Below are positions 1 to 64,000 of a DNA stretch of 64,000 nucleotides, piece after piece. A program made the translations under genes and the position numbers. The stretch comes from Escherichia coli. Its GTDB lineage: Bacteria; Pseudomonadota; Gammaproteobacteria; Enterobacterales; Enterobacteriaceae. The notes below the pieces were generated by a model, which did no database searches, had not been told where the DNA came from, and saw nothing but the letters and a program-made list of their open reading frames with translations. Numbering within the stretch: position 1 is the stretch's first letter; each line of letters begins with the position of its first letter. The stretch is taken from the NCBI RefSeq assembly GCF_013315695.1, contig NZ_CP054353.1; one strand, 5' to 3'.

Positions 1-635
1 TTCGTATGGGAACAGATCCTAACGTTTCGCAAAACCTTCCGTTCGGGGTGATGGATTCTCGTTTGATATTTCGTTTAAAGGTTATTCGTCCCTTTATTAA
101 CATGGTGGAGATCCCCAGACAGGTGATGTTTACCGTGTATGTGACATCAACGCCTAACGATCCGTTGGTTACACCTGTTTATACCATTAGTTTTGGTGGC
201 CGGGTTGAAGTACCGCAAAACTGCGAATTAAATGCCGGGCAAATTGTTGAATTTGATTTTGGTGATATCGGCGCATCGTTATTTAGTGCGGCAGGGCCGG
301 GGAATCGACCAGCTGGTGTCATGCCGCAAACCAAGAGCATTGCGATCAAATGTACGAATGTTGCTGCGCAGGCTTATTTAACAATGCGTCTGGAAGCCAG
401 TGCCGTTTCTGGTCAGGCGATGGTGTCGGACAATCAGGATTTAGGTTTTATTGTGGCCGATCAGAACGATACGCCGATCACGCCTAACGATCTCAATAGC
501 GTTATTCCTTTCCGTCTGGATGCAGCTGCGGCAGCCAATGTCACACTTCGCGCCTGGCCTATCAGTATTACCGGTCAAAAACCGACCGAAGGGCCGTTTA
601 GCGCGCTGGGGTATTTACGCGTCGATTATCAATGA
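1..635 (+). CDS. sfmH: Fimbrial adhesin-like subunit, 3' portion (gene starts upstream of window)
   Basis: Open frame runs to the window start (ORF track 6-635); fimbrial-subunit-like product; position upstream of sfmF and fimZ as in the sfm operon. Confidence 0.6.
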   Translation, partial: RMGTDPNVSQNLPFGVMDSRLIFRLKVIRPFINMVEIPRQVMFTVYVTSTPNDPLVTPVYTISFGGRVEVPQNCELNAGQIVEFDFGDIGASLFSAAGPGNRPAGVMPQTKSIAIKCTNVAAQAYLTMRLEASAVSGQAMVSDNQDLGFIVADQNDTPITPNDLNSVIPFRLDAAAAANVTLRAWPISITGQKPTEGPFSALGYLRVDYQ

Positions 636-645
636 GGTACGGAGA

Positions 646-1161
646 ATGAGAAGAGTACTCTTTAGCTGTTTCTGCGGGCTACTGTGGAGTTCCAGTGGAT
701 GGGCAGTTGACCCTTTAGGAACGATTAATATCAATTTGCACGGTAACGTTGTTGATTTCTCCTGTACCGTAAACACAGCGGATAAGGATAAGACGGTAGA
801 TTTAGGCAGATGGCCTACGACACAATTACTGAGCGCTGGCGATACCACGGCACTCGTCCCTTTTAGCCTGCGGCTGGAGGGATGTCCTCCGGGTTCAGTT
901 GCGATTTTATTTACGGGAACGCCGGCATCTGATGCCAACCTGCTGGCTCTGGATGATCCCGCAATGGCACAAACCGTCGCCATCGAATTACGTAATAGCG
1001 ATCGCTCCCGGCTCGCACTGGGGGAGGCGAGCTCGACTGAGGAAGTTGATGCAAATGGCAATGTCACACTAAACTTTTTTGCCAATTATCGAGCGTTAGC
1101 CAGCGGTGTTCAGCCTGGTGTGGCGAAAGCGGATGCGATATTTATGATCAATTATAATTAA
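646..1161 (+). CDS. sfmF: Fimbrial-like protein SfmF
   Basis: ATG at 646 inside ORF 451-1161; product begins MRRVLFSCFCGLLW with a signal peptide and fimbrial-subunit features; lies between sfmH and fimZ. Confidence 0.7.
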   Translation: MRRVLFSCFCGLLWSSSGWAVDPLGTININLHGNVVDFSCTVNTADKDKTVDLGRWPTTQLLSAGDTTALVPFSLRLEGCPPGSVAILFTGTPASDANLLALDDPAMAQTVAIELRNSDRSRLALGEASSTEEVDANGNVTLNFFANYRALASGVQPGVAKADAIFMINYN

Positions 1162-1163
1162 TA

Positions 1164-1796
1164 TTATATTAATTCATATAATTTGGCGTAGTCGATAAGC
1201 TCTACAATTGAATGCAAACCTAGCTTGCCATAAATATTAGATTTATGTGCACTAACTGTTTTATTGCTAAGTAATAACTTATCGGCAATTTCTTTATTAG
1301 ATAATCCGCTAACCAGATAACGTAATATGGTTACTTCACGATTAGATAGCACCGTGACCGTTGAACTATTCGTACTGCATTTATTGCTTTTTATATAGTT
1401 GAGCGTTTCGCTGGGAAAAAAAGTGTATCCGGAGAGGATCATCTGAACGGCATGAAAAATATCATTCTGATCATTGCATTTACTGACAAAACCGTTAGCA
1501 CCAGCTTGTACCGCTCTGCCAGCATAAAAGCATTCTGATTTCGATGATAAAAATAATACTTTCACTGTACTCTGGATTTGTTTGATCCTTTTCAGGAAGG
1601 TAAAACCGTCTGTTCCGGGCAAGTCTATATCCATAATGATTAAATCAACAGGACGGGTTCGGAGATAATCGATGGTTATGCGATAATCATCCGTTTTCAG
1701 GACAATTTGCAATTCATTGTTTTTTTGCAACAGAACTTCAATAGACATTCTGATGATAGGATGAGTATCCATAATGATCACCGACGTTGGTTTCAT
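1164..1796 (-). CDS. fimZ: LuxR-family two-component response regulator FimZ
   Basis: Product MKPTSVIIMDTHPIIR... has a receiver domain and C-terminal LuxR HTH; start at the internal Met of ORF 1164-1823. Confidence 0.8.
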   Translation of the reverse strand: MKPTSVIIMDTHPIIRMSIEVLLQKNNELQIVLKTDDYRITIDYLRTRPVDLIIMDIDLPGTDGFTFLKRIKQIQSTVKVLFLSSKSECFYAGRAVQAGANGFVSKCNDQNDIFHAVQMILSGYTFFPSETLNYIKSNKCSTNSSTVTVLSNREVTILRYLVSGLSNKEIADKLLLSNKTVSAHKSNIYGKLGLHSIVELIDYAKLYELI

Positions 1797-2037
1797 AGTT
1801 ACCAGTCTCATTGGATCGGACAATTTTCCGTTAGGGCGGGAAATTGTACTTGATACATGAAAATACGGGTTTTCTTGATTCAGACGCGCAGCGGTGTGCG
1901 TTTGTTTGCCGCTATAACGAAATAAATCAGAAAATCAGACGCGGTCGTTCACTTGTTCAGCAACCAGATCAAAAGCCATTGACTCAGCAAGGGTTGACCG
2001 TATAATTCACGCGATTACACCGCATTGCGGTATCAAC

Positions 2038-2114
2038 GCGCCCTTAGCTCAGTTGGATAGAGCAACGACCTTCTAAGTCGTGGGCCGCAGGTTCGAATCC
2101 TGCAGGGCGCGCCA
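2038..2114 (+). tRNA. argU: tRNA-Arg (anticodon UCU)
   Basis: 77-nt cloverleaf GCGCCCTTAGCTCAGTTGGATAGAGCAACGACCTTCTAAGTCGTGGGCCGCAGGTTCGAATCCTGCAGGGCGCGCCA; anticodon loop CT-TCT-AA. Confidence 0.9.
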
Positions 2115-2116
2115 TT
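2070..2116 (+). repeat. attL core: 47-bp direct repeat (3' half of argU), repeated at 38754-38800
   Basis: Identical 47-mer cttctaagtcgtgggccgcaggttcgaatcctgcagggcgcgccatt at both positions. Confidence 0.85.
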
Positions 2117-2129
2117 ACAATTCAATCAG

Positions 2130-3293
2130 TTACGCCTTCTTTATATCCTCCATAATTCCACAGTGGGACATATTTGGGACATTATCACCAAAAATGTCGT
2201 CTATTTTCCTTGCATGCTCTGTCAAATGATTAGGCGCAAGGTGAGCATACCTACGAACCATTTCTATGGACTCCCATCCGCCCATTTCCTGAAGCACAGA
2301 TAATGGGACGCCTGACTGGATCAGCCAGCTTGCCCAGGTGTGTCTGAGGTCATGGAAACGGAAATCTTCAATTCCTGCACGACGACAAGCTGATAGCCAT
2401 GATGTCTTGCTGTCGATGCGCATCTTCCTGACCGCAGGCGTTGATGTTCCATCTGCTCGCTTAGTCGCCTTGGTATGTACAAACACCCATTTGTGATGCT
2501 TGCCTATTTGATCACGCAACACTTTACAGGCGGTATCGTTCAGCGCCACACCAATGGCGCGGTTTGATTTGCTCTCTTCTGGATTCACCCAGGCAACTCG
2601 TCGCTGCATGTCGATTTGTTGCCATTCCAGATTTATGATGTTCGACTTTCTCAGACCAGTTGCCAGCGCAAACTTGACGACAGATTTCAGTGGTTCGGGG
2701 CACTCATCAATAAGGCGTTTTGCTTCCTCCTTTTCCAGCCATCTGACTCGCTTGTTTCTGACCGCTGGTATCTTGATGACAGGCGCTTTTTCCAGCCACT
2801 TCCAGTCGCGTTCTGCAGCACGGAGAATGGCCTTTATCATGGCAAGATGCTTTGCCTTTGTCTGAGTTGATACTGGCTTTGGTTCATAAACAGGCGGTTC
2901 TTTACCTTTCCTGATGGCGGCCTGAACTTTCTGTTTCCATATTTCTTTCGTCTTTCTGTTATGCATTCTGCTTACAGCAGAGTAAATCTTTGCCTCCGAG
3001 ATATCTTTAAGCCTTATACCCTCAAAATGTTCAAGCCAGAACTCAATCCGGCTTTTATCTGAATCGAGAGATTTTTTATCAGCTTTTTCCTCAAGCCATC
3101 TTAGGCAGGCCTCTTCAAAAGTGACATCAGGTAAATCCCCTAGCTTTTCTACTCGCCAGAGTTCTGCTTTTCGCTTGTCGTGCAACTCCTGAGCTTGCCG
3201 CTTGTCCTTTGTGCCAAGAGATTCCTTAATTCGTTTCCCGCCCGGGAGCGAATACGAGGCATACCATATTTCATTTCTGCGGAAGAGTGACAT
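2130..3293 (-). CDS. intD: Phage tyrosine integrase
   Basis: 387-aa product with C-terminal tyrosine-recombinase core (..[17 protein letters not shown]..); directly adjacent to argU. Confidence 0.85.
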
Positions 3294-3520
3294 TTTCTTT
3301 CCTCTGTTATGCCATCACCCGCGCTCACCTGGACAGTATGCAGCGGAGACTGAAGCGCCGCAATGCAAGCTTGCCGTGTTGTGAGGTAAGGAGATTTTGG
3401 CTTGGTTGGATCTTTACGTGTTGCCTGTAGGCGGCCTGTTCGTATCCAGTTGGTGGCGGTTGGTCTGGATATCTTAAGAAACTGACAGGCCTCATCGAGT
3501 GTGAGGCTGTATGGCTCCAT
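3149..3520 (-). CDS. Excisionase-like HTH protein (AlpA/Xis type); 3' end overlaps int
   Basis: Start at [31 protein letters not shown] (HTH); ATGA overlap with the upstream gene stop at 3520; the long C-terminal extension is uncertain. Confidence 0.5.
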
Positions 3521-3825
3521 TATTTCACCTCTTGCTGTGTCATTGTTGAAAAATGGATACCAGCTCGTTGCTGCCAGACGATCCAACCGAGAGTCATATC
3601 CCATGCCATGTATTCGTTATCGCCGTTTTTTACTCTCCGACGATCTACTAAGTCACCGAAACGCTTTTCCATGAATAATTCATAGGCTTCGCGTTCATCT
3701 GGCTCTACTTCCAGAGATACGAGTGCGATTTCATAAGCACGGCGCTCAATATCGTCTCGAACCTCTAGGCTGCTGATTCGTTCTTTGATTTCTTTAATCA
3801 GTTCTTTATTGGTAAATGTGGTCAT
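3520..3825 (-). CDS. Hypothetical phage early protein (101 aa)
   Basis: ORF translationally coupled to neighbours on both sides; no recognisable motif. Confidence 0.45.
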   Translation of the reverse strand: MTTFTNKELIKEIKERISSLEVRDDIERRAYEIALVSLEVEPDEREAYELFMEKRFGDLVDRRRVKNGDNEYMAWDMTLGWIVWQQRAGIHFSTMTQQEVK

Positions 3826-4187
3826 TATGCTCCAGCCTCCGGTGCTTTTGGCATTACTGCCCAGTGAGTGATATTGACGTTTTCAAGGTCCCCGACCTGA
3901 AATGTCCACTGCCATTCTCCGGTTTCTTTTTGTCCCCAGGTGTACCAGAGAGAACGCCAGCCAATCAGCCAGCCTTCTCCATTAGCATCAAATAACAGAA
4001 CACTTTCATTTGCTGGTGGCAGTTCAGCTGACACTGGTATTATTTTGTTTTCCAGTGCCGCACATTTAGCTTCAAGCGCGTCGAATTTACGTAACAGGTA
4101 CTCAGCATTTGTTTCATTCACTTTCAGATCTCGCGGTACACATTTCCCGCGAAGAAACCCTTCCATTTCGAAAACATTCATGCGCAT
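3825..4187 (-). CDS. DUF551-type phage protein (120 aa)
   Basis: C-terminal W-rich signature (GWLIGW...ITHWAVMPKAPE) typical of DUF551. Confidence 0.5.
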   Translation of the reverse strand: MRMNVFEMEGFLRGKCVPRDLKVNETNAEYLLRKFDALEAKCAALENKIIPVSAELPPANESVLLFDANGEGWLIGWRSLWYTWGQKETGEWQWTFQVGDLENVNITHWAVMPKAPEAGA

Positions 4188-4714
4188 TTGCGTAACTCCG
4201 ATAAATCGTTAAAACGTTCCATAAACATCCCGTAGGCATGACCCGGTGCCAGTGGAATCACGTTGAACATCTCTGTTGCCGGGATGCCTTCCAGTACAGG
4301 CCAGAAAGAGCCATCATCAAGCCCGAGATCGCGGCGTTCGGTTGCCAGCATGATGAGATCGGCATATTTCACGGGTGTACTCATAACTGGGGGTAACCCG
4401 TATTTCTCACGGATTACGGCGTCTATTTTTTCTTCCATCCGTTTATAGTCAGGAAGAAGGCGTTTCAGTGGTGCGGGAATGTCCTGGCAATACGCTTCTG
4501 TTGCATCATGCATTAACGCTTCAAAAGCAAATTCCTGCGGCACCAGCTGGCTGCAAAGAACCGCATGTTGGGCGACGCTGTAGAAGTGCGAAAGATGACC
4601 GGCAAAGCGACAGATATTTGAAAGGGAAACCGCGATATCGTTAATATCGATGTCGTCTTTATTTATCTTGTCATAATAAAAATGCTTCCCGGAAAAAGTT
4701 TTAATAAATGACAT
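4178..4714 (-). CDS. HD-domain phosphohydrolase (YfdR-like 5'-deoxynucleotidase)
   Basis: H...HD...D motif (..HAVLCSQ..ALMHDATEAY..); start at Met with a GGAG RBS inside ORF 4178-4741. Confidence 0.6.
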   Translation of the reverse strand: MSFIKTFSGKHFYYDKINKDDIDINDIAVSLSNICRFAGHLSHFYSVAQHAVLCSQLVPQEFAFEALMHDATEAYCQDIPAPLKRLLPDYKRMEEKIDAVIREKYGLPPVMSTPVKYADLIMLATERRDLGLDDGSFWPVLEGIPATEMFNVIPLAPGHAYGMFMERFNDLSELRKCA

Positions 4715-4842
4715 TTTGTTCTCCACGTATATGCACTGCACCGCGCTGAATTCTGGTAAAAGGAAGCCCTCACCATCCGGTGATTATTGAGTTAATTACG
4801 TTTCCATAAATGCCCCCGCAGGGGCATTTGCAGTAATGAAAT

Positions 4843-5041
4843 CAGGCGGTGAAAGTACCAATAAAGGTTTCTACTTTGCTGTCTTTGAATTTCTCAACAA
4901 GCAGATCACGAAATTCGTTAGCCATTTCTTCCTGCACCGCTTCCAGCTGAATAATGCGCAGAACCAGTACAGGACGATCGCCAGTGATAATGCTGAGGCG
5001 TAATTTAAACGGACGTTCTTTCAGACCTTCAAACGGAACGC
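4843..5041 (-). pseudogene. 3' fragment of a phage gene whose 5' end is removed at the IS1 junction
   Basis: Open frame (..[53 protein letters not shown]) runs into the IS1 left end with no start codon. Confidence 0.45.
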
Positions 5042-5096
5042 GGTGATGCTGCCAACTTACTGATTTAGTGTATGATGGTGTTTTTGAGGTGCTCCA

Positions 5097-5372
5097 GTGG
5101 CTTCTGTTTCTATCAGCTGTCCCTCCTGTTCAGCTACTGACGGGGTGGTGCGTAACGGCAAAAGCACCGCCGGACATCAGCGCTATCTCTGCTCTCACTG
5201 CCGTAAAACATGGCAACTGCAGTTCACTTACACCGCTTCTCAACCCGGTACGCACCAGAAAATCATTGATATGGCCATGAATGGCGTTGGATGCCGGGCA
5301 ACAGCCCGCATTATGGGCGTTGGCCTCAACACGATTTTACGTCACTTAAAAAACTCAGGCCGCAGTCGGTAA
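5097..5372 (+). CDS. insA: IS1 InsA
   Basis: 91-aa product [30 protein letters not shown]... Confidence 0.9.
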
Positions 5373-5794
5373 CCTCGCGCATACAGCCGGGCAGTGACGT
5401 CATCGTCTGCGCGGAAATGGACGAACAGTGGGGCTATGTCGGGGCTAAATCGCGCCAGCGCTGGCTGTTTTACGCGTATGACAGGCTCCGGAAGACGGTT
5501 GTTGCGCACGTATTCGGTGAACGCACTATGGCGACGCTGGGGCGTCTTATGAGCCTGCTGTCACCCTTTGACGTGGTGATATGGATGACGGATGGCTGGC
5601 CGCTGTATGAATCCCGCCTGAAGGGAAAGCTGCACGTAATCAGCAAGCGATATACGCAGCGAATTGAGCGGCATAACCTGAATCTGAGGCAGCACCTGGC
5701 ACGGCTGGGACGGAAGTCGCTGTCGTTCTCAAAATCGGTGGAGCTGCATGACAAAGTCATCGGGCATTATCTGAACATAAAACACTATCAATAA
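5291..5794 (+). CDS. insB: IS1 InsB frame (expressed as InsAB' by -1 frameshift)
   Basis: 167-aa frame overlapping insA; IS1 transposase signature. Confidence 0.85.
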
Positions 5795-5956
5795 GTTGGA
5801 GTCATTACCTTCTAATTGATATGCAATTGTTTACTAAAAGTTATTAAAAATGGGGCGTGGAAACGCCCCCAAAATAAAGGGTAATATATAACAGAAGGTT
5901 TATATAGTAAGAAGCAAGGTAGTGCTTCTAAAGGAAGTGGCTTGAGGGCTCCACTT

Positions 5957-5997
5957 ATATGTTGCGGAGGCAAAGCCTCCCGCAACATATCTTTTTC
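5957..5997. terminator. Hairpin with T-run between IS1 and the nmpC stop
   Basis: atatgttgcggagg-caaa-gcctcccgcaacatat followed by ctttttc. Confidence 0.35.
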
Positions 5998-6007
5998 GTA
6001 AGTCAGA

Positions 6008-7090
6008 TTAGAACTGATAAACCAGACCTACAGCGACGATGTCGTCGGTATCAATACCAGCTGTTTTGGTAAACTTACTATCGTCAATTAAGTTGATTTT
6101 GTAATCAACAAAAGTGGACATGTTTTTATTAAAGTAGTAAGTAGCACCGACATCGACATACTTGACTAAGTCTCGGTCACCATGAACACCAAGGTCTTTA
6201 CCTTTTGACTGAAGGTAAGCAACAGATGGACGCAGACCGAAGTCAAACTGATATTGTGCTACTGCTTCAAAGTTTTGTGCTTTGTTTGCAATATGGTTAT
6301 TACCAAAAACGGTCATATTCTGAGTTTCAGAATATGTGGTAGCCAGATAGATATTGTTCGCATCATATTTCAGGCCTGCAGCCCATACTTCCGCATTTTT
6401 GCCGGAGGCATTGAATTTGCTCTTACCATAGGCGACCTGACCGTCAGTGCGATCTGATTTAGCATAGGTTGCACCCACGCCGAATCCTTCATACTCATAA
6501 GTAGTGGAGAAACCGAAACCATCACCATTGGCTTCAGTTACGTCAGTGCGGTCATTTTTACCCTGATACTGAGCAGCAAAGTTCAGGCCATCGACCAGAC
6601 CAAAGAAGTCGTTGTTACGATAAGTTGCAACACCAGTAGTGCGACCAGTCATGAACACATCTGTTTGGGTCCAGGTATCACCACCGAATTCTGGCAGGAC
6701 GTCAGTCCACGCACCGATGTCGTATGCTACACCGTAGTTACGGCCGTAATCGATTGAGCCGTAATCACCAAATTTCAGGCCTGCAAATGCAAGACGGGTT
6801 TTGTCTTTGGAAGAACCTTGAGATTCAGCACGGTTGCCTTTGAATTCATATTCCCACTGACCGAAACCAGTCAGTTGATCGTTGATTTGGGTTTCACCTT
6901 TGAAGCCAAGACGGGCATAAGTAGTATCACCATCATCTGCATCATTAGAGGAGAAGTAGTGCTTGGCATTAACTTTCCCGTATAGATCCAGCTTGTTACT
7001 GTCTTTATTATAAATTTCAGCTGCCTGAGCAGACATCGCCATCAGTACTGATGCAGCTACAGCAGAAATTGCCACTGTTAATTTTTTCAT
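6008..7090 (-). CDS. nmpC: Prophage-encoded general porin (NmpC/OmpD family)
   Basis: Signal peptide [23 protein letters not shown], porin beta-barrel, C-terminal ..VAVGLVYQF; uninterrupted. Confidence 0.8.
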
Positions 7091-7516
7091 TGTACGCCCT
7101 TTTTTTGAACTATTATTAAAAAATGATGTCACTGCGCGATAAATATTCATCTAATCAATGCGATTATTTCAAGATGTAAGTTTTAGTTTCTCATTTAATT
7201 TGTGAAGTAGATCTCTATTTTTATCTAAACCTTTTCTATCTAATCCTATTCATGGCTCTTGTTTGAACGAAAATAAATCTATTAGCTAATTTATATTAAT
7301 GGCACTTATTTATAAGCGATCTATAATTCTTTAGCTTAATTTAAACAAGCTAAAAATAACATCGGAAATTATTCATTGGTTATTTGTTGAAGTTTTCTTA
7401 TGTATTTGTGGTGGTGTTTTGAACACTCGGTGGCATTCTCACAAATATCATTTAGTAGTTTACGTACGTAAAAAATTGGTTATGCTGTTAAGAGTGGTTA
7501 CTTCGTCACACAGCTT

Positions 7517-7550
7517 AAACCCGCCGTCGAGCGGGTTTTTCCATTTTTTG
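7517..7550 (+). terminator. Rho-independent terminator upstream of the lysis genes (candidate tR-prime of the late operon)
   Basis: aaacccgc-cgtcga-gcgggttt then ttccatttttt; position matches lambdoid pR-prime/tR-prime architecture. Confidence 0.45.
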
Positions 7551-7678
7551 AGTCTCGATATTAGCTGATAACCCAATACCTGAGTTATTCACTGACTCCG
7601 AATCTGTTACGTTTCTGCCTTTATTGCGATACGTAGTATCCCCTTAATTTACACCCGCTTTGTCTGCGAGGTGGGGTT

Positions 7679-7894
7679 ATGAAATCCATGGATAAGTTAA
7701 CAACGGGTGTCGCCTATGGCACCTCAGCAGGTAGTGCCGGATACTGGTTTTTACAGCTGCTAGATAAAGTCACGCCCTCACAGTGGGCGGCAATTGGAGT
7801 GCTGGGTAGCCTGGTATTTGGCCTGCTGACGTACCTGACAAACCTTTATTTCAAGATTAAAGAAGATAAGCGCAAGGCTGCGAGAGGTGGATAA
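7679..7894 (+). CDS. Holin (phage-21 S-type pinholin)
   Basis: 71-aa two-TM protein ..[44 protein letters not shown].. Confidence 0.8.
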
Positions 7895-8391
7895 TGCCTC
7901 CATCATTACGAAAAGCTGTTGCTGCTGCTATTGGTGGCGGGGCTATTGCTATAGCATCTGTGTTAATCACTGGCCCAAGTGGTAACGATGGTCTGGAAGG
8001 TGTGAGACATAATCCTTACAAAGACATAGTTGGTGTATGGACTGTATGTTACGGGCATACAGGAAAAGACATCATTCCCGGTAAAACGTATACCGAAGCA
8101 GAGTGCAAAGCCCTCCTGAATAAAGACCTTGCCACTGTCGCCAGACAAATTAACCCGTACATCAAAGTCGATATACCGGAAACAACGCGCGGCGCTCTTT
8201 ACTCGTTCGTCTACAACGTGGGTGCTGGCAATTTCAGAACATCGACGCTTCTTCGCAAAATCAACCAGGGCGATATCAAAGGCGCATGTGACCAGCTACG
8301 TCGCTGGACATACGCTGGCGGTAAGCAATGGAAAGGGCTGATGACTCGCCGTGAGATTGAGCGTGAAGTCTGTTTGTGGGGGCAGCAATGA
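7894..8391 (+). CDS. SAR endolysin (lysozyme)
   Basis: N-terminal signal-anchor-release segment ([20 protein letters not shown]) followed by a lysozyme domain; ATGA coupling to the holin. Confidence 0.8.
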
Positions 8392-8825
8392 GCAGGTTAA
8401 CCGCGATTATCTCCGCTCTGGTTATCTGCATCATCGTCTGTCTGTCATGGGCTGTTAATCATTACCGTGATAACGCCATTACCTATAAAGAACAGCGCGA
8501 TAAAGCCACGTACATCATCGCTGACATGCAGAAGCGTCAACGTGACGTAGCAGAACTCGATGCCAGATATACAAAGGAGCTTGCTGATGCTAACGCGACT
8601 ATCGAAAGTCTCCGTGCTGATGTTTCTGCTGGGCGTAAGCGCCTGCAAGTCGCCGCCACCTGTGCAAAGTCAACGACCGGAGCCAGCGGCATGGGCGATG
8701 GAGAAAGCCCAGGACTTACAGCAGATGCTGAACTCAATTATTACCGTCTCCGAAGTGGAATCGACAAGATAACCGCGCAGGTTAACTACCTGCAGGAATA
8801 CATCAGGACGCAATGCCTGAAATAA
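8376..8825 (+). CDS. Rz inner-membrane spanin
   Basis: 149-aa product with N-terminal TM then coiled coil, overlapping the endolysin end. Confidence 0.75.
8587..8772 (+). CDS. Rz1 outer-membrane lipoprotein spanin (embedded in Rz, +1 frame)
   Basis: Lipobox ..LLGVSAC then proline-rich [11 protein letters not shown]; AAGGAG RBS upstream. Confidence 0.7.
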
Positions 8826-8885
8826 TTTTTTTGCAAATCACAAAGTCAATTTAATGAGCCTCGCGATGCGGGGCTTTTTGCAATA

Positions 8886-8912
8886 AATGCGTACCGCAAC
8901 GCATGTTTTTTA
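8886..8912 (+). terminator. Rho-independent terminator after the lysis cassette
   Basis: atgcgt-accgca-acgcat followed by gttttttta. Confidence 0.45.
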
Positions 8913-9026
8913 CACCGAACCTGCCCCTTTGGAATGGGCCTTTGAGGATACCAGTTAGTGCTGGCGAGCCTCGGTGGGCTGGTTTCCTGTGCGGCAAAGG
9001 TTCATTTCAAAGAGTAGGTACACGCT

Positions 9027-9524
9027 ATGAAATCATTAACCCTCTTCAATCAACCAATTCGTATCGGTGAAGATGGCATGATCTGCCTCACTGATATGTG
9101 GAAAGCCAGTGGTAAAAGTGAATCTGAATCGCCTTACCACTACCTGCGAAACAAGCAGACCAAAGAGTTCTTAGCCGAGCTGGAGAAAAACCACGAATCT
9201 GTGGTTTTTACTGAGCGCGGTGTACACGGTGGAACATATGGCGGGAAGTTTGTTGCTTACGATTATGCGGCTTGGTTAAACCCCGGGTTCAAGTACGCGG
9301 CCTATAAAGTCCTCGATGACTACTTCACCGGAGAACTTCAGCATCGCAACAGCTTAAGTGCGCAGCTCAACATGAAATGTCATGAGTTTGACCAGAAGAA
9401 AGACATGGCGAGCTTCTGCGGACAAGGGCTGGCAGCATGGCGCTATACGAAGCCAGTGTTGGTCGCTGAGATTAACTCCCTGGCTAACCAGCTGCAGATT
9501 ACGATCCCCGGGCTTCCGGGATGA
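9027..9524 (+). CDS. KilA-N domain protein (165 aa)
   Basis: KilA-N signature (GMICLTDMWKASGK..YHYLRNKQTKEFLAEL..GTYGGKFVAYDYAAWLNPGF). Confidence 0.6.
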   Translation: MKSLTLFNQPIRIGEDGMICLTDMWKASGKSESESPYHYLRNKQTKEFLAELEKNHESVVFTERGVHGGTYGGKFVAYDYAAWLNPGFKYAAYKVLDDYFTGELQHRNSLSAQLNMKCHEFDQKKDMASFCGQGLAAWRYTKPVLVAEINSLANQLQITIPGLPG

Positions 9525-9778
9525 GTGATCGTGTTATTGAATGCGCCTCCAGAGCGGGGCGCGACTTCTCAGAGTTCATGAAAGGCGAGAAGGGCATGAT
9601 GGAAGCATTGGCCTCGGTGGATGAGTTTGGCGAGCAGCTGCGCCTCAACGGCTGTGTCAATCATCACTTTGTTAGCTACATGATGCGGAACTCGATCATG
9701 CAGGCATTCATGGACATGGCAAAAGCCGAGAGGAAAGAAGAGCGCCGGCGTAAGCGAGCGGAAGCAAAAGCGAAGTAG
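9521..9778 (+). CDS. Hypothetical 85-aa protein with strongly basic C-terminal tail
   Basis: ATGA overlap with the KilA-N gene; ends ..AKAERKEERRRKRAEAKAK. Confidence 0.45.
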   Translation: MSDRVIECASRAGRDFSEFMKGEKGMMEALASVDEFGEQLRLNGCVNHHFVSYMMRNSIMQAFMDMAKAERKEERRRKRAEAKAK

Positions 9779-10064
9779 CCATTACAAAGCCTATCTACGG
9801 GTGGGCTTGATAATGGCTTATACCCTACACGGGATAACTTAACTGATATCCCTTTTAAAGGATAAAGGTATTCAAGCCTGACACATCATGCGCTGTATCG
9901 TCGCCGTGTTCCCGTATTAACAGAGACCGTAGCCCGACGGGGAACTCCTTCTGCGCGAGTGTGCGGGAATAATCAAAAACGATGCACACCGGGGTTACCG
10001 GGTACACATATTTCATCATGCCAGCGAGTCCGGTTCTGGCACGGAAGAAACCGGACGTTATGAT

Positions 10065-10491
10065 TTAGTGCGGAAATATTTGTGTAGTGTTCTGAATGTT
10101 CTCAGTAAAGAGTAATGAATTATCAAAGGTATAGTAATACCTTTTGTTTTCGTGGATATTTGTAATCCATCTGAAAACCCCTGCTGTAGCAAGATTTTTC
10201 CTGTATTCGTAAAATGATAACTCTCCTGATTTGAATCCTTTTAAGGTGGCTTCTATAAGGCATTTATTTTTTTGAAAATCTTACATTTACAACCTTACCC
10301 TGTCCTTTTATTAAAACCGTATTATCGTTTTCAAGAACAAGATGAATATTCTCTGTGGCTAAATAGTAAATGTAATGTGAGACATTGTGACGTTTTAGTT
10401 CAGAATAAAACCAGTGATAGTTTAAATTATTTCGCACTTTATCGAATATTTGTTTAAAAATGGCAACCTGAGCCATTGTAGTACCTTCCAT
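10065..10491 (-). pseudogene. AT-rich moron gene (lambda orf-78-like as recalled), split by a 1-nt frameshift at a homopolymer tract
   Basis: 75-aa N-terminal ORF ends at a stop inside an A7 run (T7 on + strand, 10267-10273); a ~68-codon C-terminal continuation is open in the adjacent frame to 10065. Confidence 0.45.
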
Positions 10492-10533
10492 GTGATATGA
10501 GGGGGCGTAGTCTGCACGATTATCTAGATTGCT

Positions 10534-10767
10534 TCAATCTGGTCTAACCTGTTTTCTGAGCAATTCAGTAATGTCACTCTTTTCTTTGTTTGCTTCAGGC
10601 GAAACTCTTTTTTCTGAGCACAGTCTCCGGCGGCAGGCTTCAATGACCCAGGCTGAGAAATTCCCGGACCCTTTTTGAACAAGAGCGATGTTAATTTGTT
10701 CAATCATTTGGTTAGGAAAGCGGATGTTGCGGGTTGTTGTTCTGCGGGTTCTGTTCTTCGTTGACAT
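10534..10767 (-). CDS. Arc/Mnt-type ribbon-helix-helix DNA-binding protein (77 aa)
   Basis: Basic N-terminus, beta-strand RNIRFP, helices NQMIEQINIALVQKG and SGNFSAWVIEACRRRL. Confidence 0.55.
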   Translation of the reverse strand: MSTKNRTRRTTTRNIRFPNQMIEQINIALVQKGSGNFSAWVIEACRRRLCSEKRVSPEANKEKSDITELLRKQVRPD

Positions 10768-10949
10768 GAGGTTGCCCTGTATTCAGTGTCGCTGATTTGT
10801 ATTGTCTGAAGTTGTTTTTACGTTAAGTTGATGCAGATCAATTAATACGATACCTGCGTCATAATTGATTATTTGACGTGGTTTGATGGCGTAGATGCAC
10901 GTTGTGACATGTAGATGATAATTATTATCATTTTTCGGGTCCTTTCCGG

Positions 10950-10990
10950 CGATCCGACAGGTTACGGGGCGGCGACCTCGCGGGTTTTCG
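10950..10990 (+). other. cos site (cosN, 12-nt cohesive end gggcggcgacct at 10967-10978)
   Basis: ..gatccgacaggttacg|gggcggcgacct|cgcgggttttcgctatttatg.. matches the lambda cohesive-end junction. Confidence 0.85.
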
Positions 10991-11155
10991 CTATTTATGA
11001 AAATTTTCCGGTTTAAGGCGTTTCCGTTCTTCTTCGTCGTAACTTAATGTTTTTATTTAAAATACCCCCTGAAAAGAAAGGAAACGACAGGTGCTGAAAG
11101 CGAGCTTTTTGGCCTCTGTCGTTTCCTTTCTCTGTTTTTGTCCGTGGAATGAGCA

Positions 11156-11675
11156 ATGGAAGTCAACAAAAAGCAGCTGGCTGACATTTTCGGTGCGAGT
11201 ATCCGTACCATTCAGAACTGGCAGGAACAGGGAATGCCCGTTCTGCGAGGCGGTGGCAAGGGTAATGAGGTGCTTTATGACTCTGCCGCCGTCATAAAAT
11301 GGTATGCCGAAAGGGATGCTGAAATTGAGAACGAAAAGCTGCGCCGGGAGGTTGAAGAACTGCGGCAGGCCAGCGAGGCAGATCTCCAGCCAGGGACTAT
11401 TGAGTACGAACGCCACCGACTTACGCGTGCGCAGGCCGACGCACAGGAACTGAAGAATGCCAGAGACTCCGCTGAAGTGGTGGAAACCGCATTCTGTACT
11501 TTCGTGTTGTCGCGGATCGCAGGTGAAATTGCCAGTATTCTCGACGGGATCCCCCTGTCGGTGCAGCGGCGTTTTCCGGAACTGGAAAACCGACATGTTG
11601 ATTTCCTGAAACGGGATATCATCAAAGCCATGAACAAAGCAGCCGCGCTGGATGAACTGATACCGGGGTTGCTGA

Positions 11676-11701
<26 letters not shown>
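11156..11701 (+). CDS. nu1: Terminase small subunit
   Basis: 181-aa product MEVNKKQLADIFGASIRTIQNWQEQGMPVL..., lambda Nu1. Confidence 0.9.
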
Positions 11702-15382
<3,681 letters not shown>

Positions 15383-15402
<20 letters not shown>

Positions 15403-16702
15403 TCTCCCGCATATTACCAGTATGGCCTTTAATGAGCCGCTGATGCTTGAACCCGCCTATGCGCGGGTTTTCTTTTGTGCGCTTGCAGGCCAGCTTGGGA
15501 TCAGCCGCCTGACGGATGCGGTATCCGGCGACAGCCTGACTGCCGGAGAGGCACCCGCGGCGCTGGCGTTATCCGTTGATGATGACGGACCACGGCAGGC
15601 CCGCAGTTATCAGGTCATGAACGGCATCGCCGTGCTGCCGGTGTCCGGCACGCTGGTCAGCCGGACGCGGGCGCTGCAGCCGTATTCGGGGATGACCGGT
15701 TACAACGGCATTATCGCCCGTCTGCAACAGGCTGCCAGCGACCCGATGGTGGACGGCATTCTGCTCGATATGGATACGCCAGGCGGGATGGTGGCAGGGG
15801 CATTTGACTGCGCTGACATCATCGCCCGTGTGCGTGACATAAAGCCGGTATGGGCGCTGGCCAATGACATGAACTGCAGCGCAGGTCAGCTGCTTGCCAG
15901 TGCCGCCTCCCGGCGTCTGGTCACGCAGACCGCCCGGACAGGCTCCATCGGCGTCATGATGGCTCACAGTAATTACGGTGCTGCGCTGGAGAAACAGGGC
16001 GTGGAAATCACGCTGATTTACAGCGGCAGCCATAAGGTGGATGGCAACCCCTACAGCCATCTTCCGGATGACGTCCGGGAGACACTGCAGTCCCGGATGG
16101 ATGCAACCCGCCGGATGTTTGCGCAGAAGGTGTCGGCATATACCGGCCTGTCCGTGCAGGCTGTGCTGGATACCGAGGCTGCAGTGTACAGCGGTCAGGA
16201 GGCCATTGATGCCGGACTGGCTGATGAACTTGTTAACAGCACCGATGCGATCACCGTCATGCGTGATGCACTGGATGCACGTAAATCCCGTCTCTCAGGA
16301 GGGCGAATGACCAAAGAGACTCAATCAACAACTGTTTCAGCCACCGCTTCGCAGGCTGACGTTACTGACGTGGTGCAAGCGACGGAGGGCGAAAACGCCA
16401 GCGCGGCGCAGCCGGACGTGAACACGCAGATCACCGCAGCGGTTGCGGCAGAAAACAGCCGCATTATGGGGATCCTCAACTGTGAGGAGGCTCACGGACG
16501 CGAAGAACAGGCGCGCGTGCTGGCAGAAACCCCCGGAATGACCGTGGAAACGGCCCGCCGCATTCTGGCCGCAGCACCACAGAGTGCACAGGCGCGCAGT
16601 GACACTGCGCTGGATCGTCTGATGCAGGGTGCACCGGCACCACTGGCTGCAGGTAACCCGGCATCTGATGCCGTTAACGATTTGCTGAACACACCAGTGT
16701 AA
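15383..16702 (+). CDS. C: Capsid maturation protease C with nested scaffold Nu3 in the same frame
   Basis: GTG start at 15383 (..VTAELRNLPHITSMAFNEPLM..), S49/ClpP-like protease, lambda gpC. Confidence 0.8.
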
Positions 16703-16711
16703 GGGATGTTT

Positions 16712-17044
16712 ATGACGAGCAAAGAAACCTTTACCCATTACCAGCCGCTGGGCAACAGTGACCCGGCTCATACCGCAACCGCGCCCGGCGGATTGAGTGC
16801 GAAAGCGCCTGCAATGACTCCGCTGATGCTTGACACCGCCACCCGTAAGCTGGTTGCGTGGGATGGCACCACCGACGGTGCTGCCGTTGGCATTCTGGCT
16901 GTTGCAGCTGACCAGACCAGCACCACGCTGACGTTCTACAAGTCCGGCACGTTCCGTTATGAGGATGTGCTCTGGCCGGAGGCTGCCAGCGACGAGACGA
17001 AAAAACGGACCGCGTTTGCCGGAACGGCAATCAGCATCGTTTAA
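16712..17044 (+). CDS. D: Head decoration protein D
   Basis: [27 protein letters not shown]..., lambda gpD. Confidence 0.9.
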
Positions 17045-17063
17045 CTTTACCCTTCATCACTAA

Positions 17064-17087
17064 AGGCCGCCTGTGCGGCTTTTTTTA
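17064..17087 (+). terminator. Hairpin with T7 run between D and E
   Basis: ggccgc-ctgt-gcggc followed by ttttttt. Confidence 0.4.
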
Positions 17088-17099
17088 CGGGATTTTTTT

Positions 17100-18125
17100 A
17101 TGTCGATGTACACAACCGCCCAGCTGCTGGCGGCAAATGAGCAGAAATTTAAGTTTGATCCGCTGTTTCTGCGTCTCTTTTTCCGTGAGAGCTATCCCTT
17201 CACCACGGAGAAAGTCTATCTCTCACAAATTCCGGGACTGGTAAACATGGCGCTGTACGTTTCGCCGATTGTTTCCGGTGAGGTTATCCGCTCCCGTGGC
17301 GGCTCCACCTCTGAATTTACACCGGGATATGTCAAGCCGAAGCATGAGGTGAATCCGCAGATGACCCTGCGTCGCCTGCCGGATGAAGATCCGCAGAATC
17401 TGGCGGACCCGGCTTACCGCCGCCGTCGCATCATCATGCAGAACATGCGTGACGAAGAGCTGGCCATTGCTCAGGTCGAAGAGATGCAGGCCGTTTCTGC
17501 CGTGCTTAAGGGCAAATACACCATGACCGGTGAAGCCTTCGATCCGGTTGAGGTGGATATGGGCCGCAGTGCGGCGAATAACATCACGCAGTCCGGCGGC
17601 ACGGAGTGGAGCAAGCGTGACAAGTCCACGTATGACCCGACCGACGATATCGAAGCCTACGCGCTGAACGCCAGCGGTGTGGTGAATATCATCGTGTTTG
17701 ATCCGAAAGGCTGGGCGCTGTTCCGTTCCTTCAAAGCCGTCAGGGAGAAGCTGGATACCCGTCGTGGCTCTCATTCCGAGCTGGAGACAGCGGTAAAAGA
17801 CCTGGGTAAAGCGGTGTCCTATAAGGGTATGTATGGCGATGTTGCCATCGTCGTGTATTCCGGACAGTACGTGGAAAACGGCGTCAAAAAGAACTTCCTG
17901 CCGGACAACACGATGGTGCTGGGGAACACTCAGGCACGCGGTCTGCGCACCTATGGTTGTATTCAGGATGCGGACGCACAGCGCGAAGGCATTAACGCCT
18001 CTGCCCGTTACCCGAAAAACTGGGTGACCACCGGCGATCCGGCACGTGAGTTCACCATGATTCAGTCAGCACCGCTGATGCTGCTGGCTGACCCTGATGA
18101 GTTCGTGTCCGTACAACTGGCGTAA
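17100..18125 (+). CDS. E: Major capsid protein E
   Basis: MSMYTTAQLLAANEQKFKFDPLFLRLFF..., lambda gpE. Confidence 0.9.
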   Translation: MSMYTTAQLLAANEQKFKFDPLFLRLFFRESYPFTTEKVYLSQIPGLVNMALYVSPIVSGEVIRSRGGSTSEFTPGYVKPKHEVNPQMTLRRLPDEDPQNLADPAYRRRRIIMQNMRDEELAIAQVEEMQAVSAVLKGKYTMTGEAFDPVEVDMGRSAANNITQSGGTEWSKRDKSTYDPTDDIEAYALNASGVVNIIVFDPKGWALFRSFKAVREKLDTRRGSHSELETAVKDLGKAVSYKGMYGDVAIVVYSGQYVENGVKKNFLPDNTMVLGNTQARGLRTYGCIQDADAQREGINASARYPKNWVTTGDPAREFTMIQSAPLMLLADPDEFVSVQLA

Positions 18126-18166
18126 TCATGGCCCTTCGGGGCCATTGTCTCTCTGTGGAGAAGTCC

Positions 18167-18562
18167 ATGACGAAAGATGAACTGATTGCCCGTCTCCGCT
18201 CGCTGGGTGAACAACTGAACCGTGATGTCAGCCTGACGGGGACGAAAGAAGAACTGGCGCTCCGTGTGGCAGAGCTGGAAGAAGAGCTTGATGACACGGG
18301 CGACACTGCCGGTCAGGATACCCCTCTCAGCCCGGAAAATGTGCTGACCGGACATGAAAATGAGGTTGTATCAGCGCAGCCGGATACCGTGACTGATACG
18401 GCTGATCTGGTCACGGTTGTGGCACTGGTGACGCTGCATACTGATGCACTTCACGCCACGCGGGATGAGGCTGTGGCATTTGTGCTGCCGGGAACGGCGT
18501 TCCGTGTCTCTGCCGGTGTGGCAGCTGAAATGACAGAGCGCGGCCTGGCCAGAATGCAATAA
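18167..18562 (+). CDS. FI: DNA-packaging protein FI
   Basis: MTKDELIARLRSLGEQLNRDVSLTGTKEELALRVAELEEEL..., lambda gpFI. Confidence 0.85.
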   Translation: MTKDELIARLRSLGEQLNRDVSLTGTKEELALRVAELEEELDDTGDTAGQDTPLSPENVLTGHENEVVSAQPDTVTDTADLVTVVALVTLHTDALHATRDEAVAFVLPGTAFRVSAGVAAEMTERGLARMQ

Positions 18563-18573
18563 CGGGAGGCGCT

Positions 18574-18927
18574 GTGGCTGATTTCGATAACCTGTTCGAT
18601 GCTGCCATTGCCTGCGCCGATGAAACGATACGCGGGTACATGGGAACGTCAGCCACCATGACATCCGGTGAGCAGTCCGGTGCTGTGATACGTGGTGTTT
18701 TTGATGACCCTGAAAATATCAGCTATGCCGGACAGGGCGTGCGCGTTGAAGGCTCCAGCCCGTCCCTGTTTGTCCGGACTGATGATGTGCGGCAACTGCG
18801 GCGTGGAGACACGCTGACCATCGGTGAGGAAAACTTCTGGATAGATCGTGTTTCGCCGGATGATGGCGGAAGCTGTCATCTCTGGCTTGGGCGGGGCGTA
18901 CCGCCTGCCGTTAACCGTCGCCGCTGA
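18574..18927 (+). CDS. FII: Head-tail connector FII
   Basis: MADFDNLFDAAIACADETIRGYMGT..., lambda gpFII. Confidence 0.85.
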   Translation: MADFDNLFDAAIACADETIRGYMGTSATMTSGEQSGAVIRGVFDDPENISYAGQGVRVEGSSPSLFVRTDDVRQLRRGDTLTIGEENFWIDRVSPDDGGSCHLWLGRGVPPAVNRRR

Positions 18928-18938
18928 AAGGGGGATGT

Positions 18939-19517
18939 ATGGCCATAAAAGGTCTTGAGCAGGCCGTTGAAAACCTCAGCCGTATCAGCAAAACGGCGGT
19001 TCCCGGTGCCGCCGCAATGGCCATTAACCGCGTTGCGTCATCCGCGATATCGCAGTCGGCGTCACAGGTTGCCCGTGAGACAAAGGTACGCCGGAAACTG
19101 GTAAAGGAAAGGGCCAGGCTGAAAAGGGCCACGGTCAAAAATCCGCAGGCCAGAATCAAAGTTAACCGGGGGGATTTGCCCGTAATCAAGCTGGGTAATG
19201 CGCGGGTTGTCCTGTCCCGCCGCAGGCGTCGTAAAAAGGGGCAGCGTTCATCCCTGAAAGGTGGCGGCAGCGTGCTTGTGGTGGGTAACCGTCGTATTCC
19301 CGGCGCGTTTATTCAGCAACTGAAAAATGGCCGGTGGCATGTTATGCAGCGTGTGGCCGGGAAAAACCGTTACCCCATTGATGTGGTGAAAATCCCGATG
19401 GCGGTGCCGCTGACCACGGCGTTTAAACAGAATATTGAACGGATACGGCGTGAACGTCTTCCGAAAGAGCTGGGCTATGCGCTGCAGCATCAACTGAGAA
19501 TGGTAATAAAGCGATGA
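18939..19517 (+). CDS. Z: Tail terminator/completion protein Z
   Basis: 192 aa, lambda gpZ. Confidence 0.85.
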   Translation: MAIKGLEQAVENLSRISKTAVPGAAAMAINRVASSAISQSASQVARETKVRRKLVKERARLKRATVKNPQARIKVNRGDLPVIKLGNARVVLSRRRRRKKGQRSSLKGGGSVLVVGNRRIPGAFIQQLKNGRWHVMQRVAGKNRYPIDVVKIPMAVPLTTAFKQNIERIRRERLPKELGYALQHQLRMVIKR

Positions 19518-19909
19518 AACATACTGAACTCCGTGCAGCCGTACTGGATGCACTGGAGAAGCATGACACCGGGGCGACGCTTTTTGATGGTCGCCCCGCT
19601 GTTTTTGATGAGGAAGATTTTCCGGCAATTGCCGTTTATCTCACCGGCGCTGAATACACGGGCGAAGAGCTGGACAGCGATACCTGGCAGGCGGAGCTGC
19701 ATATTGAAGTTTTCCTGCCTGCTCAGGTGCCGGATTCAGAGCTGGATTCGTGGATGGAGTCCCGGATTTATCCGGTGATGAGCGATATCCCGGCACTGTC
19801 AGATTTGATCACCAGTATGGTGGCCAGTGGCTATGACTACCGGCGCGACGATGATGCGGGCCTGTGGAGTTCAGCCGATCTGACTTATGTCATTACCTAT
19901 GAAATGTGA
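19514..19909 (+). CDS. U: Tail tube terminator U
   Basis: 131 aa, lambda gpU. Confidence 0.85.
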
Positions 19910-19916
19910 GGACGCT

Positions 19917-20657
19917 ATGCCTGTACCAAATCCTGTAATGCCGGTGAAAGGTGCCGGGACCACCCTGTGGGTTTATAAGGGGAGCGGTGACCCTTATGCG
20001 AACCCGCTTTCAGACGTTGACTGGTCGCGTCTGGCAAAAGTTAAAGACCTGACGCCCGGCGAACTGACCGCTGAGTCCTATGACGACAGTTATCTCGATG
20101 ATGAGGATGCGGACTGGACTGCGACCGGGCAGGGGCAGAAATCAGCCGGAGATACCAGCTTCACGCTGGCGTGGATGCCCGGAGAGCAGGGGCAGCAGGC
20201 GCTGCTGGCGTGGTTTAATGAAGGTGATACCCGTGCCTATAAAATCCGCTTCCTGAACGGCACGGTCGATGTGTTCCGTGGCTGGGTCAGCAGCATCGGT
20301 AAGGCGGTGACGGCAAAGGAAGTGATCACCCGTACGGTGAAGGTCACCAATGTGGGTCGTCCGTCAATGGCAGAAGAACACAGTACGGTGACGGCGGCAA
20401 CCGGTATGACCGTGACGCCAGCCAGCGCTTCCGTAGTGAAAGGGAAGAGCACCACGCTGACCGTGGCCTTCCAGCCGGAAGGCGCAACCGACAAGAGCTT
20501 CCGTGCGGTGTCAGCGGATAAAACAAAAGCTACCGTGTCGGTCAGTGGTATGACCATCACCGTGAATGGCGTTGCTGCAGGTAAGGTCAACATTCCGGTC
20601 GTATCCGGTAATGGTGAGTTTGCTGCGGTTGCAGAAATTACCGTCACCGCCAGTTAA
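19917..20657 (+). CDS. V: Major tail tube protein V
   Basis: [33 protein letters not shown]... with C-terminal Ig-like domain; start at the internal Met of ORF 19887-20657. Confidence 0.9.
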
Positions 20658-20672
20658 TCCGGAGAGTCAGCG

Positions 20673-21095
20673 ATGTTCCTGAAAACCGAATCATTTGAAC
20701 ATAACGGTGTGACCGTCACGCTTTCTGAACTGTCAGCCCTGCAGCGCATTGAGCATCTCGCCCTGATGAAACGGCAGGCAGAACAGGCGGAGTCAGACAG
20801 CAACCGGAAGTTTACTGTGGAAGACGCCATCAGAACCGGCGCGTTTCTGGTGGCGATGTCCCTGTGGCATAACCATCCGCAGAAGACGCAGATGCCGTCC
20901 ATGAATGAAGCCGTTAAACAGATTGAGCAGGAAGTGCTTACCACCTGGCCCACGGAGGCAATTTCTCATGCTGAAAACGTGGTGTACCGGCTGTCTGGTA
21001 TGTATGAGTTTGTGGTGAATAATGCCCCTGAACAGACAGAGGACGCCGGGCCCGCAGAGCCTGTTTCTGCGGGAAAGTGTTCGACGGTGAGCTGA
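20673..21095 (+). CDS. G: Tail assembly chaperone G
   Basis: 140 aa, lambda gpG; slippery heptamer gggaaag at 21071-21077 near its 3' end. Confidence 0.85.
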   Translation: MFLKTESFEHNGVTVTLSELSALQRIEHLALMKRQAEQAESDSNRKFTVEDAIRTGAFLVAMSLWHNHPQKTQMPSMNEAVKQIEQEVLTTWPTEAISHAENVVYRLSGMYEFVVNNAPEQTEDAGPAEPVSAGKCSTVS

Positions 21096-21511
21096 GTTTT
21101 GCCCTGAAACTGGCGCGTGAGATGGGGCGACCCGACTGGCGTGCCATGCTTGCCGGGATGTCATCCACGGAGTATGCCGACTGGCACCGCTTTTACAGTA
21201 CCCATTATTTTCATGATGTTCTGCTGGATATGCACTTTTCCGGGCTGACGTACACCGTGCTCAGCCTGTTTTTCAGCGATCCGGATATGCATCCGCTGGA
21301 TTTCAGTCTGCTGAACCGGCGCGAGGCTGACGAAGAGCCTGAAGATGATGTGCTGATGCAGAAAGCGGCAGGGCTTGCCGGAGGTGTCCGCTTTGGCCCG
21401 GACGGGAATGAAGTTATCCCCGCTTCCCCGGATGTGGCGGACATGACGGAGGATGACGTAATGCTGATGACAGTATCAGAAGGGATCGCAGGAGGAGTCC
21501 GGTATGGCTGA
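21077..21511 (+). CDS. T: T frame of the G-T tail assembly chaperone (expressed by -1 programmed frameshift from G)
   Basis: Overlapping -1 frame downstream of GGGAAAG; lambda gpGT architecture. Confidence 0.8.
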   Translation: MFDGELSFALKLAREMGRPDWRAMLAGMSSTEYADWHRFYSTHYFHDVLLDMHFSGLTYTVLSLFFSDPDMHPLDFSLLNRREADEEPEDDVLMQKAAGLAGGVRFGPDGNEVIPASPDVADMTEDDVMLMTVSEGIAGGVRYG

Positions 21512-24065
21512 ACCGGTAGGCGATCTGGTCGTTGATTTGAGTCTGGATGCGGCCAGATTTGACGAGCAGATGGCCAGAGTCAGGCGTCATTTTTCCGGTA
21601 CGGAAAGTGATGCGAAAAAAACAGCGGCAGTCGTTGAACAGTCGCTGAGCCGACAGGCGCTGGCTGCACAGAAAGCGGGGATTTCCGTCGGGCAGTATAA
21701 AGCCGCCATGCGTATGCTGCCTGCACAGTTCACCGACGTGGCCACGCAGCTTGCCGGCGGGCAAAGTCCGTGGCTGATCCTGCTGCAACAGGGGGGGCAG
21801 GTGAAGGACTCCTTCGGCGGGATGATCCCCATGTTCAGGGGGCTTGCCGGTGCGATCACCCTGCCGATGGTGGGGGCCACCTCGCTGGCGGTGGCGACCG
21901 GTGCGCTGGCGTATGCCTGGTATCAGGGCAACTCAACCCTGTCCGATTTCAACAAAACGCTGGTCCTTTCCGGCAATCAGGCGGGACTGACGGCAGATCG
22001 TATGCTGGTCCTGTCCAGAGCCGGGCAGGCGGCAGGGCTGACGTTTAACCAGACCAGCGAGTCACTCAGCGCACTGGTTAAGGCGGGGGTAAGCGGTGAG
22101 GCTCAGATTGCGTCCATCAGCCAGAGTGTGGCGCGTTTCTCCTCTGCATCCGGCGTGGAGGTGGACAAGGTCGCTGAAGCCTTCGGGAAGCTGACCACAG
22201 ACCCGACGTCGGGGCTGACGGCGATGGCACGCCAGTTCCATAACGTGACGGCGGAGCAGATTGCGTATGTTGCTCAGTTGCAGCGTTCCGGCGATGAAGC
22301 CGGGGCATTGCAGGCGGCGAACGAGGCCGCAACGAAAGGGTTTGATGACCAGACCCGCCGCCTGAAAGAGAACATGGGCACGCTGGAGACCTGGGCAGAC
22401 AGGACAGCGCGGGCATTCAAATCCATGTGGGATGCGGTGCTGGATATTGGTCGTCCTGATACCGCGCAGGAGATGCTGATTAAGGCAGAGGCTGCGTTTA
22501 AGAAAGCAGACGACATCTGGAATCTGCGCAAGGATGATTATTTTGTTAACGATGAAGCGCGGGCGCGTTACTGGGATGATCGTGAAAAGGCCCGTCTTGC
22601 GCTTGAAGCCGCCCGAAAGAAGGCTGAGCAGCAGACTCAACAGGACAAAAATGCGCAGCAGCAGAGCGATACCGAAGCGTCACGGCTGAAATATACCGAA
22701 GAGGCGCAGAAGGCTTACGAACGGCTGCAGACGCCGCTGGAGAAATATACCGCCCGTCAGGAAGAACTGAACAAGGCACTGAAAGACGGGAAAATCCTGC
22801 AGGCGGATTACAACACGCTGATGGCGGCGGCGAAAAAGGATTATGAAGCGACGCTGAAAAAGCCGAAACAGTCCGGCGTGAAGGTGTCTGCGGGCGATCG
22901 TCAGGAAGACAGTGCTCATGCTGCCCTGCTGACGCTTCAGGCAGAACTCCGGACGCTGGAGAAGCATGCCGGAGCAAATGAGAAAATCAGCCAGCAGCGC
23001 CGGGATTTGTGGAAGGCGGAGAGTCAGTTCGCGGTACTGGAGGAGGCGGCGCAACGTCGCCAGCTGTCTGCACAGGAGAAATCCCTGCTGGCGCATAAAG
23101 ATGAGACGCTGGAGTACAAACGCCAGCTGGCTGCACTTGGCGACAAGGTTACGTATCAGGAGCGCCTGAACGCGCTGGCGCAGCAGGCGGATAAATTCGC
23201 ACAGCAGCAACGGGCAAAACGGGCCGCCATTGATGCGAAAAGCCGGGGGCTGACTGACCGGCAGGCAGAACGGGAAGCCACGGAACAGCGCCTGAAGGAA
23301 CAGTATGGCGATAATCCGCTGGCGCTGAATAACGTCATGTCAGAGCAGAAAAAGACCTGGGCGGCTGAAGACCAGCTTCGCGGGAACTGGATGGCAGGCC
23401 TGAAGTCCGGCTGGAGTGAGTGGGAAGAGAGCGCCACGGACAGTATGTCGCAGGTAAAAAGTGCAGCCACGCAGACCTTTGATGGTATTGCACAGAATAT
23501 GGCGGCGATGCTGACCGGCAGTGAGCAGAACTGGCGCAGCTTCACCCGTTCCGTGCTGTCCATGATGACAGAAATTCTGCTTAAGCAGGCAATGGTGGGG
23601 ATTGTCGGGAGTATCGGCAGCGCCATTGGCGGGGCTGTTGGTGGCGGCGCATCCGCGTCAGGCGGTACAGCCATTCAGGCCGCTGCGGCGAAATTCCATT
23701 TTGCAACCGGAGGATTTACGGGAACCGGCGGCAAATATGAGCCAGCGGGGATTGTTCACCGTGGTGAGTTTGTCTTCACGAAGGAGGCAACCAGCCGGAT
23801 TGGCGTGGGGAATCTTTACCGGCTGATGCGCGGCTATGCCACCGGCGGTTATGTCGGTACACCGGGCAGCATGGCAGACAGCCGGTCGCAGGCGTCCGGG
23901 ACGTTTGAGCAGAATAACCATGTGGTGATTAACAACGACGGCACGAACGGGCAGATAGGTCCGGCTGCTCTGAAGGCGGTGTATGACATGGCCCGCAAGG
24001 GTGCCCGTGATGAAATTCAGACACAGATGCGTGATGGTGGCCTGTTCTCCGGAGGTGGACGATGA
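21504..24065 (+). CDS. H: Tail tape measure protein H
   Basis: 853 aa, coiled-coil rich, lambda gpH. Confidence 0.9.
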   Translation: MAEPVGDLVVDLSLDAARFDEQMARVRRHFSGTESDAKKTAAVVEQSLSRQALAAQKAGISVGQYKAAMRMLPAQFTDVATQLAGGQSPWLILLQQGGQVKDSFGGMIPMFRGLAGAITLPMVGATSLAVATGALAYAWYQGNSTLSDFNKTLVLSGNQAGLTADRMLVLSRAGQAAGLTFNQTSESLSALVKAGVSGEAQIASISQSVARFSSASGVEVDKVAEAFGKLTTDPTSGLTAMARQFHNVTAEQIAYVAQLQRSGDEAGALQAANEAATKGFDDQTRRLKENMGTLETWADRTARAFKSMWDAVLDIGRPDTAQEMLIKAEAAFKKADDIWNLRKDDYFVNDEARARYWDDREKARLALEAARKKAEQQTQQDKNAQQQSDTEASRLKYTEEAQKAYERLQTPLEKYTARQEELNKALKDGKILQADYNTLMAAAKKDYEATLKKPKQSGVKVSAGDRQEDSAHAALLTLQAELRTLEKHAGANEKISQQRRDLWKAESQFAVLEEAAQRRQLSAQEKSLLAHKDETLEYKRQLAALGDKVTYQERLNALAQQADKFAQQQRAKRAAIDAKSRGLTDRQAEREATEQRLKEQYGDNPLALNNVMSEQKKTWAAEDQLRGNWMAGLKSGWSEWEESATDSMSQVKSAATQTFDGIAQNMAAMLTGSEQNWRSFTRSVLSMMTEILLKQAMVGIVGSIGSAIGGAVGGGASASGGTAIQAAAAKFHFATGGFTGTGGKYEPAGIVHRGEFVFTKEATSRIGVGNLYRLMRGYATGGYVGTPGSMADSRSQASGTFEQNNHVVINNDGTNGQIGPAALKAVYDMARKGARDEIQTQMRDGGLFSGGGR

Positions 24066-24391
24066 AGACCTTCCGCTGGAAAGTGAAACCAGGTATGGAT
24101 GTGGCTTCGGTCCCTTCTGTAAGAAAGGTGCGCTTTGGTGATGGCTATTCTCAGCGAGCGCCTGCCGGGCTGAATGCCAACCTGAAAACGTACAGCGTGA
24201 CGCTTTCTGTCCCCCGTGAGGAGGCCACGGTACTGGAGTCGTTTCTGGAAGAGCACGGGGGCTGGAAATCCTTTCTGTGGACGCCGCCTTATGAGTGGCG
24301 GCAGATAAAGGTGACCTGCGCAAAATGGTCGTCGCGGGTCAGTATGCTGCGTGTTGAGTTCAGCGCAGAGTTTGAACAGGTGGTGAACTGA
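24062..24391 (+). CDS. M: Tail tip protein M
   Basis: 109 aa, lambda gpM. Confidence 0.85.
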   Translation: MKTFRWKVKPGMDVASVPSVRKVRFGDGYSQRAPAGLNANLKTYSVTLSVPREEATVLESFLEEHGGWKSFLWTPPYEWRQIKVTCAKWSSRVSMLRVEFSAEFEQVVN

Positions 24392-25089
24392 TGCAGGATA
24401 TCCGGCAGGAAACACTGAATGAATGCACCCGTGCGGAGCAGTCGGCCAGCGTGGTGCTCTGGGAAATCGACCTGACAGAGGTCGGTGGAGAACGTTATTT
24501 TTTCTGTAATGAGCAGAACGAAAAAGGTGAGCCGGTCACCTGGCAGGGGCGACAGTATCAGCCGTATCCCATTCAGGGGAGCGGTTTTGAACTGAATGGC
24601 AAAGGCACCAGTACGCGCCCCACGCTGACGGTTTCTAACCTGTACGGTATGGTCACCGGGATGGCGGAAGATATGCAGAGTCTGGTCGGCGGAACGGTGG
24701 TCCGGCGTAAGGTTTACGCCCGTTTTCTGGATGCGGTGAACTTCGTCAACGGAAACAGTTACGCCGATCCGGAGCAGGAGGTGATCAGCCGCTGGCGCAT
24801 TGAGCAGTGCAGCGAACTGAGCGCGGTGAGTGCCTCCTTTGTACTGTCCACGCCGACGGAAACGGATGGCGCTGTTTTTCCGGGACGTATCATGCTGGCC
24901 AACACCTGCACCTGGACCTATCGCGGTGACGAGTGCGGTTATAGCGGTCCGGCTGTCGCGGATGAATATGACCAGCCAACGTCCGATATCACGAAGGATA
25001 AATGCAGCAAATGCCTGAGCGGTTGTAAGTTCCGCAATAACGTCGGCAACTTTGGCGGCTTCCTTTCCATTAACAAACTTTCGCAGTAA
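24391..25089 (+). CDS. L: Tail tip protein L
   Basis: 232 aa, lambda gpL. Confidence 0.85.
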   Translation: MQDIRQETLNECTRAEQSASVVLWEIDLTEVGGERYFFCNEQNEKGEPVTWQGRQYQPYPIQGSGFELNGKGTSTRPTLTVSNLYGMVTGMAEDMQSLVGGTVVRRKVYARFLDAVNFVNGNSYADPEQEVISRWRIEQCSELSAVSASFVLSTPTETDGAVFPGRIMLANTCTWTYRGDECGYSGPAVADEYDQPTSDITKDKCSKCLSGCKFRNNVGNFGGFLSINKLSQ

Positions 25090-25094
25090 ATCCC

Positions 25095-25838
25095 ATGACA
25101 CAGACAGAATCAGCGATTCTGGCGCACGCCCGGCGATGTGCGCCAGCGGAGTCGTGCGGCTTCGTGGTAAGCACGCCGGAGGGGGAAAGATATTTCCCCT
25201 GCGTGAATATCTCCGGTGAGCCGGAGGCGTATTTCCGTATGTCGCCGGAAGACTGGCTGCAGGCAGAAATGCAGGGTGAGATTGTGGCGCTGGTCCACAG
25301 CCACCCCGGTGGCCTGCCCTGGCTGAGTGAGGCCGACCGGCGGCTGCAGGTGCAGAGTGATTTGCCGTGGTGGCTGGTCTGCCGGGGGACGATTCATAAG
25401 TTCCGCTGTGTGCCGCATCTCACCGGGCGGCGCTTTGAGCACGGTGTGACGGACTGTTACACACTGTTCCGGGATGCTTATCATCTGGCGGGGATTGAGA
25501 TGCCGGACTTTCATCGTGAGGATGACTGGTGGCGTAACGGCCAGAATCTCTATCTGGATAATCTGGAGGCGACGGGGCTGTATCAGGTGCCGTTGTCAGC
25601 GGCACAGCCGGGCGATGTGCTGCTGTGCTGTTTTGGTTCATCGGTGCCGAATCACGCCGCAATTTACTGCGGCGACGGCGAGCTGCTGCACCATATTCCT
25701 GAACAACTGAGCAAACGAGAGAGGTACACCGACAAATGGCAGCGACGCACACACTCCCTCTGGCGTCACCGGGCATGGCGCGCATCTGCCTTTACGGGGA
25801 TTTACAACGATTTGGTCGCCGCATCGACCTTCGTGTGA
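25095..25838 (+). CDS. K: Tail tip protein K (NlpC/P60 plus JAB-type domains)
   Basis: Longest ORF; the classical lambda start corresponds to the internal ATG at 25239. Confidence 0.8.
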   Translation: MTQTESAILAHARRCAPAESCGFVVSTPEGERYFPCVNISGEPEAYFRMSPEDWLQAEMQGEIVALVHSHPGGLPWLSEADRRLQVQSDLPWWLVCRGTIHKFRCVPHLTGRRFEHGVTDCYTLFRDAYHLAGIEMPDFHREDDWWRNGQNLYLDNLEATGLYQVPLSAAQPGDVLLCCFGSSVPNHAAIYCGDGELLHHIPEQLSKRERYTDKWQRRTHSLWRHRAWRASAFTGIYNDLVAASTFV

Positions 25839-26407
25839 AAACGGGGGCTGAAGCCATCCGGGCACTGGCCACACAGCTCCCGGCGTTTCGTCAGAAACTG
25901 AGCGACGGCTGGTATCAGGTACGGATTGCCGGGCGGGACGTCAGCACGTCCGGGTTAACGGCGCAGTTACATGAGACTCTGCCTGATGGCGCTGTGATTC
26001 ATATTGTTCCCAGAGTCGCCGGGGCCAAGTCAGGTGGCGTATTCCAGATTGTCCTGGGGGCTGCCGCCATTGCCGGATCATTCTTTACCGCCGGAGCCAC
26101 CCTTGCAGCATGGGGGGCAGCCATTGGGGCCGGTGGTATGACCGGCATCCTGTTTTCTCTCGGTGCCAGTATGGTGCTCGGTGGTGTGGCGCAGATGCTG
26201 GCACCGAAAGCCAGAACTCCCCGTACACAGACAACGGATAACGGTAAGCAGAACACCTATTTCTCCTCACTGGATAACATGGTTGCCCAGGGCAATGTTC
26301 TGCCTGTTCTGTACGGGGAAATGCGCGTGGGGTCACGCGTGGTTTCTCAGGAGATCAGCACGGCAGACGAAGGGGACGGTGGTCAGGTTGTGGTGATTGG
26401 TCGCTGA
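25736..26407 (+). CDS. I: Tail tip assembly protein I
   Basis: 223 aa, lambda gpI; overlaps the K 3' end. Confidence 0.85.
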   Translation: MAATHTLPLASPGMARICLYGDLQRFGRRIDLRVKTGAEAIRALATQLPAFRQKLSDGWYQVRIAGRDVSTSGLTAQLHETLPDGAVIHIVPRVAGAKSGGVFQIVLGAAAIAGSFFTAGATLAAWGAAIGAGGMTGILFSLGASMVLGGVAQMLAPKARTPRTQTTDNGKQNTYFSSLDNMVAQGNVLPVLYGEMRVGSRVVSQEISTADEGDGGQVVVIGR

Positions 26408-26467
26408 TGCAAAATGTTTTATGTGAAACCGCCTGCGGGCGGTTTTGTCATTTATGGAGCGTGAGGA

Positions 26468-29400
26468 ATGGGTAAAGGAAGCAGTAAGGGGCATACCCCG
26501 CGCGAAGCGAAGGACAACCTGAAGTCCACGCAGTTGCTGAGTGTGATCGATGCCATCAGCGAAGGGCCGGTTGAAGGTCCGGTGGATGGATTAAAAAGCG
26601 TGCTGCTGAACAGTACGCCGGTGCTGGACACTGAGGGGAATACCAACATCTCCGGTGTCACGGTGGTGTTCCGTGCCGGTGAGCAGGAGCAGACACCGCC
26701 GGAGGGGTTTGAATCCTCCGGCTCCGAGACGGTGCTGGGTACGGAAGTGAAATATGACACGCCGATCACCCGCACCATTACGTCTGCAAACATCGACCGT
26801 CTGCGCTTTACCTTCGGTGTACAGGCACTGGTGGAAACCACCTCAAAGGGTGACAGGAATCCGTCGGAAGTCCGTCTGCTGGTTCAGATACAACGTAACG
26901 GTGGCTGGGTGACGGAAAAAGACATCACCATTAAGGGCAAAACCACCTCGCAGTATCTGGCCTCGGTGGTGGTGGGTAACCTGCCGCCGCGCCCGTTTAA
27001 TATCCGGATGCGCAGGATGACGCCGGACAGCACCACAGACCAGCTGCAGAACAAAACGCTCTGGTCGTCATACACCGAAATCATCGATGTGAAACAGTGC
27101 TACCCGAACACGGCACTGGTCGGCGTGCAGGTGGACTCGGAGCAGTTCGGCAGCCAGCAGGTGAGCCGTAATTATCATCTTCGCGGGCGCATTCTGCAGG
27201 TGCCGTCGAACTATAACCCGCAGACGCGGCAATACAGCGGTATCTGGGACGGAACGTTTAAGCCGGCATACAGCAACAACCCGGCCTGGTGTCTGTGGGA
27301 TATGCTGACCCACCCGCGCTACGGCATGGGGAAACGTCTTGGTGCGGCGGATGTGGATAAATGGGCGCTGTATGTCATCGGCCAGTACTGCGACCAGTCA
27401 GTGCCGGACGGTTTTGGCGGCACGGAGCCGCGCATCACCTGTAATGCCTGGCTGACCACGCAGCGTAAGGCGTGGGATGTGCTCAGTGATTTCTGCTCGG
27501 CGATGCGCTGTATGCCGGTATGGAACGGGCAGACGCTGACGTTCGTGCAGGACCGACCATCAGATAAGGTGTGGACCTATAACCGCAGTAATGTGGTGAT
27601 GCCGGATGATGGCGCGCCGTTCCGCTACAGCTTCAGCGCCCTGAAGGACCGCCATAATGCCGTTGAGGTGAACTGGATTGACCCGAACAACGGCTGGGAG
27701 ACGGCGACAGAGCTTGTTGAAGATACGCAGGCCATTGTCCGTTACGGTCGTAATGTCACGAAGATGGATGCCTTTGGCTGTACCAGCCGGGGGCAGGCAC
27801 ACCGCGCCGGGCTGTGGCTGATTAAAACTGAACTGCTGGAGACGCAGACCGTGGATTTCAGCGTGGGTGCTGAAGGGCTTCGCCATGTACCGGGCGATGT
27901 CATTGAAATCTGCGATGATGACTATGCCGGTATCAGCACCGGTGGTCGCGTGCTGGCGGTGAACAGCCAGACCCGGACGCTGACGCTCGACCGTGAAATC
28001 ACGCTGCCATCCTCCGGTACCACGCTGATAAGCCTGGTTGACGGAAGTGGTAATCCGGTCAGCGTGGAGGTTCAGTCCGTCACCGACGGACTTAAGGTGA
28101 AAGTGAACCGGGTTCCTGACGGCGTTGCAGAATACAGTGTGTGGGGGCTGAAGTTGCCGACGTTGCGTCAGCGCCTGTTCCGCTGTGTGAGTATCCGTGA
28201 GAACGATGACGGCACGTATGCCATCACTGCCGTGCAGCATGTACCGGAAAAAGAAGCCATCGTGGATAACGGGGCGCACTTTGACGGCGACCAGAGCGGC
28301 ACGGTGAATGGTGTCACGCCGCCAGCGGTGCAGCACCTGACCGCCGAAGTCACCGCAGACAGCGGGGAATATCAGGTGCTGGCGCGCTGGGACACGCCGA
28401 AGGTGGTGAAGGGCGTGAGCTTCCTGCTCCGTCTGACCGTAACAGCGGATGACGGCAGTGAGCGGCTGGTCAGCACGGCCCGGACGACGGAAACCACATA
28501 CCGCTTCACGCAACTGGCGCTGGGGAACTACAGACTGACAGTCCGGGCGGTAAATGCGTGGGGGCAGCAGGGCGATCCGGCGTCGGTATCGTTCCGGATT
28601 GCCGCACCGGCAGCACCGTCGAGGATTGAGCTGACGCCGGGCTATTTTCAGATAACCGCCACGCCGCATCTTGCCGTTTATGACCCGACGGTACAGTTTG
28701 AGTTCTGGTTCTCGGAAAAGCGGATTACCGATATCAGGCAGGTTGAAACCACAGCCCGCTATCTTGGTACGGCGCTGTACTGGATAGCCGCCAGTATCAA
28801 TATCAAACCGGGCCATGATTATTACTTTTATATCCGCAGTGTGAACACCGTTGGCAAATCGGCATTCGTGGAGGCTGTCGGTCAGGCGAGCGATGATGCG
28901 GAAGGTTACCTGGATTTTTTCAAAGGCCAGATAACCGAATCCCATCTCGGCAAGGAGCTGCTGGAAAAAGTCGAGCTGACGGAGGATAACGCCAGCAGAC
29001 TGGAGGAGTTTTCGAAAGAGTGGCAGGACGCTAACGATAAGTGGAATGCCATGTGGGGCGTCAAAATTGAGCAGACCAAAGACGGCAAACATTATGTCGC
29101 GGGTATTGGCCTCAGCATGGAGGACACGGAAGAAGGCAAGCTGAGCCAGTTTCTGGTTGCCGCTAACCGTATCGCGTTTATTGACCCGGCAAACGGGAAT
29201 GAAACGCCGATGTTTGTGGCGCAGGGCAATCAGATATTTATGAACGACGTGTTCCTGAAGCGCCTGACGGCCCCGACCATTACCAGTGGTGGAAATCCAC
29301 CGGCATTTTCCCTGACATCAGACGGAAAGCTGACCGCTAAAAATGCGGATATCAGTGGCAGAGTGAATGCGAACGCCGGGACGCTCAACAATGTCACGGT

Positions 29401-29881
29401 AAATGAAAACTGTACGATTAAGGGCATGCTGGAGGCGACTCAGGTCAGAGGTGACTTCGTTAAAGCTGTATCCAAATCATTCCCGAAACAGGCTGGTACG
29501 TGGGGTAACACGGAAACACCAAACGGGACGGTTACAGTCACCATCAGCGATGATCATAACTTTGACCGTCAAATCATTATTCCGCCCATTATCTTTAACG
29601 GAATAGCGTATAGCGATCCGGGAAGTGGTAATAACCCGGGAGGTACAAGATACACGGGTTATGGTTTTGAAGTTCGCAAAAACGGTGTATTAATCGCATC
29701 CAGAGAAACTAAAGGGGCCATTCCCGGTAGCTACAGTGCGGTTATTGATATGCCGAGTGGCAGGGGAAGCGTCACTCTGGAGTTTAAGGTTTTCCATAAA
29801 GGCAATCAGTGGGCAGGTAATATCACCGACTGTACGGTGATTGTGACCAAAAAAGCCGCTTCCGGCATCAGTATTCGTTGA
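26468..29881 (+). CDS. J: Central tail fibre / host-specificity protein J
   Basis: 1137 aa, lambda gpJ; the C-terminal ~150 codons are visibly lower in GC. Confidence 0.9.
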
Positions 29882-29901
29882 AATTGTTATAACCCATATA
29901 A

Positions 29902-29927
29902 GGGCACCAGAAATGGTGCCTTTTTTA
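29902..29927 (+). terminator. Rho-independent terminator after J
   Basis: gggcacc-agaaat-ggtgcc followed by ttttttatt. Confidence 0.5.
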
Positions 29928-29950
29928 TTGCAGAAAAGCGAGAGGTAATT

Positions 29951-30550
29951 ATGCGTAAACTTTATGCCGCCATTTTGTCCGCAGCCATTTGTCTGGCCGT
30001 ATCCGGTGCGCCTGCATGGGCATCTGAACATCAGTCCACGCTGAGCGCGGGGTATCTTCATGCCCGGACCAACGTTCCCGGCAGTGATGATCTGAACGGG
30101 ATTAACGTGAAATACCGTTATGAGTTTACGGATACGCTGGGGCTGGTGACGTCATTCAGCTATGCAGGAGACAAGAATCGCCAGCTGACCCGTTACAGCG
30201 ATACCAGCTGGCATGAAGATTCCGTGCGTAACCGCTGGTTCAGCGTGATGGCGGGGCCGTCTGTGCGCGTGAATGAATGGTTCAGCGCGTATGCGATGGC
30301 GGGTATGGCTTACAGCCGTGTTTCGACTTTTTCCGGGGATTACCTTCGCGTAACTGACAACAAGGGGAAAACGCACGATGTGCTGACCGGAAGTGATGAC
30401 GGTCGCCACAGCAACACGTCTCTGGCGTGGGGGGCTGGCGTGCAGTTTAACCCGACCGAATCCGTGGCCATTGATATTGCTTATGAAGGTTCTGGCAGTG
30501 GTGACTGGCGCACTGACGGTTTCATCGTGGGTGTCGGTTATAAATTCTGA
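29951..30550 (+). CDS. lom: Lom outer-membrane protein (Ail/Lom family)
   Basis: Signal peptide MRKLYAAILSAAICLAVSGAPAWA, 8-strand barrel, C-terminal ..GFIVGVGYKF. Confidence 0.85.
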   Translation: MRKLYAAILSAAICLAVSGAPAWASEHQSTLSAGYLHARTNVPGSDDLNGINVKYRYEFTDTLGLVTSFSYAGDKNRQLTRYSDTSWHEDSVRNRWFSVMAGPSVRVNEWFSAYAMAGMAYSRVSTFSGDYLRVTDNKGKTHDVLTGSDDGRHSNTSLAWGAGVQFNPTESVAIDIAYEGSGSGDWRTDGFIVGVGYKF

Positions 30551-30576
30551 TTAGCCAGGTAACACAGTGTTATGAC

Positions 30577-30605
30577 AGCCCGCCGGTTCAGGTGGGCTTT
30601 TTTGT
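30577..30605 (+). terminator. Rho-independent terminator after lom
   Basis: agcccgcc-ggttca-ggtgggc followed by tttttt. Confidence 0.5.
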
Positions 30606-30614
30606 GGGGGGAAT

Positions 30615-33011
30615 ATGGCAGTAAAGATTTCAGGTGTACTGAAAGACGGCACAGGAAAACCGGTACAGAACTGCTCAATCCAGCTGAAAGCAAAACGTAA
30701 CAGCACCACGGTGGTAGTGAACACGCTGGCCTCAGAAAATCCGGATGAAGCCGGGCGTTACAGTATGGATGTTGAGTATGGCCAGTACAGCGTTATCCTG
30801 CTGGTTGAAGGTTTTTCGCCTTCACATGCCGGGACCATCACCGTGTATGAAGATTCTAAGCCGGGGACGCTGAATGATTTTCTCGGTGCCATGACGGAAG
30901 ATGATGTCATGCCGGAGGCATTGCGTCGTTTTGAGGAAATGGTGGAAGAAGCGGCACGCAACGCTGAAGCCGCCTCTCAGAGCGCAGCGGCGGCAAAGAA
31001 ATCCGAAACTGCAGCGGCATCATCGAAGAACGCGGCGAAAACCTCAGAAACGAATGCAGCTAATAGTGCACAGGCGGCAGCGACCTCAAAGACTGCATCG
31101 GCAAACTCCGCGACAGCAGCCAAAAAATCAGAAACCAACGCGAAAAATAGCGAGACAGCCGCAAAGACGAGCGAAACCAACGCAAAGTCCAGCCAGACGG
31201 CAGCGAAAACCAGCGAAACGAATGCCAAAGCCAGTGAAACTGCGGCAAAAAACAGCCAGGTTGCAGCAGCCCAAAGCGAGAGCGCGGCAGCCGGTTCTGC
31301 GACTTCAGCAGCTGGATCAGCAACTGCTGCGGCTAACAGCCAGAAAGCTGCGAAGACGAGTGAAACTAACGCAAAGTCCAGCCAGACGGCAGCGAAGACC
31401 AGCGAAACGAATGCCAAAGCCAGCGAAACTGCGGCGAAAAACAGTCAGGATGCAGCAGCCCAAAGCGAGAGTGCTGCAGCTGGTTCTGCAAGCGCGGCGG
31501 CTGCTTCTGCCACTGCATCAGCCAACAGTCAAAAAGCAGCAAAAACCAGTGAAACCAATGCAAAGACAAGCGAGACTGCAGCGGCGAACTCGGCGAAAGC
31601 ATCGGCAGCAAGCCAGACAGCAGCTAAAGCAAGTGAAGACGCAGCCAGAGAGTATGCAAGTCAGGCAGCAGAGCCGTATAAATATGTCTTACAGCCACTG
31701 CCTGATGTGTGGATACCGTTTAACGATTCACTGGATATGATTACGGGCTTTTCGCCGTCATATAAAAAAATTGTTATTGGTGATGATGAAATAACGATGC
31801 CTGGCGACAAGGTTGTTAAGTTTAAACGCGCATCAACTGCCACATATATCAATAAATCAGGCGTATTTAGTGTTGCTAAAATTGATGAGCCACGATTTGA
31901 AAAAGAAGGTTTATTGATTGAAGGACAGCGCACTAACTATTTTGTTAAATCCAATACTCCCGCTGAATGGACGAGTACCAGCAATATCGATAAAACTAAT
32001 AATGGTGTTGATGAATTTGGTTTTTCATATGCCAAAATGCGAACAAAAGATAATATGACAGGACAATCATCTGCACTTAGTCTGCATACATGCAGTGCAT
32101 CCCGGGGGATTGATGTTAGTGGCGATAATAAGTATTGCACTGTTTCATGCAGGGTTAAAGCTCCTGATGGTCTTCGTTGTCGTTTGCGTTTTGAAAAATA
32201 CGATGGGTCGGTTTATACATTTTTAGGAGATGCTTATTTAACTTTCGGAACTCTGATAATAGAAAAAACTGGCGGAGCAGCCAATAGAATAGCAGCTACT
32301 GCAACTAAAGATCCGGTTACAGGGTGGATTTTCTATGAGGCAACTATAGAAGCTGTTGAAGGTGAAACCTTAATTGGCGCAATGATTCAGTATGCGCCGA
32401 AAAAAGGTGGTATAACTGAAGCGGGAGATTATATTTACCTTGCAACACCACAATTTGAAAACGGCGGATGTGCTTCATCTTTTGTTATTACGACAACTGC
32501 ACCCGCAACCCGCTCCAGTGATATGGTGACGATCCCAACTGAAAATAATATCTATAATAGACCGCTTACGTGTCTTGTCGAGGTTAATAGAAATTGGGGC
32601 GATATTCCTCCTAATGTAGCACCGCGTATTTTTGATTTTTCTGGTGTGCCACCTATTGAGTCAATTACATACGCTTTTAACACAACTGAGAAATATTACG
32701 GTCAGCTTTATATGCAAACTTATAAAGCGTCGACAAGTACTTACGTTTCTAGTGTGTTTGCTGGTCGAGCTGATGTTCGAAAATTCATTGGTGGTTTTAA
32801 TATTTATTCTGATGGTACTAAACGAGTAGTTTCTAACGGTGAGGCTACTAAAACTATGAAAACGGAGTGGACGGGCGTAAAAACACGGACCTTTATTCGA
32901 ATTGGAGGTCAAGCCACATCGGGAACTCGTCATCTATTCGGCCATTTGAGAAATCTTCGTCTCTGGCATAAAGAATTAACTGATGCGCAAATGGGGGAGA
33001 GTATTAAATGA
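30615..33011 (+). CDS. stf: Side tail fibre Stf, intact single ORF; lambda-type N-terminus and repeats, divergent low-GC C-terminal domain
   Basis: 798 aa; N-terminus MAVKISGVLKDGTGKPVQNCSIQLKA..; Ser/Ala/Thr/Lys repeats; C-terminus ends ..GHLRNLRLWHKELTDAQMGESIK, resembling LamG/ConA-like lectin domain ends. Confidence 0.8.
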   Translation: MAVKISGVLKDGTGKPVQNCSIQLKAKRNSTTVVVNTLASENPDEAGRYSMDVEYGQYSVILLVEGFSPSHAGTITVYEDSKPGTLNDFLGAMTEDDVMPEALRRFEEMVEEAARNAEAASQSAAAAKKSETAAASSKNAAKTSETNAANSAQAAATSKTASANSATAAKKSETNAKNSETAAKTSETNAKSSQTAAKTSETNAKASETAAKNSQVAAAQSESAAAGSATSAAGSATAAANSQKAAKTSETNAKSSQTAAKTSETNAKASETAAKNSQDAAAQSESAAAGSASAAAASATASANSQKAAKTSETNAKTSETAAANSAKASAASQTAAKASEDAAREYASQAAEPYKYVLQPLPDVWIPFNDSLDMITGFSPSYKKIVIGDDEITMPGDKVVKFKRASTATYINKSGVFSVAKIDEPRFEKEGLLIEGQRTNYFVKSNTPAEWTSTSNIDKTNNGVDEFGFSYAKMRTKDNMTGQSSALSLHTCSASRGIDVSGDNKYCTVSCRVKAPDGLRCRLRFEKYDGSVYTFLGDAYLTFGTLIIEKTGGAANRIAATATKDPVTGWIFYEATIEAVEGETLIGAMIQYAPKKGGITEAGDYIYLATPQFENGGCASSFVITTTAPATRSSDMVTIPTENNIYNRPLTCLVEVNRNWGDIPPNVAPRIFDFSGVPPIESITYAFNTTEKYYGQLYMQTYKASTSTYVSSVFAGRADVRKFIGGFNIYSDGTKRVVSNGEATKTMKTEWTGVKTRTFIRIGGQATSGTRHLFGHLRNLRLWHKELTDAQMGESIK
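31179..31556 (+). repeat. Two tandem ~189-bp copies (63 codons each) inside stf
   Basis: aacgcaaagtccagccagacggcagcgaa... recurs at 31179 and 31368 at ~90% identity. Confidence 0.7.
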
Positions 33012-33289
33012 AAGATTTAACACTCAAATTTGCAGACAGGGCCGACTTTTCGGCCTTTATGGAGAGCATTGGCTATTATGATGACGAGTCGATGCAGGAT
33101 GATATTCTTATTGACGTGATAGGTAATGTGTACAAAGAAACCGGAGAACTTACTGAAGATGGCGAGCCGGTATGTGTTAAGGAGGACGGATATTTTGTAA
33201 ATGTGCGCATCATTAATGATTCGCAAATATCGTCATTATTCGATGAATACGTGGTTGCTGTTGAGCATCAACTCCGTAGCTGGATGTGA
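33008..33289 (+). CDS. Hypothetical highly acidic 93-aa protein, translationally coupled to stf
   Basis: ATGA overlap with the stf stop; D/E-rich; no recognisable family. Confidence 0.45.
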   Translation: MKDLTLKFADRADFSAFMESIGYYDDESMQDDILIDVIGNVYKETGELTEDGEPVCVKEDGYFVNVRIINDSQISSLFDEYVVAVEHQLRSWM

Positions 33290-33298
33290 GGAAGAAAA

Positions 33299-34003
33299 AT
33301 GGCTACATCGACAGTAATTCCTGATGACATCAAAACGCTAAAGGGAGATGTCAGTAAGGCAAAGGAAGATATTTCCTCAATTAACGTAAAAGTATCAACG
33401 CTTCAGACTGATATGGACAGTGCAAAGCAGGATATCAGTACCAGATACACAAAAACAGAAGTGGATAATAAGCTGAAAAACAAAGTGGAAGTGAACGATC
33501 TGGAAAGTGGTCGTTATGGCGGAGATTTTTACCCGCTGACTGGCCGTGAAGCGTTTTATTTATGGGGATTGGGCACAACTACAGCGGCGGCAAATCTTTA
33601 TCTTAATCCTGACCCTGCAATTTCGTCTGTGCTGCGGTCAACATCGTCTATCCGCTATAAACATTCAGTAGAGACGATAGATTCAGAGCACGCCGATCTC
33701 ATTTTCAGGATGCGCCCTGTGTGGTACAGGTCGCAATGCGAAAATGACAGGCGTGACTGGGGATTCTATGGATTGATTGCCGAGGAAGTAGGAGAAATTG
33801 CCCCTCAGTTTGTTCACTGGCGACCAGCCAACGAAGATGATGCACCGGAAACCATTTCCAGCAATGGCCTTGTTGCCGAAGGTGTAATGTACGAACGTCT
33901 GGTTGTTCCACTGATTCACCATATCCAGAAACTGACTGAAAGAGTTGATGAACTTGAGTCAGAATTGAAGTTGTTATCAACTTCCCAAAGCGATATCGGA
34001 TAA
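33299..34003 (+). CDS. Short fibre-like protein: coiled-coil N-terminus plus C-terminal intramolecular-chaperone (peptidase S74-like) domain
   Basis: ..STSSIRYKHSVETID..LIFRMRPVWYR..GFYGLIAEEVGEIAPQFV..LVAEGVMYERLVVPLIHHIQKLTERVDELESEL.. Confidence 0.55.
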   Translation: MATSTVIPDDIKTLKGDVSKAKEDISSINVKVSTLQTDMDSAKQDISTRYTKTEVDNKLKNKVEVNDLESGRYGGDFYPLTGREAFYLWGLGTTTAAANLYLNPDPAISSVLRSTSSIRYKHSVETIDSEHADLIFRMRPVWYRSQCENDRRDWGFYGLIAEEVGEIAPQFVHWRPANEDDAPETISSNGLVAEGVMYERLVVPLIHHIQKLTERVDELESELKLLSTSQSDIG

Positions 34004-34013
34004 AGGAGGAGTA

Positions 34014-34307
34014 ATGGATATAACACCTTTTCTTCATGCGCTTTGTGCTGTGGCTGCGCAGGTAATGATTGGTCTTTTTGCCGGAAACTGGGTTTACGGG
34101 GCGATAGCCGGTTGTACGTTCTTCATTGCGCGTGAACACACCCAGGCAGAATATCGCTGGATTGAAATGTTCGGGCATGGCAAGTGGATTAACATGCCGT
34201 GGTGGGGCGGTTTTGATCCGCGTGTTTGGGATGTGGCAAGCCTGATAGATTTTGCTGTGCCGGTGGTGGCGTGTCTGCTGGTCTGGCTGTTGGTTAATCG
34301 TGGGTGA
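34014..34307 (+). CDS. Small predicted membrane protein (97 aa)
   Basis: Strong RBS aggagg; hydrophobic segments LHALCAVAAQVMIGLFAGNWVYGAIAGCTFFIA and LIDFAVPVVACLLVWLLV. Confidence 0.5.
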   Translation: MDITPFLHALCAVAAQVMIGLFAGNWVYGAIAGCTFFIAREHTQAEYRWIEMFGHGKWINMPWWGGFDPRVWDVASLIDFAVPVVACLLVWLLVNRG

Positions 34308-34317
34308 AAAAAGGTGA

Positions 34318-34446
34318 GCTGTATATGCAACGGAGGAAGAAACCCCGTTGCTGGAAGCCTGGAAAAAGTATCGGGTGTTGCTGAACCGTGTTGATACATC
34401 AACTGCACCTGATATTGAGTGGCCTACGAACCCTGTCAGGGAGTAA
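34318..34446 (+). pseudogene. 3' remnant of a tail fibre assembly gene (tfa)
   Basis: 42 codons ..[39 protein letters not shown] with an in-frame stop immediately upstream. Confidence 0.65.
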
Positions 34447-34500
34447 TCATTGGGATTATGCCGCAGCACGTCTTAAGCAAGAACGTGCTGCGGTTGGATG

Positions 34501-35169
34501 CTATTTTTTCCCTGAAGCGGAAAACATTACTACAGTACCTTGAACCTTGGTTTTAACATTCTCGAAATGCTCTGAGAGTATATGTGTTAAGCCTTCTTCG
34601 GAATCTTTTGTGTTTGAAAAGATGCCTTTCTGATTGTAAATGCGCATCAGTTTTTGACCGAAGCTATTGTGCACAACTCCATCGCCAAGAATTGTGGCTC
34701 CGTATAGAGTTCCATCGTCAGTTAAGGCCTGCGCCGCATTGCGTATTACACAGCTTTTTGTAGATATATTTCCAGGCAGGCAGTGAAGAAGGTAAAACAT
34801 GGAAATGGAATCAAATTGACCATGTAACGCCGCGGGATAAGGTTCAAAAACATCATGGCTAATTTTATGTTTAATTTTTGATTCCCCAGCCCTTGTAGAT
34901 GCCGCGTTCAGGCTAGCTTCGTTCAAATCCATTAAAGATATCAGACTACTCTCAGGTACGTGAGTAAGGTAAAACCCAGTTCCAACACCAATATCCAGAT
35001 GGTTGTTACCTAAATGTTCCAGAAAGTGTGGAAGAAGGTGTTCCTTTGTAGGACATCCCCATGCAAGCCGATTTGATACTCCCAAAACCCACCAGTCATA
35101 AAGCTTTAGGGTAAGTGGTGTGTAAATTTTAGCCCCATCATCTGTGTTTTTTTTCATTAATTTCACCAT
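34501..35169 (-). CDS. ybcY: Class I SAM-dependent methyltransferase (YbcY-like)
   Basis: Motif I ..HLDIGVGTGFY..; low GC; same position between tfa fragments as ybcY in DLP12. Confidence 0.7.
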   Translation of the reverse strand: MVKLMKKNTDDGAKIYTPLTLKLYDWWVLGVSNRLAWGCPTKEHLLPHFLEHLGNNHLDIGVGTGFYLTHVPESSLISLMDLNEASLNAASTRAGESKIKHKISHDVFEPYPAALHGQFDSISMFYLLHCLPGNISTKSCVIRNAAQALTDDGTLYGATILGDGVVHNSFGQKLMRIYNQKGIFSNTKDSEEGLTHILSEHFENVKTKVQGTVVMFSASGKK

Positions 35170-35225
35170 GTTATAGTTTTATTTGTGAATTAAATCAATT
35201 ATGGCGATGAATTACAAGGGGTTAA

Positions 35226-35524
35226 ATGCTGCCGCAGCATAGCGATATTGAAATAGCCTGGTATGCTTCGATACAGCAGGAGCCGAATGGCTGGAAGACC
35301 GTCACCACACAGTTCTACATCCAGGAATTCAGTGAGTATATTGCGCCACTGCAGGATGCTGGGAAATCGCAACGGAGGAAGAAAGATCGTTGCTGGAGGC
35401 ATGGAATAAATATCGGGTATTGTTGAATCATGTTGATACATCAGTAGCTCTGGGTATGAAGCTGTTTGTAACTCATGTTACAGTAACAGCCATTACTATC
35501 TCGAAGGTGCAAAATGTATATTGA
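35226..35524 (+). pseudogene. Frameshifted tfa fragment (tfaX-like)
   Basis: ..[10 protein letters not shown].. in one frame, then ..[27 protein letters not shown].. in another. Confidence 0.6.
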
Positions 35525-35710
35525 TTTGATATTTTATAAATTTACTTCGAATCTGGCACGTCAACTTTTGATTAAAGTAATATCAGTTTTCGGCGAAAAA
35601 AGGACCGTGTACATGAGACGATTTCATACAAGAATAACAAAAATATGAATATGCTCCCAATGCAATATATGTTTTGCATTGGGAGCAAATAGCGGAATAT
35701 TTTGAAATTA

Positions 35711-37192
35711 TTATATTTCTGCTTCAGAATTTCCTGGGCAGTATATATTTTCTATTTTTTGTGGAGTGATCAGGTGATGTACAACTGCTTTATCTACACA
35801 TAAATTAACTCCGGTGAGAGCTAATGTATGCCCATCACCATTTATTGTTAGTAACGGGCTGGAAAATTTCTCTGCCATCTTACGGGCATTAATCCAGGGC
35901 GTTGTTGGGTCGTATTTGTGTGCTACAAACAGTAAACCAGAGGGCAGAACAGTATTTTTCAGGCGAGTTTTGTTCAGGTCGCTATGTATTGGCCATAATT
36001 CACAAAAATCAGGTGAATCGGAACGTCCATTGTCAAAGTTAATAGCCGGGAAGGCATTCGCAAGAGCGTCTTTTCGGGATTTTCGCTCTTCTGGTGTTAA
36101 TTGCTCATCCCCCTGATCTACACAGAGGATTACCCCCGAAGCATCGCTTGACTCTTCTGAGGCTATCTGAGCACTGAGCGCAGTTTCAATTTCATTACTG
36201 ACAATCCCCTGAGAGAACTGGCGTATGGCAGTTGCAAGGGTTGGCCATGATGAACGCCATAGCAGAAGGTCTGTTGTTAATGATATGAGTTCATCTGAAG
36301 ATATATTTTCTCCCTTACTGTCTAATAAAGGTTTGTGATGTAATTTTGATAATAGCTCATGGAACTGAGTTATTGCCTTATCTCTGTCTGAAGAAAGCGG
36401 GCAACTTTTTGTACGCGCACACCAGGATGCAAAGCGATCAAACGTTTCCTGATAACTCTGTGCCTGTTTGAGTTGCCATGTGAAGTTGTCCTCCAGGTCA
36501 TCGATATCGACGACTCCATCAAGAACGATAGATCTTACGTTGTAGGGAAAACGTTCTGCATATAAGGCTGCAATTTGAGTTCCATACGAATACGCCACGG
36601 CTGTCAGTTGTTTATCCCCCAAGGCTTGCCTAATACGATCAATATCGTATACAGCCTCGTTAGAGCCGATATGGCGAATGACTTCGGCTCCGGTATTATG
36701 GATACAGGCATTAATTTTATTTAATACTTGTTGCTTTTCGGTTATGTTTTCCTGAGTCTCTGTATCTGATTGCCGGCAGTTTATTGTCGGAGTGGACTGT
36801 CCGACGCCTCGAGGATCAAATCCAATAATATCCCATGACTCACGAAGATTTGTGACTGGCCAGTCAAAGTTAATATAAGGATTTATGCCTGGTAACCCGG
36901 GACCACCACTTATTATCAGGATACTTCCTTTATGCTTGCTTTTTGCCGGCAATTTTGTCAACGCTAGTTTGACTTGTGATTTTTTTTCATAAGAAGCATC
37001 TCCGCCTGTGTCTGTATATTTTAATGGAACAGACAAATAACCACATAGTAAGTCAGGAGACGGTTTTTCCTCACCAAACCAGTGGTTGAATTGACTGGCC
37101 ATACAGGATTGCCACTGTATCTGCTGGGCAGATACGGTTACTGGTAGAAGTAACGTTAAAACAACTTTGAAATGAGTAATTATTTTTCGCAT
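35711..37192 (-). CDS. Secreted alpha/beta hydrolase (S33 / TAP-like peptidase family)
   Basis: Signal peptide MRKIITHFKVVLTLLLPVTVSA; nucleophile elbow AYSYGT; C-terminal ..TINGDGHTLALTG..; low GC. Confidence 0.7.
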   Translation of the reverse strand: MRKIITHFKVVLTLLLPVTVSAQQIQWQSCMASQFNHWFGEEKPSPDLLCGYLSVPLKYTDTGGDASYEKKSQVKLALTKLPAKSKHKGSILIISGGPGLPGINPYINFDWPVTNLRESWDIIGFDPRGVGQSTPTINCRQSDTETQENITEKQQVLNKINACIHNTGAEVIRHIGSNEAVYDIDRIRQALGDKQLTAVAYSYGTQIAALYAERFPYNVRSIVLDGVVDIDDLEDNFTWQLKQAQSYQETFDRFASWCARTKSCPLSSDRDKAITQFHELLSKLHHKPLLDSKGENISSDELISLTTDLLLWRSSWPTLATAIRQFSQGIVSNEIETALSAQIASEESSDASGVILCVDQGDEQLTPEERKSRKDALANAFPAINFDNGRSDSPDFCELWPIHSDLNKTRLKNTVLPSGLLFVAHKYDPTTPWINARKMAEKFSSPLLTINGDGHTLALTGVNLCVDKAVVHHLITPQKIENIYCPGNSEAEI

Positions 37193-37378
37193 TGTGTCTC
37201 TGAATATCGGAATAAAGATAAGATTTGAATATATTGAGGTCTTGTGTTGCGGTAAGAGATTACACGTTATGACATAGGTTAAATGCTTACAAAATTAGTG
37301 GATATTGTCTACTTGTAACTGTAAACAAATTCCCCGGGGTTATACAATACCACCGGGGAGAAAATCTGGTTAACTTCG

Positions 37379-38332
37379 TTAAAAGGTGTACTTAAGACCA
37401 GCAGTAGTGATGAAGTTATAGTTTTCTATGCCTGCACCATTTTTGCTGTAGTCTGAAGTGTTATCATTGTGATCATAAAGTGAAGTATTACCTTTTTTAT
37501 TCGTAACCCGATTCCATGCGCCTTCAACATAAACTTTTGCGTTAGGTGTTACGTAATAACCTGCATTGACTGCAACAGAATAGTAATTTTGGTCTTTGAC
37601 TTTACTGCGATAAGTGATTCTTTTTCCTGGGTCATAGTGCTCATCGTTATCAGATGCTTCCACCCAGCCGCTGTATTTAAATGTGCCACCTAGCTCAAAA
37701 TCTTCATAACGATAACTTCCAGTCAAGCCAATGTAGGGCATTTTAAAACGTTGTTTGTAGCCGATTGCTCTTTCTCCATTCGGGAAGGAGCCGATATCAT
37801 CTCTGAATCCCTCCTCAGAACTGTAGATATAGGAACCACCTCTGGCTGTAAAGCTATAACGGCTTTCCTGATATCCGGCCATGAGTCCCAGGCGGTAATT
37901 GGGTTCGTTGAGGAGCCAGCCTTTGATATTCAGATCAAATTCGTTGGCATAATTGAGTTGTGTATCAGGGTGCCTACTTTCATCTGTCCAGGTTCCGGGG
38001 TTACTGGAATCCATCCAGTCCTGATCGACCATATTGCCACCTCGGCTGCCGAGAGTAGTCCAGCCCGCAGCCCCAATAGATATCTGGGGCATCAAATCCC
38101 AATTAATTGCACCTTTAATAATTGCAGCGTTATTGAATTTCCAGTCGAGTTGACTGACTTTTCGGCCTCCTTCTTCAGCTAGATAAACGCGCTCTTTTGT
38201 TTTTCCGCTCAGAGTTCCAAGACTAATGTCCGCATTTATGTTGTCAGGAGTAAACGATATAGTCTCGGTAGAAGCAAAAGAGCTGATCGCAATAGGGGTT
38301 GTCAGGACTATTCCCAGAAGTTTCGCCCGCAT
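37379..38332 (-). CDS. ompT: Omptin outer-membrane protease OmpT
   Basis: 317 aa, MRAKLLGIVLTTPIAISSFA...TAGLKYTF. Confidence 0.9.
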   Translation of the reverse strand: MRAKLLGIVLTTPIAISSFASTETISFTPDNINADISLGTLSGKTKERVYLAEEGGRKVSQLDWKFNNAAIIKGAINWDLMPQISIGAAGWTTLGSRGGNMVDQDWMDSSNPGTWTDESRHPDTQLNYANEFDLNIKGWLLNEPNYRLGLMAGYQESRYSFTARGGSYIYSSEEGFRDDIGSFPNGERAIGYKQRFKMPYIGLTGSYRYEDFELGGTFKYSGWVEASDNDEHYDPGKRITYRSKVKDQNYYSVAVNAGYYVTPNAKVYVEGAWNRVTNKKGNTSLYDHNDNTSDYSKNGAGIENYNFITTAGLKYTF

Positions 38333-38753
38333 AAAAGTTCTCCATTCAATCGTTTTAATGATTGAATATGTATTTTTTATATCTAACTTAATGAGTCAAT
38401 TACATATTGCTCCACTGTTTATATTTTGTTTAGTATTGAATGATTATCACAATGCGCTATCTGTTTTTGGTTTAATTATCTGTTATTGTTTTATGTTGCG
38501 GTTTTACTGTGTGGTTTTTTATGCTTTTGTGGTGTTTTTATCTATTTAAGCGCCATGCCTTTAGAGGCATATAAGCGAAAATAGCATGAGGTTTATCCTC
38601 AATTGCTATGTTTTTTGGTACAAAAAAGAGGGACAAAACTGAGACACATAAGGCCTCACAATGGCTTGCAAGGCTTTACATGTTTTGAGGTAGTGGGACG
38701 TGTGAGCGCAGAGATGGCGCGGTAAGTTGTTGACTTAAAATGTCGTTCTAGGA

Positions 38754-38800
38754 ACTTCTAAGTCGTGGGCCGCAGGTTCGAATCCTGCAGGGCGCGCCAT
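38754..38800 (+). repeat. attR core: 47-bp partial copy of the argU 3' end
   Basis: Identical to 2070-2116; flanking sequence differs on both sides. Confidence 0.85.
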
Positions 38801-38844
38801 TTCTTCTTCATTTATCCCCGTCTTATCCGTTTCCGCTTTGCCCT

Positions 38845-39606
38845 TCACCACATCACTTTTTGTCGCTGTTTGGCGAGATAATTCAACGGTGTCAGGCCGT
38901 AAAACGCCTTAAAAACAGAGATAAAGTACGACGTGCTGCTATAGCCACATAATTGCGCTACCTGAGTGATATTTTTGTTATCCATCAATAACATCTGTAC
39001 GGCGTAACGCATACGACACTCTGTGACAATCTGGCTATAGCTGGTATTTTCGTTTTTTAATTTCTTTTTGAGCAGGCTGGGGCTTAAACATAGCGAACTG
39101 GCGACAATTCGCAGATTCCAGTAATGCTGAATATCGCTTTGAATAATGCGGCAGACGCTGTCGCGGACGCTGCTGCGTAAGATATACATCAGTAGGGCAA
39201 TAAACCGCGATTGCTCAAGAAAGTTAGACAATACGGTAAAAAGCAATGCGCGCGTCAACTCCGCTTCGCAGGGTTTGCTGGGTTGCTGCTTGCTGTGGTT
39301 GGCGGCTAGCCGGAACACTTCCGGTGTACGGCTATGACAAGCGATAACCGGGGTTGCCAGCCGCGACCAGGGCTTTATACAGGTTAAGTTCTTATTTAAA
39401 AACAACAGATAATCGTTGATGATGTTACGGTTGATGTGGGTGATTAATACGTGATTTAACGTTGAGAGTTCAATGACGTTATTGTTGCACGCGAAGGCGG
39501 CCAGGTAGTTTTTCGGAAGGGTAAACGTAGCATGGTTATTGACGCTTACCTCTACCTCTTTTTCGGTCAGGATCACCACGCAAGGTTCACTGCTGCTCAA
39601 TTGCAT
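38845..39606 (-). CDS. envY: AraC-family transcriptional regulator EnvY
   Basis: 253 aa with C-terminal AraC-type HTH. Confidence 0.85.
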   Translation of the reverse strand: MQLSSSEPCVVILTEKEVEVSVNNHATFTLPKNYLAAFACNNNVIELSTLNHVLITHINRNIINDYLLFLNKNLTCIKPWSRLATPVIACHSRTPEVFRLAANHSKQQPSKPCEAELTRALLFTVLSNFLEQSRFIALLMYILRSSVRDSVCRIIQSDIQHYWNLRIVASSLCLSPSLLKKKLKNENTSYSQIVTECRMRYAVQMLLMDNKNITQVAQLCGYSSTSYFISVFKAFYGLTPLNYLAKQRQKVMW

Positions 39607-39788
39607 TTCGCACTCCTCAGATATCAGAAACTCCGCTCAAAGGATCTATGCTTCCTGCATGAGTGATCGGCCCGTTCGCCGATAACGATCTTCTTTCTTT
39701 AGCACGCTTTTTAGCAATTAATCTTGATGGAATTCTGACGAGAGCGAAAGAGGTAAGCCAGGTCGTACCCGACTTACCTGGAGGAGAT

Positions 39789-40679
39789 TTAATACTCGAG
39801 AATGCCGTGCGCGACGGGCAAATAGCGCAGAGAGAAATAGAGCGTGTCTTTACCGCAAGAGGAACGTTTCGCTAACAGCGAGGCAATTTCTGCGTCCGGT
39901 TTCGGTTTCGCTGTAAAGGTTTTGCCTTTGCCGGCGACAAACAGTTCATAAACAATGCCGCTTGCTGGGGCGGAGCTTTGGCAATCGGCGCTGGCCTGTA
40001 GATAACGTTCACGCTGTTCAGCGGTCAGTTTATCCACGCCGCTGCCATCCTGTACCCAGACATTAACGCCGGTTGCTTTAACGTGTTCCAGCAGTTGGCG
40101 ATAGCCATCGGGCGACATGTTTCCGGCGAAAAAACTACTGATATAAACCGGTTTTGCTGAAACATCGCTAATCAACCGCTGCGCGTTGTTTAACCATGTT
40201 AGCAAAGGCTGACGGGCGGCTTCGCTGCGCCAGTTCAGGTCGTCAATTTCCGCGCTGATGTACCAGCCATCCGGCGTTACGCCAGGTACGGCGCTCCATA
40301 ATCTGGCTTGCTGGAGATCGGCAGCCAGCAGGCGGTTAAGATAGCTTTCCAGCGCTGCAGACGACTGTTTCTGGTGCATAAAAAATTCCGGATCGGCATT
40401 CAGCCCGACAATCAGCTTCAGGCCAGCCTGTTGCGCAGCTGCGGCACGCTTAAACAATAACGCGCGCTGTTCTGGCTGGGTGAATGCATCGCCGTAACGA
40501 GTCCATTGCAAAACCAGGGTATCGAAGCCTTGCAAACGTAACTGACTCATCAGCCCCTGCCACTGGGTATCGGTAACCTGACTATCACGGTTTTGTGGTT
40601 GCCAGATAATACCTTTCATCGCAAAGGAAAAAGGGCTGACCAAAAGCAGTGTCAGCAATACGAAAATGAACTTACGCAT
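39789..40679 (-). CDS. ybcH: DUF4434-family periplasmic protein YbcH
   Basis: 296 aa with signal peptide; upstream of nfrA. Confidence 0.8.
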   Translation of the reverse strand: MRKFIFVLLTLLLVSPFSFAMKGIIWQPQNRDSQVTDTQWQGLMSQLRLQGFDTLVLQWTRYGDAFTQPEQRALLFKRAAAAQQAGLKLIVGLNADPEFFMHQKQSSAALESYLNRLLAADLQQARLWSAVPGVTPDGWYISAEIDDLNWRSEAARQPLLTWLNNAQRLISDVSAKPVYISSFFAGNMSPDGYRQLLEHVKATGVNVWVQDGSGVDKLTAEQRERYLQASADCQSSAPASGIVYELFVAGKGKTFTAKPKPDAEIASLLAKRSSCGKDTLYFSLRYLPVAHGILEY

Positions 40680-43652
40680 TTACCAGTGCACTCCAATGGT
40701 GAGAAACGCGTTGTTGCGCTCTCCGTTACGTTGATTAATCGCCTTAAAGGTATGTTGATACTCGACGCCGAGACTGACTTTGTGCGGCCAGGCGTCGTAG
40801 TGCGTCTCGCCGGTCCAGATATTCCAGCGGACCCCGACTCCGCCAAGCTGCGCGCCCTGAGTGCCTTTATCACGATAGCCGTTGTCCTGAACGTGAGCGT
40901 AAGGCTCAATAGTCTGTCCGTTAGCCACCTTCTGATGCCAGCTGACGCGATAATCTGCCGTCCACGCCTGAATATCCTGGCGGACATATTGCGCCGCATC
41001 GAGGTACAGGTTTTGGGCAAACCAGCCTGAACCGTTCGGGTGCCATTCGTCGCTGTATTTGCCGCCATTAAAGAATGAGGCGCTGGCGCGCAGCATGGTA
41101 TCGGATGCGCCATTTTGGCCGTTCAGCGGCAACTGCTGTTCGACGGCGAGGAAAAAGATCTGATCGCGCAGCGGCTTCCAGCGCAGACCGGTGCCGGACA
41201 TCGGATTTTTCACCGGCATCATCACCCCGTTTTCACCGGTATCGGCAAATACACGGCTGTAAACCGAGAGCAGGTCGCCTTCCAGCAGCATATTGCGTCC
41301 GATGCGGTACTCGGCTTCCAGTTGCCCGTAGCTACGATAGCTTTTCCCTGGCGCTGCGCCGCCGACATTATTGTTAGCGGTACTCATTGCGCCGGAACGC
41401 AAGCCGATAGAAGAATCGAAACTGAACGTCCAGCGGCGACCGACCTCCTCATGCAGACGGCGGAAATTGAAGCGTTGCTGATTTTGCTCTGGGGTCAGTG
41501 GGGTTATCAGCGCCTGATTATCAATGTCATCAATCACCAGCCGGGCGTAGTGCTGCGTCGCAGGCATGTCATCCAGACGCTGGTTCACGTAGGCCAGTTG
41601 TCGGATAAGTGCCGGATCGTCCGGTAGCCCTTTATGCGCCTGTTCGAGCATTTTCCGCGACTGTGCGATATCACCGCTATCCCACAAGGCGTAACCGAGC
41701 GCTGCCTGGGTGTTGCTATTATTCGGTTCCAGTTCCAGCGCGGCGCGCAAATCACTCACCGCCGCCGGGACATTATGACGTTGGCGATAAATTGTCGCCC
41801 GCGCAACGTAAGCGTTGGCAGAAGGCGCAATATTGATTGAGCGCGTGAGATCGTTCAGTGCGAGTTCCGGCTGACCAGGAATGTAACGTTGCGCATGCAG
41901 CCACCTGTAGAGGGCATTGTTTCCCAGCCCACGTTGTTCTGCCTGCTGAAGCCAGCGATCGCGAGCCGCACCATTTCCTGCCGCCTGGGCGGTATTGGCA
42001 GCAGCAAGCAGATCCTCATTGCTCATGTCGTGAAGACTGATTTTCTGCCAGGCCGCCAGTGCGGTGGCGTAGTCCTCAACCTGATACGCCTGATAGGCTA
42101 CCGCACGATGTTGCCAGGCGTTCGGTTGTCGTTGTTCGGCCTGAAGCCATGCATACAACGCCACACCGGGTAGCGTGTCCCGATAACACTTTGCCAGACG
42201 GTTCCAGGCGGCGGCATCGTAGGAAGGCGACATATCGCCCAGCAAGCGAACTATTGCCGGGCAATTATCTGCAATACCCGGCAACTGACTTTGCCACTGA
42301 CGTTGCTCCGCCAGCGGTAAGGGTTTCGATAAAATCGCCACCTTCGCCGGCGTTGCCAGGTAAGGATGACTTTCCAGCAGAGACGCCAGTTGCGCCATTA
42401 ACGTCTGGCTGACACGCGCATCGCCCTGGAAAGGATAGCGTTGCAGCAATAAATCGGCAGCTTCGCGTGACTGCTCGTTCTGCATCAGTTGCCAGGTCAG
42501 TTGATCCAGGCGGGTAAGATTTGCCGGTTCTTGCTGATACAGCAATCGTGCCAGACGCAGAGCTTCAGCCTTGTTATGGGTCGCTACGCTAACGGTATAA
42601 CGCTCCTCAAGCATTTCATTGGCGGGGAGGGTGGCGAGCAGTTTTTGCGCTGCGTCGTACTGACCTTCTTTTAACAGCACCGGTAGCGTCGCGCCAACAA
42701 CATACTGGCGGTTATCGGCAAACTGTACCGTATAATTCGCCAACGCCTGAACGGGGTTGACGCTGTATTTAGATAACAGATAGAGCCAACTTTTCTCTTG
42801 TGCGTCCGTGGTAAACAGCGGCTTATTTTCAATGAGATAACGCTGGAGGCGTGCTTTTTCGCCACGATAAGCCAGCGCGGTCGCGTAAGTAATATATGAC
42901 TGCGGATCGGTGAAGATCCCCTGTGATTGCAGCGCCAGGATCCGATCGTCCAGCTGCCCGGCAAGAAGCACATCAAACCACTGGCGGCGTTCTGCCGCGC
43001 TTAATGTGTTCTGCTGGCGTGCTTCATTGTATAGCGTATCTGCCTGGGACCATTGTTTCAGGTAGATTGCGCGTTGCAGCAGATCGGTTCGCAGCGTTTT
43101 TCCTTCCGGCGATGCAGCAAACGTCGCATCGTTTAGTTGCGCTCTGGCGACAGGTAATTGTGCCAGCCGCAGGGCATTCTGCCCGACTTCACTGCGACAA
43201 CGCAGGGTCGGCGCAGCATCGCACGCTTTTTGCTGGGCAAGCAGTTCTTCAACAGTCGTAACGCTTTTCACTTCAACTGGAATAGCCGCCAGACTGCGCT
43301 CAAGCCGGTCATCTCCTGGGTGACGTTTCAGTTGATCCTCAAGCAACAGCCGCGCCCGGTCATCATGACCAAAATGGCGATAGGCTTCCGCAAGGTATAA
43401 AGTTAGTGGAATATTATCCGGCACCTGTTGGTGTATATATTCAAATTCGCGGATGGCGGTTGCTTCGTCGTTATTTTTCTGTGCCTTCAGCGCCTTGTCG
43501 AGACGGGGATAAATAACGAAATGGCGATAATCGCTCAGCCCCAGCTCTTCTGCGCTGGTGCCGATATTGTCTGCGAGTGCGCTGGTACTCAATAAAGACG
43601 TCAGCAGTAAACCAGACCATCCGATGACGCGATTAAGGTTATTCTCCTTCAT
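40680..43652 (-). CDS. nfrA: Phage N4 adsorption outer-membrane protein NfrA (TPR plus barrel)
   Basis: Start MKENNLNRVIGWSGLLLTSLLSTSALA inside ORF 40680-43673; TPR repeats. Confidence 0.85.
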   Translation of the reverse strand: MKENNLNRVIGWSGLLLTSLLSTSALADNIGTSAEELGLSDYRHFVIYPRLDKALKAQKNNDEATAIREFEYIHQQVPDNIPLTLYLAEAYRHFGHDDRARLLLEDQLKRHPGDDRLERSLAAIPVEVKSVTTVEELLAQQKACDAAPTLRCRSEVGQNALRLAQLPVARAQLNDATFAASPEGKTLRTDLLQRAIYLKQWSQADTLYNEARQQNTLSAAERRQWFDVLLAGQLDDRILALQSQGIFTDPQSYITYATALAYRGEKARLQRYLIENKPLFTTDAQEKSWLYLLSKYSVNPVQALANYTVQFADNRQYVVGATLPVLLKEGQYDAAQKLLATLPANEMLEERYTVSVATHNKAEALRLARLLYQQEPANLTRLDQLTWQLMQNEQSREAADLLLQRYPFQGDARVSQTLMAQLASLLESHPYLATPAKVAILSKPLPLAEQRQWQSQLPGIADNCPAIVRLLGDMSPSYDAAAWNRLAKCYRDTLPGVALYAWLQAEQRQPNAWQHRAVAYQAYQVEDYATALAAWQKISLHDMSNEDLLAAANTAQAAGNGAARDRWLQQAEQRGLGNNALYRWLHAQRYIPGQPELALNDLTRSINIAPSANAYVARATIYRQRHNVPAAVSDLRAALELEPNNSNTQAALGYALWDSGDIAQSRKMLEQAHKGLPDDPALIRQLAYVNQRLDDMPATQHYARLVIDDIDNQALITPLTPEQNQQRFNFRRLHEEVGRRWTFSFDSSIGLRSGAMSTANNNVGGAAPGKSYRSYGQLEAEYRIGRNMLLEGDLLSVYSRVFADTGENGVMMPVKNPMSGTGLRWKPLRDQIFFLAVEQQLPLNGQNGASDTMLRASASFFNGGKYSDEWHPNGSGWFAQNLYLDAAQYVRQDIQAWTADYRVSWHQKVANGQTIEPYAHVQDNGYRDKGTQGAQLGGVGVRWNIWTGETHYDAWPHKVSLGVEYQHTFKAINQRNGERNNAFLTIGVHW

Positions 43653-45651
43653 TTTCGGACTCCAGTTGCGCAACCTGTTCTGTGTTTAAACCTGCTTTGA
43701 GTAATAGTGATTGCATCGAAACTTGTAATTCGCGTTGAATTGTCAGGACGCGATCCAACGTTTCCTGGCTGATAACGCCTTCGGTGACCAAAAACTTGCC
43801 GAGCGGCAGAGAACTGCGTTCATGGCGCAATAACAACACGTTAATTGCTGAACGATTAATATGACCGAGCGTGGTCAGTATTTCGGCGAACAGGAACTGA
43901 TGCGGCACATATTGCCGCCAGATTTCACCGGCCTGCTGTTCCGTGAGCCACTGATGCTGAACTGCATTGTACAACATTGCCCGCGGATCGTGACCGCGTC
44001 GGCGTGCATACCAGTGGCGTAATCCGGTGACAATTTGTCCCCGCAGAACAATGACGTAACGCACTTTGCGTCCGACTTTACGCGTCAGGGCCGCCAGCGA
44101 AACCGGGTCAATACCATCTTCACTGCCGACAATTAACTCATCATTGTCCAGACGCAGCGGCAGTACCGCATAATGCAGCGCCACGGAGGCCGGCATTTCG
44201 GCAATCAGCGAGGAAGGGATCTGCCAGGCATCGATGGATTCCCACGCCACTCGACGCGGATCGCCGTGTTGAAGTACCTGTTTTAACGCGCGCCAGTTGG
44301 CCATGAAGTTAATCAGGTTACCCCAGAAAAGACGCAGGACAGATAGCAGCCCCTGCGTCAGACCGTAGTAGCCAGTGACAAAAATCACCCGCTGCACGAT
44401 GCGGTTAACCATCAAACCAAAGTTTAGCCACAGCAGGGTCATTAACCATGCGCTGCCGCTGAAAATAGAAAGGAAATGCCAGGCATCGGGCCACAAACTT
44501 TCATACGCCAGTAACAGCAAAAGCTGGATCATCACCAGCATCGCGAGGAAGCTGACAAAGTTACTGATTGCCCCTTTGCGGTCGCGCCAGAGAAAGTAGT
44601 TCAGCGTCAGGCTGGAGGTCCATTTGTGGGTTTTAAAGCCCTGGAAAACAATGCCGATGATCCAGCGAGATTTTTGTCGAACCGCAGTCGAAAAGGTATC
44701 GGGGAAATATTCGCGCACGCAGATCATGTTTGACGTCCGTGCGTGCTGTAAAAATTTACGCTGCTCGCGTTCTTTGGCTTCGTCCACCACCGGAAAACGG
44801 ACAAAAATTTCCGTCATACCTTTTTCTTTCAGGCGGAAGCCAATATCGTAATCTTCAGTCAGACTCTGCACGTCGAAAGCAATACCGTCACCGTCAGCTA
44901 ACAGAGCGGTCACGGCGCGGCGGCTGAAACAGGTGCCGACGCCTGCGCTGGGCACTTGTCCGGCGAGGGCTTCACGCACCGGAACATCCTTGCCATGCAG
45001 TTCTGAAAACTCATCAATGTAAGTCATGCTGGTGAAGTGCGTCCATTCGCGTTCGAACGGATACACTGGGATCTGAATCAGATCTTTACGCTCGACCAGA
45101 TAGTTGAACAGACGCAATTCCATCGGTGAAATCACATCTTCGGCGTCATGCAGAATAAAACCAGCAAAAGCGAAATTGGCGCTACGTTCAAATTGGGTGA
45201 TGGCGTCCAGCACGTTGTTCAGACAGTCGGCTTTGCTGGTGGGGCCAGGACGCGCGCAGACTACCTTATGCACGTTCGGGAAGCGAGCGCACACTTCGTC
45301 AACATCACGCTGAGTATCGGGGTCGTTGGGGTAGGTGCCAACAAAGATATGATAGTTTTCGTAGTCGAGCGTGGTCGCCGCCAGCTCGGCCATATTGCCG
45401 ATGACGCCCGTTTCATTCCACGCCGGAACCATAATCGCTAACGGTTTTTCATCTGGTTTATACAGTTCGCGGTAACTCATTCGCGGGTAGCGGCGATAAA
45501 CACTCAACTTGCGTTTAATGCGGCGTACCCAGTAGACGACATCAATAAAAAAATCGTCCAGCCCGCTGATGAACATGATGACCGCTAACGTTATCGCGAT
45601 TACTTTTAAGCCGTAGAGCCAGGTAGCAAAAACATCAAGAAGCCAGTCCAC
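43639..45651 (-). CDS. nfrB: Phage N4 adsorption protein NfrB (family-2 glycosyltransferase, C-terminal MshEN-like domain)
   Basis: GTG start MDWLLDVFATWLYGL.. directly after an in-frame stop; 670 aa as encoded here. Confidence 0.85.
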   Translation of the reverse strand: MDWLLDVFATWLYGLKVIAITLAVIMFISGLDDFFIDVVYWVRRIKRKLSVYRRYPRMSYRELYKPDEKPLAIMVPAWNETGVIGNMAELAATTLDYENYHIFVGTYPNDPDTQRDVDEVCARFPNVHKVVCARPGPTSKADCLNNVLDAITQFERSANFAFAGFILHDAEDVISPMELRLFNYLVERKDLIQIPVYPFEREWTHFTSMTYIDEFSELHGKDVPVREALAGQVPSAGVGTCFSRRAVTALLADGDGIAFDVQSLTEDYDIGFRLKEKGMTEIFVRFPVVDEAKEREQRKFLQHARTSNMICVREYFPDTFSTAVRQKSRWIIGIVFQGFKTHKWTSSLTLNYFLWRDRKGAISNFVSFLAMLVMIQLLLLLAYESLWPDAWHFLSIFSGSAWLMTLLWLNFGLMVNRIVQRVIFVTGYYGLTQGLLSVLRLFWGNLINFMANWRALKQVLQHGDPRRVAWESIDAWQIPSSLIAEMPASVALHYAVLPLRLDNDELIVGSEDGIDPVSLAALTRKVGRKVRYVIVLRGQIVTGLRHWYARRRGHDPRAMLYNAVQHQWLTEQQAGEIWRQYVPHQFLFAEILTTLGHINRSAINVLLLRHERSSLPLGKFLVTEGVISQETLDRVLTIQRELQVSMQSLLLKAGLNTEQVAQLESENEGE

Positions 45652-45800
45652 ACAAAAACCTTACATTAACGCTGGTTATGTTTAGGGTGGCGTATATTAA
45701 AGTTTTTTATGAATTGTGACAGCTTTTTATCATTAATAGGTATGACTATTGCGGCACGTTATTTTTACACTGGTTATAAAAGTTGCCGTTTGCTGAAGGA

Positions 45801-47243
45801 TTAAGCGGGTAATGTGATAACAAACCTTGTCCCCCGCGCATCCGACGTTACCGCAACCGTGCCTTTATGTGCGACAACAATCGATTTCACTATCGCCAGG
45901 CCAATGCCGCTACCTTCGCCTTTTCGCTGGCGGGAAGGATCAACGCGGTAGAAACGGTCAAACAATCGCGGTAAGTGTTCGGGCGCAATGGGCGTACCGG
46001 GGTTTTCGACGGAAACTTGCACCTGGTGATCGACCGTCTGGCAGCGCACAACAATTGCCTCTCCGGGTGGCGTATAACGCAGGGCGTTCGAAAGCAGGTT
46101 GCTTAACGCCCGACGCAACATCAGCGGATCGCCCGCAACCTGACACTCGTCACCAACAAACCGCAACTCCACGCCGCGATCTTCCGCTAACGCCTCGAAA
46201 AAATCGAACACTTTGCCGACTTCATCCGCCAGGTTGAGCATTTTCTTTTCGGGGATTAACTGGTTGTTATCGGCCTGGGCGAGAAACAACATATCGCTGA
46301 CCATTTTCGCCATTCGCGTCAGCTCTTCGAGATTAGAGTAGAGCACATCTTCCAGCTCCTTCTGGCTGCGCGACTGGCTGAGGGCGATTTCCGTTTGCGT
46401 TATGAGATTCGTAATTGGTGTACGAATTTCGTGGGCGATATCCGCTGAGAAATTGGACTGGCGGGTAAAGACATCCTCAATACGCTCGATCATATGGTTG
46501 AACGACAGCACCAGTTGTTCGAGTTCAATGGGCACGGTCTGTGGATCGAGGCGAACGTCGAGATCTTTCGAGGTGATATTCTGGATTTGACGGCTGACGC
46601 TGCGGATCGGCGCGTGACCTTTATGTACCGCCAACAGCACGATAAAGACGATCAGGATGCTGATTACCGATGCGGTCATTACAAGTTTATTCATCAAATC
46701 ATTTATGTAATGAAGATGAAAATCGATCGAAAGCGCAATGTAGAGCGTATAAATCGGTTTGCCGTCCACCAGTGGGCCAACCGGCAAGCTAATCATCCGC
46801 CAGTTGCTGTGTTCCATATGTCCGTGACCGTGGCCTGGCATCATCATTGTCGGGCCGGAAAGGAGATACACCTCGCCGCCCCGAGCGTCTTTATCGGGTA
46901 TGGCATCACGTGCAAACTCGCGGATATCGGGCGCGTCGGGGGAGTGATACACCGTTTTACCCAGGCTATCTGCCAGGGAGATCAACACATTGGAATAACC
47001 ACTGACAATATCTTCCAGCGTCATTAAGCGTCGGGCTTGCGTTTCGTCAGGGTGATTAAGTACCCGTTCAAGGGTGGCGCTAATCTCTTTTAAATCATTA
47101 ATATCCTGCTCGGCAAAATGCACTTTTACCGAGTGGATCATGATCCAGGCAAAGGCGAAAAACGCCGCGATGGTGGCCAGGCTAATAAAAAAGGTCAGGC
47201 GGGTTGCCAGCGAAAACGGGCGCTGAAACGGCTTACTGACCAT
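45801..47243 (-). CDS. cusS: Copper/silver sensor histidine kinase CusS
   Basis: Start [16 protein letters not shown].. inside ORF 45801-47255; HisKA and HATPase domains. Confidence 0.9.
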
Positions 47244-47916
47244 CCGGCACCTCAAGCATGTAACCCACGCCGCGCACGGTCTGAATCAGCTTCGGCTCAA
47301 AGTCGTTGTCGATTTTGCCGCGCAGCCGCTTCACCGCCACATCAATGGCGTTGGTATCGCTGTCGAAATTCATGTCCCACACCTGCGAGGCGATAAGCGA
47401 GCGGGGCAGCACTTCACCCTGATGGCGGAGGAAAAACTCCAGCAAAGTAAATTCTTTACTGGTCAACGTGATGCGCGTGCCGCTACGGGTGACTTTGCGG
47501 CTGACGAGATCGACCATCAAATCGGCAACCTGAAACTGACTTTCGATAATTACCGCCGCCCCGCGCCGCAGTAGAGTGCGCACCCGCGCCAGCAGTTCAG
47601 CAAAAGCGAACGGCTTCACCAGATAGTCATCCGCCCCCAACTCCAGCCCCTTGACGCGATGTTCAATGGTGCCAAGCGCGGTAAGCAACAGAATTGGCAT
47701 CCCTTTATTGGCGGAACGCAACATGCGCACGATATCCCAGCCGTTCACGTCCGGCAGCATAATATCGAGGATTATCAGATCATAATCACCGGTCATCGCC
47801 AGATGGTAGCCATTCAGCCCGTTGTCGGCCAAATCGACCACAAAACCGGCTTCGGTTAACCCTTTGGTCAAGTATTCTCCGGTTTTCTTTTCATCTTCGA
47901 CAATCAACAGTTTCAT
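47233..47916 (-). CDS. cusR: Response regulator CusR (OmpR family)
   Basis: 227 aa, [20 protein letters not shown].. Confidence 0.9.
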
Positions 47917-47981
47917 ATTTCCTCCGCATGTTGCCCGGGCAATTCTAGAGTAGCGGGATCAGATGGCAATCGCTTATTGGC

Positions 47982-48003
47982 AAAATGACAATTTTGTCAT
48001 TTT
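47982..48003. promoter_or_regulatory. CusR box palindrome in the cusR-cusC divergent promoter
   Basis: aaaatgacaattttgtcatttt (ATGACAA-nn-TTGTCAT). Confidence 0.65.
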
Positions 48004-48072
48004 CCTGTCACCGGAAAATCAGAGCCTGGCGAGTAAAGTTGGCGGCATAAAATCACCAGAAATTATGAGCCT

Positions 48073-49455
48073 ATGTCTCCTTGTAAACTTCTGCCATTTT
48101 GTGTGGCCCTTGCGCTAACCGGTTGTTCACTGGCACCGGATTATCAGCGTCCGGCAATGCCCGTGCCGCAGCAGTTCTCACTCAGCCAGAACGGCCTGGT
48201 TAACGCAGCAGATAACTACCAGAACGCGGGCTGGCGCACCTTTTTTGTTGATAATCAGGTGAAGACGCTGATTAGCGAGGCGTTGGTGAATAACCGGGAT
48301 TTGCGCATGGCGGCGCTGAAAGTGCAGGAAGCGCGGGCGCAATATCGTCTGACCGATGCCGACCGCTACCCACAGCTCAATGGCGAGGGCAGCGGCAGCT
48401 GGAGCGGCAATCTTAAAGGCGATTCAGCCACGACGCGGGAGTTCTCGACTGGCCTTAACGCCAGCTTTGATCTCGATTTTTTCGGGCGCTTAAAGAACAT
48501 GAGCGAAGCCGAGCGCCAAAATTATTTAGCTACTGAGGAAGCTCAGCGCGCGGTGCATATTCTGCTGGTTTCTAATGTCGCGCAAAGCTATTTCAATCAG
48601 CAACTGGCGTATGCGCAATTGCAAATAGCCGAAGAAACGTTGCGTAATTATCAGCAGTCATATGCGTTTGTCGAAAAACAACTGTTGACCGGTAGCAGTA
48701 ATGTTCTGGCGCTGGAACAGGCTCGCGGGGTGATAGAAAGTACCCGCAGCGACATCGCTAAACGTCAGGGGGAACTGGCGCAGGCAAATAATGCATTGCA
48801 ACTGTTATTGGGAAGCTACGGCAAGCTGCCGCAAGCGCAGACAGTAAACAGCGACAGCCTGCGAAGCGTTAAATTACCGGCGGGCTTGTCGTCGCAAATC
48901 TTATTGCAGCGCCCGGATATTATGGAAGCTGAACACGGGTTAATGGCGGCTAATGCCAATATTGGCGCTGCACGCGCGGCATTTTTCCCGTCTATCAGCC
49001 TGACCAGCGGAATATCGACCGCCAGTAGCGATCTGTCGTCATTATTTAACGCCAGCAGCGGGATGTGGAATTTTATACCCAAAATTGAGATCCCCATTTT
49101 TAATGTCGGACGCAACCATGCCAATCTGGATATCGCCGAAATTCGCCAGCAGCAGTCGGTGGTGAATTATGAACAGAAAATCCAGAATGCCTTTAAAGAA
49201 GTGGCAGATGCGCTGGCATTACGTCAAAGCCTGAACGATCAAATCAGCGCCCAGCAGCGTTATCTGGCATCGCTGAAAATTACTTTGCAACGGGCGCGGG
49301 CATTATATCAGCACGGCGCAGTAAGTTATCTGGAAGTGCTGGATGCCGAGCGTTCTTTATTTGCAACCCGACAAACTTTACTCGACCTGAATTATGCCCG
49401 TCAGGTTAACGAAATTTCTTTATATGCCGCCTTAGGCGGCGGTTGGCACCAGTAA
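48073..49455 (+). CDS. cusC: Outer-membrane factor CusC
   Basis: 460 aa, lipoprotein signal ..ALALTGCSLAPDY.. Confidence 0.9.
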   Translation: MSPCKLLPFCVALALTGCSLAPDYQRPAMPVPQQFSLSQNGLVNAADNYQNAGWRTFFVDNQVKTLISEALVNNRDLRMAALKVQEARAQYRLTDADRYPQLNGEGSGSWSGNLKGDSATTREFSTGLNASFDLDFFGRLKNMSEAERQNYLATEEAQRAVHILLVSNVAQSYFNQQLAYAQLQIAEETLRNYQQSYAFVEKQLLTGSSNVLALEQARGVIESTRSDIAKRQGELAQANNALQLLLGSYGKLPQAQTVNSDSLRSVKLPAGLSSQILLQRPDIMEAEHGLMAANANIGAARAAFFPSISLTSGISTASSDLSSLFNASSGMWNFIPKIEIPIFNVGRNHANLDIAEIRQQQSVVNYEQKIQNAFKEVADALALRQSLNDQISAQQRYLASLKITLQRARALYQHGAVSYLEVLDAERSLFATRQTLLDLNYARQVNEISLYAALGGGWHQ

Positions 49456-49478
49456 CTTTTAACTCCAGGAGAGAATAT

Positions 49479-49811
49479 ATGAGAAAAGCACTGCAAGTCG
49501 CAATGTTCAGTCTGTTTACCGTTATTGGCTTTAATGCCCAGGCTAACGAACATCATCATGAAACCATGAGCGAAGCACAACCACAGGTTATTAGCGCCAC
49601 TGGCGTGGTAAAAAGTATTGATCTGGAAAGCAAAAAAATCACCATACATCACGATCCGATTGCTGCCGTGAACTGGCCGGAGATGACCATGCGCTTTACC
49701 ATCACCCCGCAGACGAAAATGAGCGAAATTAAAACCGGCGACAAAGTGGCGTTTAATTTTGTCCAGCAGGGCAACCTTTCTTTATTACAGGATATTAACG
49801 TCAGCCAGTAA
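49479..49811 (+). CDS. cusF: Periplasmic copper chaperone CusF
   Basis: ATG at 49479 (MRKALQVAMFSLFTVIGFNAQA..) inside ORF 49443-49811. Confidence 0.9.
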   Translation: MRKALQVAMFSLFTVIGFNAQANEHHHETMSEAQPQVISATGVVKSIDLESKKITIHHDPIAAVNWPEMTMRFTITPQTKMSEIKTGDKVAFNFVQQGNLSLLQDINVSQ

Positions 49812-49826
49812 CCCAGGTTTAATGAG

Positions 49827-51050
49827 ATGAAAAAAATCGCGCTTATTATCGGCAGCATGATCGTGGGCGGTATTATTTCTGCGGTAGGTTTTACCTGGTT
49901 TGCAAAGGCTGAACCGCCCGCAGAAAAAACGCCGACCGCAGAACGTAAAATCTTATTCTGGTACGACCCGATGTATCCCAATACGCGGTTCGATAAACCA
50001 GGTAAATCGCCGTTTATGGATATGGATCTGGTGCCGAAATATGCCGATGAAGAGAGTTCTGCGTCTGGTGTACGCATTGACCCGACCCAGACGCAGAATC
50101 TGGGGGTGAAAACGGCGACCGTCACGCGCGGGCCGCTGACTTTTGCCCAGAGTTTCCCGGCGAATGTCAGTTACAACGAGTATCAGTATGCCATTGTGCA
50201 GGCTCGCGCTGCCGGGTTTATCGATAAGGTGTATCCGCTTACCGTGGGCGATAAAGTACAAAAGGGCACACCGCTTCTCGACCTGACCATTCCCGACTGG
50301 GTGGAAGCGCAGAGTGAGTATTTACTGCTGCGCGAAACCGGCGGTACGGCGACCCAGACTGAAGGCATTCTTGAGCGGCTGAGACTGGCGGGAATGCCGG
50401 AGGCGGATATTCGCCGCCTGATCGCCACGCAAAAAATACAGACTCGCTTTACGCTCAAAGCGCCCATTGATGGCGTGATCACCGCGTTTGATCTGCGCGC
50501 GGGAATGAATATCGCCAAAGATAACGTGGTCGCGAAAATTCAGGGTATGGACCCGGTGTGGGTCACTGCTGCGATCCCGGAGTCCATCGCCTGGCTGGTG
50601 AAAGATGCCTCGCAGTTTACCCTCACCGTTCCGGCGCGACCGGATAAAACACTCACCATTCGCAAATGGACCCTGCTACCCGGCGTGGATGCCGCGACCC
50701 GCACGCTGCAACTGCGTCTGGAAGTCGACAACGCCGACGAGGCGCTAAAACCGGGCATGAACGCCTGGTTGCAACTCAATACCGCCAGCGAACCGATGCT
50801 GCTCATTCCGTCACAGGCGCTGATTGATACCGGCAACGAACAGCGGGTGATTACCGTTGATGCTGACGGGCGCTTTGTACCGAAACGCGTTGCCGTTTTC
50901 CAGGCATCGCAAGGCGTCACCGCGTTACGCTCTGGTCTGGCGGAAGGTGAAAAGGTGGTTTCCAGCGGCCTGTTCCTGATTGATTCTGAAGCCAATATTT
51001 CTGGCGCACTGGAGCGGATGCGCTCTGAAAGTGCTACCCATGCGCATTGA
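49827..51050 (+). CDS. cusB: Membrane fusion protein CusB
   Basis: 407 aa. Confidence 0.9.
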   Translation: MKKIALIIGSMIVGGIISAVGFTWFAKAEPPAEKTPTAERKILFWYDPMYPNTRFDKPGKSPFMDMDLVPKYADEESSASGVRIDPTQTQNLGVKTATVTRGPLTFAQSFPANVSYNEYQYAIVQARAAGFIDKVYPLTVGDKVQKGTPLLDLTIPDWVEAQSEYLLLRETGGTATQTEGILERLRLAGMPEADIRRLIATQKIQTRFTLKAPIDGVITAFDLRAGMNIAKDNVVAKIQGMDPVWVTAAIPESIAWLVKDASQFTLTVPARPDKTLTIRKWTLLPGVDAATRTLQLRLEVDNADEALKPGMNAWLQLNTASEPMLLIPSQALIDTGNEQRVITVDADGRFVPKRVAVFQASQGVTALRSGLAEGEKVVSSGLFLIDSEANISGALERMRSESATHAH

Positions 51051-51061
51051 GGGAATAGCCA

Positions 51062-54000
51062 ATGATTGAATGGATTATTCGTCGCTCGGTGGCGAACCGT
51101 TTTCTGGTGCTGATGGGCGCGTTGTTTCTGAGTATCTGGGGCACCTGGACCATCATTAACACGCCAGTGGATGCACTGCCGGATCTCTCTGATGTACAGG
51201 TGATTATTAAAACCAGCTATCCCGGTCAGGCACCGCAAATCGTTGAAAATCAGGTGACTTATCCGCTAACCACCACCATGTTGTCGGTGCCTGGCGCGAA
51301 GACTGTGCGCGGTTTCTCGCAGTTTGGCGACTCTTATGTGTATGTCATTTTCGAAGATGGCACCGATCCGTACTGGGCGCGCTCGCGGGTGCTGGAGTAC
51401 CTCAACCAGGTACAGGGTAAGCTGCCTGCGGGAGTCAGCGCCGAGCTGGGGCCAGATGCCACGGGTGTTGGCTGGATCTATGAATATGCACTGGTGGATC
51501 GCAGCGGTAAGCACGATCTGGCCGATTTACGCTCATTGCAGGACTGGTTTCTCAAATATGAGCTAAAAACCATCCCTGACGTTGCGGAAGTGGCGTCGGT
51601 GGGCGGTGTGGTGAAAGAGTATCAGGTGGTTATCGATCCTCAGCGCCTGGCGCAGTATGGCATCAGTCTCGCCGAAGTAAAAAGCGCGCTGGATGCTTCA
51701 AACCAGGAAGCGGGCGGTTCGTCGATCGAACTGGCGGAAGCGGAATATATGGTGCGCGCCAGCGGCTATCTGCAAACGCTCGACGACTTTAATCACATCG
51801 TTTTAAAAGCCAGTGAAAATGGCGTGCCCGTTTATCTGCGTGATGTTGCGAAGGTCCAGGTTGGCCCGGAGATGCGCCGGGGCATTGCCGAACTGAACGG
51901 CGAAGGCGAAGTGGCGGGCGGGGTGGTGATCCTGCGTTCCGGCAAAAACGCCCGTGAAGTGATCGCTGCCGTGAAGGACAAACTGGAAACGCTGAAAAGC
52001 AGTCTGCCGGAAGGCGTGGAGATAGTTACAACATACGATCGCAGCCAGCTCATTGACCGCGCCATTGACAACCTCAGTGGCAAGTTGCTGGAAGAGTTTA
52101 TTGTGGTGGCGGTAGTCTGTGCGCTGTTTCTCTGGCATGTGCGCTCGGCGCTGGTGGCGATTATTTCGTTGCCGCTGGGGTTGTGTATTGCTTTTATTGT
52201 CATGCACTTTCAGGGACTGAACGCCAATATTATGTCGTTGGGTGGCATTGCGATTGCCGTCGGGGCGATGGTCGATGCCGCTATCGTCATGATCGAGAAT
52301 GCGCATAAACGGCTGGAAGAGTGGCAGCACCAGCATCCTGACGCCACGCTGGATAATAAAACGCGCTGGCAGGTGATCACCGATGCATCTGTTGAAGTGG
52401 GGCCGGCGCTGTTTATCAGTCTGCTGATTATCACGCTGTCGTTTATCCCGATCTTCACCCTGGAAGGGCAGGAAGGTCGTCTGTTTGGCCCGCTGGCGTT
52501 CACCAAAACCTATGCGATGGCGGGCGCGGCGCTACTGGCGATCGTAGTGATCCCGATCCTGATGGGCTACTGGATCCGTGGCAAAATTCCGCCGGAAAGC
52601 AGTAACCCGCTCAATCGCTTTTTGATTCGTGTTTATCATCCGCTGTTGCTGAAAGTACTGCACTGGCCGAAAACCACGCTGTTGGTGGCAGCGCTTTCGG
52701 TGCTGACGGTTCTCTGGCCGCTCAATAAAGTTGGCGGGGAATTTTTACCGCAGATCAATGAAGGGGACTTGTTGTATATGCCATCGACGCTGCCGGGGAT
52801 TTCCGCAGCAGAGGCGGCGAGCATGCTGCAAAAAACCGACAAGCTAATTATGAGCGTACCGGAAGTGGCGCAGGTATTTGGCAAAACCGGGAAAGCGGAA
52901 ACCGCCACCGATTCTGCTCCGCTGGAGATGGTAGAAACGACTATTAAGCTTAAGCCGCAGGATCAGTGGCGGCCTGGCATGACGATGGACAAAATCATTG
53001 AGGAACTGGATAACACCGTGCGTCTGCCGGGGCTGGCGAATCTGTGGGTGCCGCCAATTCGTAACCGTATCGATATGCTCTCAACCGGCATTAAAAGCCC
53101 TATCGGCATTAAAGTTTCCGGCACTGTGCTGGCGGATATCGACACGATGGCGGAGCAAATTGAAGAAGTGGCGCGAACGGTGCCAGGCGTGGCTTCTGCG
53201 CTTGCTGAGCGTCTGGAAGGTGGGCGCTATATCAACGTTGAGATTAACCGTGAAAAAGCCGCGCGTTACGGTATGACGGTGGCGGATGTGCAGTTGTTTG
53301 TGACTTCTGCGGTGGGCGGGGCGATGGTTGGCGAAACGGTGGAAGGGATTGCTCGTTATCCAATTAATCTGCGTTATCCGCAAAGCTGGCGCGATAGCCC
53401 GCAGGCACTGCGCCAGTTGCCGATCCTCACGCCGATGAAGCAGCAAATCACCCTGGCAGACGTGGCCGACGTTAAAGTCTCTACCGGACCGTCGATGCTG
53501 AAAACCGAGAATGCGCGCCCGACGAGCTGGATTTATATCGATGCCCGCGATCGTGACATGGTGTCGGTGGTTCACGATCTGCAAAAAGCGATAGCTGAAA
53601 AAGTGCAGTTAAAACCGGGCACCAGCGTGGCATTCTCCGGGCAGTTCGAGCTACTGGAGCGCGCCAACCATAAGCTGAAACTGATGGTGCCGATGACGCT
53701 GATGATCATCTTCGTGCTGTTGTATCTGGCGTTCCGTCGGGTGGGCGAAGCGTTGCTGATTATCAGCAGCGTACCGTTTGCGCTGGTGGGCGGCATCTGG
53801 TTGCTGTGGTGGATGGGCTTTCATCTTTCCGTGGCGACGGGCACCGGTTTTATTGCCCTTGCCGGGGTTGCCGCCGAATTTGGCGTGGTGATGCTGATGT
53901 ATTTACGTCACGCCATAGAGGCCGAGCCGTCGTTGAATAATCCGCAAACATTCAGCGAGCAGAAGCTGGATGAGGCGTTGTATCACGGCGCGGTCCTGCG

Positions 54001-54205
54001 CGTGCGCCCGAAAGCGATGACGGTGGCGGTGATTATCGCTGGTCTGCTGCCGATTCTGTGGGGAACGGGAGCAGGTTCAGAGGTGATGAGCCGGATTGCC
54101 GCGCCGATGATTGGCGGCATGATCACCGCGCCTTTGCTATCGCTGTTTATTATCCCGGCGGCGTATAAGCTGATGTGGCTGCACCGACATCGGGTACGGA
54201 AATAA
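51062..54205 (+). CDS. cusA: RND efflux transporter CusA
   Basis: 1047 aa, 12-TM RND. Confidence 0.9.
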
Positions 54206-54306
54206 AAGCAGGATACCCGGTTTAACCGTGTGGATTGTGTCTTGCGACGATGGGCACTAAATGTTAAAAGGTGCCCCTCAACAAAAAAGACACACAGGGG
54301 AAAGGC

Positions 54307-55683
54307 GTGAAAAACGCGTCAACCGTATCGGAAGATACTGCGTCGAATCAAGAGCCGACGCTTCATCGCGGATTACATAACCGTCATATTCAACTGATTG
54401 CGCTGGGTGGCGCAATTGGTACTGGTCTGTTTCTTGGCATTGGCCCGGCGATTCAGATGGCGGGTCCGGCTGTATTGCTGGGCTACGGCGTCGCCGGGAT
54501 CATCGCTTTCCTGATTATGCGCCAGCTTGGCGAAATGGTGGTTGAGGAGCCGGTATCCGGTTCATTTGCCCACTTTGCCTATAAATACTGGGGACCGTTT
54601 GCGGGCTTCCTCTCTGGCTGGAACTACTGGGTAATGTTCGTGCTGGTGGGAATGGCAGAGCTGACCGCTGCGGGCATCTATATGCAGTACTGGTTCCCGG
54701 ATGTTCCAACGTGGATTTGGGCTGCCGCCTTCTTTATTATCATCAACGCCGTTAACCTGGTGAACGTGCGCTTATATGGCGAAACCGAGTTCTGGTTTGC
54801 GCTGATTAAAGTGCTGGCGATCATCGGTATGATCGGCTTTGGCCTGTGGCTGCTGTTTTCTGGGCACGGCGGCGAGAAAGCCAGTATCGATAACCTCTGG
54901 CGCTATGGCGGTTTCTTTGCCACCGGCTGGAATGGGCTGATTTTGTCGCTGGCGGTGATTATGTTCTCCTTCGGCGGGCTGGAGCTGATTGGGATTACTG
55001 CCGCTGAAGCGCGCGCTCCGGAAAAAAGCATCCCGAAAGCAGTGAATCAGGTGGTGTATCGCATCCTGCTGTTTTATATCGGTTCACTGGTGGTTTTACT
55101 GGCACTCTATCCGTGGGTGGAAGTGAAATCCAACAGTAGCCCGTTTGTGATGATTTTCCATAATCTCGACAGCAACGTGGTAGCTTCTGCGCTGAACTTC
55201 GTCATTCTGGTAGCATCATTATCGGTGTATAACAGCGGGGTTTACTCTAACAGCCGCATGCTGTTTGGCCTTTCTGTGCAGGGTAATGCGCCGAAGTTTT
55301 TGACTCGCGTCAGCCGTCGCGGTGTGCCGATTAACTCGCTGATGCTTTCCGGAGCGATCACTTCGCTGGTGGTGTTAATCAACTATCTGCTGCCGCAAAA
55401 AGCGTTTGGTCTGCTGATGGCGCTGGTGGTAGCAACGCTGCTGTTGAACTGGATTATGATCTGCCTGGCGCATCTTCGTTTTCGTGCTGCGATGCGACGT
55501 CAGGGACGTGAAACACAGTTTAAGGCGCTGCTTTATCCGTTCGGCAACTATCTCTGCATTGCCTTCCTCGGCATGATTTTGCTGCTGATGTGCACGATGG
55601 ATGATATGCGCTTGTCAGCGATTCTGCTGCCGGTGTGGATTGTATTCCTGTTTGTAGCATTTAAAACGCTGCGTCGGAAATAA
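54307..55683 (+). CDS. pheP: Phenylalanine-specific permease PheP
   Basis: GTG start giving MKNASTVSEDTASNQEPTLHRGLHNRHIQLIALGG.. inside ORF 54271-55683. Confidence 0.9.
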   Translation: MKNASTVSEDTASNQEPTLHRGLHNRHIQLIALGGAIGTGLFLGIGPAIQMAGPAVLLGYGVAGIIAFLIMRQLGEMVVEEPVSGSFAHFAYKYWGPFAGFLSGWNYWVMFVLVGMAELTAAGIYMQYWFPDVPTWIWAAAFFIIINAVNLVNVRLYGETEFWFALIKVLAIIGMIGFGLWLLFSGHGGEKASIDNLWRYGGFFATGWNGLILSLAVIMFSFGGLELIGITAAEARAPEKSIPKAVNQVVYRILLFYIGSLVVLLALYPWVEVKSNSSPFVMIFHNLDSNVVASALNFVILVASLSVYNSGVYSNSRMLFGLSVQGNAPKFLTRVSRRGVPINSLMLSGAITSLVVLINYLLPQKAFGLLMALVVATLLLNWIMICLAHLRFRAAMRRQGRETQFKALLYPFGNYLCIAFLGMILLLMCTMDDMRLSAILLPVWIVFLFVAFKTLRRK

Positions 55684-55705
55684 GGCATTCACGCTACATC
55701 CGACA

Positions 55706-55750
55706 AAACGATGTCCGCTCTCATCCATTCGATGAGAGCGGTTTTTTTAA
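55706..55750. terminator. Bidirectional rho-independent terminator between pheP and ybdG
   Basis: ccgctctcatc-cattc-gatgagagcgg flanked by an A-run and a T7 run. Confidence 0.55.
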
Positions 55751-57046
<1,296 letters not shown>

Positions 57047-57105
57047 TTATGCAAATCAGGAGAATCTGAGGGGAAATAGCCGGGCAGATGCCCGGCAAGA
57101 GAGAA

Positions 57106-57759
57106 TTACACTTCGGTTAAGGTGATGTTTTGCGGCAGACGAGATTTCGGCAGCGTAGCGTTAAAATCTTCAACGCTGTGATGTCCCACCGGAACAACCA
57201 CCAGACTGGTGTAGCCTTTCTCTTTCAGACCAAATTCTGCATCGAGGATTGCGGCGTCAAAACCTTCGATGGGTACCGCGTCCAGACCCAGCGCTGCAAC
57301 GCCGAGCAGGAAGTTACCGACGTTGAGATAAACCTGTTTTGCCATCCACTCTGCATCATCATGCAAATCTTTACGGTGCATATCGGCGAAGAACTTGCGA
57401 CCTTTATCGTTCGCGGCTTTCGCTTCCGGCGTGGCAAAGCGGCCATCGGCATCTTCCTGGTCAACAACCAGCTTCAGCCAGGCATCGTCCATCGCGGTTT
57501 TTGCACAGAACACCACAACGTGCGAGGCATCGAGCATTTTACGCTCGTTGAACACGTAATTACCGGCAGCGGATTTGGCAACACGCGCTTTACCTTCTTC
57601 CGTGCTGGCAACAATAAAATGCCACGGCTGGGAGTTGGTGCTGGATGGGCTGTATTGCAGTAGCGTTTTGATCTGCTCGGCCTGTTCCGGGGTAAGTTTT
57701 TTGCTGGCATCAAATGCCTTAGTGGAATGACGCTTTAAGGCGACAGAAATGATATCCAT
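57106..57759 (-). CDS. nfsB: Oxygen-insensitive NAD(P)H nitroreductase NfsB
   Basis: Start [22 protein letters not shown].. inside ORF 57106-57810. Confidence 0.9.
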
Positions 57760-57852
57760 AAAGACTCCATGTGAAAGTAATTTTGCGTGCCAGCAGATTA
57801 CAAGGTTCAACGAGAAATGGTAAGCGAGAAAAATGCGCTATAGATTTCCGCT

Positions 57853-58221
57853 TTAGCCTGGACGCACTCTTTTTTGATCGCGTTTAGCCAGACCATCAAC
57901 CACCAGATTCCACGAATCGTTGATCAGATCGCTAAGTAACGCTTCGGAGATTTCCTCGCCGGGATACACTGAAATCCAGTGCTTTTTATTCATGTGATAT
58001 CCTGGCTTGATGCTTGGGTATATTTGCTGATTTAGCAGGGATTTTTGTGGATCGGACTTCAGATTGATAAAGGGGACGCCGCGCAGCTCCGACGACAGCA
58101 TAAAAATCTTGCCGCCAATTTTAAAAACATCGAACTCCGGGCCAAAAGGCCAGCAAAGCTCGACAAAGGGTAACTCAAGAGCCAGGCGTTTCGCCGTTTC
58201 GTGCAGTGATTGCTTATCCAT
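57853..58221 (-). CDS. ybdF: YbdF (DUF419 family)
   Basis: Start [21 protein letters not shown].. inside ORF 57853-58341. Confidence 0.8.
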
Positions 58222-58285
58222 AAACGTTCCTTTAGGCGAAGGAGAATAAGCAAAGTATGCTGCGAAGTTCGGCGATAATCGACGT

Positions 58286-58534
58286 TTAATCCGCCAGCGA
58301 GAACCAGCGTCGCCAGATAAAGCGTAGAACAAAATACTCAATAGCGCCCAGCACTAAAAACCACAGACAAAACAATAAAGTGTAAAGCTGGCTAAGATCC
58401 ATCAGATGGAACGTGGTCACCAGTTTTTGTGCCAGCGTCAGCCCCAATGCGGGGGCGGGAAGCAGCAGGCAAGAGAGGAAAGCCATCAGCAAAATGCCTG
58501 CTGCGGTGGTCAAGGTTTCTAAAGGGTGTTTCAT
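58286..58534 (-). CDS. ybdJ: Small inner-membrane protein YbdJ
   Basis: 82 aa, two TM segments. Confidence 0.8.
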
Positions 58535-58599
58535 AACATTGTTAAATGTAAGTTAAAACACCATTGTCAGGGATATTCTTCTGTAAGGCAATTCCCGGC

Positions 58600-59727
<1,128 letters not shown>

Positions 59728-60004
59728 TTATGTTGGCGTTTTCTATTCAGTATAGAAGTGGGAGCGACTGGGCGAGATGCGGAAGTTCTGGAATATTTCT
59801 TTTTTTTGGATGGTGACTGAAGCAAATTGGCTACATTTTGCAATGTGACCAGTTGCGTCATAGCTGGCTGGTGGCGAAGAATTTTGACGATTGCGGCATG
59901 CAGAAAAAAACGGGTTCAGCTTCAGTTGATCAAATGGGGAGTGAGAAGTCCGAAACAGGATTTACTGTATAAATAAGGGTCTTCCCCGATCATGGTGGGA
60001 AGAC

Positions 60005-61225
60005 TCAGTACGCCATATTCAGTTTCCCATAGTGGAACATAACTCCCAGTTTAAAGCGTTCCCGGTTTCGGTATCCCCTGGCCTTTATCCTCAGCAGTCT
60101 GATCTTGCTGTTCAGCGCCTCCGCATTTCCATTCGAGACGCGATGACGCATTGCATTCAGTATTCCGTATAACCGTTTTTTAATGGTTTTCGCTGCGTTT
60201 TTCATCATCGGCACATCACATTCAGACGCCAGCGATATCCACTGCAACCAGTCATTCCTGCGTTCTGTGCTCCAGGGGCGATCCCAGATATTTTTTGCCA
60301 GCTCTTTCAGTGTCCAGCACTGGCTTGTCTGTTGCATCTGTTCCCGCAACCACATCAGCTTTTCCTGCCGGGACTCAGTCATCCATTTGTCGCTGTACTG
60401 CCACAGGAAGCGGGTACCTTTGGCCTGACGACGACTTTCAACAGGGAGGTGCGGATGTTCATTCTGGCGGGTTTTATCAACCACTTCGCCCAGTTGCTTC
60501 GCCACATGGAAGCGATCGAAGGCGATTTTCTCGACCGCATTGGGTAAATGGATACGCGCTGCTCTTATATAGCCCGCATTCATGTCCATCGACAGTGTTT
60601 TGATGGCCAACAACTGACTGTCAGTAAGCGAACGGAGATAGCTGGCAAGACTCTCTGTGCCACGATCATCGGTTAATGCCAGTGCCCGCCCGTCGCGATC
60701 AGATACCACGGTTATATACCTATGCCCTTTTTTAAAGGCGACTTCGTCTACATTCATATGACGCACTGATAAAGGCTTTTTAATCCGCGACAGGCCTCGC
60801 TTAACCGCGCGGGTCATGATGCCGTCAACGGCATTCCAGCTAAGTTTAAGTTGTTTTCTGACCGCATCAACGGTGCTGATTTTAAGCCATGAGAGCACGA
60901 ACGATTCGAACAGCAGAGTGTACCGACTGCCGGAACCTGCCCACGGTACAGGCAGAGTCTGGCAGCCATGCTCCGGGCACATAACGCGGGGAACATCGGC
61001 TTCTACTAATGTCATGAACTGGCAGGTATCAAGGTGGCGCCATTTACGATGTCGGTGATCGTGAACAGAACAGGATTTCCTGCAGGTCGGACAGGTTAAC
61101 TGAGTATTTTCAGCAATTCCGACTGTAACAGTAACGGAACCTGCATTTTCATCGAGGGTAAGGGATTTAACCTGCCATGGTGCAGTCAGGTTAAGGATAT
61201 GGGCATAGAGGGATTTTTCGTCCAT
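60005..61225 (-). CDS. ISL3-family transposase
   Basis: 406 aa; N-terminal zinc ribbon (CPTC..CPEHGC); DDE-type core. Confidence 0.85.
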   Translation of the reverse strand: MDEKSLYAHILNLTAPWQVKSLTLDENAGSVTVTVGIAENTQLTCPTCRKSCSVHDHRHRKWRHLDTCQFMTLVEADVPRVMCPEHGCQTLPVPWAGSGSRYTLLFESFVLSWLKISTVDAVRKQLKLSWNAVDGIMTRAVKRGLSRIKKPLSVRHMNVDEVAFKKGHRYITVVSDRDGRALALTDDRGTESLASYLRSLTDSQLLAIKTLSMDMNAGYIRAARIHLPNAVEKIAFDRFHVAKQLGEVVDKTRQNEHPHLPVESRRQAKGTRFLWQYSDKWMTESRQEKLMWLREQMQQTSQCWTLKELAKNIWDRPWSTERRNDWLQWISLASECDVPMMKNAAKTIKKRLYGILNAMRHRVSNGNAEALNSKIRLLRIKARGYRNRERFKLGVMFHYGKLNMAY

Positions 61226-61243
61226 ATAATTTCATTCTGAAGC

Positions 61244-61762
61244 TTACTTTAAACTGATATTATTATTTTTTGCCCACTTTCTTAATCTTCCATTAGCGTT
61301 GGCGTAAGGCGAAGATGTGTTAAATGAGATCATTCTCCCCATCGTCCATTTTGTGTACCATGGTCTTCCATACAAAATATCATCGGTACGATCATTAATA
61401 AGGTTCACAATCTCATTTTTTACAGTCTGAAGTTCAGCTACTAACAACTCATAACTTAACTCACTGTAATCTGAGTAAAATTTTTGAGCAAGAAGGCCAA
61501 GCTGATTCCATTTATAGCCAGTTTCCGGAAAATCGACAGGCAGACCTTTAGCATCAGAAGCGATCCACTTTACAACAAGAGCATTCCATCCAAGCAGATA
61601 CGAAACGAGATCACGAACACTCATCTCCGTTCCTTTGGCGTGTCCGTCCATTGATTTATCTGAAGTAATTTCTGGTGGGATTGTGTTGAGGTAACTAATT
61701 AATTTACTAAAATTTTTATCAATAGCTAAAAGCAGTTCAGCTTTTGTTTGCGGCACACTCAT
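61244..61762 (-). CDS. ClbS/DfsB-family protein (DUF1706)
   Basis: 172 aa; blocks ..DGHAKGTEMSVRDLVSYLLGW.., ..DFPETGYKWNQLGLLAQKFYSDY.., ..LYGRPWYTKWTMGRMISFNTSSPYANANGRLRK.. recalled as ClbS-family signatures. Confidence 0.7.
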   Translation of the reverse strand: MSVPQTKAELLLAIDKNFSKLISYLNTIPPEITSDKSMDGHAKGTEMSVRDLVSYLLGWNALVVKWIASDAKGLPVDFPETGYKWNQLGLLAQKFYSDYSELSYELLVAELQTVKNEIVNLINDRTDDILYGRPWYTKWTMGRMISFNTSSPYANANGRLRKWAKNNNISLK

Positions 61763-61906
61763 AAGAATTCCCTCTCATGTAAAAAGAGACACCATAAAGG
61801 TACTGTGTGGTGTTTGAAAATCACTCAATTATGTACCACCCACCACAACAGGGGAAGACCCATAAATAAACAGTTATTTTGTTGAGGAAGGGTAAGATAA
61901 CTGCGG

Positions 61907-62140
61907 GTGCCTGAAGCTTTCCGGTTTCAGGTTTACTTTGAGGTCTGGAAAGATGAAGCCCCAGGAGATATTTCTATCAACCCTGGGGCTGCCACTCCAA
62001 ACCCGAACAATTTGGATGGTAGTCCCTTCTTCGCATGGAGGCAATATAAACATGCTGACGAAATATGCCCTTGTGGCAGTCATAGTGCTGTGTTTAACGG
62101 TGCTGGGATTTACGCTTCTGGTCGGAGACTCGCTGTGTGA
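61907..62140 (+). CDS. mok-type regulatory reading frame overlapping hokE (the antisense Sok RNA would lie here on the minus strand)
   Basis: Overlapping frame starting at GTG 61907 upstream of hokE; typical hok/sok architecture. Confidence 0.35.
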
Positions 62141-62204
62141 GTTTACGGTGAAGGAACGTAATATTGAGTTTAAGGCTGTTCTCGCTTACGAACCGAAGAA
62201 GTAG
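62052..62204 (+). CDS. hokE: Hok-family small toxic membrane peptide HokE
   Basis: 50 aa [50 protein letters not shown]. Confidence 0.85.
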
Positions 62205-62325
62205 CCGCTGTGCGGGGAGTAATCCCCGCATATCCGGTTGTCAGGTCAGGATGGTAAGGCACCTGCTTTACACTTTCGCCCGCGGTCAGCAATGGCTGCG
62301 GGCGAATCGTACCAGATGTTGTCAA

Positions 62326-62946
62326 TTAATCGTGTTGGCACAGCGTTATGACTATTTTTTCTTTTATCTGCCAGTGCACAGCAAACTGCTCATCCTCTAG
62401 TCGAATGATGATCTGCTGTTTATTCCAGCTAATTATCTGATAATCCAGAAAACCTTGAGCGGCCTGTATCTTGCTTGCCTTAAATGCGCTCTCTTTGGCG
62501 GAAAATGCCAGTGTCAGCGCCAGAGAAAAGGTTAAACCGCATTCTGCGAGTCGCTCGTGTTCTGCTGGTGTAATAATGTTGTCTGTCAATTCTCTAGCGG
62601 TTTGTACAGAGAAAATCTCTTCGATATCAATGCCAATCGGTTGACGAGATACCACGGCTAATGCCGTAGTCCCATAGTGACTAATGCTGCCGTATACCCC
62701 CGCAGGCCACACAGGTTGGCGTAGCTCGCCGATTGCGGGCACACATTTATAGCCATATTCCCGCAGCGCATAAACTGCAGCGATCCGTCCGGCTAAATGC
62801 TCTGTTTTACGTTTACGTCCAGCGTGTTGCAGTTGCGCGTAGTGCGGCAGCCAGAGTAAATCCTGCTCGCGAAAACTCGCAGGATCGAACTCAACAAAAT
62901 GCAGCGTATGTCCGGTAAAGGGGAGGGCGGTATGCGTAGTTTTCAT
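62326..62946 (-). CDS. entD: Enterobactin synthase phosphopantetheinyl transferase EntD
   Basis: 206 aa, MKTTHTALPFTGHTLHFVEFDPASF.. Confidence 0.85.
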   Translation of the reverse strand: MKTTHTALPFTGHTLHFVEFDPASFREQDLLWLPHYAQLQHAGRKRKTEHLAGRIAAVYALREYGYKCVPAIGELRQPVWPAGVYGSISHYGTTALAVVSRQPIGIDIEEIFSVQTARELTDNIITPAEHERLAECGLTFSLALTLAFSAKESAFKASKIQAAQGFLDYQIISWNKQQIIIRLEDEQFAVHWQIKEKIVITLCQHD

Positions 62947-62995
62947 GTCAACTATATTATTCCTCCCCCAAATATCGGGGGAGGAAGCGTTAGCA

Positions 62996-64000
62996 TCAGA
63001 AGTGAGTGTTTACGCTCATATACCACGTACGTCCCGGCTCGTTATAGGTATACGCCCCGGCACCGGCGATATAGTTGGCTCCTGCCAGATCGCCCGTGGT
63101 CTGGGCATTACCCGCACGCCACAAACGTTTGTCGAACAGGTTGTCCACGCCGCCGGTCAGACTGACATTCTTCGTCACATCCCAGGTCGCGCTCAGACCC
63201 ACAATGCTGTAAGGACTGATTTCTTTGGTTTCCGGGCCAACCGCTGGCTGACCTTTATAGTTGTACTTCTTCGGCTGCTGCTTGCCGTACCAGGTGAAGG
63301 TCGTTTGCATCGACAAATCTTCCCGTGCCTGCCAGCTCAGCGTTGAGTTCAACGTATACTCCGGGATGATCGACAAACGGTCGCCCGTGGTTTTGTTTTC
63401 ACTCTTCAGCATATAAGTGATGTTATTGGTCCACATCACCGTTTCGCTAACCGGTACGTTTAACGATCCTTCCAGACCTTCAACCACCGCTTTCGGTACG
63501 TTATCCCACTGATAGAGATCGGTGCCGACTGCGTTTTGCCCTACAGCCACATAGCCCGCTTCAATCTTATTGCGATAATCGTTGCGGAACCAGGTGACGC
63601 CCGCCAGCCAGCCGTCGCGTTTGAACTCCAGACCAATCTCTTTGTTGATGCTGGTTTCTGCTTTCAGGTCATCATTACCTTGCAGATAGCAGCCGCCCGC
63701 GCTGGCATAGCAGCCCTGACCTTTACTGTAGAGAATGTAGTTTGGGTTAGTCTGGTACAGACTCGGCGCTTTATAAGCACGGGCAATGCCCATTTTCAGC
63801 GTGAAGTCATCGCCTAAACCTTGCGATATGTTTAGAGCCGGACTCCAGTTATTGCCAACAATGCTGTGATGATCGAAACGCAGCCCCGGCGTTACGATGG
63901 TGCTGTCAGTCAGCTCCATATTGTTTTCGGCAAATAGCGAGAAAATTTCTGCTTTTGAATACGGGCTACGGTCGGTGGCACTCACACCATCAATAGCACC
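62996..64000 (-). CDS. fepA: Ferric enterobactin outer-membrane receptor FepA, C-terminal part (gene start beyond window end)
   Basis: TonB-dependent receptor barrel ending ..TWYMSVNTHF; frame open to the window end. Confidence 0.9.
   Translation of the reverse strand, partial: GAIDGVSATDRSPYSKAEIFSLFAENNMELTDSTIVTPGLRFDHHSIVGNNWSPALNISQGLGDDFTLKMGIARAYKAPSLYQTNPNYILYSKGQGCYASAGGCYLQGNDDLKAETSINKEIGLEFKRDGWLAGVTWFRNDYRNKIEAGYVAVGQNAVGTDLYQWDNVPKAVVEGLEGSLNVPVSETVMWTNNITYMLKSENKTTGDRLSIIPEYTLNSTLSWQAREDLSMQTTFTWYGKQQPKKYNYKGQPAVGPETKEISPYSIVGLSATWDVTKNVSLTGGVDNLFDKRLWRAGNAQTTGDLAGANYIAGAGAYTYNEPGRTWYMSVNTHF

What the first reader, a model, noticed from the sequence alone, without database searches (positions are those of the whole stretch)
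31179..31556. Near-perfect 189-bp tandem duplication inside stf
Two adjacent ~189-bp units at ~90% identity encode a repeated 63-residue Ser/Ala/Thr/Lys-rich segment in the fibre shaft. Such repeats are prone to expansion and contraction by recombination and could vary fibre length between isolates.
Basis: seen in the sequence. Interest (0 to 1): 0.3.

Follow-up and report, generated by a model that had tools for sequence, protein, structure and literature searches.

The report
Duplicated coiled-coil module in phage fibre
A prophage side-tail-fibre gene carries an old, in-frame tandem duplication of a 63-residue stretch of its coiled-coil shaft. Rare one-copy and three-copy versions in other E. 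coli show that it occasionally contracts and expands by unequal recombination, which is real but ordinary.

Summary
The repeat is real: period 189 bp, 2.3 copies, window 31149-31583. Unit 1 is 31149-31337 and unit 2 is 31338-31526.

It is not near-perfect. The units are 85% identical in DNA (161/189) and share 56/63 residues. dS is 0.72 and dN 0.05, so the duplication is old and both copies are under purifying selection.

It lies in stf (30615-33011, 798 aa), after J and lom, in a lambdoid prophage at the tRNA-Arg/DLP12 site of E. coli. The unit is exactly nine heptads of a 35-heptad run with no register break (Ser at position 3, Ala at position 7). This run corresponds to the proximal trimeric coiled coil of Ur-lambda Stf. 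One unit should add about 9 nm without changing the heptad phase.

It is not an assembly artefact. The same gene length appears in all 40 best complete-genome hits and in phage PhiR49_1.

Copy number does vary:
- One-copy alleles made up 20 of 121 close protein clusters. Phage IdasGreatGrand and IMG/VR locus L133 are one-copy.
- One three-copy allele was found (L013).
- One complete genome carries a 42-bp sub-repeat deletion.

The junctions are the reciprocal chimeras expected from unequal crossing-over, and conversion tracts are common in the unit bodies. The variants are nevertheless rare (about 1-2%), and two copies is the stable state.

Interest is low.

The parts
30615..33011 (+). stf-like side tail fibre gene (798 aa), intact ORF that contains the repeat
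   Evidence: ORF listed and translated. Pfam phage_tail_N at 1-131, E = 1.2e-68. PHROG 1419 'tail protein' matched full length. 100% identical in E. coli MSB1_4I and 99.2% in phage PhiR49_1, where it is annotated as side tail fiber protein.
30615..30896 (+). N-terminal collar domain (aa 1-94) that anchors the fibre on the tail
   Evidence: phmmer hit to PDB 9e7m chain Ta (Ur-lambda tail tip, Stf residues 1-94), E = 4.9e-50. Foldseek TM 0.84, 90% identity.
30933..31667 (+). Unbroken run of 35 heptads (aa 107-351): the predicted alpha-helical coiled-coil shaft
   Evidence: Heptad layout. Position 3 is Ser in 32/35 heptads and position 7 is Ala in 32/35. AF2 models helices 102-288 and 300-351. 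Corresponds to the Ur-lambda proximal coiled coil 102-393 (PMC12617516).
31149..31337 (+). Repeat unit 1 (189 bp, 63 aa, nine heptads; aa 179-241)
   Evidence: TRF; register and identity.
31338..31526 (+). Repeat unit 2 (189 bp, 63 aa; aa 242-304). 161/189 nt and 56/63 aa identical to unit 1.
   Evidence: dS 0.72, dN 0.05.
31527..31583 (+). Partial third copy ('post' head, SQKAAKTSETNAK...). This is the downstream homology that, together with the unit head, flanks a 189-bp interval and can seed unequal crossing-over.
   Evidence: TRF array end is 31583. Protein alignment of units. The crossover in L007 maps here.
31112..31438 (+). Lower-order 21-bp and 42-bp (7-aa and 14-aa) sub-repeats within and upstream of the units
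   Evidence: TRF rows with period 21 and 42. A 42-bp deletion inside unit 2 occurs in complete genome AF58 (L010).
31812..33008 (+). Distal half of the fibre (aa ~400-798): two concanavalin-A/LamG-like beta-sandwich domains, the presumed receptor-binding part
   Evidence: AF2 pLDDT mostly above 90. Foldseek hits to laminin LG4-5, Pseudomonas phage Pa193/E217 fibre and CBM40. NCBIfam GTA_spike_fiber at 434-634.
26468..30550 (+). Upstream context: tip attachment protein J (26468-29881) and Lom (29951-30550)
   Evidence: Pfam hits; RefSeq annotation of the identical locus.
33008..34307 (+). Downstream co-oriented small genes: 93 aa; 234 aa with a Peptidase_S74 chaperone domain; 97 aa. They travel with this stf type.
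   Evidence: The same gene order is seen in L001, L002, L004 and L008.

Best explanation
The feature is an old, in-frame tandem duplication of a nine-heptad (63-residue, 189-bp) module in the proximal alpha-helical coiled-coil shaft of a lambda-type side tail fibre (Stf).

Origin (inferred). A one-copy ancestor already had two copies of the motif AAKTSETNAK 189 bp apart, as part of the 14-residue sub-periodicity. Unequal crossing-over between them produced head-unit-unit-post.

Structural effect (inferred). The unit is a whole number of heptads, so the duplication lengthens each trimeric fibre by about 9.3 nm (63 x 0.148 nm). It does not disturb the Ser/Ala core register or the relative phase of the collar and the distal lectin-like domains.

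Maintenance (shown). Both copies are kept under purifying selection.

Ongoing recombination (shown from sequences). Gene-conversion tracts occur in the conserved unit bodies. Rare unequal crossovers give the reciprocal products: a one-copy [unit-1 head + unit-2 tail] allele and a three-copy allele whose middle unit is [unit-2 head + unit-1 tail]. At least one allele (L008) has two unit-2-like copies, from re-duplication or long-tract conversion.

Stability (part shown, part inferred). Divergence, with a longest exact run of 29 nt in this window, keeps the rate low, so two copies is the stable common state. The dominance of two copies is shown; the link between divergence and low rate is inferred.

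The functional effect of fibre length on adsorption is inferred, not shown.
For: Repeat and register.

Coding signature: 21 synonymous against 7 non-synonymous differences (Nei-Gojobori path counts, from 28 nt differences in 24 codons); dS 0.72, dN 0.05 in the stf frame. The other frames give dN above dS, except the antisense frame whose third positions coincide with those of stf.

Heptad structure: 35 uninterrupted heptads, Ser at position 3 and Ala at position 7 in 32/35 each. AF2 helices 102-288 and 300-351. The Ur-lambda Stf architecture of collar, linker and proximal trimeric coiled coil comes from PMC12617516.

Not an artefact: the same 2397/2394-bp length in all top-40 complete genomes and in phage PhiR49_1.

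Copy-number series: the segment between the two shaft anchors (SETNAKN and EPYK) is 174 aa in 98 of 121 sequences (the query plus 120 protein-cluster representatives) and 111 aa in 20. Phage IdasGreatGrand and IMG/VR locus L133 are one-copy. L013 is three-copy.

Heptad phase is kept: collar-to-distal anchor distances of 156, 198, 247, 261 and 324 aa are all congruent to 2 mod 7.

Crossover signatures at the 28 sites that distinguish the units:
- L006 reads 13 unit-1 states followed by 15 unit-2 states.
- L007 is all unit-1, with the switch in the unit-2 head/post region.
- The L013 middle unit is unit-2-like at the head and unit-1-like afterwards.
- Both L008 units resemble the one-copy allele, and its junction is post-like on the 5' side and head-like on the 3' side.

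Conversion: 118 two-copy alleles from IMG/VR have paralogue-specific tails but mosaic bodies. The same variants (V/D, Q/E, N/S) occur in either unit.
Against: Most one-copy alleles, and the single three-copy allele, come from draft or short-read assemblies. None of the top-40 complete-genome hits was one-copy or three-copy, so their true frequency is poorly known and some could be assembly errors. Against that, the switch points in L006 and L007 lie in exact runs of only 5-8 nt, too short for a de Bruijn-graph collapse.

The unit tails are much more diverged than the bodies (pS 0.71 against 0.35). This could mean the unit-1 tail was imported from another allele rather than diverging in place.

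The trimeric coiled-coil state is taken from Ur-lambda by homology of architecture, not tested here. The AF2 monomer has only moderate confidence in the shaft (pLDDT 60-75) and breaks the helix at 289-299.

No experiment links shaft length to function. The prophage in this window appears to lack its early region, so this copy may never build virions.
Confidence: 0.85

Rival explanations
1. The duplication is an assembly artefact in this window.
For: Tandem repeats in tail-fibre genes are a classic source of mis-assembly. Several lambdoid prophages per genome carry related stf sequences (median 2, up to 14 places per genome).
Against: The two units differ at 28 of 189 positions, mostly synonymous, so they are not a doubled read pile-up. 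The identical 2397-bp gene is present in MSB1_4I and in many other complete genomes of unrelated strains (possum, koala, bovine, human), and in the isolated phage PhiR49_1. At least 120 two-copy loci were found in IMG/VR.
Confidence: 0.01
2. The locus is a fast, contingency-type hypervariable repeat. Its copy number flips at high frequency, giving each lysogen population a mix of fibre lengths.
For: Alleles with 1, 2 and 3 copies, a 42-bp sub-repeat deletion, and 3-aa and 4-aa indels all exist. Conversion tracts are frequent.
Against: The units are only 85% identical and the longest exact run is 29 nt. By my recollection of Shen and Huang 1986 this is near the minimal efficient processing segment for RecA-dependent recombination in E. 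coli; I did not check that here. dS of 0.72 shows the two copies have coexisted for a long time. Two copies dominates everywhere sampled. The unit is 189 bp, not a short simple-sequence tract, and changes are in frame, so there is no on/off switching.
Confidence: 0.05
3. There was no single old duplication. The similarity reflects repeated independent duplications, or convergence of a low-complexity heptad sequence.
For: The whole shaft is built of similar heptads. L008 shows that a second, more recent duplication or a long conversion has happened (173/189 identical units).
Against: Identity at offset 189 (0.85) stands far above every other heptad-compatible offset (0.60 or less). In 118 alleles the unit-1 and unit-2 tails are consistently of their own paralogue type. 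That pattern argues for one ancestral duplication followed by divergence, with later exchange limited mostly to the bodies.
Confidence: 0.07
4. The repeated DNA encodes something on the other strand or an RNA element. Minus-strand ORFs at 30977-31417, 31060-31323 and 31366-31611 overlap it.
For: ORFs of 81-146 aa exist on the minus strand, and some are annotated 'hypothetical protein' in CFT073, where stf is broken. The antisense frame that shares third positions also shows dN below dS (0.074 against 0.48).
Against: The strongest constraint is in the stf frame (dN/dS 0.07). The antisense signal is the expected mirror effect of shared third-codon positions. The minus-strand ORFs start at TTG and lie wholly inside an intact, conserved 798-aa gene with a strict heptad pattern. 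RefSeq annotates no minus-strand gene under the intact stf allele. I did not scan the minus-strand ORFs against protein-family libraries.
Confidence: 0.02

Closest known systems
Ur-lambda side tail fibre gpStf (PDB 9e7m/9mgh; Wang et al. 2025, PMC12617516)
   Same: The N-terminal collar domain is about 90% identical. The gene sits after J and lom. A long Ala/Ser/Thr/Lys/Glu-rich heptad region follows the collar, described for Ur-lambda as a proximal trimeric coiled coil (residues 102-393).
   Different: The distal half here is two ConA/LamG-like domains rather than the gp37-like tip that binds OmpC. No intact tfa chaperone gene follows; only pseudogene remnants are annotated. The 63-residue tandem duplication was not searched for in lambda's own stf. 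The only wastewater phage labelled 'Lambda' whose protein was read (Lambda_2E9; it and nine similar rows match over about 315 bp less) has a shaft 105 residues (315 bp) shorter than this one and lacks the duplicated unit.
Recombination between repeated motifs in phage fibre genes. Examples recalled from my own knowledge, not checked here: T-even gp37 His-box swapping (Tetart 1998), repeated motifs in fibres (Sandmeier 1994), collagen-like repeat number in Streptococcus thermophilus phage host-specificity proteins (Duplessis and Moineau 2001).
   Same: Internal repeats in a fibre gene serve as substrates for homologous recombination that changes the fibre.
   Different: Here the exchange changes the length of a coiled-coil spacer in whole heptad multiples. 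It does not swap the receptor-binding tip.
Engineered lambda Stf chimeras (Brodel et al. 2024, PMC11338833)
   Same: These show that the Stf shaft tolerates truncation or fusion at different positions (residues 393 or 528) and still gives functional fibres. This is consistent with natural length variants being viable.
   Different: The chimeras are artificial fusions that replace the distal part, not natural module copy-number changes.
Klebsiella phage depolymerase tailspikes 7lzj, 7vyv and 7vz3
   Same: They share a short stretch of the same heptad sequence (e.g. AKTSEDNAKSSENAAKNSE) near the N-terminal anchor.
   Different: The match is weak (E about 1e-3) and covers about 44 residues only. 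The rest of the protein is unrelated.

Membership tests
Lambda-type side tail fibre (Stf; Pfam PF08400 phage_tail_N) | N-terminal collar domain that attaches the fibre to the tail | tested here: met
   PF08400 at 1-131, E = 1.2e-68, 229.8 bits against a cut-off of 26.6. PDB 9e7m Stf 1-94, E = 4.9e-50. Foldseek TM 0.84.
Lambda-type side tail fibre (Stf; Pfam PF08400 phage_tail_N) | Gene located in the late operon directly after J and lom | tested here: met
   J at 26468-29881, Lom at 29951-30550, stf at 30615-33011.
Lambda-type side tail fibre (Stf; Pfam PF08400 phage_tail_N) | Long proximal coiled-coil shaft after a short linker | tested here: met
   35 uninterrupted heptads at residues 107-351. 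AF2 helices 102-288 and 300-351, with a low-confidence linker at 92-109. The trimeric state itself was not tested.
Lambda-type side tail fibre (Stf; Pfam PF08400 phage_tail_N) | gp37-like distal tip with a downstream Tfa assembly chaperone (as in Ur-lambda) | tested here: not met
   The C-terminal half consists of ConA/LamG-like domains. tfa is present only as annotated pseudogene fragments. This protein is therefore a member through its N-terminal and shaft modules but carries a different distal module.
Tandem-repeat copy-number polymorphism by unequal crossing-over | Head-to-tail copies with alleles differing by whole units | tested here: met
   Alleles with 1, 2 and 3 units.
Tandem-repeat copy-number polymorphism by unequal crossing-over | Reciprocal chimeric units at the junctions of contracted and expanded alleles | tested here: met
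   The L006 single unit reads 13 unit-1 states then 15 unit-2 states. The L013 middle unit has a unit-2 head and then unit-1 states.
Tandem-repeat copy-number polymorphism by unequal crossing-over | Variants confirmed independently of short-read assembly | tested here: inconclusive
   No one-copy or three-copy allele appeared among the top-40 complete-genome hits. Only the 42-bp variant is in a complete genome (L010). The switch points lie in exact runs of 5-8 nt, which argues against graph collapse.
Contingency locus / phase-variable simple-sequence repeat | Short, near-identical units with high-frequency, often frame-shifting, length change | tested here: not met
   The unit is 189 bp at 85% identity with dS 0.72. 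The 189-bp and 42-bp copy-number changes are in frame and keep the heptad phase. Two copies dominates.
Alpha-helical coiled coil | Heptad periodicity with conserved core positions spaced 3 and 4 residues apart | tested here: met
   Ser at position 3 in 32/35 heptads and Ala at position 7 in 32/35. The core is made of small residues, which is unusual but regular.
Alpha-helical coiled coil | Parallel trimer in the assembled fibre | not testable with these tools
   Only monomer prediction is available. The trimer is inferred from the Ur-lambda cryo-EM/ET work (PMC12617516).

The most novel reading that the evidence does not exclude
The number of nine-heptad modules may act as a quantised 'ruler' for side-fibre reach, in steps of about 9 nm. 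Selection would hold most phages at two modules. Rare unequal crossovers would supply one- and three-module variants that could be favoured on hosts with thinner or thicker O-antigen or capsule layers, or when paired with central fibres (J) of different length. In that reading, shaft length is an adaptive host-range and adsorption-rate parameter alongside tip specificity.
Probability: 0.12. Interest if true: 0.45.

Novelty: new member of a known kind. Interest (0 to 1): 0.22.

Why it matters
This is mostly a tidy, ordinary example of how modular repeats evolve in phage fibres.

Its modest value is practical. It marks a natural site in the Stf shaft where a whole 63-residue module can be removed or added while the heptad register is kept. 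That could guide the engineering of lambda-type delivery particles with fibres of different reach.

It also warns that stf length calls from short-read assemblies need long-read confirmation.

It gives a clean natural data set for studying recombination between diverged repeats: reciprocal one-copy and three-copy products, conversion tracts confined to the unit bodies, and paralogue-specific tails.

Tried and rejected
- Synthetic one-copy and three-copy queries against the 5,426 complete E. coli genomes and a real one-copy allele as query. The tool joins overlapping BLAST pieces, so two-copy alleles score as 100% covered and rank by identity. The searches could only show that no one- or three-copy allele lies among the top 25-40 hits. 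They could not give a frequency.
- Using only protein-cluster counts (20 of 121 one-copy) as a frequency. I rejected this because clusters are not genomes: one two-copy cluster alone has 2,393 members.
- De Bruijn-graph collapse as the source of the one-copy alleles. I considered this and judged it unlikely for L006 and L007, whose switch points lie in exact runs of 5-8 nt. It remains possible for alleles whose parents have long identical runs (68-82 nt in CFT073 and L008).
- An antisense gene. Rejected on codon-level evidence.
- Literature searches for a prior description of this duplication or of heptad-quantised fibre length variation found nothing specific.
- The full-length AF2 monomer folds the shaft back on itself at residues 289-299. 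I treat this as a monomer artefact, as reported for AlphaFold3 on Ur-lambda Stf in PMC12617516, and did not use it to infer a hinge.
- The second structure job, the metagenome and genome-collection scans, and Rfam were not used, because nothing pointed to them.
Full report
**Observation.** Tandem Repeats Finder reports a 189-bp period with 2.3 copies, 83% matches and no indels at window 31149-31583. Nested arrays of period 21 and 42 bp lie inside and just upstream. The best register is unit 1 at 31149-31337, unit 2 at 31338-31526, and a partial third head from 31527. At that register the units are 161/189 = 85.2% identical. Only the first 152 nt reach 90.8%. An offset scan shows identity of 0.85 at offset 189 and at most 0.60 at every other offset between -400 and +500, including all other multiples of 21. 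The signal is therefore a true duplication and not the general heptad-like low complexity of the region. 'Near-perfect' is an overstatement: there are 28 nucleotide differences and the longest shared exact run is 29 nt.

**Where it sits.** The repeat is in frame inside an intact 798-codon ORF at 30615-33011 on the + strand.
- The product has the Pfam 'prophage tail fibre N-terminal' domain at residues 1-131 (E = 1.2e-68).
- The gene follows the tip attachment protein J (26468-29881) and Lom (29951-30550).
- Residues 1-94 match the Stf collar domain of the Ur-lambda tail-tip structure 9e7m (E = 4.9e-50; Foldseek TM 0.84, 90% identity).
- The stf gene is 100% identical to E. coli MSB1_4I, whose annotated prophage was used to read the context. 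The prophage lies next to tRNA-Arg(tct) and an integrase on one side and ompT-envY-nfrA-cus on the other, which is the DLP12 site.
- The isolated phage PhiR49_1 carries the same gene at 99.2% identity, annotated as side tail fibre Stf.

**Anatomy of the repeat.**
- Each unit is 63 residues. Unit 1 has A 22, S 12, T 9, E 5, K 5, and 56/63 residues are identical between units.
- The unit is exactly nine heptads of a run of 35 heptads (residues 107-351) with no register break. Position 3 is Ser in 32/35 heptads and position 7 is Ala in 32/35, giving two conserved small-residue positions spaced 4 and 3 apart, as expected for coiled-coil core positions.
- AlphaFold2 (monomer, 76-sequence alignment) models helices at 102-288 and 300-351 with pLDDT of about 60-75, a disordered linker at 92-109, and a confident beta-rich C-terminal half.
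- The cryo-EM/ET study of Ur-lambda describes gpStf as collar (1-91), flexible linker (92-101), proximal trimeric coiled coil (102-393), hinge and distal domain (PMC12617516). By position and sequence type the duplicated module lies in the equivalent of the proximal coiled coil.
- At 0.148 nm per residue, one unit should add about 9.3 nm to a shaft of about 36 nm. This is inference.

**Age and selection.** Of the 24 codons that differ between the units, 17 are synonymous and 7 change the residue. Nei-Gojobori estimates are dS = 0.72 and dN = 0.05. The unit body (nt 1-144) has pS 0.35 and the tail (nt 145-189) has pS 0.71. The duplication is therefore old, and both copies are held under purifying selection in the stf frame. 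The minus-strand ORFs that overlap the repeat are explained by codon composition. The other frames show dN above dS, except the antisense frame whose third positions coincide with those of stf.

**Not an artefact.** All 40 best complete-genome hits have the same 2397- or 2394-bp gene in a single aligned piece, as does PhiR49_1. At least 120 loci in IMG/VR contain two unit bodies exactly 189 bp apart.

**Copy-number variation.** I measured the shaft segment between two conserved anchors (SETNAKN and EPYK) in 121 sequences: the query plus the representatives of its 120 closest protein clusters.

| Segment length | Meaning | Count or example |
|---|---|---|
| 174 aa | two units | 98 |
| 111 aa | one unit | 20 |
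| 130, 170, 177 aa | odd lengths | 1 each |

Further cases:
- Phage IdasGreatGrand carries a one-unit allele.
- An anchor-to-anchor DNA scan of IMG/VR found one more one-unit allele, L133.
- A scan for three unit bodies spaced 189 bp apart found one three-unit allele, L013, whose shaft is 63 residues longer.
- A complete genome (isolate AF58, L010) has a 42-bp, 14-residue deletion inside unit 2.

The distances between a collar-end anchor (PEALRRFE) and a distal-domain anchor (PLPDVW) are 156, 198, 247, 261 and 324 residues in the main forms. All are congruent to 2 mod 7, so the heptad phase is kept. The forms that break phase (217, 245, 257, 264, 484) are each represented once. At least one of them (484, P0122) is a one-unit shaft with an extra domain inserted before the distal anchor, not a repeat variant, and 245 (P0121) is itself the representative of a 50%-identity cluster, with two units and a 16-residue deletion at the end of the shaft.

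**Mechanism, read from the junctions.** I used the 28 sites that distinguish unit 1 from unit 2 in the window.
- The single unit of L006 reads 13 unit-1 states followed by 15 unit-2 states, and its flanks are almost identical to the window allele.
- L007 keeps all of unit 1 and switches in the unit-2 head/post homology.
- L004, L002 and L133 are unit-1-like at the head and unit-2-like afterwards.
- The middle unit of the three-copy allele L013 is the mirror image: a unit-2 head, then unit-1 body and tail.

These are the reciprocal products expected from unequal crossing-over between misaligned units. L008 is a two-copy allele whose units are 173/189 identical. Both resemble the one-copy unit, and its junction is post-like on the 5' side and head-like on the 3' side. 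That fits a second, more recent duplication or a long conversion. In 118 two-copy alleles from IMG/VR the tails are almost always of their own paralogue type, whereas the bodies carry tracts of the other unit's states. At the protein level the same variants (V/D, Q/E, N/S) occur in either unit. I read this as one ancestral duplication followed by recurrent gene conversion in the bodies. The head motif AAKTSETNAK recurs exactly 189 bp downstream in the one-copy form, which offers a plausible substrate for the original event (inferred).

**How common are the variants?** They are rare. All top-40 complete-genome hits in each carry both 189-bp units, including when a one-copy allele was the query. 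One genome, AF58 (H110, H165), has a 42-bp deletion inside unit 2. The synthetic three-copy query returned only two-copy subjects in its top 25. In IMG/VR one one-copy and one three-copy locus were found, against at least 120 two-copy loci. Of all loci held at that point (IMG/VR plus those fetched earlier), 62 had the same two anchors at the two-copy spacing. The one-copy protein clusters have one member each, while one two-copy cluster has 2,393 members. Most variants come from draft assemblies, so some caution is needed. However, the switch points in L006 and L007 lie in exact runs of only 5-8 nt, which a k-mer graph collapse would not produce.

**Comparison with what is known.** The protein is a lambda-type Stf by its collar, its gene position and its coiled-coil shaft. 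Its distal half is different. It consists of two concanavalin-A/LamG-like domains: Foldseek hits include laminin LG4-5, Pseudomonas phage Pa193/E217 fibre and CBM40, and NCBIfam gives GTA_spike_fiber at 434-634. Ur-lambda has a gp37-like OmpC-binding tip instead, and here only tfa pseudogene remnants follow. Engineered lambda Stf chimeras fused at residues 393 or 528 are functional (PMC11338833), which shows that the shaft tolerates changes in length and composition. Recombination between internal repeats of fibre genes is a well-known theme; the examples I recall are from memory and were not checked here. I found no paper describing this particular duplication.

**Verdict.** The locus is not hypervariable, however. 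It is an old duplication, stably held at two copies. This is a new example of a known kind of feature and is of low general interest. The only more ambitious reading, that shaft length is a selected, heptad-quantised ruler for fibre reach, is untested.

Noticed in passing
window 2038-9524: The prophage lies next to tRNA-Arg(tct) (2038-2114) and an integrase ORF (2130-3293, minus strand). Between the integrase and the lysis genes (7894-8825) there is an IS1 (about 5291-5794) and a prophage-borne porin gene (6008-7150, minus strand; annotated ompC in the matching RefSeq record). No repressor, replication or Q genes are present. The early region looks degraded while the whole late operon is intact. 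The window coordinates are about 44 bp offset from those predicted from MSB1_4I, so the window is not identical to that record throughout.
   Followed up: partly
window 31812-33008 (stf aa ~400-798): The distal half of this Stf is a confident pair of ConA/LamG-like jelly-roll domains. Foldseek hits include laminin LG4-5, Pseudomonas phage Pa193/E217 fibre and sialic-acid-binding CBM40, and NCBIfam reports a 'GTA head spike fiber' domain. This is unlike the gp37-like tip of Ur-lambda Stf and suggests a glycan receptor.
   Followed up: partly
window 33299-34003: The downstream 234-aa protein, which has a Peptidase_S74 intramolecular-chaperone domain, is 346 aa in other alleles of the same locus (L004, L008, CFT073). 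This is a second length polymorphism in a fibre-like gene next to stf.
   Followed up: no
window ~34327-34446 and ~35319-35524: The matching RefSeq record annotates tail-fibre-assembly (tfa) pseudogene remnants and a DinI fragment here, on either side of an intact class I SAM methyltransferase gene (34501-35169, minus strand). These appear to be relics of an earlier fibre module.
   Followed up: no
L010 (NZ_OZ547038.1, isolate AF58) 1366-3720: This complete genome carries the two-unit allele with a clean 42-bp (14-residue, two-heptad) deletion inside unit 2. The lower-order 42-bp sub-repeats therefore also recombine.
   Followed up: partly
L009 (CFT073, NZ_CP058222.1) 1622-4600: In CFT073 the homologous two-unit stf is annotated as broken fragments, with an IS200 upstream of it. 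Spurious minus-strand 'hypothetical proteins' are annotated across the repeat region.
   Followed up: no
P0122 (1014 aa representative): This relative has a one-unit shaft, followed by an extra globular region of about 290 residues inserted between the coiled coil and the PLPDVW distal anchor. It is a different way of lengthening the fibre.
   Followed up: no

Follow-up and report, generated by a model that had tools for sequence, protein, structure and literature searches.

Two tfa remnants flank the predicted methyltransferase gene ybcY in a lambda-like prophage of Escherichia coli

In the window analyzed here, a 64,000-nucleotide stretch of Escherichia coli DNA from contig NZ_CP054353.1, two same-strand remnants of the C-terminal part of tfa bracket the minus-strand gene ybcY, which encodes a predicted S-adenosylmethionine (SAM)-dependent methyltransferase. 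This anatomy, proposed in the initial annotation, is borne out by a 75-nt direct repeat, by translated searches and by the Pfam Caudo_TAP profile. The locus is not new: it is the tfaD-ybcY-tfaX locus of the K-12 prophage DLP12, which is already annotated. In all likelihood the two remnants are the scars of two separate events that involved different tfa alleles, and the arrangement as a whole is an ordinary, very common recombination scar that fits the standard mosaic picture of lambdoid phages. It already figures in the annotation of K-12 and of thousands of RefSeq genomes and carries little weight as a discovery. Its use is as a clean, nucleotide-level example of how short conserved seams, namely a block within tfa and a terminator hairpin, serve the shuffling of modules and cargo, and its point of interest is YbcY itself, an intact methyltransferase that appears to be under purifying selection in ∼70% of E. 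coli.

Prophage setting and gene order

The tRNA-Arg(UCU) gene argU occupies positions 2038-2114 of the window, and the 50 nt at its 3′ end are found again at 38752-38801. This 50-nt att repeat (attL copy at 2067-2116; attR, the plus-strand copy of the argU 3′ end, at 38752-38801) delimits a 36.7-kb lambda-like prophage (2067-38801) integrated at argU, and the whole finding therefore sits within the cargo (b) region of the prophage, 3.3-4.4 kb from attR. Over the stretch considered here, the window is 100% identical to E. coli strains MSB1_4I and NCTC86. The right arm of the prophage contains J (26468-29881), lom (29951-30550), a side tail fibre gene with a lambda-type N-terminus (30615-33011), orf93 (33008-33289), a gene for a fibre protein with an S74 intramolecular-chaperone domain (33299-34003) and plus-strand orf97 (34014-34307), whose small hydrophobic product matches phrog_1443, a family of unknown function. 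Beyond the tfa-ybcY-tfa region, the next cargo gene is on the minus strand and encodes a secreted TAP-like α/β hydrolase (35711-37192), with a terminator hairpin at its 3′ end (35652-35687, minus strand); it is followed by ompT (37379-38332, minus strand) and attR, and then by the chromosomal genes envY, ybcH and nfrA. This is very probably the region where the tail-fibre genes give way to the accessory (b-region) cargo. Its outer limits differ from the interval of 34318-35524 that was originally assigned, since tfa homology begins at 34327 (or at 34315, if a degenerate stretch is counted) and position 35524 is merely the stop codon of a chance open reading frame.

The assignment to the DLP12-type locus is based on synteny, on 97% nucleotide identity over positions 34327-35448, across which gene order and orientation are identical, and on argU with its att repeat. 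The right end of DLP12 in K-12 comprises tfaD, ybcY and tfaX (all pseudogenes), appY, ompT, pauD and envY, and the chromosomal site is likewise the interval from argU to a pseudo-argU attR, with envY-ybcH-nfrA beyond. Several differences separate the two loci. In the window, ybcY is intact, whereas in K-12 it is frameshifted; a different fibre module has left only 39 codons of the upstream tfa; and the hydrolase gene sits where K-12 has appY. The second tfa remnant carries a 7-nt deletion that is absent in K-12, while K-12 tfaX changes to another tfa allele from position 35398 onward.

Two pseudogene remnants of tfa

Comparison of the region with itself yielded one direct repeat of 75 nt, with plus-strand copies at 34327-34401 and 35369-35443 that are 85% identical and spaced 1042 nt apart. 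The copies match at 64 of 75 positions, as against a maximum of 40 of 75 over 30 shuffles of the region. The remaining 11 positions at which they differ are mostly synonymous.

The first remnant (34327-34446, plus strand) consists of the last 39 codons of tfa and the stop codon. A tblastn search aligned it to residues 156-194 of lambda Tfa with 87% identity (E value of 2e-20), its identity to the Tfa of phage PhiR26_1 is 97%, and its translation ([39 protein letters not shown]) is followed directly by a stop. The Pfam profile Caudo_TAP (PF02413) matches it above the gathering score at profile positions 95-130 (E value of 6.6e-17). An in-frame stop codon at 34315-34317, directly upstream, argues that this fragment is non-functional, and PGAP labels it a partial tfa pseudogene.

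The second remnant (35313-35450, plus strand), the equivalent of K-12 tfaX, had been taken for a second tfa 3′ end. Here it is instead an internal piece that spans residues ∼137-182 and is frameshifted. In tblastn searches it aligned to residues 154-182 of lambda Tfa with 83% identity (E value of 5e-12) and, in another frame, to residues ∼137-150. The frameshift results from a 7-nt deletion after position 35361 that, among the relatives examined, is common only to phage 2G7b. Caudo_TAP matches an in-frame allele of this fragment at profile positions 75-131 (E value of 3.9e-25, above the gathering score). The tfa homology ends after the residues VDTS(VA), at 35443-35450.

Both fragments fall on the conserved C-terminal part of Tfa and not on different parts of the protein. 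Tfa chaperones are composed of a variable N-terminal fibre-binding domain and a conserved C-terminal helical domain, according to the account of North et al. 2019 given in PMC9608196. As a consequence of this conservation, the block that runs from ATEEE to IEWP (34327-34424) is a stretch common to many otherwise different tfa genes. The remnants resemble modular Tfa chaperones in that each retains the conserved C-terminal part, but neither constitutes a complete translatable tfa, the N-terminal fibre-binding domain is absent from both and a working chaperone could not be encoded. Judged from their reading frames, both pieces are non-functional pseudogene remnants.

It is highly improbable that the fragments have been kept for a function, whether as coding sequence for small proteins or as DNA that regulates ybcY. 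Fragment 2 does accompany ybcY in ∼90% of ybcY-bearing genomes, and a SELEX promoter that faces tfaX is listed in the shared spacer (PMC3946193). However, fragment 2 is frameshifted here, contains an internal stop in K-12 and is variously truncated elsewhere, fragment 1 is immediately preceded by the in-frame stop described above, and the ybcY promoter lies 120 nt from fragment 2.

Origin of the two remnants

Direct repeats around a foreign, low-GC gene are also what a target-site or tandem duplication would leave behind if a mobile element had inserted into a single tfa. Several features of the locus speak against such a duplication, which is scarcely credible here. The copies extend over 75 nt at 85% identity with mostly synonymous differences, which is the signature of distinct tfa alleles and effectively refutes this explanation; no transposase gene, integrase gene or terminal inverted repeats lie between them; and fragment 2 reaches 50 nt further upstream into tfa than does fragment 1.

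Two tfa-related sequences near a tail-fibre gene are likewise found in the invertible tail-fibre switches of Mu (Gin), P1 (Cin) and e14 (Pin), and these switches hold the alternative copy inverted. A pin invertase gene does reside between tfa and ybcY in phages PhiR68_2 and Kati, as might be expected if the second tfa piece were a relic of such a switch. In the window, by contrast, both tfa pieces are in direct orientation on the same strand, there is no invertase gene at or near the locus, the repeat search returned no inverted crossover repeats around the segment, and no alternative fibre C-terminal exon accompanies fragment 2. Descent from an invertible switch is thus extremely improbable.

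A more serious alternative is that homologous recombination in the conserved 3′ block brought the ybcY cargo into one tfa gene. A circle could have integrated in Campbell-type fashion, or a double crossover could have taken place between overlapping arms; in either case the repeats would be the direct product of entry. The geometry is that of a single crossover, as fragment 1 runs from the block to the stop codon and fragment 2 from upstream tfa sequence through the block; breakpoints do fall inside the block; and short, diverged homology is accepted by Red-type recombinases. Nonetheless, the outer flanks in the window are not tfa (orf97 is on the left, and unrelated sequence is on the right). 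Fragment 2 begins at ∼codon 137 in every locus examined, outside the highly conserved block, and the unit also occurs, bounded by the hairpin, with other genes between tfa and ybcY. The copies themselves have only 85% identity, and their longest identical stretch is 16 nt. Finally, no reciprocal pop-out product could be found in 5426 complete E. coli genomes. For a first pop-out construct, the best full-length match was a normal locus still with ybcY, and for a second, in which intact tfa is joined through the fragment 2 block to the hydrolase side, no place in these genomes was covered to at least 80%. We therefore regard entry through the repeat, as the initial annotation had envisaged it, as unlikely.

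The breakpoints on the right and on the left of ybcY instead point to two separate events. On the right, the join of the spacer upstream of ybcY to ∼codon 137 of tfa (35312-35319) is the same in every locus aligned. Phage Ayreon carries the spacer without fragment 2, which fixes the boundary between spacer and tfa at 35312. In prophages adjacent to potB, fragment 2 runs in frame to the natural tfa stop (…[17 protein letters not shown], stop), which indicates that the second remnant is the tail of a once-complete second tfa. On the left, PhiR26_1, strain 14EC001 and EDL933 have a complete tfa upstream of ybcY; in the window, 2G7b, PhiR49_1, PhiR49_2, 4A7 and L005, only its last 39 codons are present, and they abut orf97, the last gene of a fibre module with its own chaperone domain. 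The distance from the orf97 stop codon to the first remnant is 19 nt in the window (the type-A junction), and 2G7b, PhiR49_2, 4A7 and L005 have an identical junction sequence; this left junction, in which orf97 is followed by truncated tfa, is common to phages with an S74-type fibre module. In a second type of left junction (mEp460, Ayreon and L003), the remnant directly follows a long stf and begins 12 nt further upstream; a GAGCTG variant is common to both types. Moreover, ybcY alleles in most genomes reach 99% identity or more, as against 85% between the repeat copies, which argues for different tfa alleles and not for a single insertion.

From the observed anatomy, homologies, distribution and breakpoints, we infer the following order of events and recombination mechanisms. 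In a first step, the ybcY upstream spacer would have been linked to a resident tfa at ∼codon 137 by an old, single, non-homologous join, a founding event deduced solely from the invariance of this join, which lies outside the conserved block. The join may have arisen by deletion in a tandem lysogen or by unequal exchange between two phages, and its product would be the unit hairpin-ybcY-spacer-'tfa that is now found in most E. coli. In a second step, in the lineage of the window, a self-chaperoning fibre module would have replaced stf-tfa and left behind the last 39 tfa codons. The unit would later have been re-linked to other backbones and cargo by homologous recombination at the tfa C-terminal block and at the hairpin. 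A pre-insertion, or empty, site of ybcY was not found. Phage Ayreon, in which the equivalent of position 34538 is joined to that of 35199, was considered as a candidate but retains the conserved last 12 codons of ybcY and is hence a deletion derivative.

Distribution and later shuffling at the tfa block

The ybcY gene is present in 3831 of the 5426 complete E. coli genomes (∼71%), with up to four copies per genome. The 5′ end of ybcY, the spacer and fragment 2 are contiguous in 3435 of these genomes, and the tfa 3′ block, the hairpin and the 3′ end of ybcY in 3065; all of these counts are BLAST coverage classes, and ∼20 loci were inspected nucleotide by nucleotide. In sequenced phages (2G7b, ev243, PhiR26_1, PhiR49_1, Kati and others), the tail-fibre genes lie on one side of the ybcY block and att-int on the other. 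In 2G7b and PhiR26_1, which are infectious phages with the complete block, it is followed by the same hydrolase and ompT genes as in the window.

Several of the inspected loci contain breakpoints within the conserved block or at its edges. Fragment 2 of the appY type (K-12, PhiR68_2 and ETEC4090) equals the window up to position 35397, and from 35398 its mismatches are spaced by three bases at third codon positions, as befits another tfa allele. In L005, fragment 1 has 15 mismatches, all of which fall within block positions 7-46. Phages of the 4A7 type retain 57 nt of the block beside sitABCD, and mEp460 retains 97 nt beside dinI. To the right of fragment 2, the sequences diverge at 35443-35450 into three contexts, namely hydrolase-ompT, appY-ompT and an attR beside potB. 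In EDL933 and PhiR68_2, other cargo separates an intact tfa from ybcY, either a manganese catalase cluster or pin with ynaE. There the 35-nt hairpin, and not tfa, forms the left edge of the ybcY unit. Altogether, the cargo shuffled at these seams includes ybcY, dinI, sitABCD, pin, the catalase cluster, appY and hydrolase-ompT.

These observations partly support the original proposal that the conserved 3′ end of tfa is a recombination hotspot. The proposal is reasonable for the later shuffling, as breakpoints do cluster in this block, but is not a reasonable account of how the structure arose, as the founding join lies outside it. In E. coli, efficient RecA-dependent exchange needs a rough minimum of ∼25 bp. 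The two repeat copies have at most 16 nt of uninterrupted identity, which is below this value and in keeping with a stable arrangement. Red-type recombinases can use homology that is short and diverged. Experiments by De Paepe et al. 2014 (PMC3945230) show that stf-tfa homology serves as a crossover substrate when lambda exchanges DNA with Rac and Qin prophages, in a Red-dependent process of relaxed homologous recombination. The short, diverged flanks with traces of recombination described in that study resemble the breakpoints in the tfa block. The study does not cover ybcY or duplicated tfa ends, and the founding join proposed here differs in being non-homologous.

We tentatively suggest that hairpin-ybcY-spacer-'tfa could act as a homology-flanked cassette, installed behind the tail-fibre genes of any lambdoid phage, and re-linked to other cargo, by Red-type recombinases, for which imperfect homology over tens of bases is enough. 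Its left edge might then be the hairpin, which recurs in lambdoid b regions, and its right edge, just as tentatively, the near-universal Tfa C-terminal block. If this reading were true, the tfa 3′ end would be a de facto integration site for cargo, and the spread of ybcY through 71% of E. coli genomes, with as many as four copies at different att sites, would be explained.

Transcription signals and the cargo status of ybcY

The ybcY gene (34501-35169, minus strand) is preceded by a predicted promoter, TTGATT-17 nt-TATAAC (35170-35198, minus strand), read from the sequence. Its hexamers and spacing are identical to those of a published promoter of ybcY in K-12, a constitutive RpoD promoter that was identified by SELEX and bears an H-NS mark (PMC3946193). 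The site was located by matching the published hexamers; a generic promoter scan did not list it, because the -10 hexamer ends in C. The promoter is presumably active in this strain and would provide only a very short leader before Met5 (see below), and the gene is probably silenced by H-NS.

Downstream of both tfa and ybcY lies a G+C-rich hairpin followed by a T-run on the plus strand (34460-34494), which has a folding energy of -28.5 kcal/mol (z score of -5.2) and is the lambda-type terminator after tfa. It is situated 7 nt beyond the stop codon of ybcY, which is on the opposite strand, and is predicted to terminate both genes. The hairpin is kept after lambda tfa and occurs again at lambda positions 24161-24202.

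Between the promoter and fragment 2 is a spacer (35199-35312) that travels with ybcY. PGAP labels minus-strand positions 35244-35324 a DinI fragment ('DinI family'). When the DinI-like protein of PhiR49_2 and K-12 DinI (an approximate query) were used as tblastn queries, neither gave significant DinI homology in this interval (best E values of 0.43-0.62).

The genes that lambda carries where ybcY sits here are ea47, ea31 and ea59. Lambda morons, lom and bor among them, are accessory genes with a transcription of their own. The ybcY gene resembles the morons of the lambda b region in its position directly after tfa and a terminator, in its orientation opposite to late transcription, and in its predicted promoter and terminator and atypical G+C content. 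The initial annotation had called the gene low in G+C, and its value of 40.8% indeed compares with 51.1% for the prophage and 57% for the late region. Among similar phages, ybcY is present in 2G7b and PhiR26_1 and absent from lambda, PhiR49_2 and mEp460. As phages without it exist, ybcY is dispensable for phage growth. Presence and absence among similar phages together with atypical base composition are the marks of a moron, and we consider it likely that ybcY is a self-contained cargo gene of this kind with its own putative σ70 promoter.

YbcY as a predicted methyltransferase of small-molecule type

YbcY matches Pfam Methyltransf_12 and exhibits the hallmarks of class I SAM-dependent methyltransferases, namely a Rossmann-type fold, a SAM-binding motif I (GVGTG, residues 61-65) and an acidic residue that ends strand 2. 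Homologues begin at Met5, and phrog_2132 matches residues 5-222; for this reason, the true start is probably Met5 at position 35157, which would give a protein of 218 amino acids. The AlphaFold2 model of YbcY has a pLDDT of 89.5. Its structural neighbours, taken as a flat list, are small-molecule, lipid and tRNA methyltransferases; they include phosphatidylethanolamine (PE) N-methyltransferase, JHAMT, NodS and phosphoethanolamine methyltransferases, as well as DhpI, Coq5, UbiG and CmoA, and no DNA methyltransferase is among them. A motif search likewise found the catalytic motif IV of DNA methyltransferases, [DNS]PP[YFW], to be absent from YbcY. Judged by motif IV or a PC motif with ENV, together with a DNA target-recognition domain, YbcY belongs to neither the N6A/N4C nor the C5 DNA methyltransferases. 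The initial view that the enzyme is not of the DNA type therefore holds, and on the basis of the model YbcY is a predicted class I SAM methyltransferase of small-molecule type. No specific substrate emerged from NCBIfam, the PDB or gene context: NCBIfam gave only sub-threshold matches (CpaM and RquA), a PDB sequence search gave only weak matches (UbiG and JHAMT), and no conserved partner gene is found near the chromosomal orthologues of ybcY. A role in defence was also considered and set aside, the PADLOC match being negligible. A search of the literature on ybcY, tfaX and morons beside tfa returned no functional study of ybcY.

Orthologues of YbcY with 56-68% identity are encoded by stand-alone chromosomal genes in Salmonella and Enterobacter, which suggests that the phage-borne ybcY is a captured host gene that came from the chromosome of an enterobacterium. 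All nine of the non-K-12 loci checked have an intact copy. The ratio dN/dS among E. coli ybcY alleles, calculated from few differences, is ∼0.1, a value that points to purifying selection on the methyltransferase.

Deletion and insertion at the tfa remnants

The genome of phage Ayreon lacks the sequence corresponding to window 34539–35198 (the junction lies at about position 4220 of L012), which comprises the promoter of the SAM methyltransferase gene ybcY and all but its last 12 codons. Ayreon retains the tfa remnant, hairpin and spacer that accompany ybcY and is therefore a clean deletion derivative for this gene.

A further short seam may be the terminator hairpin located 3′ of tfa (window 34460–34494). 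In both EDL933 and phage PhiR68_2, the ybcY unit (hairpin, ybcY, spacer and second tfa remnant) begins on its left precisely at this hairpin. In lambda (L008), the hairpin is found at 3122–3172 and again at 4725–4766, the latter being a second copy, 86% identical, that is situated in the b region (lambda 24161–24202).

Other sequences adjoin the conserved C-terminal tfa block in related genomes. The block is reduced to 57 nt in about 25 phage records, exemplified by phage 4A7 (L019 4501–8022), where it directly abuts sitABCD, an iron/manganese transporter operon carried as cargo on the minus strand; transposase genes also interrupt stf in 4A7. In the O157:H7 strain EDL933 (L004 6004–8446), the IS66-family element ISEc8 is located exactly at the end of the second tfa remnant (window 35442–35450). 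The matches on either side of ISEc8 overlap by 9 bp, which is consistent with a target-site duplication.

Annotated small reading frames

RefSeq places a 45-amino-acid open reading frame at window 34419–34556 (+), labelled as a hypothetical protein here and as a nucleocapsid protein in other genomes. It is probably a spurious call, because it overlaps the tfa stop codon, the terminator hairpin and the 3′ end of ybcY. Within the spacer upstream of ybcY, RefSeq also annotates a pseudogene fragment of a DinI family protein (window 35244–35324, minus strand). This resemblance to DinI was not reproduced by similarity search (best E values of 0.43–0.62). Intact dinI-like genes follow the tfa remnants in phages PhiR49_2 and mEp460.

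Flanking genes

To the left, the side tail fibre gene contains an internal tandem duplication of 189 nt (window 31107–31484; copies 83% identical), encoding repeats rich in Ala, Ser, Thr and Glu of the type AAKTSETNAKSSQTAAK. Two further genes, orf93 (33008–33289; phrog_1361) and the hydrophobic orf97 (34014–34307; phrog_1443), accompany the fibre module that bears the S74 chaperone in several phage genomes; searches of Pfam and NCBIfam returned no match for either.

To the right of the second tfa remnant, a TAP-like alpha/beta hydrolase of 493 amino acids (window 35711–37192, minus strand), whose N-terminus resembles a signal peptide, is carried as phage cargo at the position held by appY in K-12. 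It matches phrog_20134 and the PADLOC candidate model C3a206 (E 3e-56). The ompT gene (window 37379–38332) lies within the prophage, left of the att repeat at 38752–38801, and the sequenced genome of phage 2G7b likewise carries ompT, just ahead of its integrase gene.

Follow-up and report, generated by a model that had tools for sequence, protein, structure and literature searches.

Hip1 (Rv2224c, CaeA; PDB 5UGQ, 5UNO, 7SFM, 8E5W, 9MD7/8) is a cell-envelope serine protease of Mycobacterium tuberculosis that contributes to virulence and immune evasion, has its own target, GroEL2, and is considered a drug target. An Abhydrolase_1 domain followed by a C-terminal TAP-like domain is found in the exported serine hydrolases Tap (tripeptidyl aminopeptidase) and SlpD/SlpE of Streptomyces, the namesakes of the "TAP-like" family PF08386 and of MEROPS S33; the protein described below shares this domain composition with them. 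In EHEC, UPEC, and AIEC, OmpT-type outer-membrane proteases have been investigated as determinants of resistance to antimicrobial peptides, and where strains differ in "omptin activity", this has been ascribed to promoters and to extra omptin genes. Finally, lambdoid phages carry morons, or lysogenic-conversion genes, of which lom and bor are examples.

In the 64-kb stretch of E. coli DNA analyzed here (the window), these themes meet at the right end of a lambdoid prophage integrated at argU. A gene for a 493-aa hydrolase (35711..37192, minus strand) lies directly 3' of ompT (37379..38332, minus strand; 317 aa), with ompT transcriptionally upstream on the same strand and a spacer of 186 nt (37193..37378, minus strand) between them. 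The ompT product scores 708 bits against the NCBIfam model NF008222 (cut-off 537), which places it among the omptin outer-membrane proteases, in line with the RefSeq annotation of an identical locus. The attR core (38755..38801, plus strand), ~420 bp away, repeats 47 bp from the 3' end of argU (2070-2116) without a mismatch, and ompT and the hydrolase gene are therefore the final prophage genes before attR. Their GC contents (43.6% and 42.2%, respectively) compare with 52-58% in the flanking chromosome. On the other side, a tfa 3'-end fragment (35369..35443, plus strand) marks the left limit of an exchangeable cargo slot; a 75-nt direct repeat flanks a SAM-methyltransferase gene (34327-34401 and 35369-35443), and the fragment constitutes the second of the two copies. 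The original prediction, a low-GC gene for a signal-peptide-bearing hydrolase following ompT on the same strand and beside attR, is borne out in every element by the coordinates, the GC content, and the attR repeat.

The mobile module spans 3.0 kb (35442..38445, minus strand) and comprises a PhoP box, ompT, a hairpin, the hydrolase gene, and a terminator. A position between the late/tail genes and att, atypical GC content, carriage by isolated phages, and variable presence among relatives identify it as prophage cargo. It resembles other morons in its location between tail-fiber genes and att, its low GC content, its own terminator, and its envelope products, but differs in comprising two genes, in circulating on plasmids as well, and in having the repeated tfa 3'-end fragment as its left slot limit. 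We consider it fairly probable that the product of the 493-aa ORF is a functional Hip1/TAP-like hydrolase exported via Sec, and that its gene is the second of an ancestral omptin cassette carried as lysogenic-conversion cargo.

Within the alpha/beta-hydrolase fold, the hydrolase falls into the Hip1/TAP-like branch (MEROPS type S33). It contains the Pfam domains Abhydrolase_1 (PF00561, 5e-33, residues 91-460) and TAP-like Abhydrolase_4 (PF08386, 6e-14, residues 386-479), and its best solved relatives are the M. tuberculosis Hip1/Rv2224c entries 7sfm, 8e5w, and 5ugq (E 2e-51 over residues 21-475). The AF2 model (pLDDT 88.7, pTM 0.89), with helices at residues 230-380, retrieves Hip1 at all Foldseek ranks from 1 to 6 (E 1e-33 to 1e-30, TM 0.74-0.78), so that the domain content, the homology to Hip1, and the fold match all back the earlier S33/TAP-like assignment. 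The two proteins are homologous over their full length (~26% identity in the structural alignment), share an alpha/beta core with a large helical lid, and are both exported to the envelope (predicted for the hydrolase). The next-best structural matches after Hip1 are TnmK1/TnmK2, which are biosynthetic enzymes and not peptidases. An assignment as prolyl aminopeptidase was rejected, as the scores for the corresponding NCBIfam models fall far short of the cut-offs (36 bits vs 260).

In Hip1, the catalytic triad consists of Ser228, Asp463, and His490, and roles are described for the oxyanion GGPG loop, the tyrosine following the serine, and Thr466 (PMC13041806). According to the sequence alignment, the triad corresponds to Ser202, Asp428, and His455 of the hydrolase, where the predicted Ser-Asp-His triad thus appears intact and in canonical order. 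The serine is embedded in AYSYG (A200-G204) with the same S-Y nucleophile elbow, the aspartate in YDPTTP, and the histidine in GDGHT, while G96-G97-P98-G99 forms the oxyanion-hole motif and Thr431 is the equivalent of Thr466. All three triad residues, Tyr203, Thr431, and G97-P98-G99 are invariant in 48 of 48 homologs. Ten cysteines, nine of which align with those of Hip1, are invariant or at least 90% conserved across the 48 homologs, and the hydrolase probably has five disulfide bonds.

One residue involved in substrate binding is not preserved. In Hip1, Glu113 pairs with the P2 lysine in a salt bridge, whereas the hydrolase has Leu100 at the equivalent position, and the corresponding alignment column is variable (L 17, M 9, G 6, Q 5, E 4). 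The Hip1 specificity is therefore not transferable to the hydrolase, and the specificities of the two proteins probably differ. For the same reason, we discarded the view that the hydrolase is a strict Hip1 orthologue with P2-Lys specificity, which would have suited the products of dibasic cleavage. The hydrolase is most probably a peptidase of the periplasm or cell envelope. Still, the Hip1/TAP-like family is catalytically diverse and includes esterase-active Hip1 as well as the non-peptidases TnmK1/K2. One alternative, which we regard as possible but on the whole unlikely, is an independent moron with its own substrate unrelated to OmpT, for instance an enzyme (esterase, lipase, or lactonase) that attacks host or environmental lipids, or a peptidase with a separate target, as Hip1 has in GroEL2; it would be found next to ompT only through ancestry and linkage within the 3-kb module. 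The RAST label "putative lactone hydrolase" fits this alternative, as does the esterase history of Hip1, which was originally named a carboxylesterase and still appears as "Carboxylesterase A" among the structure matches.

Export of the hydrolase is suggested by a predicted Sec-type signal peptide at residues 1-22 (MRKIITHFKVVLTLLLPVTVSA, followed by QQ), which was judged heuristically from a K/R-containing n-region, a hydrophobic core, and a cleavage site between VSA and QQ. Comparable Sec-type N-termini are present in all proteobacterial homologs and in the six cassettes described below, and many actinobacterial homologs have lipoboxes. Unlike Hip1, the hydrolase of this Gram-negative host has a Sec signal peptide in place of a lipobox or membrane anchor, and its gene is located on phages and plasmids beside an omptin gene. 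The ten conserved cysteines fit an oxidizing compartment, and the protein, originally proposed to be secreted, could be periplasmic instead of truly secreted. A start at Met31, as annotated in the record of phage 2G7b and used in PHROG 20134, was rejected in view of the conservation of residues 21-30 (W27 and C30 among them); it is also countered by the conserved ATGCG start and the signal peptides across the six cassettes.

The hydrolase gene is under purifying selection, with dN/dS of ~0.13 (0.12-0.14) at dS of up to ~1.15, which rules out a pseudogene. The idea of a decaying or non-functional passenger ORF might be entertained in view of the weak Shine-Dalgarno sequence (GAGA), the lack of a recognizable promoter of its own, and the deletion or replacement of the gene in many lineages. 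However, it is contradicted by the low dN/dS, the invariant catalytic residues and cysteines, and the annotation of the gene as intact in every record among the matches listed, including 1212 records at 99% identity or more (>1200 genomes), as well as by a regulated transcript in O157 Sakai, if ECs1662 is the hydrolase gene. We therefore regard it as very improbable.

The contents of the slot vary between E. coli strains. A comparison of the interval from tfa to ompT revealed three variants, with appY in K-12, an empty slot in B2-type strains, and the hydrolase gene in the window. In K-12, appY lies between the tfa fragment and ompT, as the original prediction had indicated; homology of K-12 to the window stops at 35448/35449, and the left breakpoints of K-12 and O157 fall within 35442-35449. 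In the empty B2-type slot, 105 bp from upstream of the hydrolase gene are still present. The notion of a different cargo gene at this position therefore stands insofar as the slot contents vary, but an insertion into an appY slot is the less convincing reading; more likely, the hydrolase gene is the ancestral neighbor of ompT, with replacement in K-12 and deletion in B2-type strains.

In total, 1316 of 5426 complete E. coli genomes (~24%), including O157:H7, carry the hydrolase gene, which is thus accessory and linked to the island and not a widespread core gene unrelated to it. It is present in ~30% of the ompT loci, including those of O157:H7, O145, O121, and ETEC strains, and also occurs beside the plasmid gene ompP. 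Mobility of the module is evident from its contexts. O157:H7 has a copy of it (98.9% identity) in another prophage, which adjoins minCDE, and 11 genomes of isolated phages contain the module, with 99-99.9% identity in isolated lambdoid phages. Phage 2G7b has the module between the tail-fiber genes and int, and phage PhiR49_1 shares 98.4% identity with the prophage of the window. In lambdoid phages, the cassette is located between the tail-fiber genes and attP; it also occurs on IncF plasmids, with ompP-type omptins.

The pairing is not peculiar to this island. In all six sampled lineages with hydrolases of at least 76% identity (the window, L015, L005/L016, L006/L007, L018-20, and L021-22, comprising prophage and IncF plasmid loci), an omptin gene is located directly upstream on the same strand, and the pairwise identities of the omptins and of the hydrolases are correlated (r = 0.90), as expected for co-divergence. 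The adjacency has been kept to a dS of ~1 or more in one prophage and several unrelated IS-rich plasmid contexts. With same-strand adjacency, independent contexts, and co-divergence all observed, omptin-then-hydrolase is a conserved two-gene cassette, which is the new finding of this analysis. The ompP-hydrolase unit is complete on 172 plasmids and the ompT-hydrolase unit is present in 1220 of the ~1290 genomes with a near-full-length hydrolase gene; in E. coli, the hydrolase gene is almost never found without an omptin gene.

The pairing also has clear limits, and these count in favor of the independent moron introduced above. Linkage is confined to one clade of at least 76% identity. No omptin gene occurs within 5 kb on either side of the homologs with at most 54% identity (contexts in Salmonella, Budvicia, a Serratia plasmid, and P0011), and these distant homologs are solitary in transposon, plasmid, or chromosomal settings. 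Conversely, hydrolase genes were not found next to ArlC-type omptins (several hundred plasmids), IcsP, Pla, or Cpa, which gave no support to the idea of a hydrolase homolog on the PI-6 plasmid island (arlABC). Approximately 70% of the ompT-bearing E. coli genomes lack the hydrolase gene, and OmpT works there alone, as in K-12. The omptin linkage of the hydrolase traces to one ancestral event. Mere linkage within a module is nevertheless difficult to reconcile with an adjacency that outlasts a dS of ~1 or more across prophage and IS-rich plasmid contexts, with the loss of the omptin gene in none of the six sampled lineages, and with the near absence of solitary hydrolase genes in E. coli.

Since the cassette occupies a classic lambdoid moron position close to envelope-conversion genes, with a Lom/Ail homolog upstream in the same prophage, and active phages carry the hydrolase gene, the beneficiary might also be the phage itself. 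The hydrolase, alone or with OmpT, would then be an envelope superinfection-exclusion or anti-phage factor degrading proteins of incoming phages. It matches the PADLOC entry PDLC01094 ("C3a206, TAP-like protein") with an E-value of 2.7e-56, but this score is no higher than the generic family similarity to Hip1; no partner defense genes were found, and PADLOC gave no match for the adjacent methyltransferase. Moreover, the plasmids with the cassette are conjugative and its neighbors there are fimbrial, autotransporter, and iro virulence genes, suggesting a role in host interaction. Phage defense thus seems quite improbable.

A PhoP box at 38416..38432 (plus strand), upstream of ompT, is the only zero-mismatch match in the window, which fits the PhoP site reported in a study that found ompT, ompP, and arlC to be PhoP-dependent (bioRxiv 10.1101/2020.02.28.965145). 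The PhoP regulon supplement of PMC7667037 has no entry for ompT or the hydrolase genes. No PhoP box was detected in the spacer (37193-37378) at up to three mismatches, and a TGTTTA half-site spotted there by eye fails the PhoP-box pattern. A consensus scan of the coding strand likewise revealed no sigma-70-like promoter in the spacers of the window and of the ompP cassette, although this is a weak negative. The spacer contains a GC-rich hairpin (CCCCGG...CCGGGG; approximately 37329..37360, minus strand) with a folding energy of ~-20 kcal/mol, which begins ~20 nt past the ompT stop codon and is followed by a short, imperfect T-run. It is conserved in the six cassettes and is likely an ompT terminator or attenuator; folding energies range from -20 to -23 kcal/mol, and the T-run varies. 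Homology to K-12 restarts at 37329, at the edge of this hairpin. A second, strong terminator-like hairpin with a 14-bp stem (35652..35687, minus strand) follows 24 nt past the hydrolase stop codon. Given a hairpin of ~-20 kcal/mol with a partial T-run between them, co-transcription of ompT and the hydrolase gene is no more than possible, and the terminator-like structure is a further point in favor of an independent moron. In an O157 Sakai array, ECs1662 and ECs1663 (ompT) fall ~6-fold around the entry into stationary phase and both group in cluster 1, which is suggestive of joint expression if ECs1662, as inferred from gene order only, is the hydrolase gene.

If the hydrolase is indeed the exported second product of an omptin cassette, as we favor, part or all of its transcription could start at the PhoP-dependent ompT promoter and pass through the hairpin. 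Its role might then be to break peptides down further, such as host cationic peptide fragments released by omptin cleavage, or to degrade other envelope or host proteins, and the two enzymes would constitute a two-step envelope proteolysis module. Such cooperation on host peptides, as originally proposed, is plausible as a hypothesis. The more specific scenario of a dedicated PhoPQ-induced module mobilized by phages and plasmids, in which the omptin makes the initial cuts in host cationic peptides or proteins and the hydrolase finishes the products or processes an immune-modulating target of host or bacterial origin, as a Gram-negative counterpart of Hip1, is speculative, and we hold it to be doubtful. 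If true, an omptin-cooperating peptidase would mean that strain-to-strain differences in peptide resistance have to be read differently, and the Hip1 family would gain a tractable Gram-negative model. Without such cooperation, the cassette would still illustrate cleanly how a moron of two genes is exchanged between phages and plasmids.

The gene has probably been encountered before under another name. Desloges et al. (2019, PMC6854850) described the same ompT locus (nfrA-ybcH-envY-ompT) and distinguished three downstream variants: appY, an adjacent ybcY, or a gene that follows ompT after 186 bp and that they named "ymcE, a putative cold shock gene". As the 186-nt spacer in the window leads into the hydrolase gene, this "ymcE" is most likely the hydrolase gene, mislabelled. 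The hydrolase partner is discussed neither there nor in 10.1101/2020.02.28.965145, and our literature search found no functional study of, or paper on, the hydrolase or its close relatives. In sequence records and in the published locus description, the protein is labeled "alpha/beta hydrolase", "hypothetical", "putative lactone hydrolase", and probably "ymcE".

In the window, argU, the tRNA-Arg(TCT) gene (2038-2114), is the integration site of a lambdoid prophage, and an integrase ORF lies next to it. The 3' end of the tRNA gene recurs as a perfect 47-bp copy at 38755-38801, which forms attR, its counterpart at argU being attL, and envY, ybcH, and nfrA are located on the far side of attR. Just inside attR, ompT (37379-38332, minus strand, 317 aa, 43.6% GC) is followed on the same strand, after a spacer of 186 nt between 37379 and 37192, by an ORF for a 493-aa hydrolase (35711-37192, minus strand, 42.2% GC). 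The GC content of this stretch is 36-47%, vs. 52-58% in the neighbouring chromosome. In strain K-12, appY lies between ompT and the tfa fragment instead, on the opposite strand. The gene arrangement described in the original prediction, i.e. ompT and a low-GC gene for a 493-aa hydrolase on the same strand at attR, in the slot of the K-12 appY, was thus confirmed in every element. Elsewhere in the prophage, a tail-fibre N-terminal-domain protein (798 aa, 30615-33011) contains a long low-complexity tract rich in Ala, Ser, Thr, and Lys with repeated KTSETNAK(A/S)S(E/Q)TAAK units, which coincides with a strong AT skew at 30750-31750.

The proposed S33/TAP-like family assignment of the hydrolase was confirmed and can be sharpened to Hip1-like. 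Besides Pfam matches to Abhydrolase_1 (5e-33) and TAP-like PF08386 (6e-14), the solved relatives closest in sequence are all structures of the Mycobacterium tuberculosis envelope protease Hip1/Rv2224c ("Carboxylesterase A", "Protease"; E = 2e-51, residues 21-475). A confident AlphaFold2 model built from a 48-sequence alignment (pLDDT 88.7, pTM 0.89) retrieved Hip1 entries as the six top Foldseek matches in the PDB (TM 0.74-0.78), followed by TnmK1/TnmK2 and, far behind, prolyl aminopeptidases. The search for a Ser-Asp-His triad identified Ser202 (A-Y-S-Y-G), Asp428 (Y-D-P-T-T-P), and His455 (G-D-G-H-T), which align to Ser228, Asp463, and His490, the catalytic triad of Hip1 (PMC13041806). None of these residues varies among the 48 homologs, and neither do Tyr203, Thr431 (Thr466 in Hip1), or the oxyanion loop G97-P98-G99. 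Each of the ten cysteines is kept in at least 90% of the homologs or in all of them, and nine align to Hip1 cysteines. In contrast, Glu113, the Hip1 residue that salt-bridges the P2 lysine, is replaced by Leu100 in a column that varies across the family, and the specificity of Hip1 is therefore not transferable to the hydrolase. The PADLOC model PDLC01094 ("C3a206, TAP-like protein") also matches the protein (E = 2.7e-56).

In agreement with the signal peptide claimed originally, the N-terminus is predicted to be a typical Sec signal (MRKIITHFKVVLTLLLPVTVSA|QQ). Sec-type signals are predicted in all proteobacterial homologs, and many actinobacterial homologs have lipoboxes. Some phage records, e.g. 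NC_049954.1 gp29 (5267-6661 in comparison locus L017), and PHROG 20134 use Met31 as the start, whereby the signal peptide is lost. This start is unlikely, and the upstream ATG is favoured, given the conservation of residues 21-30 and of the ATGCG start context, the latter across six diverged cassettes. Annotations based on Met31 would misdirect localisation predictions.

The main addition to the original view is that omptin and hydrolase genes form a conserved cassette. In the contigs traced for hydrolase alleles at 76-95% identity, every allele has a 315-317-aa omptin directly upstream on the same strand. These comparison contigs include an IncFIB plasmid with the cassette near iro genes (L015), IncF plasmids with ompP-hydrolase adjoining IS66, integrase, and RepB genes (L005, L016), and three further variants adjoining fimbrial, autotransporter, or Afa genes (L006/7, L018-20, L021-22). 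The whole ompP-hydrolase unit is found on 172 plasmids. Pairwise identities of six omptins and their six hydrolases correlate (r = 0.90), with the same grouping. Hydrolase homologs of at most 54% identity (Salmonella, a Budvicia chromosome, a Serratia plasmid, and one further contig) had no omptin within 5 kb on either side, and several hundred ArlC-type plasmid omptins, as well as IcsP, Pla, and Cpa, occur without a hydrolase. The pairing thus arose once and was then retained, rather than being typical of omptins or of these hydrolases at large. This persistent linkage makes cooperation of OmpT and the hydrolase on host peptides, as originally proposed, a reasonable hypothesis, with a role of the hydrolase independent of OmpT as a serious rival. 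Among the distant homologs, that of Budvicia diplopodorum (L011, 1341-6455; 53% identity) follows genes for an eptA-type phosphoethanolamine transferase and a Fic protein, a single case suggestive of envelope modification or cationic-peptide resistance. In Salmonella enterica (L008-L010, 1-6449), a homolog of 53% identity has a TniQ/TniB/Mu-type transposase module as its neighbour and a serralysin-type metalloprotease gene in the vicinity; in this genus, another vehicle mobilises the hydrolase gene.

In the window, the cassette is part of a 3.0-kb module (35442-38445) comprising a PhoP box, ompT, a hairpin, the hydrolase gene, and a terminator. O157:H7 carries this module in another prophage, beside minCDE (98.9% identity), and 11 isolated lambdoid phage genomes carry it at 99-99.9% identity, including phage 2G7b, with the tail-fibre genes on one side of it and int on the other. 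Phage PhiR49_1 is 98.4% identical to the window prophage over 99% of 14000-38800. The appY segment of K-12 takes the place of 35449-37328, and B2-type strains (L004, strain Ecol_542) lack 1970 bp (35253-37222). As 105 bp upstream of the hydrolase gene are kept in the latter, their slot once contained this gene and became empty by its deletion. At the junction (6008-6014 in L004), the alignments on either side share ~7 bp, suggesting a microhomology-mediated event that removed the hydrolase gene and a tfa fragment. While slot content does vary relative to K-12, as originally predicted, the reading of a different cargo gene in the appY slot needs refining: judged from these comparisons, the hydrolase gene appears to have been next to ompT ancestrally, the two forming a mobile cassette. 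Two 75-nt direct repeats of the tfa 3' end (34327-34401 and 35369-35443, 85% identical) flank a SAM-methyltransferase gene (34501-35169, minus strand) that is intact here and corresponds to the frameshifted ybcY of K-12. The second repeat ends exactly at the left breakpoint of both K-12 and O157, and looks like a recombination anchor for the exchange of cargo modules.

The PhoP box (TGTTTATATTTTGTTTA, 38416-38432, opposite strand), 84-100 bp upstream of ompT, is the sole zero-mismatch match in the 64-kb window and lies inside the module that O157:H7 has in a different prophage; it agrees with the reported PhoP dependence of ompT, ompP, and arlC (bioRxiv 10.1101/2020.02.28.965145). The ompT-hydrolase spacer yielded neither a PhoP box (up to three mismatches) nor, on its coding strand, a sigma-70-like site, and a strong terminator follows the hydrolase gene. 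All cassettes retain a GC-rich hairpin of -20 to -23 kcal/mol immediately 3' of the omptin stop codon. In ompP-type cassettes, the spacer measures only 92 nt. The simplest reading is that the hydrolase gene would be transcribed by partial read-through from the ompT promoter, but the conserved hairpin might just as well terminate transcription efficiently. In array data from O157 Sakai, ompT (ECs1663) and ECs1662, the O157-specific gene with the adjacent number, both drop ~6-fold around stationary-phase entry and fall into cluster 1 (PMC2241611). Judging by gene order, ECs1662 would be the hydrolase gene.

The literature search found no paper on the function of the hydrolase, which adds a new, uncharacterised protein to a known enzyme family and belongs to a conserved gene pairing that the searched literature does not describe. 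Desloges et al. 2019 (PMC6854850, text on Figure 3a) reported that, in isolate cystitis 6, "ymcE" (cold shock) follows downstream of ompT at a distance of 186 bp. Since the ompT spacer in the window has exactly this length and is followed by the hydrolase gene, this "ymcE" is most probably the hydrolase gene misnamed, and the label probably an annotation error.

The hydrolase gene is accessory, not the widespread core gene that had been considered as an alternative: of 5426 complete E. coli genomes, 1316 carry it, at 1270 places on chromosomes and 98 on plasmids. The ompT region was matched in 4103 genomes and the contiguous ompT-hydrolase unit in 1220; thus, ~30% of ompT loci have the hydrolase and ~95% of hydrolase genes adjoin ompT. 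With a dN/dS of 0.12-0.14 between diverged copies (dS up to ~1.15), 1212 matching records of at least 99% identity, and an intact annotation in every record among the matches listed, the gene appears to be functional.

Follow-up and report, generated by a model that had tools for sequence, protein, structure and literature searches.

Target-specific mobile elements are well known, including IS1397 and ISKpn1, which insert into REP/BIME palindromes, the IS1111-attC group, which inserts into integron attC sites, and Tn7, which inserts into attTn7. Tn10/IS10 uses the symmetric hotspot GCTNAGC, with consensus bases lying on both sides of the staggered cut. Moreover, integration can be tethered by a host protein, as exemplified by Tn7 with TnsD and by Ty3 with TFIIIB. 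To our knowledge, no insertion sequence (IS) is known to take the LexA operator as its target.

Two described systems are closest to the element considered here. The first is ISKox3, an ISL3-family element of 1316 bp that is frequent on IncX3 and other plasmids. The second is ClbS, the cyclopropane hydrolase by which the pks island confers self-resistance to colibactin. Furthermore, in the available text of a 2025 preprint, Maklin et al. describe a 'clbS-like transposon', in which a clbS-like/DUF1706 gene lies beside a single ISL3 transposase, a gene pair found in ST131, ST69 and further lineages, both on plasmids and on chromosomes (bioRxiv 10.1101/2025.11.17.686825). As described in that text, it is the same gene pair as that of ISEc53; the neighbouring genes are called 'otherwise unrelated', and ends, duplication or LexA-box target are not defined in that part of the preprint. 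Here, a copy of ISEc53 was analysed in a window of 64,000 nucleotides of Escherichia coli DNA, to which all positions refer.

Limits and identity of the element upstream of hokE

The element in the window is a copy of the already catalogued ISEc53, of the ISL3 family. The naming is based on its 100% identical copies, which bear the RefSeq label 'ISEc53 family transposase', and the name used by RefSeq/PGAP derives from ISfinder. By comparison with an empty site, the copy was found to occupy positions 59977-61861 (1885 bp), with ybdK as its left neighbour (58600-59718, minus strand) and hokE on the other side, in agreement with the placement given in the first-pass annotation. In particular, the hok/sok regulatory RNA region of hokE (61905-62060, plus strand) scored 83.5 bits with the Rfam model RF01794 (sok), whose gathering score is 59 (E = 2e-18). 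It is followed by the 50-aa toxin ORF (62052-62204, plus strand), present in the ORF list and in the RefSeq annotation at the equivalent position. The ORF is undamaged, the split operator described below being upstream of it, and the Sok/hok RNA match and the Hok ORF together identify a hok/sok type I toxin-antitoxin locus. The transposase of the element (406 aa; 60005-61225, minus strand) matched NF033550 with 328 bits (cutoff 180, E = 6e-98). It carried the Pfam domains Zn_ribbon_ISL3 (PF14690), HTH_Tnp_ISL3 (PF13542) and DDE_Tnp_ISL3 (PF01610), that is, the zinc ribbon, the HTH and the DDE domain of an ISL3-family transposase, as had been called from the letters only.

A perfect 8-bp target duplication, ATAAATAA, flanks the element, with its left copy at 59969-59976 and its right copy at 61862-61869. 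The terminal inverted repeats start with GGGTCTT and are identical at 20 of 26 positions, the left one being GGGTCTTCCCCGATCATGGTGGGAAG (59977-60002, plus strand), whose exact 26-mer is also found in ISKox3, and the right one, read inwards, GGGTCTTCCCCTGTTGTGGTGGGTGG (61836-61861, minus strand). Outside the duplication lie CTGT (59965-59968) and ACAG (61870-61873), the left and right half-sites of the split LexA/SOS box of hokE, which are target DNA; the duplicated sequence is the spacer of that box. The empty site at hokE reads ACTGTATAAATAAACAGT in an E. coli comparison genome. When the element and one copy of the duplication were deleted in silico, the resulting 558 bp were 100% identical to the uninterrupted ybdK-hokE spacer in two other E. 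coli genomes, and this reconstituted empty site was found with at least 80% coverage in 4892 out of 5426 complete E. coli genomes. CTGT and ACAG were also considered as part of the IS ends, which was ruled out, as both are already present in the empty site.

These results correct three earlier statements, namely limits at 59965-61873, inverted repeats of ~38 bp and the lack of a clean 8-bp duplication: the true ends are 26 nt long, and the 12 outermost nt of either flank belong to the empty site. An extended inverted repeat of 36 nt, 78% complementary, can nevertheless be detected, because the 26-nt ends run on through the AT-rich duplication and the palindromic CTGT/ACAG half-sites. This imperfect repeat is the observation in favour of a generic ISL3 element with ~38-bp repeats and without target duplication, which would imply an old or rearranged copy. 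However, such a reading is at odds with the outer 12 nt found on either side in the empty site, with the perfect duplication and with the 100% identity of the window copy to hundreds of other copies; it retains practically no probability and is already refuted by the empty-site comparison. Once corrected to 26 nt, the repeats did prove to be the termini of the element, as the 1885-bp unit, with the ClbS-like gene in it, recurs at many unrelated places on chromosomes and plasmids and is flanked there by an 8-bp duplication of its own. The target duplication, the catalogued ISEc53 identity and the location inside the hokE LexA operator had all been overlooked in the first reading.

A full copy of ISEc53 was present in 656 out of 5426 complete E. 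coli genomes, on both chromosomes and plasmids, with up to 9 matching places per genome. Hundreds of E. coli genomes have nucleotide-identical 1885-bp copies annotated as ISEc53, one such copy being the fimB insertion of ST131, and 32 out of 45 distinct complete copies at other sites had a perfect 8-bp duplication. The exact left-end 26-mer was found at 81 metagenome, 29 viral and 2 genome loci, the last figure meaning that species-representative genomes are mostly without the element. Overall, an identical unit at unrelated sites, an empty site, terminal inverted repeats and an 8-bp target duplication are the features of a mobile ISL3-family element.

The ClbS-like passenger gene

ISEc53 and ISKox3 share an identical 26-nt left end and a near-identical right end, and their transposases are 90% identical. 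In contrast, ISKox3 has no passenger gene, while ISEc53 has ~0.6 kb extra between the right end and the start of the transposase. The alignment of both elements placed this passenger module at 61226-61836 (minus strand), where ISKox3 has ~42 nt, and the module consists of dfsB, the 74 nt that precede it and the 18 nt that follow it. The dfsB or clbS-like gene itself (61244-61762, minus strand) encodes 172 aa (WP_000115885.1, Pfam DUF1706), and the ORF of this length noted previously, 18 nt upstream of the transposase gene on the same strand, was found as described. A Shine-Dalgarno sequence, GAGGG, lies 8 nt ahead of its ATG, and its G+C content is 37.6% compared to 50.4% for the transposase gene. 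No sigma-70 promoter for dfsB was found upstream on the minus strand by a consensus scan, which returned one antisense match versus 2.8 expected from shuffles. Moreover, dfsB was carried by all 1885-bp copies, whatever the site, and was found neither in the empty site nor in ISKox3. The initial description as a transporter IS with a ClbS/DfsB passenger upstream of hokE was thereby upheld, the gene being inside the ends, and the empty sites of strains negative for the transposase lack the gene as well.

The cargo protein aligned with DUF1706 (PF08020) from end to end (E = 3.3e-54, residues 1-165 on positions 1-166 of the 166 in the model), which supports the ClbS/DfsB membership proposed at first from conserved blocks. 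The protein shares the DUF1706 fold family with the ClbS of the pks island (PDB 6ANR), to which it is 54% identical over 166 residues. Furthermore, the alignment pairs LVSY55LLGW of the cargo with LVSY55LIGW of ClbS, so that Tyr55, reportedly the active-site, catalytic residue of ClbS, is conserved. Unlike clbS, the gene in ISEc53 is IS-borne and lies outside any pks island, and the C-terminus of its product is 6 residues longer than that of ClbS. The cargo protein was also 100% identical to residues 2-173 of chain A of PDB 5COF and is, by this identity of sequence, a four-helix bundle. That structure is EcDfsB of UTI89, a DfsB homologue (PMC4773401).

In the study by Silpe et al., all 11 ClbS-like proteins, with 27-80% identity to ClbS, were protective against colibactin, and WP_000115885.1 is listed in the BLAST table only (PMC8907063). 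According to the available part of the same paper, the panel included an E. coli DfsB (QDM73539, 172 aa) with 52.4% identity to ClbS (PMC8907063). Colibactin resistance is inferred from structure and epidemiology in the available text of the 2025 preprint (bioRxiv 10.1101/2025.11.17.686825). Judging from its sequence, the cargo protein of ISEc53 would likewise protect against colibactin. Alternatively, it might be no colibactin-resistance factor in E. coli at all, and act as another electrophile hydrolase, a DNA-binding protector or a DfsB/Slf-type toxin precursor. The family owes its first name to the sibling lethal factor precursor of Paenibacillus, and in the report on 5COF the E. coli protein was given no function (PMC4773401); no NCBIfam model was found for the cargo, and the resistance of this allele is predicted from its relatives. 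However, we regard this alternative as unlikely, given that the similarity to ClbS extends over the full length, that protection was seen down to 27% identity in the panel (PMC8907063) and that the translation, inspected by eye, shows no evident signal peptide and no evident cleavable peptide at the C-terminus. With regard to novelty, an IS with a ClbS-like passenger adds little, being already in the databases and in the 2025 preprint.

LexA boxes as insertion targets

The LexA/SOS operator TACTGT-N8-ACAGTA is almost the only target of ISEc53, ISKox3 and their relatives down to a transposase identity of 70%. Both half-sites are cut at their inner edges, which turns the AT-rich spacer of 8 bp into the target duplication. 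In the window, the insertion splits the LexA operator of hokE, the pre-insertion target being TACTGTATAAATAAACAGTT, with 17 out of 20 matches to the LexA consensus TACTGTATATATATACAGTA. A total of 80 distinct insertion contexts of ISEc53, the cargo-less ISKox3 and relatives down to that same identity were considered. An exact CTGT appeared at positions -12 to -9 of the left flank in 64 of these 80 contexts and at least three of its four bases in 75, while ACAG was found at positions +9 to +12 in 42 out of 43 distinct right flanks. Moreover, 38 distinct targets were reconstructed from copies with a perfect duplication, and their consensus was again that of LexA. Full LexA boxes were present in 34 of them, against a background of 16 boxes per 1.06 Mb, and the target logo equalled that of LexA at each of the 20 positions, the outer TA and the alternation of A and T in the spacer among them.

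The genes next to these sites point in the same direction. The independent ISEc53 sites in complete genomes were hokE, umuD, sbmC, a plasmid dinI-umuD site and a plasmid recombinase site, all of them with the order CTGT, duplication, IS, duplication and ACAG. ISKox3, which like ISEc53 combines an 8-bp duplication with a LexA-box target, was found in the same arrangement at tisB, at an umuD-like gene of IncX3 and at another plasmid site, and elements of 70-73% transposase identity showed the same target behaviour. The orientation with respect to the SOS gene was variable for ISKox3 (both ways), while ISEc53 almost always had its dfsB end towards the gene. The adjoining genes encoded UmuD, DinI, SbmC, DinD and Pol IV (NCBIfam or PHROGs), or were tisB and hokE by annotation. 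The operators hit were those of hokE, umuDC, sbmC, dinI, dinD, dinB, tisB and plasmid or prophage SOS genes. As general background, umuD, dinI, sbmC, dinD, dinB, tisB and hokE are members of the LexA regulon. A minority of sites was imperfect, for example fimB (GTGT-ATATATAT-CCAT) and a few non-box flanks. No LexA box was found inside ISEc53 with one mismatch allowed, nor was any recreated at its junctions with two mismatches allowed.

Among the contexts examined, the SOS genes hit were dispensable ones (umuD, sbmC, dinI, dinD, dinB, tisB and hokE), and no insertions were seen at recA, lexA or uvrA. Such a distribution would fit random insertion in AT-rich DNA followed by the persistence of only those events that inactivate an SOS gene. 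Survivorship of this kind, however, cannot explain an identical single-nucleotide register at 64-75 of 80 independent sites, as a gene may be inactivated anywhere in its promoter or coding region, and the same register was found on plasmids and prophages beside genes without known function. Single-nucleotide conservation of the register was the reason to reject selection as the cause; this reading is very improbable and close to refuted already. The preference of ISEc53 and its relatives for LexA boxes has no published description that could be found, the element itself being already catalogued, and literature searches on ISKox3, ISL3 and the LexA/SOS box with insertion sequences gave no report of an IS targeting LexA boxes.

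Proposed mechanism and comparison with known systems

The joint explanation that we favour, and consider probable, is that of an ISEc53 copy inserted in a LexA operator whose half-sites are read by the transposase complex, with a ClbS-like protein as cargo. ISEc53 consists of an ISKox3-type backbone (26-nt ends and 406-aa DDE transposase) and a low-G+C module of ~0.6 kb, which separates the right end from the transposase gene and encodes the ClbS/DfsB (DUF1706) protein, the entire unit moving together. The transposase complex itself would read the palindromic CTGT/ACAG half-sites around a bendable AT spacer, most plausibly once LexA is off the DNA during the SOS response. The insertion would uncouple the adjoining gene from LexA control, with silencing or derepression probably set by the location of the promoter. 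Finally, the cargo may act like ClbS, by cytoplasmic hydrolysis of the cyclopropane warhead of colibactin, and would shield pks-negative hosts from the SOS-inducing genotoxin of their competitors.

On the other hand, targeting might be guided by LexA, if the transposase recognised operator-bound LexA, or the DNA shape that LexA imposes, and integrated into the spacer framed by the dimer, in the manner of the tethering of Tn7 by TnsD and of Ty3 by TFIIIB. The match of both logos along 20 positions, with the outer TA and the AT spacer included, the cuts exactly at the inner half-site edges and the adjacency of nearly all sites to genuine SOS genes would all be consistent with it. Nevertheless, transposases can read a symmetric consensus directly, as in the Tn10 hotspots, the half-box site at fimB is also used, and the evidence consists of sequence data. 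In addition, the comparison of the transposase with LexA revealed no LexA-like DNA-binding domain, and the sole alignment, which falls within the C-terminal half of that protein (17 out of 62 residues, E = 0.008), is not meaningful. LexA guidance is a possible but rather doubtful mechanism. Direct DNA recognition and LexA-assisted targeting predict the same logo, and for this reason sequence data cannot separate them.

A broader proposal, which we offer tentatively and hold to be less probable than not, is that the ISKox3/ISEc53 clade are SOS-operator seekers whose integration is physically coupled to LexA, by recruitment or by access after cleavage. DNA damage would then gate the jumps, the cargo would neutralise colibactin and fimB::ISL3 would be an off-target insertion. 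If this were true, each jump would free one gene from LexA control (error-prone polymerases, a gyrase inhibitor or membrane toxins), and the element would be seeded onto plasmids and prophages bearing LexA boxes. Moreover, ISEc53 would both blunt the trigger, colibactin, and rewire the SOS response, and the fimB::ISL3 of ST131 would represent an event at a half-box.

The target specificity would provide a clear example, in nature, of a transposable element that homes to a global regulator's operator. LexA-box targeting explains the presence of the element beside umuDC-like and dinI genes on resistance plasmids, such as ISKox3 next to an umuD-like gene on an IncX3-type plasmid, as well as the location of the hallmark fimB insertion of ST131. 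Every insertion would alter an SOS function (mutagenesis, persistence toxins or gyrase protection) and would create homology for rearrangements between LexA boxes. Furthermore, the gene proposed to give multidrug-resistant E. coli lineages immunity to colibactin rides a vehicle with a predictable, defined landing site, and such targeting could be put to use for integration that is programmable or gated by stress. Compared to the known systems, ISEc53 resembles IS1397/ISKpn1, the IS1111-attC group, Tn7 and Tn10 in choosing, with high fidelity, a repeated short motif that is often a palindrome. What sets ISEc53 apart, however, is a motif that serves a global stress regulator as operator, so that every insertion edits some gene of a single regulon, and plasmids and prophages also provide 'landing pads'.

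Structure and ends of the element

The two ORFs found within 59965-61873 share the minus strand and lie, as the first-pass annotation had claimed, between ybdK (58600-59718, minus strand) and hokE (62052-62204, plus strand). The hokE ORF is intact, and a hok/sok RNA region was recognised at 61905-62060 (Rfam sok, 83.5 bits). The ISL3-type transposase proposed there was confirmed by the NCBIfam ISL3 model (328 bits, cutoff 180) and by three Pfam domains (Zn_ribbon_ISL3, HTH_Tnp_ISL3 and DDE_Tnp_ISL3) in the 406-aa product of 60005-61225. Likewise, the 172-aa ClbS/DfsB-family gene said to lie 18 nt upstream (dfsB or clbS-like, 61244-61762) matched the Pfam DUF1706 profile end to end (E = 3e-54).

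The element, a copy of the ISL3-family ISEc53 in RefSeq naming, extends over 1885 bp from 59977 (GGGTCTTCC...) to 61861 (...GGAAGACCC). A perfect 8-bp direct repeat, ATAAATAA, was found on both sides (59969-59976 and 61862-61869), supplying the clean target duplication that had not been found at first. Removing the element and one repeat copy in silico gave a 558-bp site with 100% identity to the undisrupted ybdK-hokE spacer, as present in two other E. coli genomes; of 5426 complete E. coli genomes, 4892 covered at least 80% of this site. Since the CTGT and ACAG flanks are both present in the empty site, they belong to the target DNA. The ends formerly placed at 59965 and 61873 are exactly the outer edges of a LexA-box palindrome. 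Terminal inverted repeats do exist, matching at 20 of 26 positions, but the outer part of the ~38 bp originally proposed consists of the AT-rich duplication and the CTGT/ACAG target bases. A repeat search of the element ends returned 36 nt with 78% complementarity, and a ~38-bp terminus was ruled out because its outer CTGT/ACAG bases exist in uninserted genomes.

Insertion within LexA boxes

When independent ISEc53 copies in complete genomes were compared by their flanks, every site except fimB showed the register CTGT-[8-bp duplication]-IS-[8-bp duplication]-ACAG. The rebuilt targets were TACTGT-ATATAAAA-ACAGTA for both umuD and sbmC, TACTGT-ATAAATAA-ACAGTT for the hokE site of the window, TACTGT-ATATACAT-ACAGCA for a plasmid dinI-like/umuD operon and ACCTGT-ATCCATAA-ACAGTG for a plasmid tyrosine-recombinase gene. 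Judged by their sequences, the targets at umuD, sbmC, hokE and the two plasmid sites are LexA (SOS) boxes, those of umuDC and sbmC being textbook examples. The relative ISKox3 was found in the same register at tisB and at two plasmid sites, one of them a umuD-like gene on a 46-kb plasmid. In the window, the sole intact CTGT-N8-ACAG of the 64 kb (23556-23571) has a GC-rich spacer, CTGTCCATGATGACAG, and is unoccupied.

The fimB copy is the well-known ISL3-type insertion of ST131 (loci L004 and L046). Its target, rebuilt from these two loci as AAGTGT-ATATATAT-CCATCG (14 of 20 consensus matches), combines a near half-box (GTGT) and an ideal spacer with CCAT on the other side; the insertion resembles an off-target hit by an element that otherwise seeks boxes. 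The duplication of the common ST131 copy appears imperfect because 2 bp (AT) have been lost from its left side.

The exact 26-nt left end was then scanned in public collections and turned up on 81 contigs from metagenomes, on 29 from viruses or prophages and in 2 genomes; once duplicate contexts were dropped, 80 distinct left flanks were left. An exact CTGT occupied positions -12 to -9 in 64 of these, with at least three of the four bases in 75, and ACAG occupied +9 to +12 in 42 of 43 distinct right flanks. The pre-insertion site was rebuilt for 38 distinct copies whose duplication is perfect; the column-wise consensus, TACTGTATATATATACAGTA, equals that of the LexA box, with a mean of 16.9 matches out of 20 and a complete CTGT-N8-ACAG in 34 targets. 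The same 1.06 Mb held 16 background CTGT-N8-ACAG sites, which is the chance expectation, so random insertion would strike a box centre about once in 65,000 tries. Moreover, 1315-bp relatives with 70-73% transposase identity to ISEc53 also showed perfect boxes and perfect duplications, and the target habit thus belongs to the clade rather than to a single element.

The 8-bp sequences differed between sides in 13 of 45 distinct complete copies, most of which keep half a LexA box at both flanks (loci with unlike flanks include L026, L031, L033, L046, L072, L079, L084, L089, L117 and L036, the last with a umuD box at one flank and a dinD box at the other). Such a pattern would be expected if copies in different SOS operators had recombined, inverting or deleting the DNA between two LexA boxes.

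The most likely mechanism is a symmetric reading of the CTGT/ACAG half-sites by the transposase synaptic complex, which would make 8-bp staggered cuts at their inner edges, by analogy with other symmetric-hotspot transposons. Because LexA sits on strong boxes unless the cell is damaged, they would be most accessible during an SOS response. Less probably, operator-bound LexA might itself recruit or position the transposase. This model predicts the same target logo as direct reading, and comparison with LexA detected no LexA-like region in the ISEc53 transposase. The logo itself, like the unit, its ends, its duplication and its spread, is directly observed.

SOS neighbours, orientation and effects at hokE

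The ORFs starting beside split boxes were assigned by NCBIfam to UmuD or UmuD-like proteins and the DinI family (many sites each), SbmC, DinD and DNA polymerase IV, and by PHROGs to UmuD-like proteins, integrases and small prophage proteins without assigned function; tisB and hokE were taken from RefSeq annotation. A 79-aa protein (PHROG 3893) recurs in plasmids and prophages (L012, L017, L101, L102, L106, L107, L110, L115 and L121). At many targeted boxes its ORF begins ~30-37 nt away, frequently preceding umuD-like genes or lying divergently to dinI-like ones; from these contexts, mobile elements seem to carry here an SOS-regulated gene that is as yet uncharacterised. Among the contexts collected, recA, lexA and the uvr genes were free of insertions, which would presumably do harm there, and selection therefore probably filters which boxes remain occupied. 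As the source of the whole pattern, selection was rejected, for it cannot account for the single-nucleotide register.

In ISEc53-type copies (L002-L015, L069-L113; window 61836-61873), the right end, on the 5′ side of dfsB, almost always points toward the SOS gene. A crude rule based on ORFs placed a gene only at the right-end side in nine sites and only at the left-end side in two, which look like artefacts of that rule, versus nine and eight for ISKox3-type copies (L011-L125). The ISEc53 bias may reflect selection against transcription running on from a derepressed SOS promoter into dfsB and its neighbouring transposase gene.

At hokE, the operator is split 36 bp upstream of the hok/sok RNA region. 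No LexA-like box was recreated at either junction or found inside ISEc53, so the insertion destroys the operator, and no LexA control of the IS genes is apparent. The geometry of the promoter would decide if hokE, umuDC, sbmC and others become silenced or constitutive after insertion. Two further hokE arrangements were observed. E. coli ATCC 43896 (NZ_CP024278.1, L005) has two tandem hokE loci between ybdK and entD, with ISEc53 occupying the second locus's LexA box, and the ST131 strain 2017_APHA (NZ_CP051615.1, L008) carries the same hokE-box insertion as the window followed by IS150 at the expected place of hokE; the hok locus thus collects insertion sequences.

Spread, cargo and relation to known elements

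A megablast search of 5426 complete E. coli genomes detected full-length ISEc53 copies in 656, almost all with at least 99% identity. The copies lay on chromosomes and plasmids, and a genome had up to nine matching places, partial and related matches included. The hokE-box insertion of the window occurred in only five of the 5426 genomes, among them E. coli MS 21-1 (NZ_CP146670.1; matches H1 and H96). This strain has nine matching places, the most of any genome, one copy being broken by IS1A and another equal to the window's hokE junction at 100%, and may be a natural case of recent expansion.

The widespread ISKox3 (1316 bp) has a 26-nt left end identical to that of ISEc53, a near-identical right end and a transposase with 90% identity. 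The alignment holds over the first 25 nt of the right end and resumes at the transposase start codon, ISEc53 having ~611 bp (61226-61836) between these points versus ~42 nt in ISKox3. The G+C content of dfsB (37.6%, versus 50.4% for the transposase gene) fits a passenger taken up from a different source. No recognisable dfsB promoter was present in the upstream sequence.

The cargo shares 54% identity with ClbS and keeps the block of Tyr55, a catalytic residue of ClbS. Residue for residue, it is identical to PDB 5COF, the 'EcDfsB' of E. coli UTI89, to which no function was assigned (Taylor et al. 2016; PMC4773401). Silpe et al. (PMC8907063) reported that induction of SOS and of prophages by colibactin was suppressed by all ClbS-like proteins expressed, down to 27% identity, an E. 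coli DfsB of 172 aa being among them; the cargo accession, WP_000115885.1, appears there only in a BLAST table. By homology, the cargo would act like ClbS.

The idea of an IS with a ClbS-like passenger was right but not new, as ISEc53, its cargo structure and the 'clbS-like transposon' are already known. A 2025 preprint uses this name for the same gene pair, links the transposon to ST131 and ST69, states that experiments are still needed and calls its neighbours unrelated (10.1101/2025.11.17.686825). A ClbS/DfsB gene fragment lacking the full IS on plasmid NZ_CP178440.1 (match H94, 29667-29957; query positions 1130-1436; 90.6% identity to the cargo) may represent the second clbS-like family of that preprint, or be related to the source of the cargo. 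In Streptococcus pneumoniae, the strongest reported pangenome co-selection signal joins dfsB (DUF1706) with IS1381 (PMC11368177), and DUF1706 genes may associate with ISs in other phyla too.

No mention of the LexA-operator target was found in the freely accessible literature, and an earlier description has an appreciable, though minority, chance of existing. The target specificity rests on 80 distinct insertion contexts, and an IS that homes on the SOS-repressor operator would extend the range of site-specific ISs. Elements targeting REP/BIME, attC or attTn7 are known members of this kind.

Follow-up and report, generated by a model that had tools for sequence, protein, structure and literature searches.

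ISEc53 divides the LexA operator of a complete hokE/sokE locus in Escherichia coli, and its ISL3-family clade appears to prefer LexA-type palindromes

Results

Organization of the hokE region

The right end of the 64-kb window (the whole stretch of DNA analyzed here) is the ybdK-hokE-entD-fepA region of E. coli, with hokE/sokE in the same chromosomal place as in K-12, between ybdK and entD, and an ISL3-family insertion sequence, ISEc53, between ybdK and hokE (Table 1). The segment from 59700 to 62330 is 100% identical to three complete genomes, including those of strains MS 21-1 and MSB1_4I, and the annotations in these identical genomes name an ISEc53-family transposase, a ClbS/DfsB family protein and HokE.

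Table 1. Features at the right end of the window, with strand and the basis of each assignment.
Feature	Coordinates	Strand	Basis
ybdK	58600-59718	(-)	ORF listing and Pfam
Left half of split hokE LexA operator: TACTGT + ATAAATAA copy (59969-59976)	59963-59976		Empty-site alignment
ISEc53 (ISL3 family), 1885 bp	59977-61861	(-)	Inverted repeats and empty-site alignment
ISL3-family DDE transposase, 406 aa	60005-61225	(-)	Pfam
Cargo gene, ClbS/DfsB-like four-helix-bundle protein (DUF1706), 172 aa	61244-61762	(-)	Pfam and RefSeq name
Right half of split LexA operator: ATAAATAA copy (61862-61869) + ACAGTT	61862-61875		Empty-site alignment
hokE core promoter (predicted)	61870-61898	(+)	Spacing from predicted +1 at 61905
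Full-length hokE mRNA (predicted), 408 nt	61905-62312	(+)	Rfam match, fold, hairpin
hokE mRNA leader	61905-62060	(+)	Rfam RF01794
sokE antisense RNA (antitoxin)	61949-62008	(-)	Coordinate transfer from MG1655 ncRNA sokE b4835
sokE promoter (predicted): -10 TACCAT, -35 TTGCCT	62015-62043	(-)	Read from sequence
hokE toxin CDS, 50 aa, Hok/Gef domain	62052-62204	(+)	ORF listing, Pfam, RefSeq annotation
3' fold-back element of hokE mRNA	62257-62264	(+)	MFE fold
Terminator hairpin of hokE mRNA	62275-62306	(+)	Hairpin search
entD	62326-62946	(-)	ORF listing and Pfam
fepA	from 62996	(-)	ORF listing and Pfam

The hokE/sokE locus

The hokE coding sequence was called intact in a preliminary description of this DNA, and the analysis agrees. 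Its product matches the Pfam Hok/Gef domain PF01848 (E 2.2e-08, 34 bits against a cut-off of 22), is annotated as HokE (WP_000956465.1) in the 100%-identical MS 21-1 genome, and differs from K-12 HokE by a single codon, GTG for GCG, giving V8 for A8. Upstream of it the Rfam hok/sok leader model RF01794 is matched over its full length (1-157; E 2.2e-18), with a score of 83.5 bits where the gathering score is 59. Position 1 of this model, which we take to be the 5' end of the plasmid R1 hok mRNA, falls at 61905 (GGGTGCCTGAAGC), and the hokE mRNA is therefore predicted to start at about this position. The sokE gene of K-12 MG1655 occupies 607733-607792 (-), with hokE at 607836, and because there are no indels relative to MG1655 in between, sokE can be placed in the window by coordinate transfer; the sokE stretch is identical in sequence to that of K-12. 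The antisense gene and its predicted promoter (TTGCCT-17 nt-TACCAT, minus strand) both sit inside the hokE leader.

Folding of the 408-nt predicted mRNA gives an MFE of -170.6 kcal/mol (z -6.0), and none of 100 shuffled sequences is as stable. In the MFE fold the first eight bases, GGGUGCCU (61905-61912), pair with AGGCACCU close to the 3' end (62257-62264), and as modeled this is the kind of fold-back for which hok mRNAs are known. The computed features of a Hok/Sok locus are thus all present, with a Hok/Gef open reading frame of ~50 aa, a structured leader, an antisense Sok gene and long-range 5'-3' pairing. The preliminary description also reported an overlapping mok-type frame ~35 bp beyond the IS. 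The frame in question is a GTG open reading frame (61907-62140) that begins 2 nt into the predicted hokE mRNA and was rejected as evidence for mok, being a mechanical ORF call. Nothing identifying a real mokE was found at this locus, where 61953 and 62016 are the best candidates for an upstream ATG in frame.

The core promoter of hokE is predicted to consist of a putative -10 hexamer, TAAGAT (61893-61898), and a putative -35 hexamer, ACAGTT (61870-61875), 17 bp farther upstream, and this stretch is conserved in all aligned hokE alleles. ACAGTT is a poor -35 hexamer, and its position overlaps the right half of the operator described below. A strict consensus promoter and terminator scan of 61700-62340 returned no promoter in either direction; it thus gives no confirmation of the predicted hokE and sokE promoters and shows no outward promoter at the IS end.

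ISEc53 and its relatives

An ISL3 element just upstream of hokE had been noted from the sequence, and Pfam transposase domains, inverted repeats and an 8-bp duplication bear this out. The transposase matches PF01610 DDE_Tnp_ISL3 (E 1.3e-58), PF13542 and PF14690, with HTH_Tnp_ISL3 and Zn_ribbon_ISL3 among the domains, so that the element has each of the attributes of the ISL3 family, from the DDE_Tnp_ISL3 transposase and the terminal inverted repeats to the 8-bp duplication of its target. An inverted-repeat search returned arms at 59964-59999 and 61839-61874, and the limits of the element were set by aligning both flanks to the uninterrupted loci of K-12 EMG2 and strain MS20675, whose native sequence reads ...CACTGTATAAATAAACAGCTATTTTGTTGAGGAAGGGTAAGATAACGGCGGGTGCC.... 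Native sequence picks up again at 61862; the right boundary of 61873 given previously was correct in placing the IS upstream of hokE and 12 bp too far right, the true end being 61861. Within these limits the terminal inverted repeats are imperfect (59977-59999 and 61839-61861, identical at 19 of 23 positions), the ends read GGGTCTTCCCC.../...GGGGAAGACCC, and the 8-bp direct repeat ATAAATAA flanks the element on both sides, as checked against the empty site.

The cargo gene lies upstream of the transposase gene within the IS, and its product matches PF08020 (E 3e-54) over residues 1-165, making it a DUF1706 four-helix-bundle protein that is predicted to be ClbS/DfsB-like. A 'clbS-like' gene beside an ISL3 transposase has been described (bioRxiv 10.1101/2025.11.17.686825). 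Copies of ISEc53 at other loci are 1884-1885 bp long, DNA identity is 99.6-99.9% among the listed copies, and the proteins encoded by the window copy, WP_000343765.1 (transposase) and WP_000115885.1 (cargo), are those of catalogued ISEc53 copies. The related elements ISKox3 and ISCfr12 share with ISEc53 a DDE_Tnp_ISL3 transposase with zinc ribbon and HTH, imperfect terminal repeats and 8-bp duplications, whereas ISKox3 and ISCfr12 are passenger-less, and ISKox3 has no counterpart of the clbS-like gene upstream of the ISEc53 transposase. Candidatus Symbiopectobacterium and K. pneumoniae ATCC 13883 carry a further passenger-less relative, 1315 bp long and with a transposase identity of ~70%. An apparent 'large cargo' variant of 4,013 bp was rejected as such, since it is an ISEc53-like copy containing a nested IS21-type element.

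These elements are widespread. The ISEc53 cargo region is found in 674 of 5,426 complete E. coli genomes (~12%) at 937 places, 260 of them on plasmids, and ISKox3 has a match in 1,676 plasmid records (1,462 near full length), including the global IncX3 blaNDM plasmids.

A LexA operator divided by ISEc53

The empty site in this lineage reads TACTGT-ATAAATAA-ACAGTT, and the K-12 site reads CACTGTATAAATAAACAGCT. The LexA box consensus is TACTG(TA)5CAGTA, in which CTG-N10-CAG is invariant (PMC11228462), and the rebuilt site TACTGTATAAATAAACAGTT agrees with it at 17 of 20 positions. There is a single CTG-N10-CAG in MG1655 between ybdK and the end of hokE, and it is this site. Consistent with this identity, PMC6590174 (Table 1) counts hokE among the E. 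coli genes for which an SOS box is known, and the box has a heterology index (HI) of 4.9 (PMC11228462). LexA binding and induction are reported for K-12 hokE, but reports on induction differ, and SOS control of hokE is disputed for K-12: PMC1891008, citing Fernandez De Henestrosa 2000, gives SOS induction of a hokE transcript, and K-12 RNA-seq shows hokE without AZT induction and without lexA dependence (0.47-fold and 0.89-fold; PMC11228462, 2024).

The operator 20-mer spans about -49 to -30 from the predicted hokE +1, and ISEc53 cuts it at its exact center, leaving CTGT and 8 bp on the left and 8 bp and ACAG on the right. A position weight matrix (PWM) built from IS flanks, with a maximum score of 31.5, gives 26.4 for the rebuilt site, 5.7 for the left junction and 4.3 for the right junction; the best fully internal 20-mer of the IS also scores 4.3, and the runner-up anywhere in the window scores 12.7. 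Each junction retains one CTGT half-site, so that the IS allele nowhere presents the pair, and by PWM score there is no LexA-like box, rebuilt at either junction or hidden inside the IS, that could bring the cargo or transposase gene under SOS control: the highest values there are 4-6, compared with 26 when the site is intact. The sole strong SOS box in the window is the occupied one, and it is now without its two half-sites.

The same nucleotide has been struck repeatedly. The window junction is present in five of the 5,426 complete E. coli genomes; among the genomes with ISEc53 at hokE in this orientation, one is an ST131 strain that also carries IS150, and in ATCC 43896, where the hokE unit is duplicated in tandem, the element lies in the second of the two units. 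TUM13064 has ISEc53 in the opposite orientation at the identical hokE nucleotide, and at least six further genomes have a 1316-bp ISKox3 there, in both cases with the ATAAATAA duplication. The flank SNPs differ among the hokE-box insertions, from which it follows that the strain backgrounds differ too, and by this sequence comparison the hokE box is the site of at least four independent events. The arrangement is not a matter of chance, since the same junction recurs and the same nucleotide is taken by reverse ISEc53 and by ISKox3.

Target sites of the ISEc53 clade

Matches to other ISEc53 copies ran 14-17 bp past the IS ends on both sides, and for this reason the flanks were surveyed. The six further E. 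coli ISEc53 loci are tisB/istR, sbmC, a plasmid dinI-like-umuDC operon and three prophage positions, and all seven E. coli copies, at their different loci, have the form CTGT-[8-bp duplication]-ACAG. A wider survey, consisting of a transposase protein scan of species-representative genomes and an end-motif DNA scan of viral and metagenome contigs, yielded 155 distinct flank/end combinations after deduplication of flanks. CTGT occupies precisely positions -12 to -9, counted from the IS end, in 123 of these 155 combinations, where chance alone would place it in 1 of 256 flanks, and most other flanks are one-mismatch variants (CTGG 5, ATGT 4, GTGT 3, TTGT 2). All 13 complete insertions with an intact duplication have CTGT-N8-ACAG. 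The flank consensus from position frequencies, running up to the IS end, is aTACTGTATATATAT, and when mirrored it is the LexA consensus TACTGTATATATAT. The target is the palindrome (TA)CTGT-N8-ACAG(TA), with staggered cuts on the two strands, each directly following CTGT. The target sequence is common to independent insertions and keeps a constant register with the duplication, as is required of a site-specific element. Departures from the pattern include an off-target insertion in the fimB coding sequence, GTGT-ATATATAT-CCAT, and one site of regular form with a GC-rich center, CTGT-CCTTCGGA-ACAG.

Sites are found in the chromosomes, plasmids and prophages of several genera. Outward-facing genes starting within ~150 bp of them, as named by NCBIfam, encode SbmC, DinI-like proteins, SSB, RecA, Cho and YdjM, together with Tag, UmuD/HumD, DNA polymerase IV (DinB) and SulA; several small prophage proteins beside targeted boxes received no function from NCBIfam or PHROGs. 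Colicin-like genes also occur near sites, the resemblance being N-terminal only and with no NCBIfam match. On plasmids, all five of the ISKox3/ISCfr12 copies examined lie in CTGT-N8-(A/C)CAG, four of the five adjoin umuD-type, DinI-like or S24 peptidase genes, and one is on an IncX3 blaNDM-5 plasmid. The elements follow no rule of orientation with respect to the SOS gene: insertions in both directions are seen at hokE, sbmC and umuD-type sites, as expected for a palindromic target. Judged from these flanks, ISEc53, ISKox3, ISCfr12 and the Symbiopectobacterium element appear to pick the gamma-proteobacterial LexA box as their target, a strong preference and not an absolute rule.

Discussion

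We consider it likely that the hokE/sokE locus is complete, that ISEc53 has halved its LexA operator so that SOS control is lost and Sok control is kept, and that the clade to which ISEc53 belongs targets a LexA-type palindrome. ISEc53 transposed into the hokE operator and duplicated its central 8 bp, ATAAATAA. LexA binds as a dimer to two half-sites, and because the dimer needs both of them, hokE is predicted to be no longer LexA-repressed and its transcription to be SOS-independent; loss of SOS/LexA control is the likely effect of the insertion. The core promoter, Sok antisense control and mRNA fold-back control would be untouched and the toxin still held in check. Everything from -43 to +1, together with sokE, the fold-back element and the terminator, is native, so that post-transcriptional control should stay in place, which would account for tolerance of this allele. 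In the window orientation transcription of the IS genes runs away from hokE, and read-through into hokE is accordingly unexpected; in TUM13064 and the ISKox3 alleles it runs toward hokE. In practice LexA may control hokE only weakly, and the regulatory consequence may be correspondingly small, and the hokE-specific consequence is probably modest.

The preliminary description had placed the IS in the promoter and antisense Sok region and proposed that native regulation may have been uncoupled from hokE. A control element was indeed struck, and it is the LexA/SOS operator, not Sok or the promoter. sokE, its predicted promoter, the predicted hokE start and the putative -10 and -35 elements all lie to the right of the IS, and essentially all of them lie to the right even of 61873, a position straddled by the -35 hexamer, which is nonetheless native. 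Loss of both promoter and antisense antitoxin control could be argued from the short distance, 44 bp, between the IS and the predicted mRNA start downstream of it and from the strict scan leaving the native promoter unconfirmed, but it is highly improbable given that sokE is inside the leader with its promoter farther right, that all of the sequence from 61862 is native and matches the uninterrupted alleles, as comparison with the locus in other strains confirms, and that the Rfam leader model is matched in full. It is also rather unlikely that the insertion silences hokE through removal of upstream elements or of the true promoter, leaving an inert locus comparable to that with IS186 at the 3' end in K-12. 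Such an outcome would fit the weakness of the predicted -35, which abuts the junction, the derivation of the hokE start from homology and spacing, and the known inactivation of chromosomal hok loci by IS insertion in K-12. If the real promoter did lie to the left of 61862, hokE would be cut off, not derepressed. The segment from -43 to +1 is unchanged, however, and the tandem hokE duplication unit in other strains begins only ~20 bp upstream of the LexA box, which suggests that a functional hokE unit needs little upstream sequence; both observations count against silencing.

As for the targeting, we give almost no credence to the view that these elements have an AT-rich preference only and that selection or sampling (shared ancestry) generates the LexA-box pattern. 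ISL3 elements generally produce 8-bp AT-rich duplications and many database copies are clonal, as this view would have it, yet the excess of CTGT over the chance expectation is seen among deduplicated combinations, the neighboring genes are varied and are canonical SOS genes, and the sites extend across replicon types and genera. Selection does filter natural insertions and could enrich intergenic operator sites to some extent. The most likely mechanism, as far as the flanks indicate, is direct recognition, in which the transposase would read the palindrome symmetrically. This is favored because both orientations occur at the same sites, because the cuts are symmetric about the dyad, because the off-target sites are box-like yet, without LexA's invariant C/G, ought not to be bound by LexA, and because one site is GC-rich in its center and ISKox3 enters AT-rich capsule genes under strong selection (PMC12057282). 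Guidance by LexA itself, with the transposase capturing an operator occupied and bent by the LexA dimer so that specificity is LexA's and not the transposase's own, is an unlikely route, although it would explain why the target equals the LexA consensus over all 20 bp, flanking TA and (TA)n center included. The E. coli chromosomal sites are also among the best boxes (tisB HI 1.8, sbmC HI 2.8, and hokE), and metagenome flanks include boxes matching the chromosomal umuDC sequence (umuD HI 2.1). Against it stand the fimB insertion and the ATGT, GTGT and TTGT half-sites, which are without the invariant CTG/CAG, the GC-rich site, the capsule-gene insertions under selection, and the masking of the half-sites beside the cleavage points that would be expected from bound LexA. 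More speculative, and in our view doubtful, is the proposal that the ISKox3/ISEc53/ISCfr12 clade is an 'SOS-box hunter' with the LexA operator as its attachment site, one that might capture LexA-bound DNA and whose specificity possibly evolved to rewire the SOS regulon and to place cargo at damage-responsive loci, plasmids and prophages. Were this so, the hokE insertion would be one of many operator splits derepressing or disconnecting hokE, tisB, sbmC, umuDC, recA and sulA, with effects on mutagenesis, persistence and plasmid biology, and the cargo so placed would be, for example, a clbS-like colibactin-protection gene.

SOS-box targeting is the main interesting result, beyond hokE itself. 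Homing to LexA operators, if true, would explain the familiar position of these elements beside umuD-type genes, would mean that with each new insertion one promoter under SOS control is changed, among them the promoters of recA, sulA, umuDC, dinB and toxin genes, and would give the elements in a conserved operator a safe landing site on chromosomes, plasmids and prophages. It would also provide a compact model, a DDE transposase reading a palindrome of 16-20 bp that is also read by a host repressor. At hokE, the strain offers a natural allele, with complete hokE/sokE and a halved operator as its only visible lesion, for asking whether SOS control of this gene matters. The hokE/sokE genes, ISEc53 and ISKox3 are already catalogued, and an element with the operator of a global repressor as its attachment site appears to be new. 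Literature searches, with ISfinder and subscription journals outside their scope, returned no link of ISEc53, ISKox3 or ISL3 elements to LexA or the SOS box: LexA is absent from all 81 papers naming ISKox3, none of the 7 naming ISEc53 was retrieved together with LexA, and no paper combines ISL3 with 'SOS box'. No sequence-specific target was described for the ISEc53/ISKox3/ISCfr12 clade in the literature searched; it is possible, if on the whole not probable, that LexA-box targeting has already been noted somewhere.

Site-specific elements are known in several forms, among them the REP-targeting IS1397 and ISKpn1, IS30 with its palindromic hot spots, Tn7 with attTn7, and the res-site hunters Tn5053 and Tn402. 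Like these, the ISEc53 clade transposes to a short, conserved sequence that is repeated in genomes, its sites fall mostly between genes and occur on plasmids and phages too, and, as with IS30, the staggered cuts are placed symmetrically within a palindromic target. The clade differs from them in that the target is the operator of a global repressor, so that one node of the SOS regulon is edited by each insertion, and we know of no listed system that uses a transcription-factor operator as its attachment site.

The hokE locus itself resembles the plasmid R1 hok/sok and K-12 hokE/sokE loci in its Hok/Gef domain, Rfam leader, Sok gene inside the leader, fold-back and terminator; to our knowledge there is no LexA box at R1 hok. 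In K-12, IS186B begins 19 bp past the hokE stop and removes the fold-back element and terminator, so that K-12 hokE is truncated at its 3' end, whereas in the window nothing is missing from the 3' part and the insertion is upstream, in the LexA operator. With the other LexA-controlled type I toxins, tisB/istR, dinQ/agrB and symE/symR, the locus shares a small toxin, an antitoxin in the form of an antisense RNA, and a promoter with a LexA box, and it is unlike tisB, dinQ and symE in belonging to the Hok family, in its mRNA fold-back control and in the inconsistency with which its SOS induction is reported. The tisB box is likewise an ISEc53 target.

Insertions and annotated features at hokE

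The hokE unit is present as a tandem duplicate of ~502 bp per copy in strains MS20675 (L001) and ATCC 43896 (L208) and in two ST131-type strains (L209 and L211). The duplicated segment starts ~20 bp before the LexA box, takes in the promoter, leader and coding sequence, and ends with the terminator. Every copy carries an SOS box of its own, and IS insertion is seen in the first copy in some cases and in the second in others. The allele of L209 (E. coli ST131 strain 2017_APHA) has two IS elements upstream of hokE, with an IS150 lying between ISEc53 and the first hokE copy. In many genomes RefSeq annotates a hypothetical protein in antisense orientation over the leader of hokE and the sokE region; this open reading frame, frequently flagged as frameshifted, probably reflects a miscall across the RNA genes. 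The window contains only one other exact match to CTGT-N8-ACAG in its 64 kb (CTGTCCATGATGACAG), which has a GC-rich centre and no IS within it.

Coordinates of features in the window and comparison loci
Feature	Sequence	Coordinates	Strand
Antisense 'hypothetical protein' ORF	window	61874-62083	-
Antisense 'hypothetical protein' ORF	L001	933-1202	
Antisense 'hypothetical protein' ORF	L002	1937-2205	
Second exact box	window	23556-23571	
Tandem hokE units	L001	933-1951	
IS150	L209	3534-4903	
fimB interrupted by ISEc53	L217	1052-3544	
ISEc53-like element	L155	1980-5992	
2215-bp relative	L034	1534-3748	
ISKox3	L212	1201-2516	

Variant elements and a degenerate target

Among the variant elements is an ISEc53-like copy in L155 measuring 4013 bp end to end; an IS21-type element bearing istA/istB-like ORFs is nested in its transposase and interrupts it. 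The duplication of the outer element (GCTTATAT) is intact and the box is perfect. A 2215-bp relative in Izhakiella capsodis (L034) has the same ends and occupies a box that is again perfect, CTGT-TTATTTAT-ACAG, with the transposase split between two ORFs and a different cargo gene, whose 293-aa product has no match in Pfam. In E. coli strain 4/4 (L217) the coding sequence of fimB, for the recombinase of the type 1 fimbrial switch, is split by ISEc53. The target, GTGT-ATATATAT-CCAT, is box-like but degenerate and is seen again in metagenome loci L138 and L162.

Targeted boxes in prophages, a symbiont and plasmids

Small prophage proteins of no known function are encoded next to the targeted SOS boxes on viral and metagenome contigs (L052, L054, L057, L066, L071, L195 and others), their starts lying 20-40 bp downstream. 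They belong to families phrog_3893 (79 aa), phrog_450 (~90 aa; weakly similar to an anti-repressor family), phrog_340, phrog_698 and phrog_1993, and are candidates for SOS-controlled prophage switches.

Candidatus Symbiopectobacterium endolongispinus (L014-L046) carries dozens of copies of a 1315-bp passenger-less relative. The SOS boxes they occupy include those of recA, ssb, sulA, cho, ydjM and dinB, and the SOS regulon of the symbiont looks systematically disrupted. The 8-bp flanks are mismatched at many of these copies, as expected if there has been recombination between them.

On the IncX3 plasmid pNDM5-CNEC001 (L212), ISKox3 lies within CTGT-ATGCATAT-ACAG adjoining a umuD-like S24 peptidase gene, and this is the copy found on worldwide IncX3 blaNDM plasmids. 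On IncI, IncF and Shigella plasmids (L213, L214, L216) the box that ISKox3 occupies belongs to dinI-like or umuDC operons. The stereotyped 'umuD-ISKox3' context of many resistance-plasmid papers is thus accounted for by the location of ISKox3 in SOS boxes.
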